Made by a program: the position numbers and the translations under genes. A DNA stretch of 37,419 bases from IMG/VR virus record IMGVR_UViG_3300015370_000006, positions 1 through 37,419 of that record. The stretch is one strand, 5' to 3'. This document shows positions 1 through 37,419 of this stretch, piece by piece. Numbering within the stretch: position 1 is the first letter of the stretch; the number at the start of each line of letters is the position of its first letter. The DNA comes from a virus. Its lineage: Duplodnaviria; Caudoviricetes. The notes under the pieces are model-generated. The model was given only the letters and a program-made list of their open reading frames with translations, was not told the origin of the DNA and searched no databases.

Positions 1-123
1 ACGCCGGCGGCATTACAATGCGCAAGCTAGGCGATGAATACGGGATGAGTGAAAGCCTAGTAAGTAAGATAATTAAAGGCACTAGATAAAGTGTCAAAGC
101 ATTGACAAAATAATAGGTTCGTG
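1..123. repeat. Terminal direct repeat, left copy (circular overlap)
   Basis: 1-123 is identical to 37297-37419 and begins inside the last HTH gene. Confidence 0.97.
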
Positions 124-221
124 TAAAAATACCAATAATACGCGTAAACCCTTAAATAAGAGTTCGCGATACAATCATGCGAAATGATGTATGTATCAAC
201 GATCTGAAACAGGGTTAAAAT

Positions 222-252
222 AAAAGACCTCCTAAGCATGAGAGGTTTTTTT
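222..252. terminator. Probable bidirectional intrinsic terminator
   Basis: A-rich run, GACCTC...GAGGTT stem, then a T run. Confidence 0.55.
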
Positions 253-523
253 GTTTGAGAGCTAACTACCCAATGGCTCTGAAAGGAAACACAAGGGAAA
301 GCCTCGCCCCTAATGGATGATTGAACAATAGCACTCTTAGAATCCCTTGATACTGGGTAAGAGCCGTCAACACTTGCGATAGTTCCACCGCTTGGCGGTT
401 GACGTTTACGTTCGCCTTTCTTTGGATGTTTACCCGTAGGACTGATTAGGTATCCACAAGAACCCCTTATATATGGCACACTATGCCTGCCATTAAAGCT
501 GGGTCTGCTCTAGCCTCGGCAAT

Positions 524-617
524 AAAAAAAACTCATAAGAATTAACCTACTTGCTCCAACCAATAGATAAGGTTGCGCGGATTGATTACCGCGTAGCAGG
601 TAAACTCTTATGAGTTC
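524..617 (-). ncRNA. Structured RNA: closing stem, two hairpins and U-tail (c4/CI-like architecture)
   Basis: Minus strand: GAACTCATAAGAGTT..ACCTGCT pairs with AGTAGGT..AATTCTTATGAGTTT; inner hairpins CGCGG/CCGCG and CAACC/GGTTG; G-U pairs work on this strand; upstream TGcTAATAT at 653-645. Confidence 0.6.
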
Positions 618-663
618 ATAATCTATTCTTTTGAGCATACATACATATTAGCACATCCTACGC

Positions 664-693
664 TTGACACAATAGTCTAACTGTGGATATAAT
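664..693 (+). promoter_or_regulatory. Sigma70-type promoter
   Basis: TTGACA-18bp-TATAAT, 7 nt before ATG 701. Confidence 0.75.
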
Positions 694-700
694 TAGGCAT

Positions 701-838
701 ATGGAAAACTTAGTTTATATATTCGCTTATATCCTCGCATTTTTATGCGTAACCGTCCCGATCTTCGCCGCGCTTTTGTTCTGGTACATCCTCGGCGCGA
801 ACATTTACCGTTGCTATATTAAAAAAGACGCTGTGTAG
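701..838 (+). CDS. 45-aa small membrane protein (not in ORF track)
   Basis: MENLVYIFAYILAFLCVTVPIFAALLFWYILGANIYRCYIKKDAV; has its own promoter and terminator. Confidence 0.7.
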   Translation: MENLVYIFAYILAFLCVTVPIFAALLFWYILGANIYRCYIKKDAV

Positions 839-852
839 CGTCCTTTTTTTTT
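821..852. terminator. Bidirectional intrinsic terminator
   Basis: AAAAAA-GACGCT-GTGT-AGCGTC-C-T run between convergent genes. Confidence 0.8.
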
Positions 853-3800
853 ATTTAAGCCATTGTATTTGGTCTAGCCTTTCAAGGTCTTTTACTACGG
901 CCTCATTTTTTAACGCCCCGGATTTCTTGATTTTTTCTACTTTATCTTGGGCTTCTTTGTCCCCGGCCTTTGCCTTATCTATGGTCGCTGATATTTCATA
1001 AGCGGCGTCACGCGCCAATTTCTCGGCTTTAATATCGCTGTAAATATCATCAAACATTGATTGCACCATGTCCGATTGTTCATCTATTGGCAAAGCATTA
1101 AAGGATTTTTTGCGCATTAGTTTTTTTAGAACCGTCAATTGGATTTCGCCAATCTCACCTTGAATATCTTTGCGCTGTTTTGATGTTAGTTCTAATTTCA
1201 TCCCATAAAGAGTTGTATTCTCGCTAAGTTGTGTCGGCGCAACCGGCACACCCTCATCATAAAATTCTACTAATTTTTGGGTAGTTTCTTTTTTATCAAT
1301 TGGCTTAGTGTTTATTGGTAGTAGTAGCTTATCAATTGCCCGGATATAAAATGGCCTTTCATCTTTAACGAGTTGGCCAAATCTATCAACGGCGGCCTCT
1401 GCCTTTGTTGAGGCAAAAGGGATTTTGCGCAAGAACCCATCTTTTAATGTTTTATAATCTCTTTTTGTTGGGTCAACAACTTGCGCCATGCGGCCAAAAA
1501 ACGTCGGCACGATACTTGTAGCAAGCTGTTTGGCATATCTATCAAGCGATCTGTCCGGGTCTTTCACGGCTTCAAGCGCGCTATTTAATCCGCTAACAAA
1601 TGATTGATCGCTAAATGACTTCATGCCGGAAGCTAAGCCTGCCCTTGCTTGTTTATACGTTCCCACGCCCTCATCTTTTGCACGGTGTATATCTGCGCCA
1701 ACACCTAACAATGCGCCAAAAATACCAATCCTTGATAGCTCGTACCAACGATTGCCAACCTTAATAGCATTAGGCAAACGCCCCTCCTGCTCCCAAACTA
1801 GCCTCTCCTTAGAGTCTGACGGATATGCGCCCGTCATAAGCCCTGCGGCCGCTAAGACTCCGCCGGCGGCGATTATGCTTGTACCTGTGATTGCTCGCCC
1901 CATCCCCTGCACAAATTGACGTTGGTTTTTATTCTTAATCCCGTTAGCTACTGTGGTTAAAAACCCTGCCGGTGAATATTCCAAAATAGTTGTAGCTACA
2001 CCGGCCGGGGTTCTTGTAAATGGCATTGCTGTTTCCGCACCAATTTCAACCGCTTTACCAAGTGCGTTAAAACCTTGCTTGTCCTGCATACGTTTTGCCC
2101 CGCGCCTAAGCCCGGACGCTAAATCCCCTATTGGTGTTTCTCTGTTAAATGTTGCATACTCCGCGTCATTGATTGCGTTCTGCAACATTTCATCCGTTGG
2201 ATTGTCATATATTCTTTTAACTTCTGCCTTATAATCAAGCCCTTTTAGTTTAGAGTTCTTTGCTCCGGCTTTGGCTTGATCGAAAAGTGAACGCTGTAAT
2301 GCGGCCTCTCTAAATACTTTATCCTCCGCGCCAAGTGTACGGTAAATGGTATCCGTATATTTTTGTGCAACTTTACCCATTGGGCTATCACCAAAATTTA
2401 CTTGCTTACGAATGTCATATTTTTTTAATTCCTCCAAAGTGATACCATTTTTTAGATAGTCTTTTGCGTGTCCAACTCCTTTACGCGCTCCTTTTAATGT
2501 CCCCTCTAGGTTAAATGACAACGTACGCTTGCCTGTGAATTTAGAAATAAGCGTGTCGAGTGCGCTCGCTGGCACATCCTTTACCATTTCTAAATTAGCC
2601 ATGCCAACATTACCAATAATATTGGCCATGTGGGTTGTAGGTGAAGTCAACAATCCAGCTTTCCAAATAGTAACCATCTTTTCTGTGAGTGTTGATTTTT
2701 GTAGCTTGGCAATTTCCATGAGTAAATCGAGCTGATTTTTTTCGTCGAGTGCCTTAGTTATAAGCTCAATTTCTGCTGGGCGTAGATCTCTACCCGCTAC
2801 ATCCTGCGCTTTCTTTAACCAAAACGCCGGGTCAAGTGTATCTTGTGCCATGAGTTTATACGCTTGGATTGCTCGGCCGGCTTCTGTTCCGCCTAACGTT
2901 ACCTTTTTAAGCATGGTACTTATCCTACCCTCGGCGGCCGCTACTGTTTCTAAATGCTTTGCTTTGTTGGCAATATCTGTTTGCGCTTTCTTTGTAAATT
3001 CAATAACCGTATTCGTTTCTTGTTTGATCTGGCTTCTTAATGCCAAAACTTCTGCGTCTGTAATACGATTTTTGTTTGCGCCTCTTAATAACTCGGCCGG
3101 ATCTAGGCCTAGCTCCTTTGCCATTTCCTTGACCTCATCATTTTTACGCACACTACGCGACATTAGGCCGGCTTTCTCTCGCTCTTTTTCAATGATTGCT
3201 AGTCGGTCTGCGTCCTTTGTTATCTTGTCCCCTCTAAATGTCTGTTTGACCTCCCCCTCCTTGACAGATAGAACAGATTGTGGTATGGTATCATTGTACG
3301 AGGGATTAACCTCACTAACATTTTTTCCTATGTCTGACTTAATTGTTTTCACGCCGGACTCTCCCGGTGCTACGCCGGTTTTTGTTGAGGTGTCTGATGA
3401 AGATATACGTTTTTCTGGCGCGCCCAACTCTGAAATGCCCCCCCTTTCGGATATTATGTCCTTTGGCCAAGTAGTTTCTGACGAGGAATTTTCTAAACGC
3501 TTAGCGGCGTCCGGTTTCAAAGACCCGCGCATATCTGCTACATCCAAGGCGTCTTGATAATATCTTCGGCTCGCTTCAACATCTTTCTTAAAAGCTGTTA
3601 TCTCTTTTTGGCTTATGCCTAGTTCTTTTGCTGACCCAAAACCGCCATTTTTCTTAAATGGTTTTTTGCCGGCCTGTTCTAGCTTCTCCAATAAAGACCT
3701 TTGATTTTCGTATAGCTCATGGCCAATGCCGGGTTTTAATCCGGCTTTTTCTAATTCATCCCAAGTCTTTTGGCCTATGACTGCTACTGCGTCGTCTTTC

Positions 3801-6800
3801 TTTTCTTTAACAAAAATCATTTCCGGGATATTTACTTGCATTTCTGCAATATGCCCGGTCTTTTTATCTATGAATTGTGTATTTATTCCGCGATAACCAA
3901 ACTCTGTCGGCGTCTCAAAATAATTCTTTTCGGGATTGTATTTAACTCCGGCCTCATTTTTAAGCAATGTCGGGATAGAGTCAATATCTGATAGCTTAGG
4001 CACAACAACCGTATTACGGGCAAGATCTTTAACACCTTTAACATCCTTAGCTTGTAAGGCTTTTTCAACGGCGCGTCCGGGGTCAAACTTTCCGCTATTG
4101 GGCTTAAATCCTTTAATTGGTGCGGTTTTTACTTTCGCCCCCGGTATTCTGTCCGCTACATTTTGCGCGGCCTTATCAACTTTGGGCTTTACTTCTTCCG
4201 CTACTCTGTAATGTTCCAGCATGTCATCCGTGAATTTTTGAGGGTCTATATCTCCATATAGTTTTTTATCTGCGGCGATCTGGCTTTCAATGGACGCTTG
4301 TAATTCTTTCTTATACAACTCCGGGTTCTTTGCAATGGTCATTTTTCTGACGTCTAGTGTCTGTTTATTCACTCCACGCAAAACAGAAATTGAGTCATCA
4401 CCGTTAGCAAGCGTTTGCGCAATTCTGTTATATCCATCTAGCACCTCGCCTTTTGAGGTAATAATGGGATTCATAGCAAACGCCTCGCCCTCGAATTCCC
4501 TTATCTCGCCGGATTTCAAATAAGCGTCTAAATCCGGGTCTGATTTTCTTAAATCATCAATCTTTACAGTTTCAATATTATAATCTTCCGCTTGTATTTG
4601 TTTCGCTAAATAATCATCTATACCCCCTTGATCGCTCCCTAAATCGCGGGCTTCTTTTTCAATTTGTTTTCCCGTGAAGTCTGCGCCGCTTTTTTGGCTA
4701 CTTGATTTTTGATATTTTGCTATAAATTCCTCCTCCATTTTAGCTTGCTCTGCGTTGATAGATTTTTGTTTAGCAACTAATCCCGGTTTCTCTTTGGCTT
4801 TGGCTGTTTTAATTTTATTATCCAAGTCCATTGACTGGCTTTCTAAAACGCCGTAACGCTCGGCATAATTATCCGCCCAATCACTCTCTGGTGATATTTT
4901 GCCTTTACTTGATAACGCCTCCTTTATTGTCTTTGGTTTTTCTTCAAGGGCTAATAATTTTTTAACAATATCAACCGGCTTATCTTTAGTAACTCGCACG
5001 CTTTTCAATACTTCATCTACCGCCTTGCCATCTTTTTTTAGTATCTCAAGTGCCTCGCGATATTCTTTGATACGCTTTTTTGACTCAACGCCGGATAGCG
5101 CATTAGTAAGTCTATTTTCAACCCTCTTATATCTATTTGCTACCGGGTTTTGCACAAACTTTTCTTGTACGTTTCCGAATAAATCAACCGTTGCTAGTCG
5201 CGCTTCCTCTGCATTTTTTGCCTTTGTTATTCTTTCAACCGCGTTTTGAGTAGCTTTTAATGACTGATCTGTTTCGGCCGCCGCAATTTTACCTATTCGA
5301 TCTGCTAATAAATCTTTGGCCGCTTTATCTTTCATCAATCCGGGATTAGCTTTTATAGCCTCGTTAAATTTTTCTAACGTGGATAGTTTGCGTTGTATAA
5401 AACCCTCTTGTACTGATTTGTATTTTGATAATTTCGGCAAAACATTATCCCACAATGCCGGGTCAAACTGATTAAACAAATCATTGATTGCTAAAATCTG
5501 CTTTGTTCTCTGTGGGTCTGCAACGATTGACATTATTTCCTTTTCATTTAGTACGCCCTGTCGTAAAAGTTCAACTATATTATGATCGTACGTTGTAACC
5601 TTACCTTTGATATTTGATTTTATAGAGTCTTTCGTTGCGGCTTTTAAGCTGTTGTATTCTGTAACATTAAAAAACTTGGGGTCTAAATCCTTAATGCCTG
5701 CCTGTTTTAACATCTCTAAACGGTTGTGGCCGCTAATAAGTATCGTGTCGCCGGCCTTAATTCCTTTTTCTGGTATGTCTTTTGTAAATTTGCCAAGTTG
5801 TATAGGATCTTTTTCGAGTAGCTTGGGGTTAAAACCATCCGCCAAATATTCTGTTACGCGCTTCGGTTCTGCTCCGCCTTTGTTGAGTAGCCCCCCGGAT
5901 AGTTCACCGGCACGGCTCATCTGAAATAAATCCGGGCGGGTTTTTACGTCGGATACTTTAGATATAACTTGCTTTGATTTTTTTATTTGGGTTGACGTTT
6001 TGAGATTTTTTGTATCAAAAATAACTGTATCTCGTCCTACCCTAACACCTCCAAAACCTTTGTCTTCCCAATATTTCCTCATAGCTACCGGGTCATTGAA
6101 TAGCTCCGGGTTTTCTTTATTTATGAGATTGTACCAATCATCATATCTATCAAAGTCTTTGATCTTTACGTTTTTATTAACATGCCCCTCTATAACATCT
6201 TTTTTATCCCAACTCTTTGCGTACATTTTTGCGTCGTCAACGCTATCTGCAAAATAAATTCCCTCTCCTAATAAATGTTTATTACTGCCAACTCCAACAT
6301 TTCTATAACTTTGTTCTCCTAACTTAAAACCCTCTTGCTCAATAACTGACGCCGCGTCTGAACCATGATACAAGCGTTTAGGTTTGGCCACATCTGTGAT
6401 AGCCCCCTGTCCCCTCTTTGCTTCGGTCATCTTAAAAGCCTCGCCGGCTTGATAATCTGCTGATGATACAGGGTTATGCGGTTTTGTTAGAGCTTCACGG
6501 TCAACGCCAAACTGCATACCGCCTTGCTCCGGCGCGGGCGCGGTATTAACTTTGTTGCCAAAAATATCCGCTTGGCTTGGGGCTTCGCCAATCTTTGCTT
6601 TTGCGTTATCAACTGAACGCTGAACGCTCGCTAGTCTTCCCTCCGATAACGGCTTGCCTAGTGAGTCTTTTTTTCTTGATAATATCCCCTCCCCCTCTGC
6701 AATACTGTTGCGTATTTCTTGTACCGCGTGAGGGTCTGTGATTATTTTAGTTGATTGTTCTGTGGTATTTTTACCCATCTTTTCCATCTGCTCTTTATAA

Positions 6801-7867
6801 AATTGTTGTGCCGTTTCCTCACTCAACTTAACGTCTTTTTTGAGGGTAACTTGATAAATATTGTTGCCGGCTTCTTGTACGTTATCAATGAAATTCTGTT
6901 GCTTCAACCAGCTTGAATATCCCGGATTAGAGCGTTCCGGTTTTATAAAAATTGTGCGTCCTTTCCCTTTCCATAAATCCTCGACCGGTTCAACAATCTT
7001 AAATGTATCCCCTATTTGGTCTTTCAAAATACGTTCCGCACCATCTTGGATAAAACGCTCGCCAACTTCTTTGCCGTATTTCTCCGCTAACTCCTTACCC
7101 ATTTTTTCTAGGGCTTCTTTGCCTAGCTTTTCGGCCGCACCACCAACGCCAAAGTCAAGATCCATTGCTTTCATTCCACCAAAAGCAAAAGCGGCCGGAA
7201 GTGCTACCGGCAATTTTTGCATGGTTGGCAAAAACCCTTTTTGTTCTGCAAGCTCTGGGTTCGCAAATTCAATAGCTTTATTTGTATAATCTCTATTAAA
7301 ATCTCCGGCCTCTTTACTCATTGATTTGACTTCTTCATCACCAAATAAAAACCGTGAAAAATTACCTTTAGGCTGAAATGATTTACCTTGCTGTCCTGCC
7401 GCGTCCATCCCTAAGCCCATTGCCGTGCGTGTCGCGGCTTGCCCTACATCCTTTAATAACCCTCCCTTAAAAAGATAATCCCCAAACCGTGATTGATTTG
7501 TCATCCCTAAACCTCCGGGCGAATACTCATTAAATCGCTGTTGTTTCTCTACGCCCTCGCTAATAACATTTTTAGCTGTTGTAACTTCACTTGTTTTAAC
7601 CGGGTTAGGCGTTACCTTGATTTCCTCACCGCGCTTGATCGCTTCTACTGTGTCGCGTCTTGGATATGATTTGACCTCTGTAACATTCGACAATCCCACA
7701 CCAACGCCAAACTCCATAGCCCCCGCGCGCTTCTTTGCCTCGGCCTCTTTAATCCTTTTGCTGTTATCGTATAAATCTATCCCAAATCCCGCTAAGGGAT
7801 TAAAAGATTTTACGGTTGATTTTGCCGCGTTTACAACCGTACCTTTCAATGAGTCCCAAAAAGCCAT
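851..7867 (-). CDS. Large polyvalent (probable ejection/internal virion) protein: ART-like, 2x ParB-like, RelA/SpoT-like nucleotidyltransferase, C-terminal LPD38-like
   Basis: LYHGS..GEGIYFA..DTVIFD (ART); LISGHNRL and VLDGYNRI (ParB/Srx); KDLAR..GYRGIN..AEMQV..GHELYE (RelA/SpoT); last gene of the virion module. Confidence 0.85.
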   Translation of the reverse strand: MAFWDSLKGTVVNAAKSTVKSFNPLAGFGIDLYDNSKRIKEAEAKKRAGAMEFGVGVGLSNVTEVKSYPRRDTVEAIKRGEEIKVTPNPVKTSEVTTAKNVISEGVEKQQRFNEYSPGGLGMTNQSRFGDYLFKGGLLKDVGQAATRTAMGLGMDAAGQQGKSFQPKGNFSRFLFGDEEVKSMSKEAGDFNRDYTNKAIEFANPELAEQKGFLPTMQKLPVALPAAFAFGGMKAMDLDFGVGGAAEKLGKEALEKMGKELAEKYGKEVGERFIQDGAERILKDQIGDTFKIVEPVEDLWKGKGRTIFIKPERSNPGYSSWLKQQNFIDNVQEAGNNIYQVTLKKDVKLSEETAQQFYKEQMEKMGKNTTEQSTKIITDPHAVQEIRNSIAEGEGILSRKKDSLGKPLSEGRLASVQRSVDNAKAKIGEAPSQADIFGNKVNTAPAPEQGGMQFGVDREALTKPHNPVSSADYQAGEAFKMTEAKRGQGAITDVAKPKRLYHGSDAASVIEQEGFKLGEQSYRNVGVGSNKHLLGEGIYFADSVDDAKMYAKSWDKKDVIEGHVNKNVKIKDFDRYDDWYNLINKENPELFNDPVAMRKYWEDKGFGGVRVGRDTVIFDTKNLKTSTQIKKSKQVISKVSDVKTRPDLFQMSRAGELSGGLLNKGGAEPKRVTEYLADGFNPKLLEKDPIQLGKFTKDIPEKGIKAGDTILISGHNRLEMLKQAGIKDLDPKFFNVTEYNSLKAATKDSIKSNIKGKVTTYDHNIVELLRQGVLNEKEIMSIVADPQRTKQILAINDLFNQFDPALWDNVLPKLSKYKSVQEGFIQRKLSTLEKFNEAIKANPGLMKDKAAKDLLADRIGKIAAAETDQSLKATQNAVERITKAKNAEEARLATVDLFGNVQEKFVQNPVANRYKRVENRLTNALSGVESKKRIKEYREALEILKKDGKAVDEVLKSVRVTKDKPVDIVKKLLALEEKPKTIKEALSSKGKISPESDWADNYAERYGVLESQSMDLDNKIKTAKAKEKPGLVAKQKSINAEQAKMEEEFIAKYQKSSSQKSGADFTGKQIEKEARDLGSDQGGIDDYLAKQIQAEDYNIETVKIDDLRKSDPDLDAYLKSGEIREFEGEAFAMNPIITSKGEVLDGYNRIAQTLANGDDSISVLRGVNKQTLDVRKMTIAKNPELYKKELQASIESQIAADKKLYGDIDPQKFTDDMLEHYRVAEEVKPKVDKAAQNVADRIPGAKVKTAPIKGFKPNSGKFDPGRAVEKALQAKDVKGVKDLARNTVVVPKLSDIDSIPTLLKNEAGVKYNPEKNYFETPTEFGYRGINTQFIDKKTGHIAEMQVNIPEMIFVKEKKDDAVAVIGQKTWDELEKAGLKPGIGHELYENQRSLLEKLEQAGKKPFKKNGGFGSAKELGISQKEITAFKKDVEASRRYYQDALDVADMRGSLKPDAAKRLENSSSETTWPKDIISERGGISELGAPEKRISSSDTSTKTGVAPGESGVKTIKSDIGKNVSEVNPSYNDTIPQSVLSVKEGEVKQTFRGDKITKDADRLAIIEKEREKAGLMSRSVRKNDEVKEMAKELGLDPAELLRGANKNRITDAEVLALRSQIKQETNTVIEFTKKAQTDIANKAKHLETVAAAEGRISTMLKKVTLGGTEAGRAIQAYKLMAQDTLDPAFWLKKAQDVAGRDLRPAEIELITKALDEKNQLDLLMEIAKLQKSTLTEKMVTIWKAGLLTSPTTHMANIIGNVGMANLEMVKDVPASALDTLISKFTGKRTLSFNLEGTLKGARKGVGHAKDYLKNGITLEELKKYDIRKQVNFGDSPMGKVAQKYTDTIYRTLGAEDKVFREAALQRSLFDQAKAGAKNSKLKGLDYKAEVKRIYDNPTDEMLQNAINDAEYATFNRETPIGDLASGLRRGAKRMQDKQGFNALGKAVEIGAETAMPFTRTPAGVATTILEYSPAGFLTTVANGIKNKNQRQFVQGMGRAITGTSIIAAGGVLAAAGLMTGAYPSDSKERLVWEQEGRLPNAIKVGNRWYELSRIGIFGALLGVGADIHRAKDEGVGTYKQARAGLASGMKSFSDQSFVSGLNSALEAVKDPDRSLDRYAKQLATSIVPTFFGRMAQVVDPTKRDYKTLKDGFLRKIPFASTKAEAAVDRFGQLVKDERPFYIRAIDKLLLPINTKPIDKKETTQKLVEFYDEGVPVAPTQLSENTTLYGMKLELTSKQRKDIQGEIGEIQLTVLKKLMRKKSFNALPIDEQSDMVQSMFDDIYSDIKAEKLARDAAYEISATIDKAKAGDKEAQDKVEKIKKSGALKNEAVVKDLERLDQIQWLK
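3261..3315 (+). promoter_or_regulatory. Antisense internal promoter and leader, homologous to the early promoter at 35513
   Basis: TTGACA-17bp-TATGGT with extended TG; shares TAGAACAGAT and a 19/21-identical leader with 35513-35567. Confidence 0.8.
3330..3557 (+). CDS. 75-aa acidic protein nested antisense in the giant gene; candidate antitoxin/immunity
   Basis: MSDLIVFTPDSPG...GQVVSDEEFSKRLAASGFKDPRISATSKAS; dedicated promoter; TCACTAA leader motif; 12 D/E residues, unlike the rest of the shadow frame. Confidence 0.7.
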   Translation: MSDLIVFTPDSPGATPVFVEVSDEDIRFSGAPNSEMPPLSDIMSFGQVVSDEEFSKRLAASGFKDPRISATSKAS

Positions 7868-7874
7868 ATATTTT

Positions 7875-9932
7875 TTATTCTTCGGGTTCGTTAAGTATGT
7901 CTTGCCATGTTGACGCTCCGCTACTCGATGTTGTTGATTTCTTATTTACCGCATAATCCGGGTTATTCGGGTTGCGGTATCCTTTCATTTTTGTATCAAA
8001 CGATGTGGCACTATAACCGGCCTGCGTCCACATATTGCGGTATTTCTGATAATCGTCTGGCGACAAAAAACCATCTTCCCCAAGATCCCCGCTAGTTCCA
8101 ATTCTAGTAGTAACGGCCTCCGCAACGTCCGCCTCCTTTAGTCCGGGCTTCAATGAGGTTGGCATGTTGTCATTACCAGTAACTTTAGTAACCGGCATGT
8201 TGTCATTACTTCCGGCTGATTTTACAACCGGCATGTTGCTCTTTGTCGCGCCTCCGCCTCTTACATAGCTTGTAATATTCTTGATATAAGCCGGCACGGT
8301 CGTCCCGTACACGTCGGCCGAATTATTGCCGGCGGCCGGGCGTCCGCTAAACCACATTGAGGCTGTATCCTCAACCGTTCCATATTTCTGATAGTATTCT
8401 GCCAACTTCTTACGGGCTATGATTTCTTGCGCCTCTGGGTTCTTCAAAAATTCCTGTGCTGTCATTGATTGCCCTAGTACCGCCTTACTCCATGACGGAA
8501 TGTTATTACCCATAATTTGGTACTTGCCATATGCTCGGTCACCATTTGCGGAGGCCTGCGAAACCGCCCCGTAATTAAAGCCGGACTCCATGTTGGCAAT
8601 TCCATCCACTAACCTGTCAAACTCATCAACGCCGGAGGTATAGGGGCTATCAGAGGACGTTGTGCCTCCATCGTAACTATCGCCCCACGGGTTCTCAACT
8701 CCTGCGCCAAATTTCCCGGCTTTAGGTTCAAAAGTTCCAGTATTTTTATCAAATACACCGGCCTGCGTGTTGTCGTTTCCACTTATGAATTGATAGTCGC
8801 CTTTTGTTGAACCGCCAATTTTAGTCGCGCTCAATCCATCCGGGGTAACGCTCCACAATTCACCGTCAACAATCTTAACATCATTACCTACTGCGTCGGC
8901 CGGTAATTCCTGTGTGTAATATTTCATTTCCCCAGTCTTTGGATCTATGCCATAGGCCATTAAGTAGTTGCCTTTAATATCCGTTTTCCAATCAATCTTT
9001 TCTTCTGCCGGTTTATACATGTTTAATTTAGCCGCCAATTCTAACTCACTCATGTTTGTTGACTCTAGTAATTGTTGCAACCTCTCCGGGTCATCGGCCT
9101 TAATATCGTCAATGCTATATCCGGCCGTGCCTAAAGTTTCAATAGTTGCGCTCGCCGCCTCTTGTGCTTTTGCAATATAATTAGCGTAACCATCCGCGTC
9201 ATTTGAGGCCTGTGCCTTTTCGGCCTGTATTCTGTTATAAGATACCTCGTCCATTTTAGTGTAGATAGCAGATATTTGTTGTCCGCGTTCAACCTCAATA
9301 GCTTTTAGTGCGTTTGCGTTTGCATTTTCTTGATTTTTCGTATTTGCGTCGCCAAAATCTGACCCAATAAGACCGGATCTCGCATTGACCGCGCGGGTCT
9401 TTCCTAAATTACCCTCATTGACAACCCTACGTTCACCAATCATTGAATCATAAGCACCATTGATAGCGTCAATCCGGGCTTGATTTTCTGACCGCACTTG
9501 TTCTCTGATTGCGTTTTCATCTACTCCCGCATTTTGCTGGGCTTTCCATTCCTCCAAAGACATTGTACTGCCATCCGATCTTGTGCCTCCGGCTAGATTT
9601 CCGCTTGCGTCATAGCGCGGGGCTGTGGTCGCTGTCGGTTTGCTTCCATCTTTCCAAGTCTTTGCGCTCTCATCGTAATAACGCGAAGTCTGCGCCGGGG
9701 CTGGCGCAATAGGTGTTGGTTTTGTTACGGCCTCCGGCGTGTATGAGTCAACATTTTTATTAGTAGTAATAGCTTGGTTTTTGATTGCTGTTGGGGCTAT
9801 CATCCCATTTGCTTGTGTACTCCCTACTGTGCCGCCCGTAATAAGTTTATTCGGGTCTGCGACACTCCGGGCGGCTACGTTTGACAGGTTTTCTGACTCA
9901 ACCTGTTTTATCATGTCTTGGACTGTTTTCAT
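7875..9932 (-). CDS. Probable ejection protein with lysozyme/transglycosylase-like domain
   Basis: IANMESGFNY..AYGKYQIM motif; coiled-coil N-half; located just upstream of the giant gene. Confidence 0.75.
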   Translation of the reverse strand: MKTVQDMIKQVESENLSNVAARSVADPNKLITGGTVGSTQANGMIAPTAIKNQAITTNKNVDSYTPEAVTKPTPIAPAPAQTSRYYDESAKTWKDGSKPTATTAPRYDASGNLAGGTRSDGSTMSLEEWKAQQNAGVDENAIREQVRSENQARIDAINGAYDSMIGERRVVNEGNLGKTRAVNARSGLIGSDFGDANTKNQENANANALKAIEVERGQQISAIYTKMDEVSYNRIQAEKAQASNDADGYANYIAKAQEAASATIETLGTAGYSIDDIKADDPERLQQLLESTNMSELELAAKLNMYKPAEEKIDWKTDIKGNYLMAYGIDPKTGEMKYYTQELPADAVGNDVKIVDGELWSVTPDGLSATKIGGSTKGDYQFISGNDNTQAGVFDKNTGTFEPKAGKFGAGVENPWGDSYDGGTTSSDSPYTSGVDEFDRLVDGIANMESGFNYGAVSQASANGDRAYGKYQIMGNNIPSWSKAVLGQSMTAQEFLKNPEAQEIIARKKLAEYYQKYGTVEDTASMWFSGRPAAGNNSADVYGTTVPAYIKNITSYVRGGGATKSNMPVVKSAGSNDNMPVTKVTGNDNMPTSLKPGLKEADVAEAVTTRIGTSGDLGEDGFLSPDDYQKYRNMWTQAGYSATSFDTKMKGYRNPNNPDYAVNKKSTTSSSGASTWQDILNEPEE

Positions 9933-9954
9933 AATAAGTTTTTAAGAATTTTTT

Positions 9955-11589
9955 TTATTCGCTATAAGCCGTCCAGTAAACGGTCGCTGTTGTTATGTAG
10001 TCACTTGCTGATAATGTAAAGCCTGTTTGGGTTTTGCTTGTCACCGTCCCCGCGTTTTCAACTTGTGAGGCGTTAGCGTCGTAAACATACCAAGCCTTAG
10101 CTGTTACTCCACCATGAACTTCTGTACCTAACCCCTCTATATAAGTACATCTATTCGAGTCATCTCCAATTGACATGCCCCCCTGCGCTTGCGTTGTTCC
10201 GGCTGTTACTTCAATCCTTGTTGGATAAAAGCCTGTTGTCTGGGCATATGTTGTAGATGATGTAACAGATTGTGAACCGAGCCTTATAAACTTAGGTTCA
10301 ATAACTCGGAATGATGTTGTCGATAATGCCTGTGCTACTTTCGCTGGGCGTGTTGCGTGAGGGGTTACTGAAATAGAACCAGTTGTTCCTGATATATAAT
10401 AATATGATCCGGCTGTAAGGCTTGACGCTCCCGTTACAACTGCGCCGGGCTTTGCAAATCTTACCGTTTCATCTGCACCAGTAGCCGCGTCAAGAGCAAA
10501 GCCAATAAAAGAATATGTACTCTCGTCACCGTCCGCGTCCGTTTTATAAAGTTTTCCATCGGAGGCTTTAACATAAAGTGAATCCCAATAAGCAAATGCT
10601 TCCCCGGATGTAGACGTACTTTCGTTTTGAGATACCATCGTTTGAGATTGACTATAACGTGTTGGGTCATCGCTACTATCCGCGTCCGTACTGATTTGGA
10701 ATTGATCTGCGGTAGTTCCTGCTGTTAGGTCTGAAATGGTTATTGCTGTTGATGATGAGATATGTAACCCTCCATTTGTAAAATTAAGGCCTCCACCAGT
10801 CAATAAATCTATATAAATCTTTGAGTCTGTTATGCCTATGCCTTTTGTTGTTGACGCTGTAAGGCCACCGGCCGCACCCGAATTGATAGCCACCGTTGAA
10901 ACGCCATCGTCTGAATACTGCCATTCATTTGCTGACTCGTTGTATTGTAAAAAAGGCAAGTTAGCGTCCGCATTATCTGCCATTAGTTTTTTGTTCTGTG
11001 ACGTTTCCCCATTACCAAACATGAACGTAGAGCTTGCGGACTCTGTGCCGTTTAGTATCCGGCTTAGAATTGCTAACTGCGGATAGTTCGTCATCTTAAC
11101 CGTAGCACCGCGCCTATGCTCAAATTTTAGGGCTGTAATAGAGGTTTCGCCGTCTTGCACGTCAATGCCTCTCGTTACTACCGTACAAGCCGTAGATGAA
11201 CAGGTAGCGGTCACAAATTCCTCACTTGTTGAACCCTCATCAATTACAAAACCATAAAATCCGGATAATGCCCGGTCTTGTTTGTCCGTACCTCTAACAA
11301 GGGTAAATGTCTCCGCCGTGCTTGACATGCGGGACGCTAGAGAATCTGAATACAATGCAATAACTGTTGGAATAGTAGCACCTACTAGATCGCCGGTTTC
11401 TAAAGTCTGTCCGGCATAAATTAAATCCGGGTTATCAATCCCGTTAAACTGTGCCAACGCTTCAACGGTTGTGCCGTTTCGTTGTGCGATTTTTGATAGT
11501 GTGTCGCCGGGCTGTATTAAAACTTGCGCGGCGTAGGTTGGGAGGGCTACGAAAAGCGCGGCCAACAAAATGTAAAATAGTTTTTTCAT
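9955..11589 (-). CDS. Signal peptide + LysM + tail fibre/spike-like protein
   Basis: MKKLFYILLAALFVALPTYAA; IQPGDTLSKIAQRNGTTVEALAQFNGIDNPDLIYAGQTL is a LysM; Thr/Ser-rich beta body. Confidence 0.8.
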   Translation of the reverse strand: MKKLFYILLAALFVALPTYAAQVLIQPGDTLSKIAQRNGTTVEALAQFNGIDNPDLIYAGQTLETGDLVGATIPTVIALYSDSLASRMSSTAETFTLVRGTDKQDRALSGFYGFVIDEGSTSEEFVTATCSSTACTVVTRGIDVQDGETSITALKFEHRRGATVKMTNYPQLAILSRILNGTESASSTFMFGNGETSQNKKLMADNADANLPFLQYNESANEWQYSDDGVSTVAINSGAAGGLTASTTKGIGITDSKIYIDLLTGGGLNFTNGGLHISSSTAITISDLTAGTTADQFQISTDADSSDDPTRYSQSQTMVSQNESTSTSGEAFAYWDSLYVKASDGKLYKTDADGDESTYSFIGFALDAATGADETVRFAKPGAVVTGASSLTAGSYYYISGTTGSISVTPHATRPAKVAQALSTTSFRVIEPKFIRLGSQSVTSSTTYAQTTGFYPTRIEVTAGTTQAQGGMSIGDDSNRCTYIEGLGTEVHGGVTAKAWYVYDANASQVENAGTVTSKTQTGFTLSASDYITTATVYWTAYSE

Positions 11590-11591
11590 AT

Positions 11592-13412
11592 TTAGCGATA
11601 TTTCTTAATAAGTTTTTTAGCGTATAATCTTATGTCGTGATCAACAACTCTAGTAATTGAAACGTATCCAATCCCCTGCGCAACAAAGCGCAATTGCCTG
11701 TTCTCGAATTTATCAAGCCCTAATTTTAATGCCGTTAGATAATGGTATGCCTCTACATCGTCACCGCCTCCGCCAATTTCCTTTGAACCAATTGTGTTTG
11801 CGCCAACATTGATTGCATTACCAACGTCAACATAACTACCTGTCCCCTCGATTGTGCCAACTAGCGTCCAGCCTCCCCGGTCTGTGTCTATATAAACATC
11901 GTAAGATTGATTTGTTTGTATCTCACCCTCTAGCCATAAATGCCTAACCTTTTTTACATTTTCAATCTGCAAATCTGATATTCTACCCTCCCAATAATTA
12001 TTGATTAAAGAGTCTGAATCATCGAACCCACTAAACAAAGTAAGTACGTTATTAGATATTGACTCACCACCAATCAACGCGCCGTTATAAACTTCAATTT
12101 TTGACAAGTAATAATCGCGAATATCTACGCTCCCCCATGTTTTGTGGTACATGAAAAGCCGGTTGTTTACCGTTGAATCCTCTGTGCGTCCGGTGAATAA
12201 AATATAATCGCTCCATTCAAACATCTGACAATCATCGAATATATAGCCATCAAGTTTTATATTTTCCGTTACTGTTTTTGGTGATACTTCTGATTGTGAA
12301 TTGATATACAATTTTCTAAACCTCGGCTTGCTACCGTCTGAATTGTCTATGTAAAAAATACCAACTGATGATGATATGGCCGCGCGCTTGCTAGGTATGC
12401 CAACCGCATATCTAAACGGCAAATTGGTCGCGTTTGTATCGTCTGCTGTTAGTGTCAAAGCCCATGTCTTATTTTCGTGAAAACAATAATCCGTATCATT
12501 CAAAGTAAAGACACCTTGCAGATCCCCTCCCCCATCATCCTGCCTAAATATAAAACCCTCACCGGCAAGGCGTGTAGCTGATTTGGTAAAGTCTGCAATT
12601 CCTTTACTTGTCGAATCCTCCCATTGATAATCTGCCGTCCCTACGCCCGCATTGCTTAACGTATATTCGCCGGTCATATAGTTGATCGTTCCAGTTCCCC
12701 CAGCGTCCCCGGTTAAAATGCCGTTGTAGTCGTCTGTATATACCTCTCCCGTCCCTGTGATAGTGATAGCAACGCCAAAACACGTCCTCATAGCTCCCCC
12801 AGCCTTAAATGCCAATGTTCCTGTAAGTGAGGTTGTTGCCTCGGCTGTCACGGTCGTATAGGACGCTGTATCAATAAATGACCCATAAAGACCTGTCTTG
12901 TCATTGTCACGCCCCCATAACCACATGCGGTTCTGCTTAATTGCTATCAAGCCCTTAAAATTCTTGGCCGAACTATACATATCCGCGTAGCTGTCCGGGT
13001 TGGCCGTCATCACCTTGAACAAAGAACTTTTAGGCGAACATATCCAAAGTTGCGCGCCGGCGTTTGTATTGTAGTTAGCAAATGAAACGTCCTCACCGTC
13101 CGCGTCCGCGCCTAGAATATCTGACCCTAATTCTACCCAATCCGATGTTGTTGTATCGTAATATTCTACTTTCTGGCCTCTTGATCTCCACGCAATAGCT
13201 GTGCCATCTGATTTGTAGGCGATATGTACACCCGTTACACGTCCACTCCCAGAGGTTTCTGTGCCAATTACATCTGACCCCCGGCTTAATTCGATTTTGT
13301 CGCCCTGTGTCAACCAATTCAAAGAGTCGGCGGCCGCACCATCCGGGATAGATTGTGGTTCGATTGCGTTTACTACGCCATACTTAAAATTTTTGGTTGA
13401 AAATGTTTTCAT
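11592..13412 (-). CDS. Tail nozzle / DNA stabilization protein (P22 gp10 or tubular protein B-like)
   Basis: 606 aa, beta-propeller-like composition, N-terminal GVVNAIEPQSIPDG, follows the adaptor. Confidence 0.7.
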   Translation of the reverse strand: MKTFSTKNFKYGVVNAIEPQSIPDGAAADSLNWLTQGDKIELSRGSDVIGTETSGSGRVTGVHIAYKSDGTAIAWRSRGQKVEYYDTTTSDWVELGSDILGADADGEDVSFANYNTNAGAQLWICSPKSSLFKVMTANPDSYADMYSSAKNFKGLIAIKQNRMWLWGRDNDKTGLYGSFIDTASYTTVTAEATTSLTGTLAFKAGGAMRTCFGVAITITGTGEVYTDDYNGILTGDAGGTGTINYMTGEYTLSNAGVGTADYQWEDSTSKGIADFTKSATRLAGEGFIFRQDDGGGDLQGVFTLNDTDYCFHENKTWALTLTADDTNATNLPFRYAVGIPSKRAAISSSVGIFYIDNSDGSKPRFRKLYINSQSEVSPKTVTENIKLDGYIFDDCQMFEWSDYILFTGRTEDSTVNNRLFMYHKTWGSVDIRDYYLSKIEVYNGALIGGESISNNVLTLFSGFDDSDSLINNYWEGRISDLQIENVKKVRHLWLEGEIQTNQSYDVYIDTDRGGWTLVGTIEGTGSYVDVGNAINVGANTIGSKEIGGGGDDVEAYHYLTALKLGLDKFENRQLRFVAQGIGYVSITRVVDHDIRLYAKKLIKKYR

Positions 13413-13414
13413 AG

Positions 13415-14029
13415 TTACATTGACCCTAAGTCATATTCTGCACCGTAGTCATCCGGCACGGCATTTTCTACTGAACGCCTAGTTATTTGTGTTTGCCAAT
13501 TTACTAATTGATTATGATATAGACTTTTTTGCATAACCATTCTGTCATCCCAAGTATAATTTTTATCTCCTTGATCTATCGCAAAATATTGCTCGGCCAT
13601 TTCATAAGCTATGAGTTCATGCGCGCAAGGCCATACCGGCTCTGTGCTGGCCGTTACTTCGTCCGGGTCATAGATATAAAAGTGATTAACCATTCCCGAT
13701 AGATTTGCGCCTAGAATATAGTATTGACTGTTAGCCATATCCAAATACCAACGCATTGACGAATTAACAAATAACCGCTTTTGTTCAAACGGTATCTGCA
13801 TGTATTTCTCATTGTTGACGTATAGCGCGAGTGTCCGCATATAGTCACTTGGTAAATCTATCGCTGAATTTGTAGCTGATTTTGAACTATCCTCTTTTTT
13901 CAAAAACTCCCAATCACGCTCGCCCTCTACTTTGCGGCGCGCGCCATTTAATAGTTGCAACTCAAAATCGCTATCGAGTGAGTCATCAATCAAATTGCGA
14001 AACATTGTTATAATTTCTGTACCAGTCAT
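13415..14029 (-). CDS. Head-tail adaptor (tubular protein A-like)
   Basis: MTGTEIITMFRNLID..WEFL..IDLPSDY pattern; 204 aa; position. Confidence 0.7.
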   Translation of the reverse strand: MTGTEIITMFRNLIDDSLDSDFELQLLNGARRKVEGERDWEFLKKEDSSKSATNSAIDLPSDYMRTLALYVNNEKYMQIPFEQKRLFVNSSMRWYLDMANSQYYILGANLSGMVNHFYIYDPDEVTASTEPVWPCAHELIAYEMAEQYFAIDQGDKNYTWDDRMVMQKSLYHNQLVNWQTQITRRSVENAVPDDYGAEYDLGSM

Positions 14030-14030
14030 A

Positions 14031-15005
14031 TTAGTTTCCGCGATATGGGTTAGAATTAAAGATATGTTTTATTGGGAATGGCCACTCGTCTACTTCTTTT
14101 ATTGGCACTTCATTCCAACCTCTTATGCCGTACACACTCTTAAAAAGCGTTTCGGCCGTTATGTCCCCCCCAGAAAAAGCTATCAAGGATGGCTCGTCGT
14201 AGGTCTTCACACATAGTGCGGAATGACCTTTTTTTTTGAGTATCTCAATTTTCATAGTTTTTTTAATGCAATGAATCATGGGGCTACCAAAAGGGTAATT
14301 CCATGCGTACTTTAGATATTGTTCATTTTCGCTATCTTCGATAATCCAATATTTGCCATCTACATAACCCACAATAGCAACCTCATGTATGTACGCTTGA
14401 CTAACACTATTCCAATAAACAATACCATTTTTAATATTGTATTGCTGAACATCAACTTGAACCGGCGAATGTTTTAGCCCGGCTTTGATCGCCGTTGCGC
14501 TGTTATCTCCTACCCATTTATAGCGGGTTGTTGCTAAATCCAAGCCCTCCAAGCCTTTCTTTAGTAATGCGCTTGTTAGGGGTTTATAAACCTCATCAAG
14601 TGTCATGTCATCTAAATAAGGATAGTCGCCCTCTTTAACCCAGCCATGTGTTCTTTTCCACTCTGCAACTGTGCGCTTGCTATTGCCACGTCCCCGAATT
14701 GTACCCGAACCCACACCAACAAAAATATCACTAAAATTGATTATCTCATCATAGCGTTTCTTATAAATATACTCATGGATATTATTCAATGAGTATGTAA
14801 CACACATGAACGTGTCGCCTTTGTTATTTCTTTGTAGCTCCGGCTCTGGCCTCTCATCAAGCCATTGGCCATTTTCCATTAGAATATCAAAATCTTCTCC
14901 GGCTTCTCCGCCAAGGATATGATCTTGTTCCTGTGGTTTCTCTACAATCAATGCACCTTTTGGCTGTTTGATTGTTTTGTCGTCTGCAAAAATAATGTTT
15001 TTCAT
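14031..15005 (-). CDS. Papain-fold (C1-like) cysteine peptidase
   Basis: Q..CVTYS, HEVAIVGY, WIIEDS catalytic pattern; ATG 15005 preferred to the track's start at 15029. Confidence 0.75.
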   Translation of the reverse strand: MKNIIFADDKTIKQPKGALIVEKPQEQDHILGGEAGEDFDILMENGQWLDERPEPELQRNNKGDTFMCVTYSLNNIHEYIYKKRYDEIINFSDIFVGVGSGTIRGRGNSKRTVAEWKRTHGWVKEGDYPYLDDMTLDEVYKPLTSALLKKGLEGLDLATTRYKWVGDNSATAIKAGLKHSPVQVDVQQYNIKNGIVYWNSVSQAYIHEVAIVGYVDGKYWIIEDSENEQYLKYAWNYPFGSPMIHCIKKTMKIEILKKKGHSALCVKTYDEPSLIAFSGGDITAETLFKSVYGIRGWNEVPIKEVDEWPFPIKHIFNSNPYRGN

Positions 15006-15091
15006 AATCCTAGACCCTCGCGCAACCAAGGGCTGGGGATTATGCTTATTTCACCACATCCTTGCCATGAGCTGTACTGCAATGAAATAAG
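15003..15091 (-). promoter_or_regulatory. Two tandem hairpins; the second sequesters the peptidase start codon
   Basis: CATAATCC(15003-10)/GGATTATG(15037-44) and CTTATTTCA(15045-53)/TGAAATAAG(15083-91). Confidence 0.6.
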
Positions 15092-15105
15092 GTATTCCAA
15101 CTAAA

Positions 15106-15264
15106 TTACTCGGTAACAGGTGTGTCCTCCGGCAATTTTTCTTCACCCATGACTTCTTCGGCTACTTCCTCAACTGGCGCACTCTCCGGGGTTTCGATCT
15201 CCGGGGTTTCTTCTGTTTCAACCTCTGGGGTTTCAACAACTTCTTGTTTTTCTTCTTCTATCAT
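15106..15264 (-). CDS. 52-aa Glu/Pro-rich protein (not in ORF track)
   Basis: MIEEEKQEVVETPEVETEETPEIETPES..; A-rich start context like neighbouring genes. Confidence 0.65.
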   Translation of the reverse strand: MIEEEKQEVVETPEVETEETPEIETPESAPVEEVAEEVMGEEKLPEDTPVTE

Positions 15265-15331
15265 ATATTTTTTGGGCTATGCCCGTTAAGAATTTTAAGT
15301 AATTTTTAAGTTTACTTTATAAATAATTGAC

Positions 15332-15607
15332 CTACTCAATCCCTTTTTTTAGTTCCTCTATAATCTGAATAAGATAATCGAGCTTTGTTTCCATTTTGCC
15401 AAAATTATTTTGTATTTGTGTTTGATTGAGTTCTAGTTTGATGATACGAGATTTGTTTTCTGCCGCCATTTCATTACAATGCTCTGCGTCATTTTTAACA
15501 TTGAGCGCAAAAACAATAGCTGTAACTGTTGGTATGATAAAAAATGTTATCAAGCCAATCGAGATGGCTGTTTTTTTGTCTATGTATTTTAGTGTTTGCT
15601 CTCCCAT
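15332..15607 (-). CDS. TM + coiled-coil protein (lysis-module type)
   Basis: One TM segment then a heptad-like tail; adjacent to the holin-like gene. Confidence 0.6.
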   Translation of the reverse strand: MGEQTLKYIDKKTAISIGLITFFIIPTVTAIVFALNVKNDAEHCNEMAAENKSRIIKLELNQTQIQNNFGKMETKLDYLIQIIEELKKGIE

Positions 15608-15610
15608 AGA

Positions 15611-15907
15611 TTATTCAACTATTTCTTCTTGTTCATCTTCTGGTTCATCTTCAGAATCTTCTGCCGGCGTTGGCAAAAACTCGGTTTGTTTACCAAAATG
15701 CAAGCCTCCCATGGCCTGTGATCGACCATATATTGCATAGATAGCACCACCCATAGCTACAAGCCCGGCTATACCTTGCATGATTACATCTGCCTCTCCG
15801 GGCAAAACTTCAACACCAAATGCTTTGAGTAGCAAAACAAGTACAGGAAAAATCTGCGCTAGGGTTGCTTTTACCGTCGTTGAATCTAACCAATATTTTG
15901 TTGTCAT
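15611..15907 (-). CDS. Holin-like protein
   Basis: KYWLDSTTV start, two TM segments, IYGR, acidic tail. Confidence 0.65.
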   Translation of the reverse strand: MTTKYWLDSTTVKATLAQIFPVLVLLLKAFGVEVLPGEADVIMQGIAGLVAMGGAIYAIYGRSQAMGGLHFGKQTEFLPTPAEDSEDEPEDEQEEIVE

Positions 15908-15908
15908 A

Positions 15909-16331
15909 TTATTTAGTTTCTTTAATAGTTAGCGTCCCCTCTATAGGGGTTAGTTGTTCGTTTGTTTTTTCAAAAAATGGCTTATTGTATTCTCCATTTA
16001 TTGGTTGCTCATCCTTTGATTTTGCCCCCTCATTGACTAGCTGTATATATTCTTGTAGTTCTTGCCATGTACCTACGAAATGTCCGTTAGAATCGATATT
16101 TGAGCGTCGTTTTGCCTTTAATTCCTCGTACTGTTTGGCTGTTGGTGTGACAAGTTTTTTGTCTTTATCTAAAACTTTGATTGATGTTTCGACTGTCACC
16201 GGCTTAACAAGCTCTACAATTTCAAGCTCTGCGCCAATCATAGGTTCTTTAGTAAGCGTTACCGCCAATAACATTCCTGCTCCAAGAACTGCTACCGAAC
16301 CTACGCCTATGAGTGATTTTGGTATATCCAT
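15909..16331 (-). CDS. Hypothetical protein with N-terminal TM and PMIGA motif
   Basis: Tightly packed in the operon; hydrophobic N-terminus. Confidence 0.7.
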   Translation of the reverse strand: MDIPKSLIGVGSVAVLGAGMLLAVTLTKEPMIGAELEIVELVKPVTVETSIKVLDKDKKLVTPTAKQYEELKAKRRSNIDSNGHFVGTWQELQEYIQLVNEGAKSKDEQPINGEYNKPFFEKTNEQLTPIEGTLTIKETK

Positions 16332-16333
16332 AT

Positions 16334-18451
16334 TTAGTCAATTTGGGTTAGGAATATCTCGTCATAATCTGTATATCCAGCCGCAGATGTTCTGAGCTTT
16401 AGGTTTGATTGTCCGCTTGCCACAAAAGTTTCATCAATATCCTGCCATTCTGTTGAGCTAGTACCTTGCCAAACAGTTGTTATATAGTTGATTATTGCCG
16501 GAGGAAGAGTTCCATCGCCCCTAGCTTTTCCAGTCAATCTATAAGTTTTTCCTACAACGAATGGTGTTTGAAAAGCGTAAGCGTTTGCCCCATTATATGT
16601 AACTCTTAAAAACTGATTGCCCCTATAAGGATCAGTTGTTTCTTTTGTTAATAGTGCATTGTTTGCACCCCAAGCATCTGTACCGCCCGTAATTTCTACA
16701 ACTGATACGTCATCAAACTCTGCATATGTCGTCCCTGCTGTACTGCCTTTTGTCATTCTGACGTAAGTAGCACTTGATTCAAATACTTCTTCAAAGTATT
16801 GCCAATCGGTTGAACTTGTACCAATCCAAATACTCTCAACTGAACCTTGTCCAATCGCTGGGTAAGCTGTGCCGTCGCCTTTAGCCCAACCTGAAACTAA
16901 ATATGTTCCCGTGTTTTCTATTGCACTTGGCTCTCTAGCCGCACCCCAACTGTCCGTCTTCTCAACCCTTAAAACTTGCGTTCCACTTCCACCAGTTCTA
17001 GCCCCTGCCTCTTTTGATAGAGTAGCACTATTGTCTGCCCCAAAAGAAGCAACACCTACCGCCTCCATATCACCATCTGCAAGTTCTTCACTCCCATACG
17101 TCTGCGGATCTTCCATATCGCCGTCTGCCAAAATCTGTTTCGTTCCGTCTTTTAGCTCGCCTTTATATTCGGTAATTTGAATATCGTCAAATTCTGTTGA
17201 GTATCCTGTGGTTGTGCCGGGGTATAAAGCAAAGCTAGTTCCTGTAAAATCTGCTACAAAATCAATAGGTTGCCATTCGGTTGAGGCTGTTCCTGACCAG
17301 TGATAACCTTGAATAGCGCAAGCCTCTGTGGTGATAGCAATTGTTGGTGTATTAGTTCCATCACCCTTTGCCCACCCTGTAACTCTGTATGTTCCTGCTG
17401 TGATTGTTTGATAAACGCAACCGCTTGAACCTGTCCTAGTGATTTTTATGTTTTGGTTGCCATCATATGGATTTGTTGAGTCTTTAACTACTAAAGAATT
17501 AAATGCGTTCCAATCATCTGTACCGCCCGTAATTTCTACAATTGATACGTCATCAAAATATACTGCCGAACTGCTTACTGCACTAACATTAAATAAATAA
17601 AATGCCGTACCAACAGACAAAGAGCTTACTTCAAAATACTGCCAATCGGTTGAGGCTGTACTGACGGCAACTCTACCCGTTGCTTTTTGTATGTATGCAA
17701 TGCCACTTGTACCATCGCCCCTAGCCCAGCCAGTAATTTTATATTTATGACCGTCAACATAACTACCCGATGATTTGTAGCCCCCTGCATAAGCTGTGCC
17801 CGTGCTCTCAATCTTTAAGCTTCGTGTTCCAGAATAAAACACCCCTGTATCTTTCGTTATTATTGCACCATTAACGGAATTATAACCAACCGCAATATCT
17901 TCCATATCACCATCTACTAAAATCTCCGCCCCGTAAGTCTGCGGATCTTCCATGTCGCCATCTGCAAGTAATTGCTTTTCTGCATTGAGTGTTTCGCCAA
18001 CGTATTCGGTGATGAAGATGTCATCTATACTACCATTAAAATCTGTACTTGGAATTATATAAATATAAGTGTTACCAGAACAAACCACATTTTCAGAAAA
18101 CACTCCGTTTGTTGTTCTCGTTATACCAACACCTGTTGAACCTATGTACATTTTAACAGAACCAGAAGTTTGATTACTAACTTTATATGTTATTTTGAAA
18201 GTTTCTCCTAATGTTAATTTAGGTGATGAGTCATGTGTTGAGGCTGTACTACCTGTTGAATGAACCAACTTTCCATCAGTAATATTCCAATTTGAACCTA
18301 AAGCCCATCCATTCGTACCATCCTCAAAATCACCATTTACAACCAACTGCTTTTCTCCCTGAACCATCGCTACTCCACCAAGCGCAACCGCAAAATTACC
18401 CAATGACAATATGGTTGTAAGTGCTAAAAATGCAATGAGTAGTTTTTTCAT
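16334..18451 (-). CDS. Signal peptide + five CBM4/9-like carbohydrate-binding repeats (receptor-binding candidate)
   Basis: Repeated NGDFE/DGDME..Y.vtGWAKGDG..STDWQ..FDDV motifs. Confidence 0.75.
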   Translation of the reverse strand: MKKLLIAFLALTTILSLGNFAVALGGVAMVQGEKQLVVNGDFEDGTNGWALGSNWNITDGKLVHSTGSTASTHDSSPKLTLGETFKITYKVSNQTSGSVKMYIGSTGVGITRTTNGVFSENVVCSGNTYIYIIPSTDFNGSIDDIFITEYVGETLNAEKQLLADGDMEDPQTYGAEILVDGDMEDIAVGYNSVNGAIITKDTGVFYSGTRSLKIESTGTAYAGGYKSSGSYVDGHKYKITGWARGDGTSGIAYIQKATGRVAVSTASTDWQYFEVSSLSVGTAFYLFNVSAVSSSAVYFDDVSIVEITGGTDDWNAFNSLVVKDSTNPYDGNQNIKITRTGSSGCVYQTITAGTYRVTGWAKGDGTNTPTIAITTEACAIQGYHWSGTASTEWQPIDFVADFTGTSFALYPGTTTGYSTEFDDIQITEYKGELKDGTKQILADGDMEDPQTYGSEELADGDMEAVGVASFGADNSATLSKEAGARTGGSGTQVLRVEKTDSWGAAREPSAIENTGTYLVSGWAKGDGTAYPAIGQGSVESIWIGTSSTDWQYFEEVFESSATYVRMTKGSTAGTTYAEFDDVSVVEITGGTDAWGANNALLTKETTDPYRGNQFLRVTYNGANAYAFQTPFVVGKTYRLTGKARGDGTLPPAIINYITTVWQGTSSTEWQDIDETFVASGQSNLKLRTSAAGYTDYDEIFLTQID

Positions 18452-18453
18452 AT

Positions 18454-19707
18454 TTAGTTGCAGAATGATGTGCTAGTAGGTGTTAGAGTTGGATATGTAC
18501 TTGATGTTGTAAATGTCAAAGCTCCGCAACCGTCTGTCGTTCCAATATACATATAGCTCGTAACATCACGCTTACCGAATTTTAGAGTGTCCGGGTACAT
18601 GTTGATTGATTGATTTTGAACATTTCCAGAGCCGTCATGCTCTCCGTACATCTTCATCATGTATTCACCGCCTAATTTTGCGATATAAGAACATTGTTCG
18701 CCTGCTGTTGTGCCTACGCACCCCATATCTGCCCAAGTTAAAAATGATGCCTCGTCTTGGTCTTCAAATGTAAATTGACCTGTTTGAATTGTACCCGGAA
18801 AAGCAACCGTATCAGTACCATCTACAATGCTCCAAAGCGTACCGTCTGTGCCACTTCCATCAACATTTGTGCTTGAAAAATTAAACTCTGTATCGGCTGA
18901 AACATAAGTACCCCAATAATCTAATCCCGAACCGTAGCCAATAACCTTATTGTCATTAGCTCTATTGCTTGAACCGTCCATAATTACATTACCGTCAACA
19001 CCCAGCGTCCCGCCTAGACTTGTATTACCACCAACATCTAGAGTACCCGATAAATCTACATCTGCACCGTGAAATGTTCCACTAGCGTAAACGTCTTTCC
19101 AGCCGCTTGTGACTGAACCAAGATTTTTGGTGTTATTAGTTATGGGTTGAACATCTGCCGTTAAAGTTACGCCATCAATTCTTACTGCTCCCGTAGTTTT
19201 AAGACCATAAGCACCAGCCGTACTATCCGAGATTGTTGTTACAACTCCACCGATATTTGTAATACTTGCGCCTACTGTTCCTGAATTGGTAACGATACTA
19301 CCAAACCTTGCCGTTCCGCTTGCGTAAACGTCTTTCCAAGATAATGCACCTGAACCTATATCATAAGTGTTATTTGCACTTGGCAAAATATCACCTGCTG
19401 ATACGCCTGTGATTGTTGCTGTTGTGGCTGTAAAAGTGCCTACCGTTAATGTATCAAACTCACCGCTAGATGAGGGGCTTAAAATAAGCCTGCCTGCAAC
19501 GTCTGTCGCAAGAGCTGAACCGTAACCATCACGCAAGGTTAGATCCGTTGTGGTCGCATTATAAATGCCGGGTAGATTCCCACTTGCCGGGGTTGCTCCA
19601 ATAACCGGGCTACTAATTAAAGCGCGGCTGATTAAAAATCCGCCAATGAGTGCAAGAAGCCCGAACCCTGCAAACAATATATCGCTATTGAACTTTGGTA
19701 TTTTCAT
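18454..19707 (-). CDS. TM-leader tail fibre-like protein
   Basis: Two P..NNT..lGS....WKDVYASGT fibre repeats; ends shared with two neighbouring genes. Confidence 0.7.
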   Translation of the reverse strand: MKIPKFNSDILFAGFGLLALIGGFLISRALISSPVIGATPASGNLPGIYNATTTDLTLRDGYGSALATDVAGRLILSPSSSGEFDTLTVGTFTATTATITGVSAGDILPSANNTYDIGSGALSWKDVYASGTARFGSIVTNSGTVGASITNIGGVVTTISDSTAGAYGLKTTGAVRIDGVTLTADVQPITNNTKNLGSVTSGWKDVYASGTFHGADVDLSGTLDVGGNTSLGGTLGVDGNVIMDGSSNRANDNKVIGYGSGLDYWGTYVSADTEFNFSSTNVDGSGTDGTLWSIVDGTDTVAFPGTIQTGQFTFEDQDEASFLTWADMGCVGTTAGEQCSYIAKLGGEYMMKMYGEHDGSGNVQNQSINMYPDTLKFGKRDVTSYMYIGTTDGCGALTFTTSSTYPTLTPTSTSFCN

Positions 19708-19708
19708 A

Positions 19709-19936
19709 TTATGGTGATGTTGAGGTTGTAATTAAACGGCCGTGTTGGTCTGTAGCCAATGCCGAACCGTACCCGTCGCGCAAGGTTAAATCAGAGGCGT
19801 TATATATGCCTATCAATCCCCCATTGGATGGTACAGCTCCCAGCATTTCCGGGCTGTTTTTAGTATTAAAGAATTGAAAAACTGACATTAGGGCAATGCC
19901 TGCGATCAATCCTATGGCGAGTTGTTTTATATTCAT
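19709..19936 (-). CDS. Small TM-leader protein, paralog of the N-terminus of 18454-19707
   Basis: GIYNA..DLTLRDGYGSALATD..GRLI is shared. Confidence 0.8.
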   Translation of the reverse strand: MNIKQLAIGLIAGIALMSVFQFFNTKNSPEMLGAVPSNGGLIGIYNASDLTLRDGYGSALATDQHGRLITTSTSP

Positions 19937-19988
19937 ATTTTTATCTCACCCTCTATAAAGAGGGTAAGGAAAAACACGAACTCTCAAA

Positions 19989-20411
19989 CTAATTGCAGAA
20001 TGATGTTGATGTTGGTGTTAGTGTTGGTGTCGTTCCACTTGCTGAAAATGTCATCGCGCCGCAACCATCGGTTGTGCCGAAATAAACATATCCAGTTGTG
20101 TTTGCTTCACCTTGTGAAAGATTGCCTGTTACGTTTGCCGTTGAGGCTGATAGCCCACGGGACGAACTGATAACCTCTGTACCACCTACTGCAATACCAG
20201 CGTCAAAAGTTTCTTGGATATTGTGAACGAGTCCGCCCAAAACTCCATCTGCTCCGGCGTCAATGCCGCTTAGATTAAGAGTTTCTACATTTTCGATCAC
20301 TACAGTTGGTGAAGTTAATGAGCCGGCAAATGCGCCGAAACGCACTAATGCCGCACCCATCAACAATACAACTACGAGGGAAATAGCAATTACTTTATTG
20401 TCTTTGTCCAT
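19989..20411 (-). CDS. TM-leader protein, paralog of the C-terminus of 18454-19707
   Basis: GTTDGCGA.TF......PTLTPTSTSFCN is shared. Confidence 0.8.
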   Translation of the reverse strand: MDKDNKVIAISLVVVLLMGAALVRFGAFAGSLTSPTVVIENVETLNLSGIDAGADGVLGGLVHNIQETFDAGIAVGGTEVISSSRGLSASTANVTGNLSQGEANTTGYVYFGTTDGCGAMTFSASGTTPTLTPTSTSFCN

Positions 20412-20447
20412 AATCGTTGTTGGTTAAGTGAATTATCCAATCAAAGA

Positions 20448-21644
20448 TTAGTAGCCGGACGAGTCAAGCTGAACGTCTAAGATTTCGTTTGTACCTTGAT
20501 TAAAGGTCTTAACGCCAAAGATTGTCATTGGCATGATATTCATACCGCGCTTTCCTGCAGAAACGGTAGAGGCCATTTCAACGTCCGGGTTAAGCTGAAT
20601 AACAAGGTCGATAGCTTTTTTAACACCTGCTAAACAATGTTGGGTTTCATTTGACCACAAATCTAAGGCCTCTGAACTAGCAACTGTTAGATAAGATTGA
20701 CCCTTGTGATAAACAGTAACGTAAGTCGCGCCATCAACTGCAACCATCTGTTGAACAGTCCTCAGATCTGCGCCGGTAAAGGCTACATGGTTTGCGGTTG
20801 AAGATGTTGGGTTGTTGATTAGATCAACCAAGTTATCAAGTGTTACGGCTGTTGAGGTTGTCTGTAAGACATTACCTGCGGTTGTGCCGATAACAGATTG
20901 AAATGTGAAAACAACGCCGGAGATTGTGATTGTTGCTTCATCTGCGGGATTATCTGCCGGTGTCCATACTGCTGACGCTGTGAGGTTGTTACTCATAAAG
21001 AGTTCTAAACCTCCGTAACGTCCCATGTTGCCAAATTCACCGGTTTTGTCACCCAATAGAGTTTCTTTACCTGCGATATAAGACCACAAAAAATCATAGA
21101 ATTGAGGTGAAAGAACCATGAAACGGTTTGCGCGTTCCATATCAACATTATTCTGATCTAACTTACGGTTGATTTTAGCAATAATGTTAGAAATATTGGA
21201 AACTGATACGGCTATCGGGTTTCCGGCTGTTCCGCCTAAGTCGCCGTCGTCAATTGTATCGCCCGCATTTGTAACTTCGTAAAGAAATTCTGCGTCGATT
21301 GCAACTGCCAAGCGTTCTGCGGCTTCTTCCGCCCAGAGTTTAGCGGCACTCCATTTATTCTGAATCTTATCAACGTCATCAACGTACATAAGAATTGTCT
21401 TTTGTTTGTTGATTTCTAGCTTATCTGTTGTTGCTGTTAAATCCTGTGCTGTTGCGGCTGTGCCTTTAGTGTAATTTTCTACAACTAAATCACTGCGGTA
21501 AGGACGGTCAACTTTAGTACCTATGCTTAATGTTGCTTGTTCCTCTGTGGAGGCCAAAGCCTTATAAACAACTTTCTTATAAAGTTTACGTCCCATGATT
21601 TTGCTCCAAAAAGTAGGAGACATTGGGGTAAGTGTATTGCTCAT
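20448..21644 (-). CDS. Major capsid protein (HK97 fold, P22-coat-like)
   Basis: PTFWS..; VDDVDKIQ; RFMVLSP; GRYGGLELFMSNNL; FGVKTF; follows the scaffold. Confidence 0.85.
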   Translation of the reverse strand: MSNTLTPMSPTFWSKIMGRKLYKKVVYKALASTEEQATLSIGTKVDRPYRSDLVVENYTKGTAATAQDLTATTDKLEINKQKTILMYVDDVDKIQNKWSAAKLWAEEAAERLAVAIDAEFLYEVTNAGDTIDDGDLGGTAGNPIAVSVSNISNIIAKINRKLDQNNVDMERANRFMVLSPQFYDFLWSYIAGKETLLGDKTGEFGNMGRYGGLELFMSNNLTASAVWTPADNPADEATITISGVVFTFQSVIGTTAGNVLQTTSTAVTLDNLVDLINNPTSSTANHVAFTGADLRTVQQMVAVDGATYVTVYHKGQSYLTVASSEALDLWSNETQHCLAGVKKAIDLVIQLNPDVEMASTVSAGKRGMNIMPMTIFGVKTFNQGTNEILDVQLDSSGY

Positions 21645-21678
21645 ATATTTGTTTAACAGATTTTAACCCCATGCTTTT

Positions 21679-22539
21679 TTATCTGCTCTTGCCATTTTTC
21701 GCTGACCATTGATCATACAAAACCATTTGTTCCTCACTCAATCCGGCAAATTGTTCCTCGGTCATACTAGAAAAATCTACTGCCTCGGTTCTACTGCCGC
21801 CTTGTGTGGGCGTTTCGGCTGATTTTTTCCCATCCTGTGGAGATGGATTATCGTGCATGTACTCCAATGCCAACGGGCGAAGTGGGGTATTTATATTATC
21901 TTCAGAAAACACAATCTGTTTTAATGCGTCTTTCTGATCTGCTAAGTGCGGAAATTCTGTAACGATTGCGGCAAATTCTTTTTCAAATCCTTTTTCTTGG
22001 TTTGTTTCATTTTCCGCTAACCTTGCGCGCTCTGTCATTTGCTCGAAGTTATCAAGTTTTTGCTTAATTTCATCCGGCAAGACGTTGCGCTTTGCGGCTA
22101 TATCCACAATTGACTTAACAAAGTCCGTGGTCAAATCCGCGTCCATGCCGTTGCGCTCTGCGAGTAGCTTTGCGGCCTCGGCAATATCGTCTTTATTATC
22201 CTCACTTGGCTTACTGTTGTTGAATTGCGCCTCTAGCTCCTTTATCCGTATCTCACGATCTGCGGCCAATTTCTCGGCCTCTTGTCGCTTATGGCGTTCT
22301 TCATTGTGCTTGCCTACTGGGACGTATTTAACCTCCCTGTTAGGTTTCGCCGGAGGTTCGGTGTCATCGGTTTTATCCTCTACCGCTTCCTCCGTTTTGA
22401 TTTCCTCGGTTTTCACCGGTTCTATCGGCTCGGCTGGCGTTTCGGCCGGCGTTGCTTTATTGCCGTTTTCTTCTGCGGCAATTTCTTCCAAGACTTCTTT
22501 TATTAAGGGGTCTTCGCTCCCTTGAATGTCATCTGACAT
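21679..22539 (-). CDS. Scaffolding protein
   Basis: Acidic N-terminus, YVPVGKHNEERHKRQ, coiled coil, DFSSMTEEQF tail; directly before the capsid gene; ATG 22539 preferred. Confidence 0.75.
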   Translation of the reverse strand: MSDDIQGSEDPLIKEVLEEIAAEENGNKATPAETPAEPIEPVKTEEIKTEEAVEDKTDDTEPPAKPNREVKYVPVGKHNEERHKRQEAEKLAADREIRIKELEAQFNNSKPSEDNKDDIAEAAKLLAERNGMDADLTTDFVKSIVDIAAKRNVLPDEIKQKLDNFEQMTERARLAENETNQEKGFEKEFAAIVTEFPHLADQKDALKQIVFSEDNINTPLRPLALEYMHDNPSPQDGKKSAETPTQGGSRTEAVDFSSMTEEQFAGLSEEQMVLYDQWSAKNGKSR

Positions 22540-22631
22540 AAAGTGATTATTTAATGCGAGGCTTCCCCGCATACCCTATTAAAAGCTAGGGATTACTTAG
22601 AAACGTGATATAGCCCACGTTTGGCGTATTG

Positions 22632-22738
22632 AAAAACCCCCTTATGGGGGTTATTCGTAAACATCTAATTCGGGTAAATCTCGCGGAAAAACCCTCATTA
22701 GAGGCCTACGAATAGCCCCCAAAGGTTGCGAGATTTGT
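22632..22738 (-). promoter_or_regulatory. Terminator/antiterminator-like structured RNA
   Basis: Long stem 22646-22720 is mutually exclusive with the AACCCCC-ATAA-GGGGGTT-TTT terminator; its loop is complementary to 22728-22736. Confidence 0.6.
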
Positions 22739-22751
22739 AAGTTGTAAGGTT

Positions 22752-22997
22752 CTATCTTGCGAATCCTCGAAGTTTCTTCATTCCGGCGTCTTCATTCTCA
22801 CATGAACAAAGCACACGGCCTAAAACATCCTTTACAACAAACACATCTTTTTCTGCATATAACGAAAAACGGCCTTTTGTGGTTAATAACTCTGAATGAC
22901 TAGCTGTTCTCTTTTCCGGCGTAGCTTCTGTTTTAGTTATAACCTCTTTTTCGGCTATTGGTTTTTTGACCTCTTGGGTCGTAGTCTTTTTTGACAT
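22752..22997 (-). CDS. Hypothetical protein
   Basis: ORF packed in the head operon. Confidence 0.7.
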   Translation of the reverse strand: MSKKTTTQEVKKPIAEKEVITKTEATPEKRTASHSELLTTKGRFSLYAEKDVFVVKDVLGRVLCSCENEDAGMKKLRGFAR

Positions 22998-22998
22998 A

Positions 22999-23349
22999 TC
23001 ATTTTTTCTTCTTTAATGACTTAGAAATATTAAATAACGCACCGTCAATAAATTGATAAAATTGGTTACCATGTTCTAGCGATAATTTCATTCCCTGCAT
23101 GATACCGCCTATGAATCTATCGATCTCCCTTTCAAAGATAGAATGTTTCAATACTCCCTTAACTACCTTATGATTTCTACCATCCTCTGATTTTATTTTA
23201 GCACTAACTTGCCTACCACGGTAAGACATGAACATTGTGTCATCTTTTGGGTCGCAAACTATTACTAAATATCCTCTATGGTTTCTAGCAAATTGCTGTA
23301 TGTTAAGCATTTTTCGCGTATAAAACAACGCTTTGATTTTATCTATCAT
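22999..23349 (-). CDS. Hypothetical protein
   Basis: ATGA overlap with the upstream gene. Confidence 0.75.
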   Translation of the reverse strand: MIDKIKALFYTRKMLNIQQFARNHRGYLVIVCDPKDDTMFMSYRGRQVSAKIKSEDGRNHKVVKGVLKHSIFEREIDRFIGGIMQGMKLSLEHGNQFYQFIDGALFNISKSLKKKK

Positions 23350-23681
23350 AGATTGTTGTTAATTTCTGTCGTTAAATCATTTAACTGTTTATCCACATCA
23401 AAAGAGTTAATAAAATTTTGGAATAATTCTCTACGGTCTAGTAGGTTAAGCCGTTCTAAAGGTTCTAAATCCCGCTTAAATAACAAGATCTCGTCAATTC
23501 CTGTGATACTCCCAGCGTACCCGGATATCATATTTTGGATAACATCCAATTTAGCTATTGCACTTTTGGCCTCTAGTTCCTCAATGCTCTTAGCCCATGC
23601 GTCAATCATCATCAACGAGGCCTCATCATATTCTCCACGATTGAGGTTTTGAAGTTTTTTTAAGACGTCTTGTGGTTTCAT
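23346..23681 (-). CDS. Hypothetical helical protein after the portal
   Basis: Position and tight packing. Confidence 0.75.
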   Translation of the reverse strand: MKPQDVLKKLQNLNRGEYDEASLMMIDAWAKSIEELEAKSAIAKLDVIQNMISGYAGSITGIDEILLFKRDLEPLERLNLLDRRELFQNFINSFDVDKQLNDLTTEINNNL

Positions 23682-23682
23682 A

Positions 23683-25632
23683 TTAAATTTGTGTCGGTGT
23701 CATCGGTTGTGCTGGCATTGGCGGCGCGCTTGGCTCTGGCATACCCGGAATTGCTCCCGGCATGGCTGGCATTGGTGCTTCTTCTGGTGTGCCTAATCCC
23801 TCTCTATTTCTAACCTGCATAGCTTTGCGGCTCATATTCTCCATAACCAATTTATCATGTGCTTTGGCGAAGTCCGTTAATTTAGTAAATAGCTCTAAGT
23901 CATCATCCGTGTTATCTGTCGCGAAGTCGAGTATCTTTTGTTGATATGCGGTTGTCGCGCCTCTGAATAACTTGGGTTCTTTGCCCTTGATAATTTCTTG
24001 GATAGCCTCACTTGCACGGGCTAGTACCTCCCTATTGCCGTCATTCTCTGTATCTAAGGCAACGCGTACATCTTCATCATCAAACATGCCGGCAAGTAGC
24101 AATTGCTCCGCTAACCAATTTTGATTGACACTCTTTTTAATCTCTGGGTCTGCTAATATCTGTGCGATTGCTCCCTGTCTACGTTCATTTTTAAGCTCTG
24201 ACATGCGTAATTCATTAGAACTAGACTCAACAAATATATCAACATCCGGGTTAATATCGCTTTTGCGTATCTCGTCCCATGTGACGCCACCCTCACCGAT
24301 CATTTTAACGGCCTGTGCTTTATTCAAGTGTTCGTAACATCCCCACACAAAACGTCTACCTATGGCCGCATGGCATTTGGCATAAGCCTTATTATATAAG
24401 CCTAAGCGGTCTGCTACTTGTTGCATGTTACCTTGATAGATACCAACCTTTTTGTCATCGGACGATCCCTGTGCGGCCGCCGTAACGCCGGATTTCTGGC
24501 CAATAATGCCATCTAACCAATCAACAAGGTTGATCGTTCCGTTAAGTTCTGGCGTCTGAAATTCGTATATACCGCTTGCGATTGCGCGGGTCTTAGTTTC
24601 TCCGGCTTTTACTGATACTAAACCATTTGGCCTATATTCAAGCTCTGCACCATTCGGAAACATATCCGGGTCATAAGCTCTCTGGCCAAAATTACGCTTC
24701 TGGCGATTGTCTAGCTCTTGATTTGCAAGGATTTTGATTACTTCGGCTACCGGTCTAATATCATCCGCCGGCGATTTGCTCCAAAAATTGAACGCGTCGC
24801 GATGTGTAGCCCATGAAGTCCACCACCAAAGTTTACTTTCAAATACCTTTTCTAAAGGTTCGGCGCGTACAGTTAATCCCGTGTTGTAGTCCCATAAAAC
24901 ATAATAGCGTTCACCCTCAAAAACTGTGCCGGATTCGATCAACCTAACCATCCCCTCACCCATGAAATTGTGCATACGACTAGTCAAGCCAATAGCTGAT
25001 AGCCTGTTTGCTTTATTCTGCTGGGTATTGTCATTATCTAAAATCGTATTCTCAACTAAACCATTTACCAATAACATTACGTTCTTTGAATTGTATAATC
25101 CGGCATTTGCTCCGGCTATTAGTTCGCTCTTGCTTTTGAATATATTATCTTCTCCACAATATCGTGCGTTCTCTAAATCTCCGCCGCCTAACGGATCTAC
25201 ATAAAAATCATAAGGGTCTGTGACGTGTAGGTTGAATTTGAACTTTGGGTCACTCTCCGCAAACGTCTTAAAGAGTGCCCGGCCATAGAATGAGGCTAGT
25301 TTCTTTCCGTCTAAGTCCTTTGAGTCAAAGTCATTATCCTCTGATTTGCTTACAACATCATAAAATGCTTGCAATTTCTTTGTTGGTCTAAAGTCCGCTT
25401 CTTCTACCGGGCGGAATTTAATAACCGGCGCGTCATCAATCTTTGATAGTAGGGTATCAATGAACCCCGACATGACGGGCATTGGGACGTTGAAACGTCC
25501 TTTAAGAGTCTTTTTCACTCTCCCGAAGTATTGATCTTCTGTTGCTTGCCAATCTTTAACCCGGCCTTGCTTATAATCAATTCCATTCTTATATTCTTGG
25601 CGTAGTTGTAAAACCAATTTGGTTGTATCCAT
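23683..25632 (-). CDS. Portal protein
   Basis: 649 aa between terminase and scaffold; DPYDFYVDP; Pro/Met-rich tail. Confidence 0.85.
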   Translation of the reverse strand: MDTTKLVLQLRQEYKNGIDYKQGRVKDWQATEDQYFGRVKKTLKGRFNVPMPVMSGFIDTLLSKIDDAPVIKFRPVEEADFRPTKKLQAFYDVVSKSEDNDFDSKDLDGKKLASFYGRALFKTFAESDPKFKFNLHVTDPYDFYVDPLGGGDLENARYCGEDNIFKSKSELIAGANAGLYNSKNVMLLVNGLVENTILDNDNTQQNKANRLSAIGLTSRMHNFMGEGMVRLIESGTVFEGERYYVLWDYNTGLTVRAEPLEKVFESKLWWWTSWATHRDAFNFWSKSPADDIRPVAEVIKILANQELDNRQKRNFGQRAYDPDMFPNGAELEYRPNGLVSVKAGETKTRAIASGIYEFQTPELNGTINLVDWLDGIIGQKSGVTAAAQGSSDDKKVGIYQGNMQQVADRLGLYNKAYAKCHAAIGRRFVWGCYEHLNKAQAVKMIGEGGVTWDEIRKSDINPDVDIFVESSSNELRMSELKNERRQGAIAQILADPEIKKSVNQNWLAEQLLLAGMFDDEDVRVALDTENDGNREVLARASEAIQEIIKGKEPKLFRGATTAYQQKILDFATDNTDDDLELFTKLTDFAKAHDKLVMENMSRKAMQVRNREGLGTPEEAPMPAMPGAIPGMPEPSAPPMPAQPMTPTQI

Positions 25633-25659
25633 AAAACATCTAGCGAGATTTGTTTATGG

Positions 25660-26172
25660 TTAAAAGTTTTTTGCTATTTCTTTTAGCTTCCCTTTTTTTT
25701 CACGCAATAGAATAAACTTGCCGGGTTCGCCCTCAACATTTGATATTGAATACTTGAAATAATCTTTCAAATGCGGAAAAGCCTCCATTAGTAGTCTATG
25801 CAGGCGGGGGGTTTTCTCCATTATAAACTGATCTCGCTGTTTAAGTAAGGCTTGTTGTTTATCCACAATCTGTTTTTTGCTTGGTATCATATGCGTTAAA
25901 TCATTTAATTTATTAGATATTACTTTAATCATCGTATCCCGTAAAATATCGCCGATAGCCTTTAAGTCGTTAGGTTCTGCTAAATCAAACACAATCTCAA
26001 CCCTTGCCGTCCCGGTTTCCGGCTCATAATCAAGGCGCATAGCTAAAGGCGGTTTTGGTATAGAACTATTGACGGCTTGCTTAATCTCCATCGCTTTATC
26101 TGCAAATGGTGTCAATTGCGGTAGACCCTCATTCATTGCTTGCTTTAGTTCGTCTGCGTTGTAGTCTTGCAT
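25660..26172 (-). CDS. Hypothetical protein
   Basis: ORF between terL and portal. Confidence 0.7.
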   Translation of the reverse strand: MQDYNADELKQAMNEGLPQLTPFADKAMEIKQAVNSSIPKPPLAMRLDYEPETGTARVEIVFDLAEPNDLKAIGDILRDTMIKVISNKLNDLTHMIPSKKQIVDKQQALLKQRDQFIMEKTPRLHRLLMEAFPHLKDYFKYSISNVEGEPGKFILLREKKGKLKEIAKNF

Positions 26173-26192
26173 ATCAATCTAAATAAATTACA

Positions 26193-26603
26193 TTACTTAA
26201 ACTTTGGCCAAAGTTTATATTCATTGGTTCTATAAAAAGCTCTTCCAAAATCTGTTATATCAACCTCCCCACCCATGAGCTTAATCAAATCGGCAAGATT
26301 AGCTACTGATTTTTTTGCTCTTTCTTCACTAGGCGCAAAATCCAACCCCATCGCTCCGTCGTGATACACATGCCAAAAACAATAATCATCGCCTCTAGCT
26401 TCGTTTCCCCTTATTTTTAACATCCGGCCAAAATCACTAAGCGCAACATGATCGCCGGATACAACGCTATAATGCTCATCATCAATAGACTTCCCCGCCA
26501 ATGTACCACTACCTCTCTTTATTCCCTCTTGCTCTAGCACTACTCCAAACACTAAAGCTCCATAAATGAAAAATCGTATTTTTAATTTCATATTATCCCT
26601 CAT
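26193..26603 (-). CDS. Hypothetical protein
   Basis: ORF overlapping the terL end. Confidence 0.65.
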   Translation of the reverse strand: MRDNMKLKIRFFIYGALVFGVVLEQEGIKRGSGTLAGKSIDDEHYSVVSGDHVALSDFGRMLKIRGNEARGDDYCFWHVYHDGAMGLDFAPSEERAKKSVANLADLIKLMGGEVDITDFGRAFYRTNEYKLWPKFK

Positions 26604-28146
26604 ATTCGCTTAAACTCTCCCACTCCGGCTGTTTGTATGGCGCGGCGGTTGTGTCCGGCGTGTAGAACGTAAGCATTAGCGCGTCTGCCTTGTTAGGTGA
26701 TTTGCCATGATTAAGAGTTAATTTCTTCATCGTTCGTTTATCCATTAGTTGAATCTTACTGATTTTCCCGGCTGTGCGCCTATATCTTAGAGATAGTAAT
26801 TCCTCCCGCCATTTATCAAGGTCTACAATCTCCCCACCCGCCTTAATCCATTCGCGCATACGCCAAGCCAACTCGGCTCTTAGATTAAAAAACCTCTCAT
26901 CATCATGCGCGCTATATCCAACATTCACGCCTTGCGCCCTAATCGGATCTTCGCCGGGTTTAGCTGATAAGGCTATTTCTTGCGTAACATTCGCGCCAAT
27001 TCCAAAGTTATCAACAGCTACATCACTTCCGGCTATCTCATAAGCCCGGATTGTTTCTACTGCTGAATTGGCGATTGTCTTAGGTGTAGAGGTCTTTTCT
27101 AATGCTGTTAGTTTAGCTATGTACGGGTCGCGCGCAACCTCGGCCGCCATATCTCCACCATCTCCGGCCGGGTCAATGCCTAGTTTTACGCGTCCCTTTA
27201 GTTCTTTAGTCCCCGCTTCGCGTAAATCCGCCTCAACCAATAGAGGTACATAGCCTTGATCGTCCACTCCCTCCTCACGGCCAAAGCCTCCGGCCACACG
27301 GATACTATATTCGTCCGAATCTCGCCCGTGTCGCTCTATAATGCGGTCAACATACTTTCTTACCACAATAGGGCTTTTATCCGCGTCAAGGCTCATATTT
27401 TGCCAATTGTGCGCGTCTGCGTGGTGCGTGTCATAGAAGTAACCAACTAAGCGCGTCCCATTCGATATAAGAATAACTAAAACATTTTCCCCGGTCATCG
27501 AACCCTCTGCTGTATTAAAAATCTCGTCATATACGCCGGAGGCCTCATCAACTAGCACCATGACATGATCCGCATGGACTCCGGCCAAAGCCTCGCTATT
27601 TTCCTTTGAGGCTGTACGCGCACGGGCAAACCACGTTTCCGGGCTTTCTTTAATCCTCACATATTCCGTAGTCCATGAGTATTTATCTGCAATTCCTTTA
27701 GGCATACGAGGCAACCAGATCGCAACCTCTTTCCACAAAATATCGTGCATTTGGCTACTCGTTGGGGCGGTACAAGGTATCTGTGCGTCCTTAAAACAAA
27801 ACAAAAACCACAATAAAAGCCATGCAATAGAACATGACTTACCCGTGCCATGCCCGGATACAATGCTAATTTTAGACTTGGCTTTACCAGCGCGCGCTAA
27901 TTCTACGGCTTTTAATATCATCCATTGTTGCCAAGTGATATGTTTGCCCTTAATAAAAGGCTCAAAATGCTCTGCCTTGATTTCATTCCACTTACCCGCG
28001 TCAACCATTTTGTTGACCTCAACAAATTGGTCTGGCTTTATCGGTTGCGGTTTTAAGCCCCACATCTTCTCAACAAATACAAGCGGGCTTGCTCTAAAGC
28101 TCTTAAATAACTCTATATCTTCTTTTGTGATGTTGCTTTTAGTCAT
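26593..28146 (-). CDS. terL: Terminase large subunit
   Basis: Walker A SGHGTGKS, Walker B VLVDEA, ISNG, nuclease GIDPA..D and SPNKADAL. Confidence 0.95.
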   Translation of the reverse strand: MTKSNITKEDIELFKSFRASPLVFVEKMWGLKPQPIKPDQFVEVNKMVDAGKWNEIKAEHFEPFIKGKHITWQQWMILKAVELARAGKAKSKISIVSGHGTGKSCSIAWLLLWFLFCFKDAQIPCTAPTSSQMHDILWKEVAIWLPRMPKGIADKYSWTTEYVRIKESPETWFARARTASKENSEALAGVHADHVMVLVDEASGVYDEIFNTAEGSMTGENVLVILISNGTRLVGYFYDTHHADAHNWQNMSLDADKSPIVVRKYVDRIIERHGRDSDEYSIRVAGGFGREEGVDDQGYVPLLVEADLREAGTKELKGRVKLGIDPAGDGGDMAAEVARDPYIAKLTALEKTSTPKTIANSAVETIRAYEIAGSDVAVDNFGIGANVTQEIALSAKPGEDPIRAQGVNVGYSAHDDERFFNLRAELAWRMREWIKAGGEIVDLDKWREELLSLRYRRTAGKISKIQLMDKRTMKKLTLNHGKSPNKADALMLTFYTPDTTAAPYKQPEWESLSEYEG

Positions 28147-28606
28147 CTAAACTATCGCATAATTGCGTTAAATTAAGTCCGCCGCTAAGTTCTTTCTTTT
28201 CCGGGGCGTATGAACCTTTAATCTTATAAGCTAAATCCAGCCCATCTTTAATTGCTTTGTTATTCCGCGCCCAAAACCAACAATGAACAGCCACATCACC
28301 ACGCTGTATTTTCTTTGACGTACAGTTCACGGTCGCCAATAGTTCTTTAATCGCCGCGTCTGACATAGATTGCGGGAATACCATATGGCCAATTTCGGTC
28401 GCCTCTAATAACTCCTTATGTTTCTTTGCCAATAACTTATCCGGCAAGTGTTCACCCAAAATCTCTGCATAGCCTTTTGACTCTGTTAATTTTTGCGGCG
28501 TCTTTGCTGTAGCTTTGGTATATCCGGCGGCCTCCATTGCCTTACTTACGTTTCCACCATTTTCCACTAACTTCTTAACTGCCTTTTTTTGCTTAACTGT
28601 CGCCAT
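28139..28606 (-). CDS. terS: Terminase small subunit
   Basis: KQKKAVKKLVENGGNVSKAMEAAGY HTH; overlaps the terL start. Confidence 0.8.
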   Translation of the reverse strand: MATVKQKKAVKKLVENGGNVSKAMEAAGYTKATAKTPQKLTESKGYAEILGEHLPDKLLAKKHKELLEATEIGHMVFPQSMSDAAIKELLATVNCTSKKIQRGDVAVHCWFWARNNKAIKDGLDLAYKIKGSYAPEKKELSGGLNLTQLCDSLDD

Positions 28607-28607
28607 A

Positions 28608-28856
28608 TTATCTAGTAAATAACTTAGCTTTTACTTCGCCTTTACTATCCTTTGTCATTTCCATTTCTGCATTAGCTACCGTAACATTTTGACAATCGCA
28701 CTTGGCGATCTCTGCGCTTAATCTCTTTTCTGCCTCTTGCATTGATTCCTCTTGAACTCTTTGCAAGTCTTTTGGCTTGACTATATTCAAATCAATATCC
28801 AAATCTATCGCATACTCTTTATTGCACTTAGTGCATTTTCTTTTAATTGTTGTCAT
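28608..28856 (-). CDS. Hypothetical CxxC protein
   Basis: CTKC..CDC; tight packing. Confidence 0.65.
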   Translation of the reverse strand: MTTIKRKCTKCNKEYAIDLDIDLNIVKPKDLQRVQEESMQEAEKRLSAEIAKCDCQNVTVANAEMEMTKDSKGEVKAKLFTR

Positions 28857-29016
28857 ATATATTAACTATAAAGCATTTTTGCTGTTTTGGTTAGTTATCC
28901 CCGTAAATTTCCCCTCGCCCACTATTGTTACCTTATGCATATATCTAAAAAAATTACTATTAAAGCAAGCCCTATAATAAAATATAGTACCCACTCTCCA
29001 AACGATGTTTCGTATT

Positions 29017-29340
29017 TCAACATAGCTTCATTCCCTCCTTTACATCCTCCCATGACCGGGCAAGGATATATTTGCCTCCGGCCTCGTTAATCTTTCGCTC
29101 CCACTCTTTTTGATCTTTGCTCTGCCGGCCTATGCGGGTTTTAACTTCTATCCCATAGAACATGCCCTTATAGATAGCCATTATGTCCGGGAGGCCTATG
29201 TTATTTTGATCGACACGCCGGAGGCCGGTAATGCGGCCGCCCTGTCTTATTGGCACGGGGATATTTTGATAACGCCACGCAATAACGCGGTTATACCAAA
29301 GTCCCTCTAAAATCGTTCGCTGTATGTCTGTTTCACTCAT
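29017..29340 (-). CDS. VRR-NUC / PD-(D/E)xK nuclease
   Basis: SETDIQ..GLPDI..GIEVKT..GRQSKDQKEW. Confidence 0.9.
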   Translation of the reverse strand: MSETDIQRTILEGLWYNRVIAWRYQNIPVPIRQGGRITGLRRVDQNNIGLPDIMAIYKGMFYGIEVKTRIGRQSKDQKEWERKINEAGGKYILARSWEDVKEGMKLC

Positions 29341-29474
29341 ACTACTATTTTTTAGTGAATTAGTTTTTGCTTAGTAAATGACCTTGAAAAAAATTTACTC
29401 CCGTTGTTTGGCCGGGGTAAGATGTTTATGTAAAAGAGCGAATCAAGGCCATGTACTAGGCAAAAAGCATATTG

Positions 29475-29636
29475 TTATTCCTCTTCCTTAAAATAAACAT
29501 CAAGCGACTCGACATGTCTCACAAGTTGAGCGATAGCTTGATTAGCTCCGTATCCATCACCCGCACCTTGCAAACTTTTTATCTCTTCAAGCAAAGCGTC
29601 GTACCAAGATTTTGTAATTGTTATTTGTTGTTTCAT
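29475..29636 (-). CDS. 53-aa hypothetical protein (not in ORF track)
   Basis: MKQQITITKSWYDALLEEIK..; AT-rich start context. Confidence 0.55.
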   Translation of the reverse strand: MKQQITITKSWYDALLEEIKSLQGAGDGYGANQAIAQLVRHVESLDVYFKEEE

Positions 29637-29722
29637 ATATTGTTATTAAAAGTTAGTGCCGTTTTTGAGTCCAGAACGGCAAAACTGGGCAACAAGTGCG
29701 TGGGGGGAACGCTCCTCGTTGG

Positions 29723-29974
29723 CTATGCGCATGAGGTGTTGAGAATGAACACATCTCGTGAGTAAAGTTCAATGTCCGTTACCGGCAAACGCTTGCGTTG
29801 GAATTGAACATAACAATCAACTGTGAGAACGCCATCATCTGTTGCGCTCTTGTTGGATTGCTCTTGCATACGCCGTAGCGTTTCGAGCATTTCCATTGAG
29901 AACCGGAGGGGCTTGCCGTTAGCGGATAGCAAGACGACAAATGTGCTTGGCCTACCGATAAGGTGTGTTTTCAT
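29723..29974 (-). CDS. Hypothetical protein
   Basis: ORF in a block of coupled small genes. Confidence 0.55.
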   Translation of the reverse strand: MKTHLIGRPSTFVVLLSANGKPLRFSMEMLETLRRMQEQSNKSATDDGVLTVDCYVQFQRKRLPVTDIELYSRDVFILNTSCA

Positions 29975-30146
29975 CTTTGACCCTTTCTTGGATCAGCCGG
30001 ACTCTCCGGCGTTTGCTGATTATCTCCTCTACGACTTGTTGTTTCCAGATGATTGCACAATCCAGCGAATCGCAGATGTTAACGCCATCGCGGTGAGTAG
30101 CAGGGCGAGTACAGATGAAGCAACGTGCATGATTCTCATCTTTCAT
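29952..30146 (-). CDS. Small Cys-rich protein
   Basis: CFIC..CDSLDC; GGAGG upstream. Confidence 0.6.
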   Translation of the reverse strand: MKDENHARCFICTRPATHRDGVNICDSLDCAIIWKQQVVEEIISKRRRVRLIQERVKDENTPYR

Positions 30147-30288
30147 CTAAGCCTCCGTCTTATGAACTCGTATGCCAGCACGCCGAGAACGGCGAGTAGA
30201 AGCGTGAGAGCTTTCCAAGCGATAGACACGGGGTTTCTCCTTTCCTTTGTTGAGCATACGCTCTTGCCAGTCCTTGAAGTTTTCCCAC

Positions 30289-30468
30289 TTACCCATTGTA
30301 AGCCTCCACTTCTCGCATATATTTTATGCGGAAGCGTTCAATGCCGTGGTTGCAATACACATCCATGTATCTGCTTCCGCCGTCTTTCGCAAGTTCTTTG
30401 AGGTAAGACGCAAAGGTCATGTGAACCACACCACGGAAGTTTTTACAGCCGACTACACACTTGATCAT
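30289..30468 (-). CDS. 59-aa hypothetical protein (not in ORF track)
   Basis: MIKCVVGCKNFRG..; GGAGG upstream; TGATG coupling. Confidence 0.6.
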   Translation of the reverse strand: MIKCVVGCKNFRGVVHMTFASYLKELAKDGGSRYMDVYCNHGIERFRIKYMREVEAYNG

Positions 30469-30641
30469 CAGTCCTCCCTGTTTTCCGTCAACGCTCTCGC
30501 CTTGACTGTGAAGAGTACACCAACGTATTGCACCGTGACCACTTCGTCATTTTCTTGCTTGCGCTTGAGTGACGCTTCCGTACAGTTCACGGTAACAATC
30601 TTCTCGCCCAAGTAACGCTCGGTAACATTCTGTCCGTACAT
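30468..30641 (-). CDS. Hypothetical protein
   Basis: AAGGAGAG upstream of ATG 30641 (MYGQNV..). Confidence 0.6.
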   Translation of the reverse strand: MYGQNVTERYLGEKIVTVNCTEASLKRKQENDEVVTVQYVGVLFTVKARALTENRED

Positions 30642-30749
30642 GTTGCTCTCCTTGTTGAAAGACCCACGCCCACCCATACGATATATCCCGTATATTCCAA
30701 CGGCTTATGAGTGGATGTTGATTTTCCAATAGGTATAACTATACCTAAA

Positions 30750-30932
30750 CTATACATATTTCATACCTATATCAATATGTTTCTCTGACATTACGAATGG
30801 CATAGCTCTTGGATAACGCAACATGTAATAACCATCCGCATACGCCATAATCTTATACTCATTCAAAATGCCGTAAGAGGTGTCTCTTAGTGTGATTTTG
30901 TCGCCGATTTTATATTTAGGTTCTGCTTTCAT
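30750..30932 (-). CDS. Hypothetical SH3-like small protein
   Basis: PKYKIGDKI start; ATGA coupling. Confidence 0.65.
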   Translation of the reverse strand: MKAEPKYKIGDKITLRDTSYGILNEYKIMAYADGYYMLRYPRAMPFVMSEKHIDIGMKYV

Positions 30933-31189
30933 ATTTTTCTCTTAATAATTAAATCCCATGAATTGTTTCCATACATTTTAATTATGTCAACATACGGATA
31001 AACCTGCTCTCTATCTTTCTCTTTCTCTTCTTCTGTTAATTCGGCGTAAGGTGTTTTAGCTTGCCTATCCCACCTAGCAAGATTCTCATGTGTTGAATTA
31101 TCTCTTTGCCATAAATACCATTTAGCCCATCTTTCGTGTTCAATAGCAGCACAGGCTTCTATTATTTCTTTTATTTCGTCTTCTTTCAT
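30929..31189 (-). CDS. RyR-domain-like small protein
   Basis: EHERW..PYAELTEEEKEKDR. Confidence 0.7.
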   Translation of the reverse strand: MKEDEIKEIIEACAAIEHERWAKWYLWQRDNSTHENLARWDRQAKTPYAELTEEEKEKDREQVYPYVDIIKMYGNNSWDLIIKRKI

Positions 31190-31325
31190 AAATTAAATCT
31201 TCTTAATAATTAACCGCACAACACTCACGCACAAGGCTCTGAACTCACTTAGGTGGAGGCTGTTATGAGCAACCTTGCCACTACCCTATGCGCAAGGGTT
31301 GAGGGGTTAAGCCTCACAATTTATT

Positions 31326-31436
31326 TTAGTGAGTTGGTGTTGAACTTAGTGCAATTATCATTAGCCAAAATGTAGAAATGAATACGCAAATTGCAATTAT
31401 CATTAGCCAAAAATTTGTTTCAAATCTATCTTCCAT
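31326..31436 (-). CDS. 36-aa hydrophobic peptide with internal duplication
   Basis: MEDRFETNFWLMIIAICVFISTFWLMIIALSSTPTH; TCACTAA leader. Confidence 0.5.
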   Translation of the reverse strand: MEDRFETNFWLMIIAICVFISTFWLMIIALSSTPTH

Positions 31437-31479
31437 ACAATTTATTTTAGTGAGTTAAAATATGTGTCTATCTTTTCTT

Positions 31480-31671
31480 CTAGGCTTTTTTTTCTCGCGC
31501 TATTTCCCATCTGTCCATGCGTTCTGCAAATACCTTGTATATTCTTTCCTCTCCATGAGGTGTTTTTTTCACCTCTTTGATCTGCGTATTATAGCCATTA
31601 AGCCGTAAGCCTAACGCTTTTTGTTCGGCCTCTCTGCTATTTTCGCAAATAAAGAATAAAATCATAGGCAT
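31480..31671 (-). CDS. Hypothetical protein
   Basis: Tight packing. Confidence 0.6.
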   Translation of the reverse strand: MPMILFFICENSREAEQKALGLRLNGYNTQIKEVKKTPHGEERIYKVFAERMDRWEIAREKKA

Positions 31672-31672
31672 G

Positions 31673-32092
31673 TTATTGGTTGGTATAGTCCAAAGCCTGT
31701 TTATAACTCACTTCGTCAACCTCGCGAATAAGTACCGCACGGGGTCTAACCTTTGAATGTAGCCAAACCGGATGATCAAAACCTACTGTTTTTCCTCGGA
31801 ATGTTGCTACTCTATTCCAAGCACTTTGCCTACCGTATACAAAATCAATTCCATGCTGTGTAGGATACCAGCCATTTGTCGTATGTCCTATAAGTCCAAA
31901 ATAAGTTAATTTCTGAAAATTATTATATTGGTTTTTTGTAAGGGTCAAATCTTTTTGTAAATTTATCGACCGGCGCAATTCCTCGTGACGATCAACAAGC
32001 TGTCTAAGCGCGGATACTAGCGGCTGATTAAGTTTATGAATGTATGCTCTTATTTCATGTCCGCAATGTTGGCATTTTTCTGTATAGGCCAT
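31673..32092 (-). CDS. Hypothetical protein (CxxC + winged-helix-like)
   Basis: CQHCG; FQKLTYFGLI..GWYPTQHGIDFV. Confidence 0.7.
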   Translation of the reverse strand: MAYTEKCQHCGHEIRAYIHKLNQPLVSALRQLVDRHEELRRSINLQKDLTLTKNQYNNFQKLTYFGLIGHTTNGWYPTQHGIDFVYGRQSAWNRVATFRGKTVGFDHPVWLHSKVRPRAVLIREVDEVSYKQALDYTNQ

Positions 32093-32093
32093 A

Positions 32094-32501
32094 TTAGCAT
32101 TTATTGTTAGCTACATTATTATGAAAATCATTTACTTTTTTAAGGGCTTGTATCATTTCGAGGTATCCAATGGCTACGGCCTCATAGTAAGAGCGTTTTT
32201 GGCCAAACTCTGAACCCTTTGCCATGCCCTCTGCCCGGCCTATTGTCATCCCGCCATCCCGTAAGTATCCGGCAAATAATTCATCCCGCATAGCCTTTGC
32301 TTTTCCGGCTTTTTCCATCATCTTTGCATAGTGATTTCCCATGAGGCCAAGTGCTTTATTGTTTCGTTCATATGGCATTGTGCCTCCGTGCTGTCTGATC
32401 GTTTCTTGTATCCTCCGCACCTCATCAAAAATCTGCATATCTTCGTCCGGCGTCCACTTCATCGGACGCTCTAGCGGCTCTAGCTCTTTTTGTGTTCCCA
32501 T
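32094..32501 (-). CDS. Hypothetical helical protein
   Basis: ORF in the early operon. Confidence 0.7.
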   Translation of the reverse strand: MGTQKELEPLERPMKWTPDEDMQIFDEVRRIQETIRQHGGTMPYERNNKALGLMGNHYAKMMEKAGKAKAMRDELFAGYLRDGGMTIGRAEGMAKGSEFGQKRSYYEAVAIGYLEMIQALKKVNDFHNNVANNKC

Positions 32502-32697
32502 AGAATGTTTTGATTAAATATAGTTCAAAATTTCTGCTCCTATGCGCTAAGTCGTGACATAGCGAGCAAATATCTATTATGTTGTTTGGGTCTTTTATCA
32601 AGTCCGGGCGTATTGATCGTTGGTATAAGTGATGTTCTACTACCGCGCGGGCTGATTCGTAACATCCGCAATTTTCGCACTCTCTATCTTGCCTCAT
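32425..32697 (-). CDS. HNH endonuclease
   Basis: CENC..HH..NIIDICSLCHDLAH; start 32697 by ATGA coupling. Confidence 0.8.
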   Translation of the reverse strand: MRQDRECENCGCYESARAVVEHHLYQRSIRPDLIKDPNNIIDICSLCHDLAHRSRNFELYLIKTFYGNTKRARAARASDEVDAGRRYADF

Positions 32698-32852
32698 ACT
32701 TTTACATCCGGCTGTAGATCCCTTGCTTTTAGGATATGTCCACACAAAGGGCACTCCATAAATTCCTGTTCCCATTCGCCGTCCTCATTTGTTGAACCTT
32801 GTGCCTGCGGCATTATTCGCTCTTTACATTTCGGGCATATAATTGATTTCAT
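32694..32852 (-). CDS. 52-aa zinc-ribbon protein (not in ORF track)
   Basis: MKSIICPKC..ECPLCG; TCACTAA leader. Confidence 0.7.
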   Translation of the reverse strand: MKSIICPKCKERIMPQAQGSTNEDGEWEQEFMECPLCGHILKARDLQPDVKV

Positions 32853-32857
32853 ACTTT

Positions 32858-33094
32858 TTACTTTAGTGAATTAGCGCGCTTAGCTTTCCAATATTTCCTT
32901 TGATAAGCGTTAAATTTATCTCTGTTTGCGTCCCGCCATGCATAAGTTCTGATCATCATGCACTTTTTGCAAACACTTCCTATTGTTTTTGTCCCGGCTA
33001 GTGTCGTTCTTTTAGAAAAGTCTTTTAATAACTTTCTTTTTTTACAATCCACACAAAGGCACGTTTTATGTAATGGTCTTTCTAATGTTGGCAT
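32858..33094 (-). CDS. Basic zinc-finger protein
   Basis: CVDCKK..F..CKKC..basic helix. Confidence 0.7.
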   Translation of the reverse strand: MPTLERPLHKTCLCVDCKKRKLLKDFSKRTTLAGTKTIGSVCKKCMMIRTYAWRDANRDKFNAYQRKYWKAKRANSLK

Positions 33095-33096
33095 AA

Positions 33097-33741
33097 TTAT
33101 TTTACTTGCTTATAACAAGCCCATTGGCCTGCCTTGCCGGCTTTTAAGTCCTCAATTCCTTTTTTAATTGAACACCTTGCGTCCAGCATACACTCCTTTG
33201 TTATATTTTTGCGTTGCCAATAATCGTTATATTGCAGGATTCCCCAATCACTACTCCAAGATGGTGTATTGCCTTTTGAATTGCGCGCCTGTGAGTCCCA
33301 CATACTCTCACAATCAATTAGCTTATAAACTAAATCCACATCGCTGTAACCTGCTTTTTCCGCTTCGTCCCGGACGATCTGCGCTATTTCTTCGTCCCAT
33401 CCTTTAAGTTTATAACTTAGTGGTATTGTTTTTTTTGCCGGGGCTTTGGGTTTCTCTATTTGTTCGGGCTGTACGTCCTTTTGAATAAGCGTTATCAATC
33501 CGGCCTCATCCAATGCGCAATATTCTGTATTGGCATTTTTGATACACACTTCTGGTTCAACCATTAAATCAATCCATTTAGTGGCTGTACAAGTGTTTCT
33601 TAATTGTGGTCGCGTTTGTGCCGGCGGCATGTTTGCTAGTGCAAACTTGGCAATGCCAAACATTAGAAACGCTGTAATTAGCACGGCCACCGTATTTTTT
33701 GCCTGTGAACGGGCGAATTTGCCCTTATTATCTCTAGTCAT
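33097..33741 (-). CDS. Membrane-anchored lytic transglycosylase (SLT-like)
   Basis: N-terminal TM; IDCES..A.N..DWGILQYN..W.C. Confidence 0.8.
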   Translation of the reverse strand: MTRDNKGKFARSQAKNTVAVLITAFLMFGIAKFALANMPPAQTRPQLRNTCTATKWIDLMVEPEVCIKNANTEYCALDEAGLITLIQKDVQPEQIEKPKAPAKKTIPLSYKLKGWDEEIAQIVRDEAEKAGYSDVDLVYKLIDCESMWDSQARNSKGNTPSWSSDWGILQYNDYWQRKNITKECMLDARCSIKKGIEDLKAGKAGQWACYKQVK

Positions 33742-33800
33742 ATTTATGTATAGTTAATTTTGTTTTAGTTTTTTTGTACTGAACAATCAAAGACTTGGCC

Positions 33801-33983
33801 TTATTCGCTTAAATTTTTAATATCCTCTTCAATTATTTGGAGGTCTTTTAACTCTTTTACTTTCTGTTGTTGCACTAGGAAAATTACTTGCTTGATAGCT
33901 CGTAATTGACCTAGCTTTGTGTATTTGCGTTTCCGCAACTCCAACAAATTATTTATTTGTTGTTCTCTTGTTATTTTGTGCAT
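33801..33983 (-). CDS. Hypothetical protein
   Basis: ORF in the early operon. Confidence 0.55.
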   Translation of the reverse strand: MHKITREQQINNLLELRKRKYTKLGQLRAIKQVIFLVQQQKVKELKDLQIIEEDIKNLSE

Positions 33984-34015
33984 ATTTTAGTCATTACGAA
34001 TAAATCTCTATACAA

Positions 34016-34621
34016 CTAAAACTGCGTTAATTCTGCTACAATCGCATTTATTTTTTCTAGTTTGGCGATCTGATATAAGGTTATTTCCTCGATTTCATCT
34101 TGCAATGATGTGCGGTTAATTGTGATAACGTGAAAATCTTTTATCTTTAATCGCGGGTCATAGAATACAAAGTATAAAGTTTTCAATTTTTCGTTCACAA
34201 TGAAGTATTGAATTACTTGATATTTATATTCGGCCGGCACTTCGTTTTCAATCACGGCTTGGATATGTCGCGCGCTTGATAAACATTTAACTTCTACCGC
34301 CTCGGTTTTTCCTATAAAGCCATCGGGCGATAAAGCGATATTTGGATATTTGGCATGTTCCCAAATTACCAAGTCCGTGTTTACCTTTTTGCCCGTTGAT
34401 TCCTCGAAGCGTTCAATAGCCTCTGGCTCTAATTCATGCCCGCGCTCCATCGCATTTTCATCGCCCGGAGGTAAACCCAGTCGATCTGCTATGAGTTCAT
34501 AGAAACCAACTTTTTCTTTTTTACCTTTTTGTATAACAATATCTTTAAGTTTAGAGCCTGTGATTTTTCCACGCCTAGCGTCTAGCCACTCTTGCTCATC
34601 TTTGAATTTTAATATTTTCAT
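34016..34621 (-). CDS. YqaJ / lambda-exonuclease family protein
   Basis: EWLDARRGKITGS; MERGHELEPEA; SPDG; EVKC; YQV. Confidence 0.93.
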   Translation of the reverse strand: MKILKFKDEQEWLDARRGKITGSKLKDIVIQKGKKEKVGFYELIADRLGLPPGDENAMERGHELEPEAIERFEESTGKKVNTDLVIWEHAKYPNIALSPDGFIGKTEAVEVKCLSSARHIQAVIENEVPAEYKYQVIQYFIVNEKLKTLYFVFYDPRLKIKDFHVITINRTSLQDEIEEITLYQIAKLEKINAIVAELTQF

Positions 34622-35388
34622 ACGGCTTTAGTTTCTTTTTCCGCTATTGATTTTTTAAGCATGGTTATAACACCATCGGCTTGCGTTGCGGTTAATTGAG
34701 TTATTGATACGCCGAAATGTTTGCGGACGCCCTGTGTAACTTCTGATTGAGTAAGCCCGGCTTCTTTTCCTAGCTTTTCGATCTCTGCCATTTGCACAAC
34801 CGTATATTTATTATTTTTAGGCGCGGTTCGTGCGTCGTCATCTTCTCCGCCAAGAGTGATACCCATAGCGTTAATAAATGCGTAACGCTTGGCATAGGTC
34901 ATAGCACTAGCAAACTTTTGAGGCGCGTTCATAAACGCCTGTGGGTCTGTTGGCACTTTGAATGTTGATTGTTCCGTATGTCCTAGCCTGTGCTTGACCG
35001 TGCAAATAACTGAAACCTCATTATTTTTTTCTTCGGTTGATACTAAAGTGTCAAAGCTATGGGAAAAGCCGTGGGCTTTCCTCACCTCTCTGGTCTGTTC
35101 AATAATTTCTTCAAGTGGTGCATATTTATATCTGACGCTTGATTTGTCTTTATTTAATACGCCCTTACCCTTAGTAATAACCGGGCAATTTGATTGAAAG
35201 TCTGCCATATCCTGCGCGAACATTTCGCGCGCTTGTTCGTCTTTCAATTCTTTGCGCATAGCCATAAGACGTTCTAAAACATCTACCGGCACTTTTTCGC
35301 TAATTGCTTGCGACATAAGTGCTTCTGGGGTCATTACCCCTTGCGTTGCCGGCTCTTTCACCGCAACGACTTTTTTTTCATCTGTCAT
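34618..35388 (-). CDS. ERF-family ssDNA annealing protein
   Basis: YKYAPLEEI; H..GH; SAMTYAKRYA..GI..EDDD; real start MTDEKK at 35388 (the track start runs across the promoters). Confidence 0.9.
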   Translation of the reverse strand: MTDEKKVVAVKEPATQGVMTPEALMSQAISEKVPVDVLERLMAMRKELKDEQAREMFAQDMADFQSNCPVITKGKGVLNKDKSSVRYKYAPLEEIIEQTREVRKAHGFSHSFDTLVSTEEKNNEVSVICTVKHRLGHTEQSTFKVPTDPQAFMNAPQKFASAMTYAKRYAFINAMGITLGGEDDDARTAPKNNKYTVVQMAEIEKLGKEAGLTQSEVTQGVRKHFGVSITQLTATQADGVITMLKKSIAEKETKAV

Positions 35389-35436
35389 ATTTTCTATTTT
35401 TTCTGGCCTAGTCTTTGGTTGTCGAAGTACATTTGT

Positions 35437-35465
35437 ATTATATCTCATAAGTTCTAACACGTCAA
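35437..35465 (-). promoter_or_regulatory. Leftward early promoter
   Basis: TTGACG-17bp-TATAAT. Confidence 0.85.
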
Positions 35466-35512
35466 GGGTTGCTGTGGATGTTTTTTTGTTAGTTGGTTGA
35501 CACAATAGGGAC

Positions 35513-35541
35513 TTGACAGAGTAGAACAGATGGGGTATAGT
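35513..35541 (+). promoter_or_regulatory. Rightward early promoter
   Basis: TTGACA-17bp-TATAGT. Confidence 0.85.
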
Positions 35542-35583
35542 GTATATGTAAGAGGGAATAACCTCACAAAACAAACACGCCTT

Positions 35584-36288
35584 ATGAACACATACGAAGC
35601 CAAGCAAGAAGCAAGACGGAAACGCTACGAAACACTAGCGGCCAAAAATGCCTCACATGCAGATAGCCTGCACAAATCCGGGATGGACGCACTAAGCCAA
35701 ATCCCATTCGGTCAACCAATTTTGGTCGGCCATCATAGCGAGCGCGGTGATAGAGCCTATCGCGGTCGAGCCTGCGCTAAAATTGATAAATCATTCGAAG
35801 CCCAAAACAAAGCGGCCTACTACGAAGAAAAAGCGGCAAGCGTCGGCAAGGCTGGCATTTCAAGCGATGACCCGGACGCAATAATTAAACTAAAAGAAAA
35901 ATTGGCCAAGCTAGAGGGCGAACGTGAGAAGTTCAAAGAGTTCAATAAGACGGCGCGCAAGAACAAAACAGATCAGCTCCCGGCCTACGTTCTAACAAAC
36001 CTCGGCGCAAACATTCGCACGGTCAAACAGCGAATAGCTCACCTTGAAAAGATGGAGGCAACGGAGGCTCGCCCAGATATAGTGTGTGATGGTTTCATCA
36101 TCCGGGAAAATAAAGAAGAAAACCGTTTGCAATTCATCTTTGAGGGAATTCCAGCCCCGGAGGTTAGAAAGGAATTAAAAAGCCACGGGTTCAGATGGTC
36201 GCCAACTAACACGGCATGGCAAACATTCCTCACAAATCGCGGCCGCTATCAAGCCGAACAAGTTAAATCAAATATCATTAACCAATAA
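35584..36288 (+). CDS. DUF3560-like protein
   Basis: IPFGQPILVGHHSE..DR; ISSDDPDAI; RLQFIFEGIP..LKSHGFRWSP..AWQ; start 35584 lies downstream of the promoter. Confidence 0.88.
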   Translation: MNTYEAKQEARRKRYETLAAKNASHADSLHKSGMDALSQIPFGQPILVGHHSERGDRAYRGRACAKIDKSFEAQNKAAYYEEKAASVGKAGISSDDPDAIIKLKEKLAKLEGEREKFKEFNKTARKNKTDQLPAYVLTNLGANIRTVKQRIAHLEKMEATEARPDIVCDGFIIRENKEENRLQFIFEGIPAPEVRKELKSHGFRWSPTNTAWQTFLTNRGRYQAEQVKSNIINQ

Positions 36289-36293
36289 AAACT

Positions 36294-36593
36294 ATGAAAC
36301 GCTATATAAACAAACTATCAAAAAAACACATTGACGAATTTATGACCAATGACCCGGATTGCCAATCAATTACAGGCAACCATCAATTAACCTGTGTAAC
36401 AATAGACTTATTTGCCCACGGGGATGACATGAAAAAAATGATTAGTTACATGTCCTCCAAAAATATTGATGTTTTCAAGCGCGGCACTAAAGAACCAGAG
36501 CGCGTGTTACATGCACTATTCGGCATGACATGGAAAAAAATATCCACTTTTGAACCTGCTAAAAACGTCGCGACTTTCGCCGATCGTTTCTAA
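36294..36593 (+). CDS. Hypothetical early protein
   Basis: Packed in the + operon. Confidence 0.7.
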   Translation: MKRYINKLSKKHIDEFMTNDPDCQSITGNHQLTCVTIDLFAHGDDMKKMISYMSSKNIDVFKRGTKEPERVLHALFGMTWKKISTFEPAKNVATFADRF

Positions 36594-36613
36594 ATCACTA
36601 ACCACTAAACACT

Positions 36614-36865
36614 ATGAAAACTCACAACAAACAAATGGTCGCTCATCTAAAAGCTCGCGGGATAATCTGCCGCGCTAAGTACATTGAAAAAGGTTCACTA
36701 AAAGGATTTTGGAGGTTATACAACCCAAACACAACTTGGTGGGATAATAAAGAGCTACAACAAAAACTAAAAAATTTTAGCTTTACGAATTGGGACGGCG
36801 CGGAATTGGCAAATCATCACGGCAACGGCGGCATGTTTCACATCTTCGTTAAATGGAATAACTAA
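36614..36865 (+). CDS. Hypothetical early protein
   Basis: TCACTAA leader; tight packing. Confidence 0.7.
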   Translation: MKTHNKQMVAHLKARGIICRAKYIEKGSLKGFWRLYNPNTTWWDNKELQQKLKNFSFTNWDGAELANHHGNGGMFHIFVKWNN

Positions 36866-36886
36866 ATCACTAAACAAATAAAAACT

Positions 36887-37057
36887 ATGAACATCAAATA
36901 CTACACACGCTACATCTACGGGACGCCTAAAAATTACGTCCTAGATGTAAAAGAGGCGAAAATCTTAACAGATATTACCGGCACAACCACGCTAACAGAT
37001 CGCCACATCAAAGCCCTAAAAAAAATAGGCCTAACATTTGAACGGGTACTAGATTGA
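36887..37057 (+). CDS. 56-aa hypothetical early protein (not in ORF track)
   Basis: MNIKYYTRYIYGTPKNYV..LKKIGLTFERVLD; TCACTAA leader. Confidence 0.7.
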   Translation: MNIKYYTRYIYGTPKNYVLDVKEAKILTDITGTTTLTDRHIKALKKIGLTFERVLD

Positions 37058-37082
37058 CAACCCGTTCTATTTGTCATACAAT
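37054..37082 (+). promoter_or_regulatory. Promoter of the HTH gene with overlapping inverted repeats
   Basis: TTGACA-17bp-TACAAT; TGACAA/TTGTCA and GAACGGGT/ACCCGTTC. Confidence 0.75.
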
Positions 37083-37091
37083 CAACTAACT

Positions 37092-37385
37092 ATGAAAAAT
37101 GAAATGCTAACATACGCGGAGGCCGGGATACGTTTAGGGGTTGTTAAATCGGTCGTCCACTTCTACATCAAACGGGGCTACATTAAGCGCAAAAAGACAG
37201 GTATTCCAGCTAGTGAAGTCACCAAATTTATAAAGAACCCCCCCACTAAAAAGCCTACTACCCAAGAATTAAAAGACTTAATCAAAGAGCGTTACAACGC
37301 CGGCGGCATTACAATGCGCAAGCTAGGCGATGAATACGGGATGAGTGAAAGCCTAGTAAGTAAGATAATTAAAGGCACTAGATAA
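37092..37385 (+). CDS. Double HTH DNA-binding protein
   Basis: LTYAEAGIRLGV..V..YIKRG and TMRKLGDEYGMSESLVSKII. Confidence 0.8.
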   Translation: MKNEMLTYAEAGIRLGVVKSVVHFYIKRGYIKRKKTGIPASEVTKFIKNPPTKKPTTQELKDLIKERYNAGGITMRKLGDEYGMSESLVSKIIKGTR

Positions 37386-37419
37386 AGTGTCAAAGCATTG
37401 ACAAAATAATAGGTTCGTG
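37297..37419. repeat. Terminal direct repeat, right copy
   Basis: Identical to 1-123. Confidence 0.97.

Follow-up and report, generated by a model that had tools for sequence, protein, structure and literature searches.

A predicted Tis1-like immunity gene lying antisense behind a Tas1-like toxin domain within the gene of a giant phage protein

Results

The giant gene and its synthetase domain

The window, by which we mean the whole stretch of 37,419 nucleotides analysed here, is a complete phage genome of 37.4 kb that carries a terminal repeat of 123 nt, and Pfam and PHROG matches identify SU10-like portal and adaptor genes together with capsid and terminase genes. After the portal, capsid and tail genes sits the gene of a giant polyvalent protein (Table 1), the C-terminal part of which matches the internal virion protein family phrog_6651 (E 1e-18). 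The 2338-aa product is likely an internal, ejected virion protein; matches to ART-PolyVal (aa 495-586) and RelA_SpoT (aa 1274-1355) are also present in it, both below the Pfam cut-offs. Most genes of the phage lack a Shine-Dalgarno site, which occurs at 4 of the 45 starts listed for the window. No close relative of the phage was found: the pattern of the promoter described below had no matches in viral contigs, a search with the domain-plus-linker region recovered only itself, and the candidate L001 was rejected as a 23-residue match in an unrelated context.

Table 1. Features at the locus and their supporting evidence (positions are those of the window)
Feature	Position	Strand	Basis
Giant polyvalent protein gene, 2338 aa	851..7867	-	ORF list
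Tas1/Apk-type alarmone synthetase domain, aa ~1220-1437	3557..4210	-	phmmer to 6ox6_A; motif residues
S/T/G-rich inter-domain linker, aa ~1438-1538, sense shadow of the antisense gene and promoter	3255..3556	-	Composition
Sigma-70-type promoter TTGACA-17-TATGGT, extended TG	3261..3289	+	Consensus match; copy of 35513-35541
Leader copy with GAGG-N6-CCTC palindrome (3300-3313) and TCACTAA (3312-3318)	3295..3318	+	19/21 identity to 35547-35567
75-codon antisense gene, predicted Tis1-fold immunity protein	3330..3557	+	Promoter, composition, predicted fold, homologous loci
Weak terminator-like hairpin and T run within the antisense ORF	3364..3378	+	Terminator-like site scan
Intergenic promoter and leader of small plus-strand gene cluster, sister of 3261-3315	35513..35567	+	Heads DUF3560 gene 35584-36288

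Sequence comparison relates the synthetase domain to Tas1, a (p)ppApp synthetase toxin (6ox6_A; phmmer E 3e-14). It holds the synthetase motifs K, D..R.T, GY.G.N and E.Q.N, and the motif residues K1252, K1269, D1281, R1284, G1324-Y1325, E1342, Q1344 and N1346, all in invariant alignment columns, are intact. Syn3 reads GYRGIN and shows the GxN signature (PMC12226406), whereas syn2 (RNT) and syn4 (QVN) follow Tas1 and differ from the RYT and YH of Apk2. Classification of the domain as Apk2 was rejected: there is no MuF match and no same-strand iapK, and about 900 aa of the giant protein follow on the C-terminal side.

An acidic antisense ORF with its own promoter

Behind the domain, on the opposite strand, the first-pass annotation had described a TCACTAA motif, an ATG at 3330 and a 75-aa product with 12 D/E, and all of these are as claimed; the motif starts at 3312 and the ORF closes with TGA at 3555-3557. 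At least 12 D/E per 75 codons occur in that antisense frame only at this ORF (frame mean 2.8). The giant protein, as had also been noted, turns S/T/G-rich over it, and does so more than anywhere else along its length, the 75-aa segment at aa 1461 being the peak of both S and S/T/G content. The open frame exceeds 75 codons, reaching 235 aa when read from the ATG at 2850, and 3330 is taken as the start because the promoter implies it. The start context there is T-rich and ranks 7 among the 62 plus-strand ATGs in the giant gene, with a score of -1.9 that lies at the low end of true starts. Two features of the ORF carry no weight. Its position against the end of the synthetase domain was correctly described, but is automatic, since the conserved Tyr-Tyr of the domain forces a stop in this frame; and the caveat that the frame is naturally stop-poor was well founded, because the linker amino acids fully explain the openness (500 of 500 synonymous redraws of the linker leave the frame open). 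The 75-aa protein has no match in Pfam, PHROG or the Atlas.

The embedded promoter ranks second among 19 sigma-70-like sites in 600-10000; its -35 (TTGACA) occupies 3261-3266 and, after a 17-nt spacer, its -10 (TATGGT, preceded by TG) occupies 3284-3289. The claim that it nearly copies an intergenic promoter, down to an equal 17-bp spacer and a 19/21-identical leader, was confirmed: a local alignment of 3261-3315 to 35513-35568 scores 70, against 33 at the next-best genomic site, a maximum of 30 in 300 codon-order shuffles of the giant gene and a maximum of 58 in 300 synonymous redraws. The matching leader segments (3295-3315 and 35547-35567) begin 5 nt past the -10 in both copies. TCACTAA ends 11 nt before ATG 3330 and lies 10-13 nt ahead of an ATG at 5 of its 9 other genomic occurrences, and the palindrome occurs four times in the genome. 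The match of the embedded promoter and leader to those heading the small plus-strand cluster suggests shared control of the two in this phage, perhaps through the common palindrome and an HTH protein at 37092-37385. While the copy of the promoter at 35513 is thus present, the label "early" that had been given to it derives from its position only. Nor does such a copy appear to be a general trait, as 7 of 8 other genomes with the embedded layout have no second copy above shuffles, the eighth (L272) having a marginal one (34 against 26-28; 6 shuffles per genome, 8 genomes compared).

Tis1 genes behind C-terminal toxin domains

What usually accompanies a domain of this kind? Nearly all of the best 150 of the 456 representatives found carry the domain at the C-terminus. 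Among the 240 loci fetched (the best 80 of 188, the best 80 of 88 and the best 80 of 217), a protein family of about 72 aa lies downstream of it; the family profile finds Tis1 (6ox6_B) with an E-value of 4e-27, and one of the fused members gives a match to Pfam Tis1_ImmP at E 4e-38. A Tis1-family gene adjoins the domain in 132 of 146 non-redundant loci, on the same strand in 121, fused in 5 and on the opposite strand in 6, where it faces the end of the toxin (4 strong matches, 2 at about 9 bits). The 14 loci with no nearby Tis1 match include the window's own record, truncated loci and diverged candidates. Tis1 and IapK are described as inhibiting their toxins by binding over the acceptor site, for the most part with specificity for the cognate partner (PMC12226406, PMC10083569, PMC11782079).

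Mid-protein homologues conserve the antisense frame

We scanned viral contigs by motif for the domain in mid-protein position and obtained 27 loci, of which L258, L263, L269 and L274 were dropped as non-homologous or truncated, leaving 23; the near-duplicates L273 and L277 were further left out of the counts on 21 loci. An S/T/G/P-rich linker lies behind the domain in 23 of 23, and one of the same kind is found in P0069 and P0158, which are known from protein sequence alone. The antisense frame sharing third codon positions, the same frame as in the window, is open in all 23 for at least 78 codons from the stop at the domain end, the per-locus chance of an open stretch of such length being 0.015-0.32. 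Its products measure 59-99 aa and group into two subfamilies (11 and 8 loci) and the singletons L255, L271 and the window. The absence of stops in 1,696 antisense codons is partly by construction, the ORFs having been delimited as stop-free, and was not counted as evidence.

Exactly 25 nt ahead of the chosen start, a TAnnnT -10 box is present in 17 of the 21 loci, and at 23 or 28 nt in three more; any offset other than 25 is shared by at most two loci. The box was not used to choose starts, except for the GTG of L251 and the TTG of L261, which were chosen by family alignment. Of the 21 starts, 20 have a Shine-Dalgarno-like site ahead of them, compared with 37 among 684 other antisense ATGs, a comparison that is partly circular as starts were picked with such sites in view. 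These locus counts are not independent, because in the tree most mid-protein loci belong to two sister clades. The conserved downstream antisense ORF that the first-pass annotation had envisaged for homologues is nonetheless what the open frame and the -10 box reveal. The promoter-encoding linker "IPQ....VK/N" that it had also envisaged finds no support as a general feature: homologues retain the -10 box while their -35 boxes are mostly poor, and the motif [STIN][IMVT]x6V[NK], found among 151 proteins only in the window and in one stray match, was rejected as a general marker.

Substitutions in nine independent pairs from the two subfamilies (the window, L251, L255 and L271 lie outside this test) bear on the claim that selection acts on the plus strand, and they uphold it. 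Transversions at third positions that are silent in sense but change the antisense product number 5 of 81, against 42 of 109 at doubly silent sites (p 8e-8), whereas the toxin domain read in the same frame gives a flat control (35 of 124 against 54 of 203, p 0.67). The antisense frame is under purifying selection in the homologous loci. Constraint on the sense frame in the linker is weaker (11 of 57, p 0.008), so that the linker is moulded mainly by the antisense protein.

None of the 12 records with the embedded layout, 9 being at least 90% complete, contains a canonical Tis1 gene; the same search found Tis1 in 2 of 2 positive controls. Two of the homologous records are proviruses. The window's domain groups with C-terminal relatives (support 0.94), and this group is sister to the two subfamilies (0.97); L271 and P0069 fall elsewhere in the tree, and convergent cases occur in four places. 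A repeated origin of the embedded state is suggested by this topology.

Sequence and predicted fold of the small protein

Likeness of the 75-aa protein to Tis1 is marginal in sequence. Its score of 2.6 bits against the Tis1 profile is exceeded by at least 15 of 5,000 shuffles, a second profile comparison gives 4.1 bits (E 0.16), a test against PF24154 gives no significant match to this Tis1/IapK family profile, and hhalign returns P 0.011 with a probability of 3.9%, compared with P 0.0034, 0.16 and 0.023 for the embedded subfamilies. The hhalign signals all centre on a C-terminal G-x-x-hydrophobic-S/T-x-E-E-aromatic motif that was first spotted by eye. With 75 aa, and ending at the last conserved Tyr of the domain, the protein does have the size and place of a small partner (60-100 aa directly behind the domain). 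It has no significant similarity to the two embedded subfamilies, and the family evidence therefore reaches it by position and frame, not by sequence.

Structure prediction adds a further link. The model of the window's protein (pLDDT 73, other models 54-65; built on an alignment of uncertain homology) has three strands, a helix, a strand and a helix. Foldseek places Tis1 second by E-value for it (E 1.2, TM 0.39), and a wide fold search places Tis1 first among 48,161 PDB chains (Z 4.3, rmsd 3.1, 53 residues aligned), tied with the unrelated 2ra8_A at Z 4.2. A subfamily with 46 database relatives called as proteins was modelled from 49 sequences (pLDDT 95.7); the wide search ranks Tis1 second of 48,161 for this model (Z 5.0, rmsd 3.6, 57 of 68 residues aligned, 4% identity), tied with the unrelated 2jlp_A at Z 5.5, while Foldseek yields nothing significant and does not list Tis1. 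Z-scores of 4.3-5.0 are in the range that the tool calls common. The alignments behind both models held no canonical Tis1 sequences, and the result counts because one expected protein came at or near the top for two separately built models, even though the scores are individually unremarkable. A Tis1-like fold is tentatively predicted for the window's protein.

Discussion

It is very probable that the ORF at 3330-3557 is a real gene. That it encodes a Tis1-like immunity protein, antisense in the linker behind the Tas1-like domain, and that its product inhibits this domain, is in our assessment probable. The toxin domain plus antisense immunity cassette inserted mid-protein, as the first-pass annotation had proposed, finds support in the homologous ORFs, the selection acting on them, the partner typical of the toxin family and the predicted folds.

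Could the antisense gene be real and translated and its product do another job, for instance as a small nucleic-acid-binding or regulatory protein that does not inhibit the domain? The weak sequence likeness to Tis1 would fit such a protein, as would the ties of the fold matches with 2ra8_A and 2jlp_A and the division of the embedded proteins into at least two subfamilies and singletons with little mutual similarity. However, the gene occupies the place that Tis1 takes in 132 of 146 C-terminal loci, three of the four blind fold searches put Tis1 in first or second place, and the genomes with the antisense gene have no canonical Tis1. We regard this alternative as unlikely, although it is the best placed of those considered.

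The promoter points directly into the toxin domain, and might instead serve an RNA, a long antisense transcript across the domain that damps the giant mRNA by pairing or by polymerase collision, the ORF being incidental. Consistent with this, the frame in the window is open from composition alone and the start context is weak. Selection on the antisense amino acids of the homologues speaks for a protein, as do, with the partial circularity noted above, the Shine-Dalgarno-like sites at their starts, and an RNA would have no need of a folded antisense product from the linker. An RNA as the whole explanation is accordingly quite improbable. An antisense-RNA effect could operate in addition to the protein.

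It is yet harder to sustain that the cassette of this phage is a decaying relic of a real antisense immunity gene, held open by linker composition only. The window's copy is a singleton with weak likeness to all relatives, and selection was measured in its homologues, as a relic would allow. Against decay, the near-consensus promoter still matches its intergenic copy and the toxin motif residues are intact. A variant contig (depth 4.1; codons read by hand) has six changes in the ORF and no stop, five of them silent in both frames and the sixth Ile to Leu in antisense and Met to Lys in sense, a nearly silent pattern that selection on the sense frame would explain equally well. We hold such decay to be very improbable.

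Least probable of all is a short non-coding RNA gene of about 85 nt, which the hairpin at 3364-3385 with its T run, about 70 nt past the predicted start, might seem to end; it was rejected, as the fold is no better than shuffles (z -0.43), terminator-like sites are at chance level (11 found against 12.2 expected), a comparable hairpin lies within the gene in 1 of 21 homologous loci with none called for the window by the same test, and the hairpin itself is probably a chance occurrence.

For the preferred reading, an immunity protein that inhibits the enclosing domain, the nearest known system is Tas1-Tis1 (Apk1) of Pseudomonas aeruginosa PA14 (PDB 6OX6). The toxin domains are homologous, and the partners share a length of about 70 aa, a predicted similar fold and a place directly behind the domain. 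Tas1 is the C-terminal domain of a type VI effector and tis1 a separate gene (PMC10083569, PMC11782079), whereas here the domain is internal to a phage protein and its partner, of only marginal sequence likeness to Tis1, lies wholly inside the toxin ORF, on the other strand and with its own promoter. MuF-Apk2, IapK (BcTis1) and Aph1 of temperate phages (PMC12226406, PMC10083569), a three-gene layout present in phage PHB04, likewise join a small cognate inhibitor to a virion-associated (p)ppApp synthetase, as is proposed for the window, and the GxN at syn3 is common to both. In contrast to that system, the window has no MuF domain, its synthetase domain is not C-terminal, it has no same-strand immunity gene, and a Pfam scan of 52 proteins, of which the window encodes 48, revealed no HD hydrolase. 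RelA/SpoT domains have been described in phage polyvalent proteins (Iyer et al. 2017, PMC5512222), which the window's product resembles as a giant multi-domain phage protein with RelA/SpoT and ART-PolyVal matches that is thought to enter with the DNA; the main text of that paper does not use the words "antisense", "opposite", "linker" or "promoter", and its passages on these domains name no immunity gene for them.

Nested genes as such are familiar. Rz1 of phage lambda is nested wholly within Rz, on the same strand and on a late transcript common to both, with both genes under selection. The two systems share a gene wholly inside another with selection on both; the gene in the window differs in being antisense, in having its own promoter among the codons of the enclosing gene, and in its likely role as an inhibitor of the enclosing protein. 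Searches of the open-licence literature turned up no description of a toxin gene with its own immunity gene nested on the antisense strand. The working of the pair would resemble Tas1-Tis1 or Apk2-IapK, in an architecture that appears to be previously unreported.

How might the cassette work? Host sigma-70 polymerase would transcribe the antisense gene apart from the late operon, so that inhibitor would be in stock before the giant protein is produced and present again shortly after copies from the virion have reached a new cell. The giant protein would be packaged and injected, and its domain would make (p)ppApp, draining ATP until inhibited by the small protein, which would bind the domain and cover its acceptor-nucleotide site in the way that Tis1 acts on Tas1. 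The main gain would be that inhibitor made ahead protects the ATP of the producing cell and shuts off the injected copies. Immunity of lysogens may be an extra role, since two of the homologous records are proviruses.

The arrangement could have originated in two steps. A Tis1 gene behind a C-terminal toxin may have been flipped to a convergent position, an arrangement seen in the 6 opposite-strand loci, after which the toxin frame may have run on through it in the stop-poor frame that shares third codon positions. The outcome would be a combined toxin and immunity cassette open to in-frame shuffling among domains. When a toxin domain lies mid-protein, there is no room for a same-strand immunity gene behind it, and such a cassette would explain how phages tolerate, time and reshuffle toxic domains midway in giant injected proteins.

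The reality of fully embedded antisense genes in prokaryotes is debated, and the loci described here would provide a rare natural example in which the selection signal is clean and the function can be tested. Standard annotation misses such genes whenever the giant ORF is called, so that the number of immunity genes in phage genomes may be underestimated; a search for hidden ones could take as its signature an S/T/G/P-rich linker following a toxin domain. More broadly, and tentatively, for we put this at slightly less than an even chance, phage polyvalent proteins might be built from self-immunising cassettes, in which the seemingly featureless linker that follows a toxic domain would be an immunity gene in reverse orientation, with a host-polymerase promoter in the codons of the toxin gene. 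Such genes would have derived repeatedly from convergent toxin-immunity pairs, and would form a concealed antisense layer, expressed early, that sets when injected toxins act and when they stop.

Other elements of the giant gene and its surroundings

Behind the ART-PolyVal-like domain, which lies within the same giant protein as the toxin domain, we found neither a consensus plus-strand promoter nor an acidic antisense ORF, and the embedded layout is therefore not universal among the domains of this protein. Convergent with the end of the giant gene is a small ORF with a terminator, headed by a promoter that matches the consensus perfectly and whose -35 context, TTGACACAATAG, occurs a second time at 35497. 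Its hydrophobic product has no Pfam match and is a candidate membrane protein for exclusion or immunity. The intergenic region upstream of this promoter also carries an inverted repeat of 22 nt (86%; arms 530-551 and 595-616, 43 nt between).

The HTH protein is a candidate regulator acting on the palindrome of the shared promoter-leader. Across the genes of the window, Shine-Dalgarno sites are present at only 4 of 45 translation starts, TCACTAA often stands 10-13 nt upstream of the start, and a T occupies position -1 in most cases (38/43).

Further features of the window
Feature	Position	Strand	Remarks
Promoter, 45-aa ORF and terminator	664-842 (ORF 701-838)	+	12/12 consensus match
ART-PolyVal-like domain	6110-6385	-	
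Tail-like gene	16334-18451	-	several internal repeats
HTH protein	37092-37385	+	HTH_3 E 1e-5; own promoter at 37054

Relatives of the embedded protein and partners of C-terminal toxins

The predicted folds of the 75-aa protein and of one embedded subfamily both match residues 1-78 of PDB 2ra8_A (Z 4.2 and 3.8), which we take to be a WGR-type domain; WGR-type domains may form a wider fold family that includes Tis1. Four relatives of the embedded subfamily (P0159, P0195, P0201, and P0203) occur as a tandem duplicate or in fusion with other segments, suggesting that some of them are ordinary genes. The embedded promoter spacer of locus L272 has a 25-nt near-copy elsewhere in the same genome (match in L284), perhaps part of another embedded unit.

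Where the toxin domain is C-terminal, Tis1-like partners are arranged in several ways. Toxin domain and partner are fused in frame at L107, L129, L139, L152, and L199 and in protein P0115, and fragments comprising the toxin end and the immunity part stand in tandem at L140, L152, and L154. At L122, L123, L137, L153, L159, and L162, a Tis1-family gene on the opposite strand converges on the toxin gene, an arrangement that same-strand neighbourhood searches easily miss.

Follow-up and report, generated by a model that had tools for sequence, protein, structure and literature searches.

Hydrophobic leaders ending at a conserved glycine suggest export and trimming of outer virion proteins in a podovirus with a likely Patescibacteria host

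Several predicted outer virion proteins of a short-tailed phage and dozens of its relatives carry a hydrophobic leader that ends at a conserved glycine, and the export route that this pattern suggests likely departs from textbook tailed phages, which to our knowledge are held to be built entirely in the cytoplasm. In the reading that we favour on balance, comprising export, tethering, cutting by a phage protease at lysis and late addition, outer virion parts with a hydrophobic leader would leave the cytoplasm through the Sec system of the host and stay tethered on its outer side, either to the membrane by an anchor or to the wall by a binding module. Holins would let out a papain-like protease that would cut after a conserved [LFIVMY]-Gly, and the freed parts would then bind finished particles released from the cytoplasm at lysis. 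Taken singly, export of the leader proteins is very probable, cleavage at the junction glycine probable and late addition of the parts to particles fairly probable, while the candidacy of the phage papain-like protease as the cutter is favoured by a little. The basis lies at the level of sequence and comprises the leaders, their junction, leaderless homologues, swappable tethers, a cysteine pair, an excess of A-[ST]-[ST]-T, and the motif and fusions of the protease. A literature search returned no description of such an assembly route. If true, a route by which host-recognition parts reach maturity beyond the membrane and are added at lysis would represent a new assembly principle, particle completion would be tied to lysis timing, and a first handle would be gained on how uncultured Patescibacteria modify their proteins and on the biology of their envelope.

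The window, that is, the whole 37.4-kb stretch of DNA analysed here, is a complete podovirus genome with a 123-nt terminal repeat. Its terminase, portal, HK97-type major capsid protein (MCP), adaptor and ejection proteins place it among short-tailed Caudoviricetes with an SU10/P22-like module. Among its relatives is a Patescibacteria prophage whose MCP is 56% identical, which makes ultra-small Patescibacteria the likely host; three other relatives are located in MAGs with other labels, and the MCP tree is a quick version. No hydrophobic N-terminus was present in the portal, scaffold, MCP, adaptor, nozzle-slot or ejection proteins of the window. The leaderless core genes and the lysis-related candidates are:

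20448..28146, minus strand: leaderless block of head and packaging genes
26593-28146, minus strand: terminase, no leader
23683-25632, minus strand: SU10-type portal, no leader
21679-22572, minus strand: scaffold-like protein, no leader
20448-21644, minus strand: MCP, no leader
13415-14029, minus strand: SU10-type adaptor, a leaderless core tail gene
11592-13412, minus strand: leaderless nozzle-slot protein, so named from its position, without a library match
15332-15607 and 15611-15907, minus strand: two small holin-like membrane proteins (weak match to the phrog_297 holin, E 0.004)
33097..33741, minus strand: N-terminal membrane segment with a weak SLT/lysozyme-like domain (E 0.011-0.013, below the cut-off), possibly a signal-anchored endolysin

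A sequence-only reading of the window had pointed to six hydrophobic N-termini followed by a motif written (L/I/V)-G-(A/G). All six are present, as judged from the ORFs, their 15-residue Kyte-Doolittle maxima (2.2-2.9) and the glycine positions; a seventh copy, which that reading missed, lies in the pro-segment of the protease. Proteins are named below by their first nucleotide, and a slash marks the putative cut:

19989..20411, minus strand: post-MCP accessory protein (20411), 140 aa; leader residues 1-59 (nt 20235-20411), Gly59, junction VLG/G
19709..19936, minus strand: 75-aa protein (19936); leader residues 1-33 (nt 19838-19936), Gly33, junction MLG/A
18454..19707, minus strand: fibre-like protein (19707), 417 aa, 4 Cys; leader residues 1-37 (nt 19597-19707), Gly37, junction VIG/A
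16334..18451, minus strand: CBM_4_9-like repeat protein (18451), 705 aa; signal peptide, AVA site before LGG, Gly25, putative Phi-G junction
15909..16331, minus strand: 140-aa orphan (16331) adjoining the holin-like genes; hydrophobic N-terminus, PMIGA, Gly33, putative junction and putative virion role
9955..11589, minus strand: fibre/needle-slot protein (11589), 544 aa; signal peptide 1-20, LysM 25-63, junction LVG/A at Gly70 (nt 11380-11382)
14031..15005, minus strand: papain-family (C1A-like) protease (15005), 324 aa, Cys68/His207, without a signal peptide; pro-segment junction ILG/G at Gly32 (nt 14910-14912)

The mature part of 19936 equals the N-terminal module of 19707 and the similarity starts at the motif, as had been read from the sequence; the C-terminal Cys117/Cys139 module of 20411 also occurs in 19707, whose fibre-like nature is inferred from composition and position. 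Beyond Gly70, 11589 consists of virion-type domains with Cys130/Cys135. Look-alikes of CBM_4_9 and internal repeats make up 18451, and its VALGG overlaps the signal-peptidase-type AVA site. Searches for homologues of 16331 and 18451 found none, so that leaders are confirmed by homologues in the other four proteins only.

The junction is best seen in the 11589 family, in which [LFIVMY]-G/X falls precisely where the conserved domain begins in 80/90 leader-bearing homologues and close to that point in 8 more, against a background of 0.021 per position (about 2%). The sequences so counted are related and do not stand for independent events; an 80-row tree shows 5 label changes. Every one of the 90 extensions is hydrophobic, and they come from separate clusters at 50% identity. 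If the cut coincides with the domain boundary, P1 is Gly in all 80 exact junctions and P2 is L in 53, F in 12, I in 5, Y in 4, M in 3 and V in 3; this Gly is followed by Ala in 41, Ile in 18, Val in 9, Thr in 5, Gln in 3, Leu in 2, Lys and Ser in 1 each, and Gly in 0. The position of the motif first proposed is borne out by homologues in four proteins, but these alignments indicate that the true one is the broader [LFIVMY]-G/X, and 16331 and 18451 offer no homologues for comparison. The junction is exact in 19/24 homologues of 20411 and near in 3, exact in 6/8 homologues of 19936 and offset by one in 2, and present in 11/14 of a second locus set; leaderless homologues beginning at the junction point numbered 4/94, and 37/51 of those classified. 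Enrichment across related phages, which had been suggested as a check, was indeed found: [LIVFM]G[AGS] occurs at most 50 residues from a hydrophobic segment in 93/151 late proteins, versus 51.6 in 300 shuffles (maximum 66). Phi-G is missing from some leader proteins (P0257, P0261, L034, L055 and L288), in which a signal-peptidase site forms the end of the leader.

Export features were scored by our own heuristics (hydrophobicity, charge and an [AVST]xA site). As in Sec substrates, 90/90 leaders of the 11589 family are hydrophobic and 83/90 carry net positive charge ahead of the hydrophobic segment. An [AVST]xA site was found in 46/50 long leaders versus 8/40 short ones; of the long leaders, 28 contain a LysM-like module and 13 a second module, which resembles part of the endolysin family phrog_2307 in 4/4 tried and for which a Pfam search gave nothing useful. 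By these features the leaders are predicted uncleaved anchors, or predicted signal peptides joined to a wall-binding module (LysM). Parts secreted freely from a host that lacks an outer membrane would be lost before lysis, which would make such a tether necessary. The sequences back the earlier proposal that proteins are exported or tethered and then cleaved, through their domain boundaries and charge bias, the leaderless homologues, the cysteine pairs and the interchangeable tethers, but it could be checked in four of the six proteins only.

Leader-bearing forms share two further properties, a cysteine pair and A-[ST]-[ST]-T, as expected of exported, possibly glycosylated proteins. Two Cys lie in the N-domain of 88/90 leader forms, and in the locus sets 2 or 4 Cys occur in 31/32 leader forms versus 8/46 leaderless ones. 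Together with LysM, the cysteine pair is an indirect sign of translocation. A[ST][ST]T was counted 241 times versus 37 expected in 123 leader proteins and 13 versus 21 in 153 others, with a replicate giving 56 versus 8.4 and 19 versus 12.4, respectively; it occurs only three times in the window's six leader proteins and not at all in four related phages. Among phage proteins the marked excess of this S/T motif is confined to predicted exported ones, as would be expected of an O-glycosylation sequon, and neither N-X-S/T nor the Bacteroidota D-[ST]-hydrophobic motif was enriched in leader proteins. In the host, a random sample gave no excess (10 versus 8.9), the tandem form gave 308 versus 112 matches, and long surface-type proteins with A[ST][ST]T occur in host-class genomes. 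A transferase survey of 151 host-class genomes found Wzy_C in 145 and PMT in 122, too common to discriminate. That O-glycosylation of A-[ST]-[ST]-T by the host is a reason for export has, in our judgement, slightly less than an even chance. We also entertain, as a tentative and rather unlikely whole, a two-compartment assembly line in Patescibacteria podoviruses, in which fibres and decorations would be secreted, disulfide-bonded, sugar-coated by the host at the undescribed A-[ST]-[ST]-T sequon and parked on membrane or wall tethers. Their release would fall to a onetime endolysin that has become a Gly-specific maturation protease and reaches them only when holins bring about lysis.

The peptidase that would cut after the motif had been suggested to be of the C39 type, whereas the enzyme of this genome is C1A papain-family: 15005 scores 27.3 bits against Pfam C1 (cut-off 20.7), no C39 match was found at E<=0.01 and its PDB matches are all C1A, weak C39-type matches being confined to P0201 and L005. 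Its best PDB sequence match has E 1e-10 and its best Foldseek match E 3.5e-9; the model (pLDDT 92.6) resembles cathepsins and has a papain fold, with C68 and H207 invariant in 82 aligned rows. The best sequence and fold matches are the C1A peptidases mexicain, actinidin and procathepsin K, from which 15005 differs in its short pro-segment with invariant Phi-G, its phage lysis-slot gene and an extra 75-aa C-terminal domain, for which an atlas search gave no nameable match. C1A peptidases prefer a hydrophobic P2, which would fit the Phi-G motif. Gly32 is retained in 81/82 protease homologues and preceded by L, F or M in 79. The family occurs in 2/151 host-class genomes, each of which also has phage MCP matches, and a locus search that used the protease as its only query gave no match. 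The papain-like gene is present in 14/14 near-complete leader-bearing records versus 9-10/13 leaderless ones (p 0.04-0.10); this co-occurrence looked strong at the level of loci and weakened once whole records were compared and a profile of higher sensitivity was used.

The identity of the cutter is where the main alternative lies. Export and cutting after Phi-Gly could be real while the cutter is a protease of the host envelope, the phage papain-like protein being simply the endolysin; we consider this improbable. Indeed, 15005 may be merely an endolysin: its gene occupies the lysis-cassette position, also in leaderless phages, relatives carry PG-binding, lysozyme, SLT or DUF5675 domains as fusion partners, M23 or M15 peptidases take its place in three leaderless genomes, and the window has no other clear endolysin, a search for an amidase having found none. 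Raw matches to [VI]LG[AESTVI] are moreover raised in host polytopic membrane proteins (27 versus 14.8). Against a host cutter, neither [LIVFM]G[AGS] after the leaders of host exported proteins (10/78 versus 13.3 expected) nor the host 'VLG' processing motif in them (9 versus 10.9) is in excess, and protease-TM-PhiG-substrate fusions exist in three homologues (P0124, P0200 and P0201). Proteases of leader phages have largely lost PG_binding_1 (1/29 versus 5/9 in leaderless phages; the window protein has no PG-binding match) and carry the pro-site Phi-G (28/29 versus 4/9), and a separate amidase coexists in 5/15 leader-bearing versus 0/13 leaderless genomes.

Quite improbable, in our view, is that the exported proteins arose from virion proteins but are phage-encoded cell-surface proteins, serving to mask receptors, exclude superinfection or adhere. 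In its favour, LysM would keep proteins at the wall, 16331 and 18451 are orphans, and A[ST][ST]T also occurs in surface-type host proteins; yet the leader-bearing 11589 gene sits in the same post-nozzle slot as its leaderless orthologues, the conserved boundary is the exact start of the leaderless forms, and no leaderless fibre gene was found among the ORFs examined in the complete genome. The notion that leaders are retained, with particles assembling on or carrying membrane and Phi-Gly a mere flexible hinge before the domain, draws on the 40/90 leaders that are short anchors, most without a signal-peptidase site. We rate it very improbable: signal peptidase would free 46/50 long leaders from the membrane, yet the Gly is kept; leaderless orthologues have no residue at its position; and holin-like genes stand beside an ordinary terminase, portal and HK97-type set. 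A membrane-carrying virion, also raised at the outset, is disfavoured by those same signal-peptidase-type sites. Chance or miscalled start codons might account for 16331 and 18451, Phi-G being common enough to appear in 116/151 shuffled 50-residue windows; for the other four proteins this explanation, barely credible overall, is refuted by the positional conservation (80/90) and the uniformly hydrophobic extensions.

The favoured reading, a phage protease freeing exported parts at lysis, has partial counterparts elsewhere. In Ff phages, as described in PMC4823517, pVIII and pIII enter through Sec, are membrane-held before assembly and undergo proteolytic trimming, virions are extruded without lysis, and host signal peptidase is used. 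Within that account, predicted Sec entry, membrane holding and trimming of virion proteins are shared, while a podovirus with terminase, portal and holin that exports its outer parts only, with a predicted second cut site after Gly, differs. A membrane-extruded phage of the Ff type was ruled out, MCP, portal and terminase being leaderless and holin-like genes present. With C39 double-glycine leader peptidases 15005 shares a papain-like fold and a predicted cut after Gly; it differs in being Pfam C1, with a hydrophobic P2 instead of Gly and hydrophobic leaders. C39 processing was rejected, since both the family and the GG/GA non-membrane leader are wanting; no ABC transporter was found among 36 proteins scanned.

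Gly-directed viral maturation cysteine proteases include adenovirus protease, African swine fever virus pS273R and poxvirus I7; phage head proteases such as T4 gp21 are comparable. In such systems one virus-coded enzyme removes N-terminal pro-pieces from a number of structural proteins at a short motif that the enzyme also carries, and the candidate protease likewise shares its motif with several substrates. Their clan or fold is different and their substrates lie inside the particle, whereas those of the window are predicted outside the membrane and its capsid proteins are leaderless. Leaderless podophage fibres and cement proteins, finally, are taken to assemble in the cytoplasm. Domains of mature 11589 match such proteins (GP4 8JOV chain 1, HFTV1 8QSY and Adjutor 8SAJ), to which the window family adds the leader, the cysteine pair and the S/T motif. 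A Foldseek search with the mature 11589 model gave no match below E 0.001; in structural alignments, residues 4-140 matched the GP4 portal-tail complex (8jov_1; Z 9.5, rmsd 4.6, 105 aligned) and residues 247-363 matched HFTV1 (8qsy_JI; Z 12.2, rmsd 2.8, 109 aligned), so that the mature protein is predicted to fold like virion cement/fibre domains.

The window is a complete phage genome of 37,419 bases with a 123-nt terminal repeat, and its minus strand carries the following genes:

minus strand, terminase
minus strand, SU10-type portal
minus strand, scaffold-like gene
minus strand, major capsid protein (MCP)
minus strand, six accessory genes
minus strand, two holin-like genes
14031-15005, minus strand, papain-like protease
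minus strand, SU10-type adaptor
minus strand, nozzle-slot gene
9955-11589, minus strand, leader protein with LysM
minus strand, two ejection-type genes

At E<=1e-10, 483 MCP homologues were recognized (of 7,994 scored). One relative with 56% MCP identity, L034, is a prophage within a 113-kb contig labelled Patescibacteria group, where its neighbours are dnaX, mraZ, rsmH, GAPDH, L9 and L27, and one protease homologue comes from Ca. Doudnabacteria. Because three further relatives come from differently labelled MAGs, Patescibacteria are considered only the likely host. A 103-kb contig from a MAG classed as Vicinamibacterales carries the leader-bearing relative L036 (G002:C83). In the MCP tree, the leaderless accessory modules of loci L043, L052, L056 and L026 are nested within leader-bearing phages, so phages acquire or lose the leader system through exchange of modules.

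All six leaders and motifs claimed in the sequence-only reading were found in the window (19989-20411, 19709-19936, 18454-19707, 16334-18451, 15909-16331 and 9955-11589), and the enrichment expected in related phages was borne out and extended: 74 de-duplicated loci yielded 151 late proteins, and in 93 of these [LIVFM]G[AGS] follows the hydrophobic segment, against 51.6 in shuffles. Host exported proteins showed no such excess after the leader (3/17 in one set, 10/78 vs 13.3 in another). A hydrophobic residue plus glycine ([LFIVMY]-G, hereafter Phi-G) is common by itself, occurring in 116/151 shuffled windows, and its position is a sharper test than its mere presence. The 9955-11589 protein has 150 listed homologues, many matching LysM alone; 94 could be aligned at the N-terminal domain, 4 of them leaderless and 90 with leaders 24-103 residues long. 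All 90 leaders are hydrophobic, 83 with net positive charge ahead of the hydrophobic stretch, and Phi-G directly precedes the domain in 80, lies a few residues off in 8 and is missing in 2 (background, 0.021 per position). The junction is exact in 19/24 members of the post-MCP family (relatives of 19989-20411) and in 6/8 of the 19936/19707 family, with an offset of one in the other 2. In a second, nozzle-anchored locus set, Phi-G lies near the boundary in 11/14 leader forms, and 37 leaderless forms begin at that boundary (one unclear row left out); a small-protein family with six leader and six leaderless members repeats the pattern. The homologue search returned none for 16331 and 18451.

Leaders were judged by general signal-peptide rules. 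A signal-peptidase-type site occurs in 8/40 short leaders vs 46/50 long ones, and some relatives may reach the same N-terminus by signal peptidase alone. Of the 50 long leaders, 28 contain a LysM-like domain (by regex), 13 a different 50-aa module and 9 some other sequence. The 50-aa module is similar to a portion of an endolysin family and is likely an unnamed wall-binding domain. Since both leader types end at the same glycine, anchor and wall-binding module seem interchangeable before it, which fits disposable tethers. The N-terminal domain has exactly two cysteines in 88/90 leader forms; in the locus sets, leader forms have two in 30/32, four in one and none in one, and leaderless forms have none (22), one (16) or two (8). 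The 50-aa module replaces LysM at L025:20511-20663, L003:12033-12194, L221:11932-12093 and L285:11936-12079, resembling phrog_2307 positions 35-81. Two window leader proteins share a C-terminal two-cysteine module (18455-18555 and 19990-20090; DNA 71% identical).

The tetrapeptides ATST, ASST, ATTT and ASTT are the four most frequent in leader proteins. In 123 leader proteins A[ST][ST]T turns up 241 times, where local shuffles give 37 (maximum 43 in 20 shuffles); the 153 remaining late proteins contain 13 copies against 21 in shuffles. A replicate gave 56 vs 8.4 and 19 vs 12.4, respectively. Random host exported proteins (78) showed no excess (10 vs 8.9). The window holds three copies and four phages none. 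This motif is a possible O-glycosylation sequon. The corresponding tandem DNA pattern gave 308 matches in 90/151 host-class genomes and the reversed peptide 112 in 67 (totals summed by hand), with no match in genome G001 or its prophage. Among 25 such loci, a long ORF begins with a hydrophobic stretch at 4 and is truncated at the edge of the locus at 8; another 4 have an ORF lacking a hydrophobic start, and 9 are short frames. Long proteins of the host genomes, and one pilin-like protein, contain tandem copies (G023-G172, L169:13291), whose number varies strongly from genome to genome (0-17); by eye, most of the motif-rich host genomes carry one Wzy_C gene or two, often ~750 aa long.

The sequence-only reading had pointed to C39 peptidases, which cut after GG/GA; the window's enzyme is C1A-like, not C39, and has no signal peptide. 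Its pro-segment Gly32 is kept in 81/82 homologues, with L, F or M ahead of it in 79; papain has a known P2 preference, and the adenovirus, ASFV, poxvirus and T4 proteases offer comparisons. Only Gly32, Cys68 and Gly121 are invariant (22-row alignment, 11-60% identity). Three proteins from separate 50% clusters (P0124, P0200, P0201) join a papain-like domain, a membrane segment, Phi-G and a mature 11589-type protein in one chain; P0201 alone scores against the protease profile (E 1e-4), P0124 and P0200 being assigned by alignment to it. An internal Met ahead of this segment could serve as an alternative start. Two of 151 host-class genomes contain the protease family, and phage capsid matches occur in both.

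Against a dedicated maturation role count the gene's position among holin-like genes, the wall-binding or muralytic domains of its relatives, and its presence in 14/14 leader-bearing vs 9-10/13 leaderless records (p 0.04-0.10; records reaching 33 kb or 90% completeness, 50 of 80 loci searched whole, G439 and G464 classed less surely). A shift of role is favoured by PG_binding_1 on 1/29 proteases in leader phages vs 5/9 in leaderless ones and by the pro-site Phi-G in 28/29 vs 4/9 (each p ~0.001, not independent), by a separate amidase in 5/15 leader-bearing vs 0/13 leaderless genomes, and by genome G011, which has two papain-like genes, one with PG-binding and SLT domains. Cutting by a host protease instead seems to us rather doubtful. 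Papain C1-type endolysin-slot modules, with partners from the set PG_binding_1, lysozyme, SLT or DUF5675, lie at L298:2080-3102, L299:1948-3063, L307:8438-10189, L301:2285-3451, L130:7404-8741, L316:15355-16359 and L323:706-1749; M23 or M15 peptidases hold the slot in G437, G449 and G438. At L028:11201-12673 the protease gene is split by a 198-aa ORF, perhaps through insertion of a mobile intron or endonuclease.

On balance we lean towards export, tethering, cutting at Phi-G by the phage protease and late addition to particles. Core particles would be assembled and filled in the cytoplasm; outer parts would cross via Sec, gain disulfides, perhaps be glycosylated, and remain tethered. Once holins opened the membrane, the protease would gain access to the Phi-G sites, and the freed parts would attach to particles. 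P22, whose tailspikes are added to finished heads outside cells, is a precedent for late addition. The accessible text of PMC12102498 proposes that Patescibacteria lack an outer membrane, so untethered parts would be lost. The export and cleavage route first suggested is partly supported, by the leaders and the conserved junction, with an enzyme of C1A-like instead of C39 type; that the leaders are kept and membrane is retained in the particle is very improbable. That the exported proteins are surface proteins, not virion parts, is unlikely. In the model of mature 11589 (after Gly70; pLDDT 88), one domain is of cement type (Z 12.2 to 8qsy_JI), the N-domain matches 8jov_1 (Z 9.5) and the C-domain weakly resembles fibre tips (Z <8); its gene comes after the nozzle gene in both leader and leaderless phages.

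Ff phage coat proteins likewise travel by Sec, according to the available part of PMC4823517, as proposed here for the outer parts. Our literature search found no description of such a route in tailed or Patescibacteria phages (subscription papers lay mostly outside its scope), no Patescibacteria O-glycosylation motif and no papain-type endolysin of Patescibacteria phages. The available passages of PMC13059738, bioRxiv 10.1101/2025.02.15.638363 and PMC12647753 mention no leaders on virion proteins; their supplements may list such annotations.

Elsewhere in the window, the 2338-aa ejection-type protein (851-7867) gives sub-threshold matches to RelA/SpoT (1274-1355) and ART-PolyVal (495-586), and the ejection-slot protein (7875-9932) has an SLT domain at 441-519. 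An A-rich 19-nt repeat (36280-36298, 36600-36618, 36873-36891) extends into start codons of early genes on the plus strand; SD-like motifs precede only 3/24 window genes checked. A very acidic 52-aa ORF (15106-15264) separates the protease gene from the holin-like ones.
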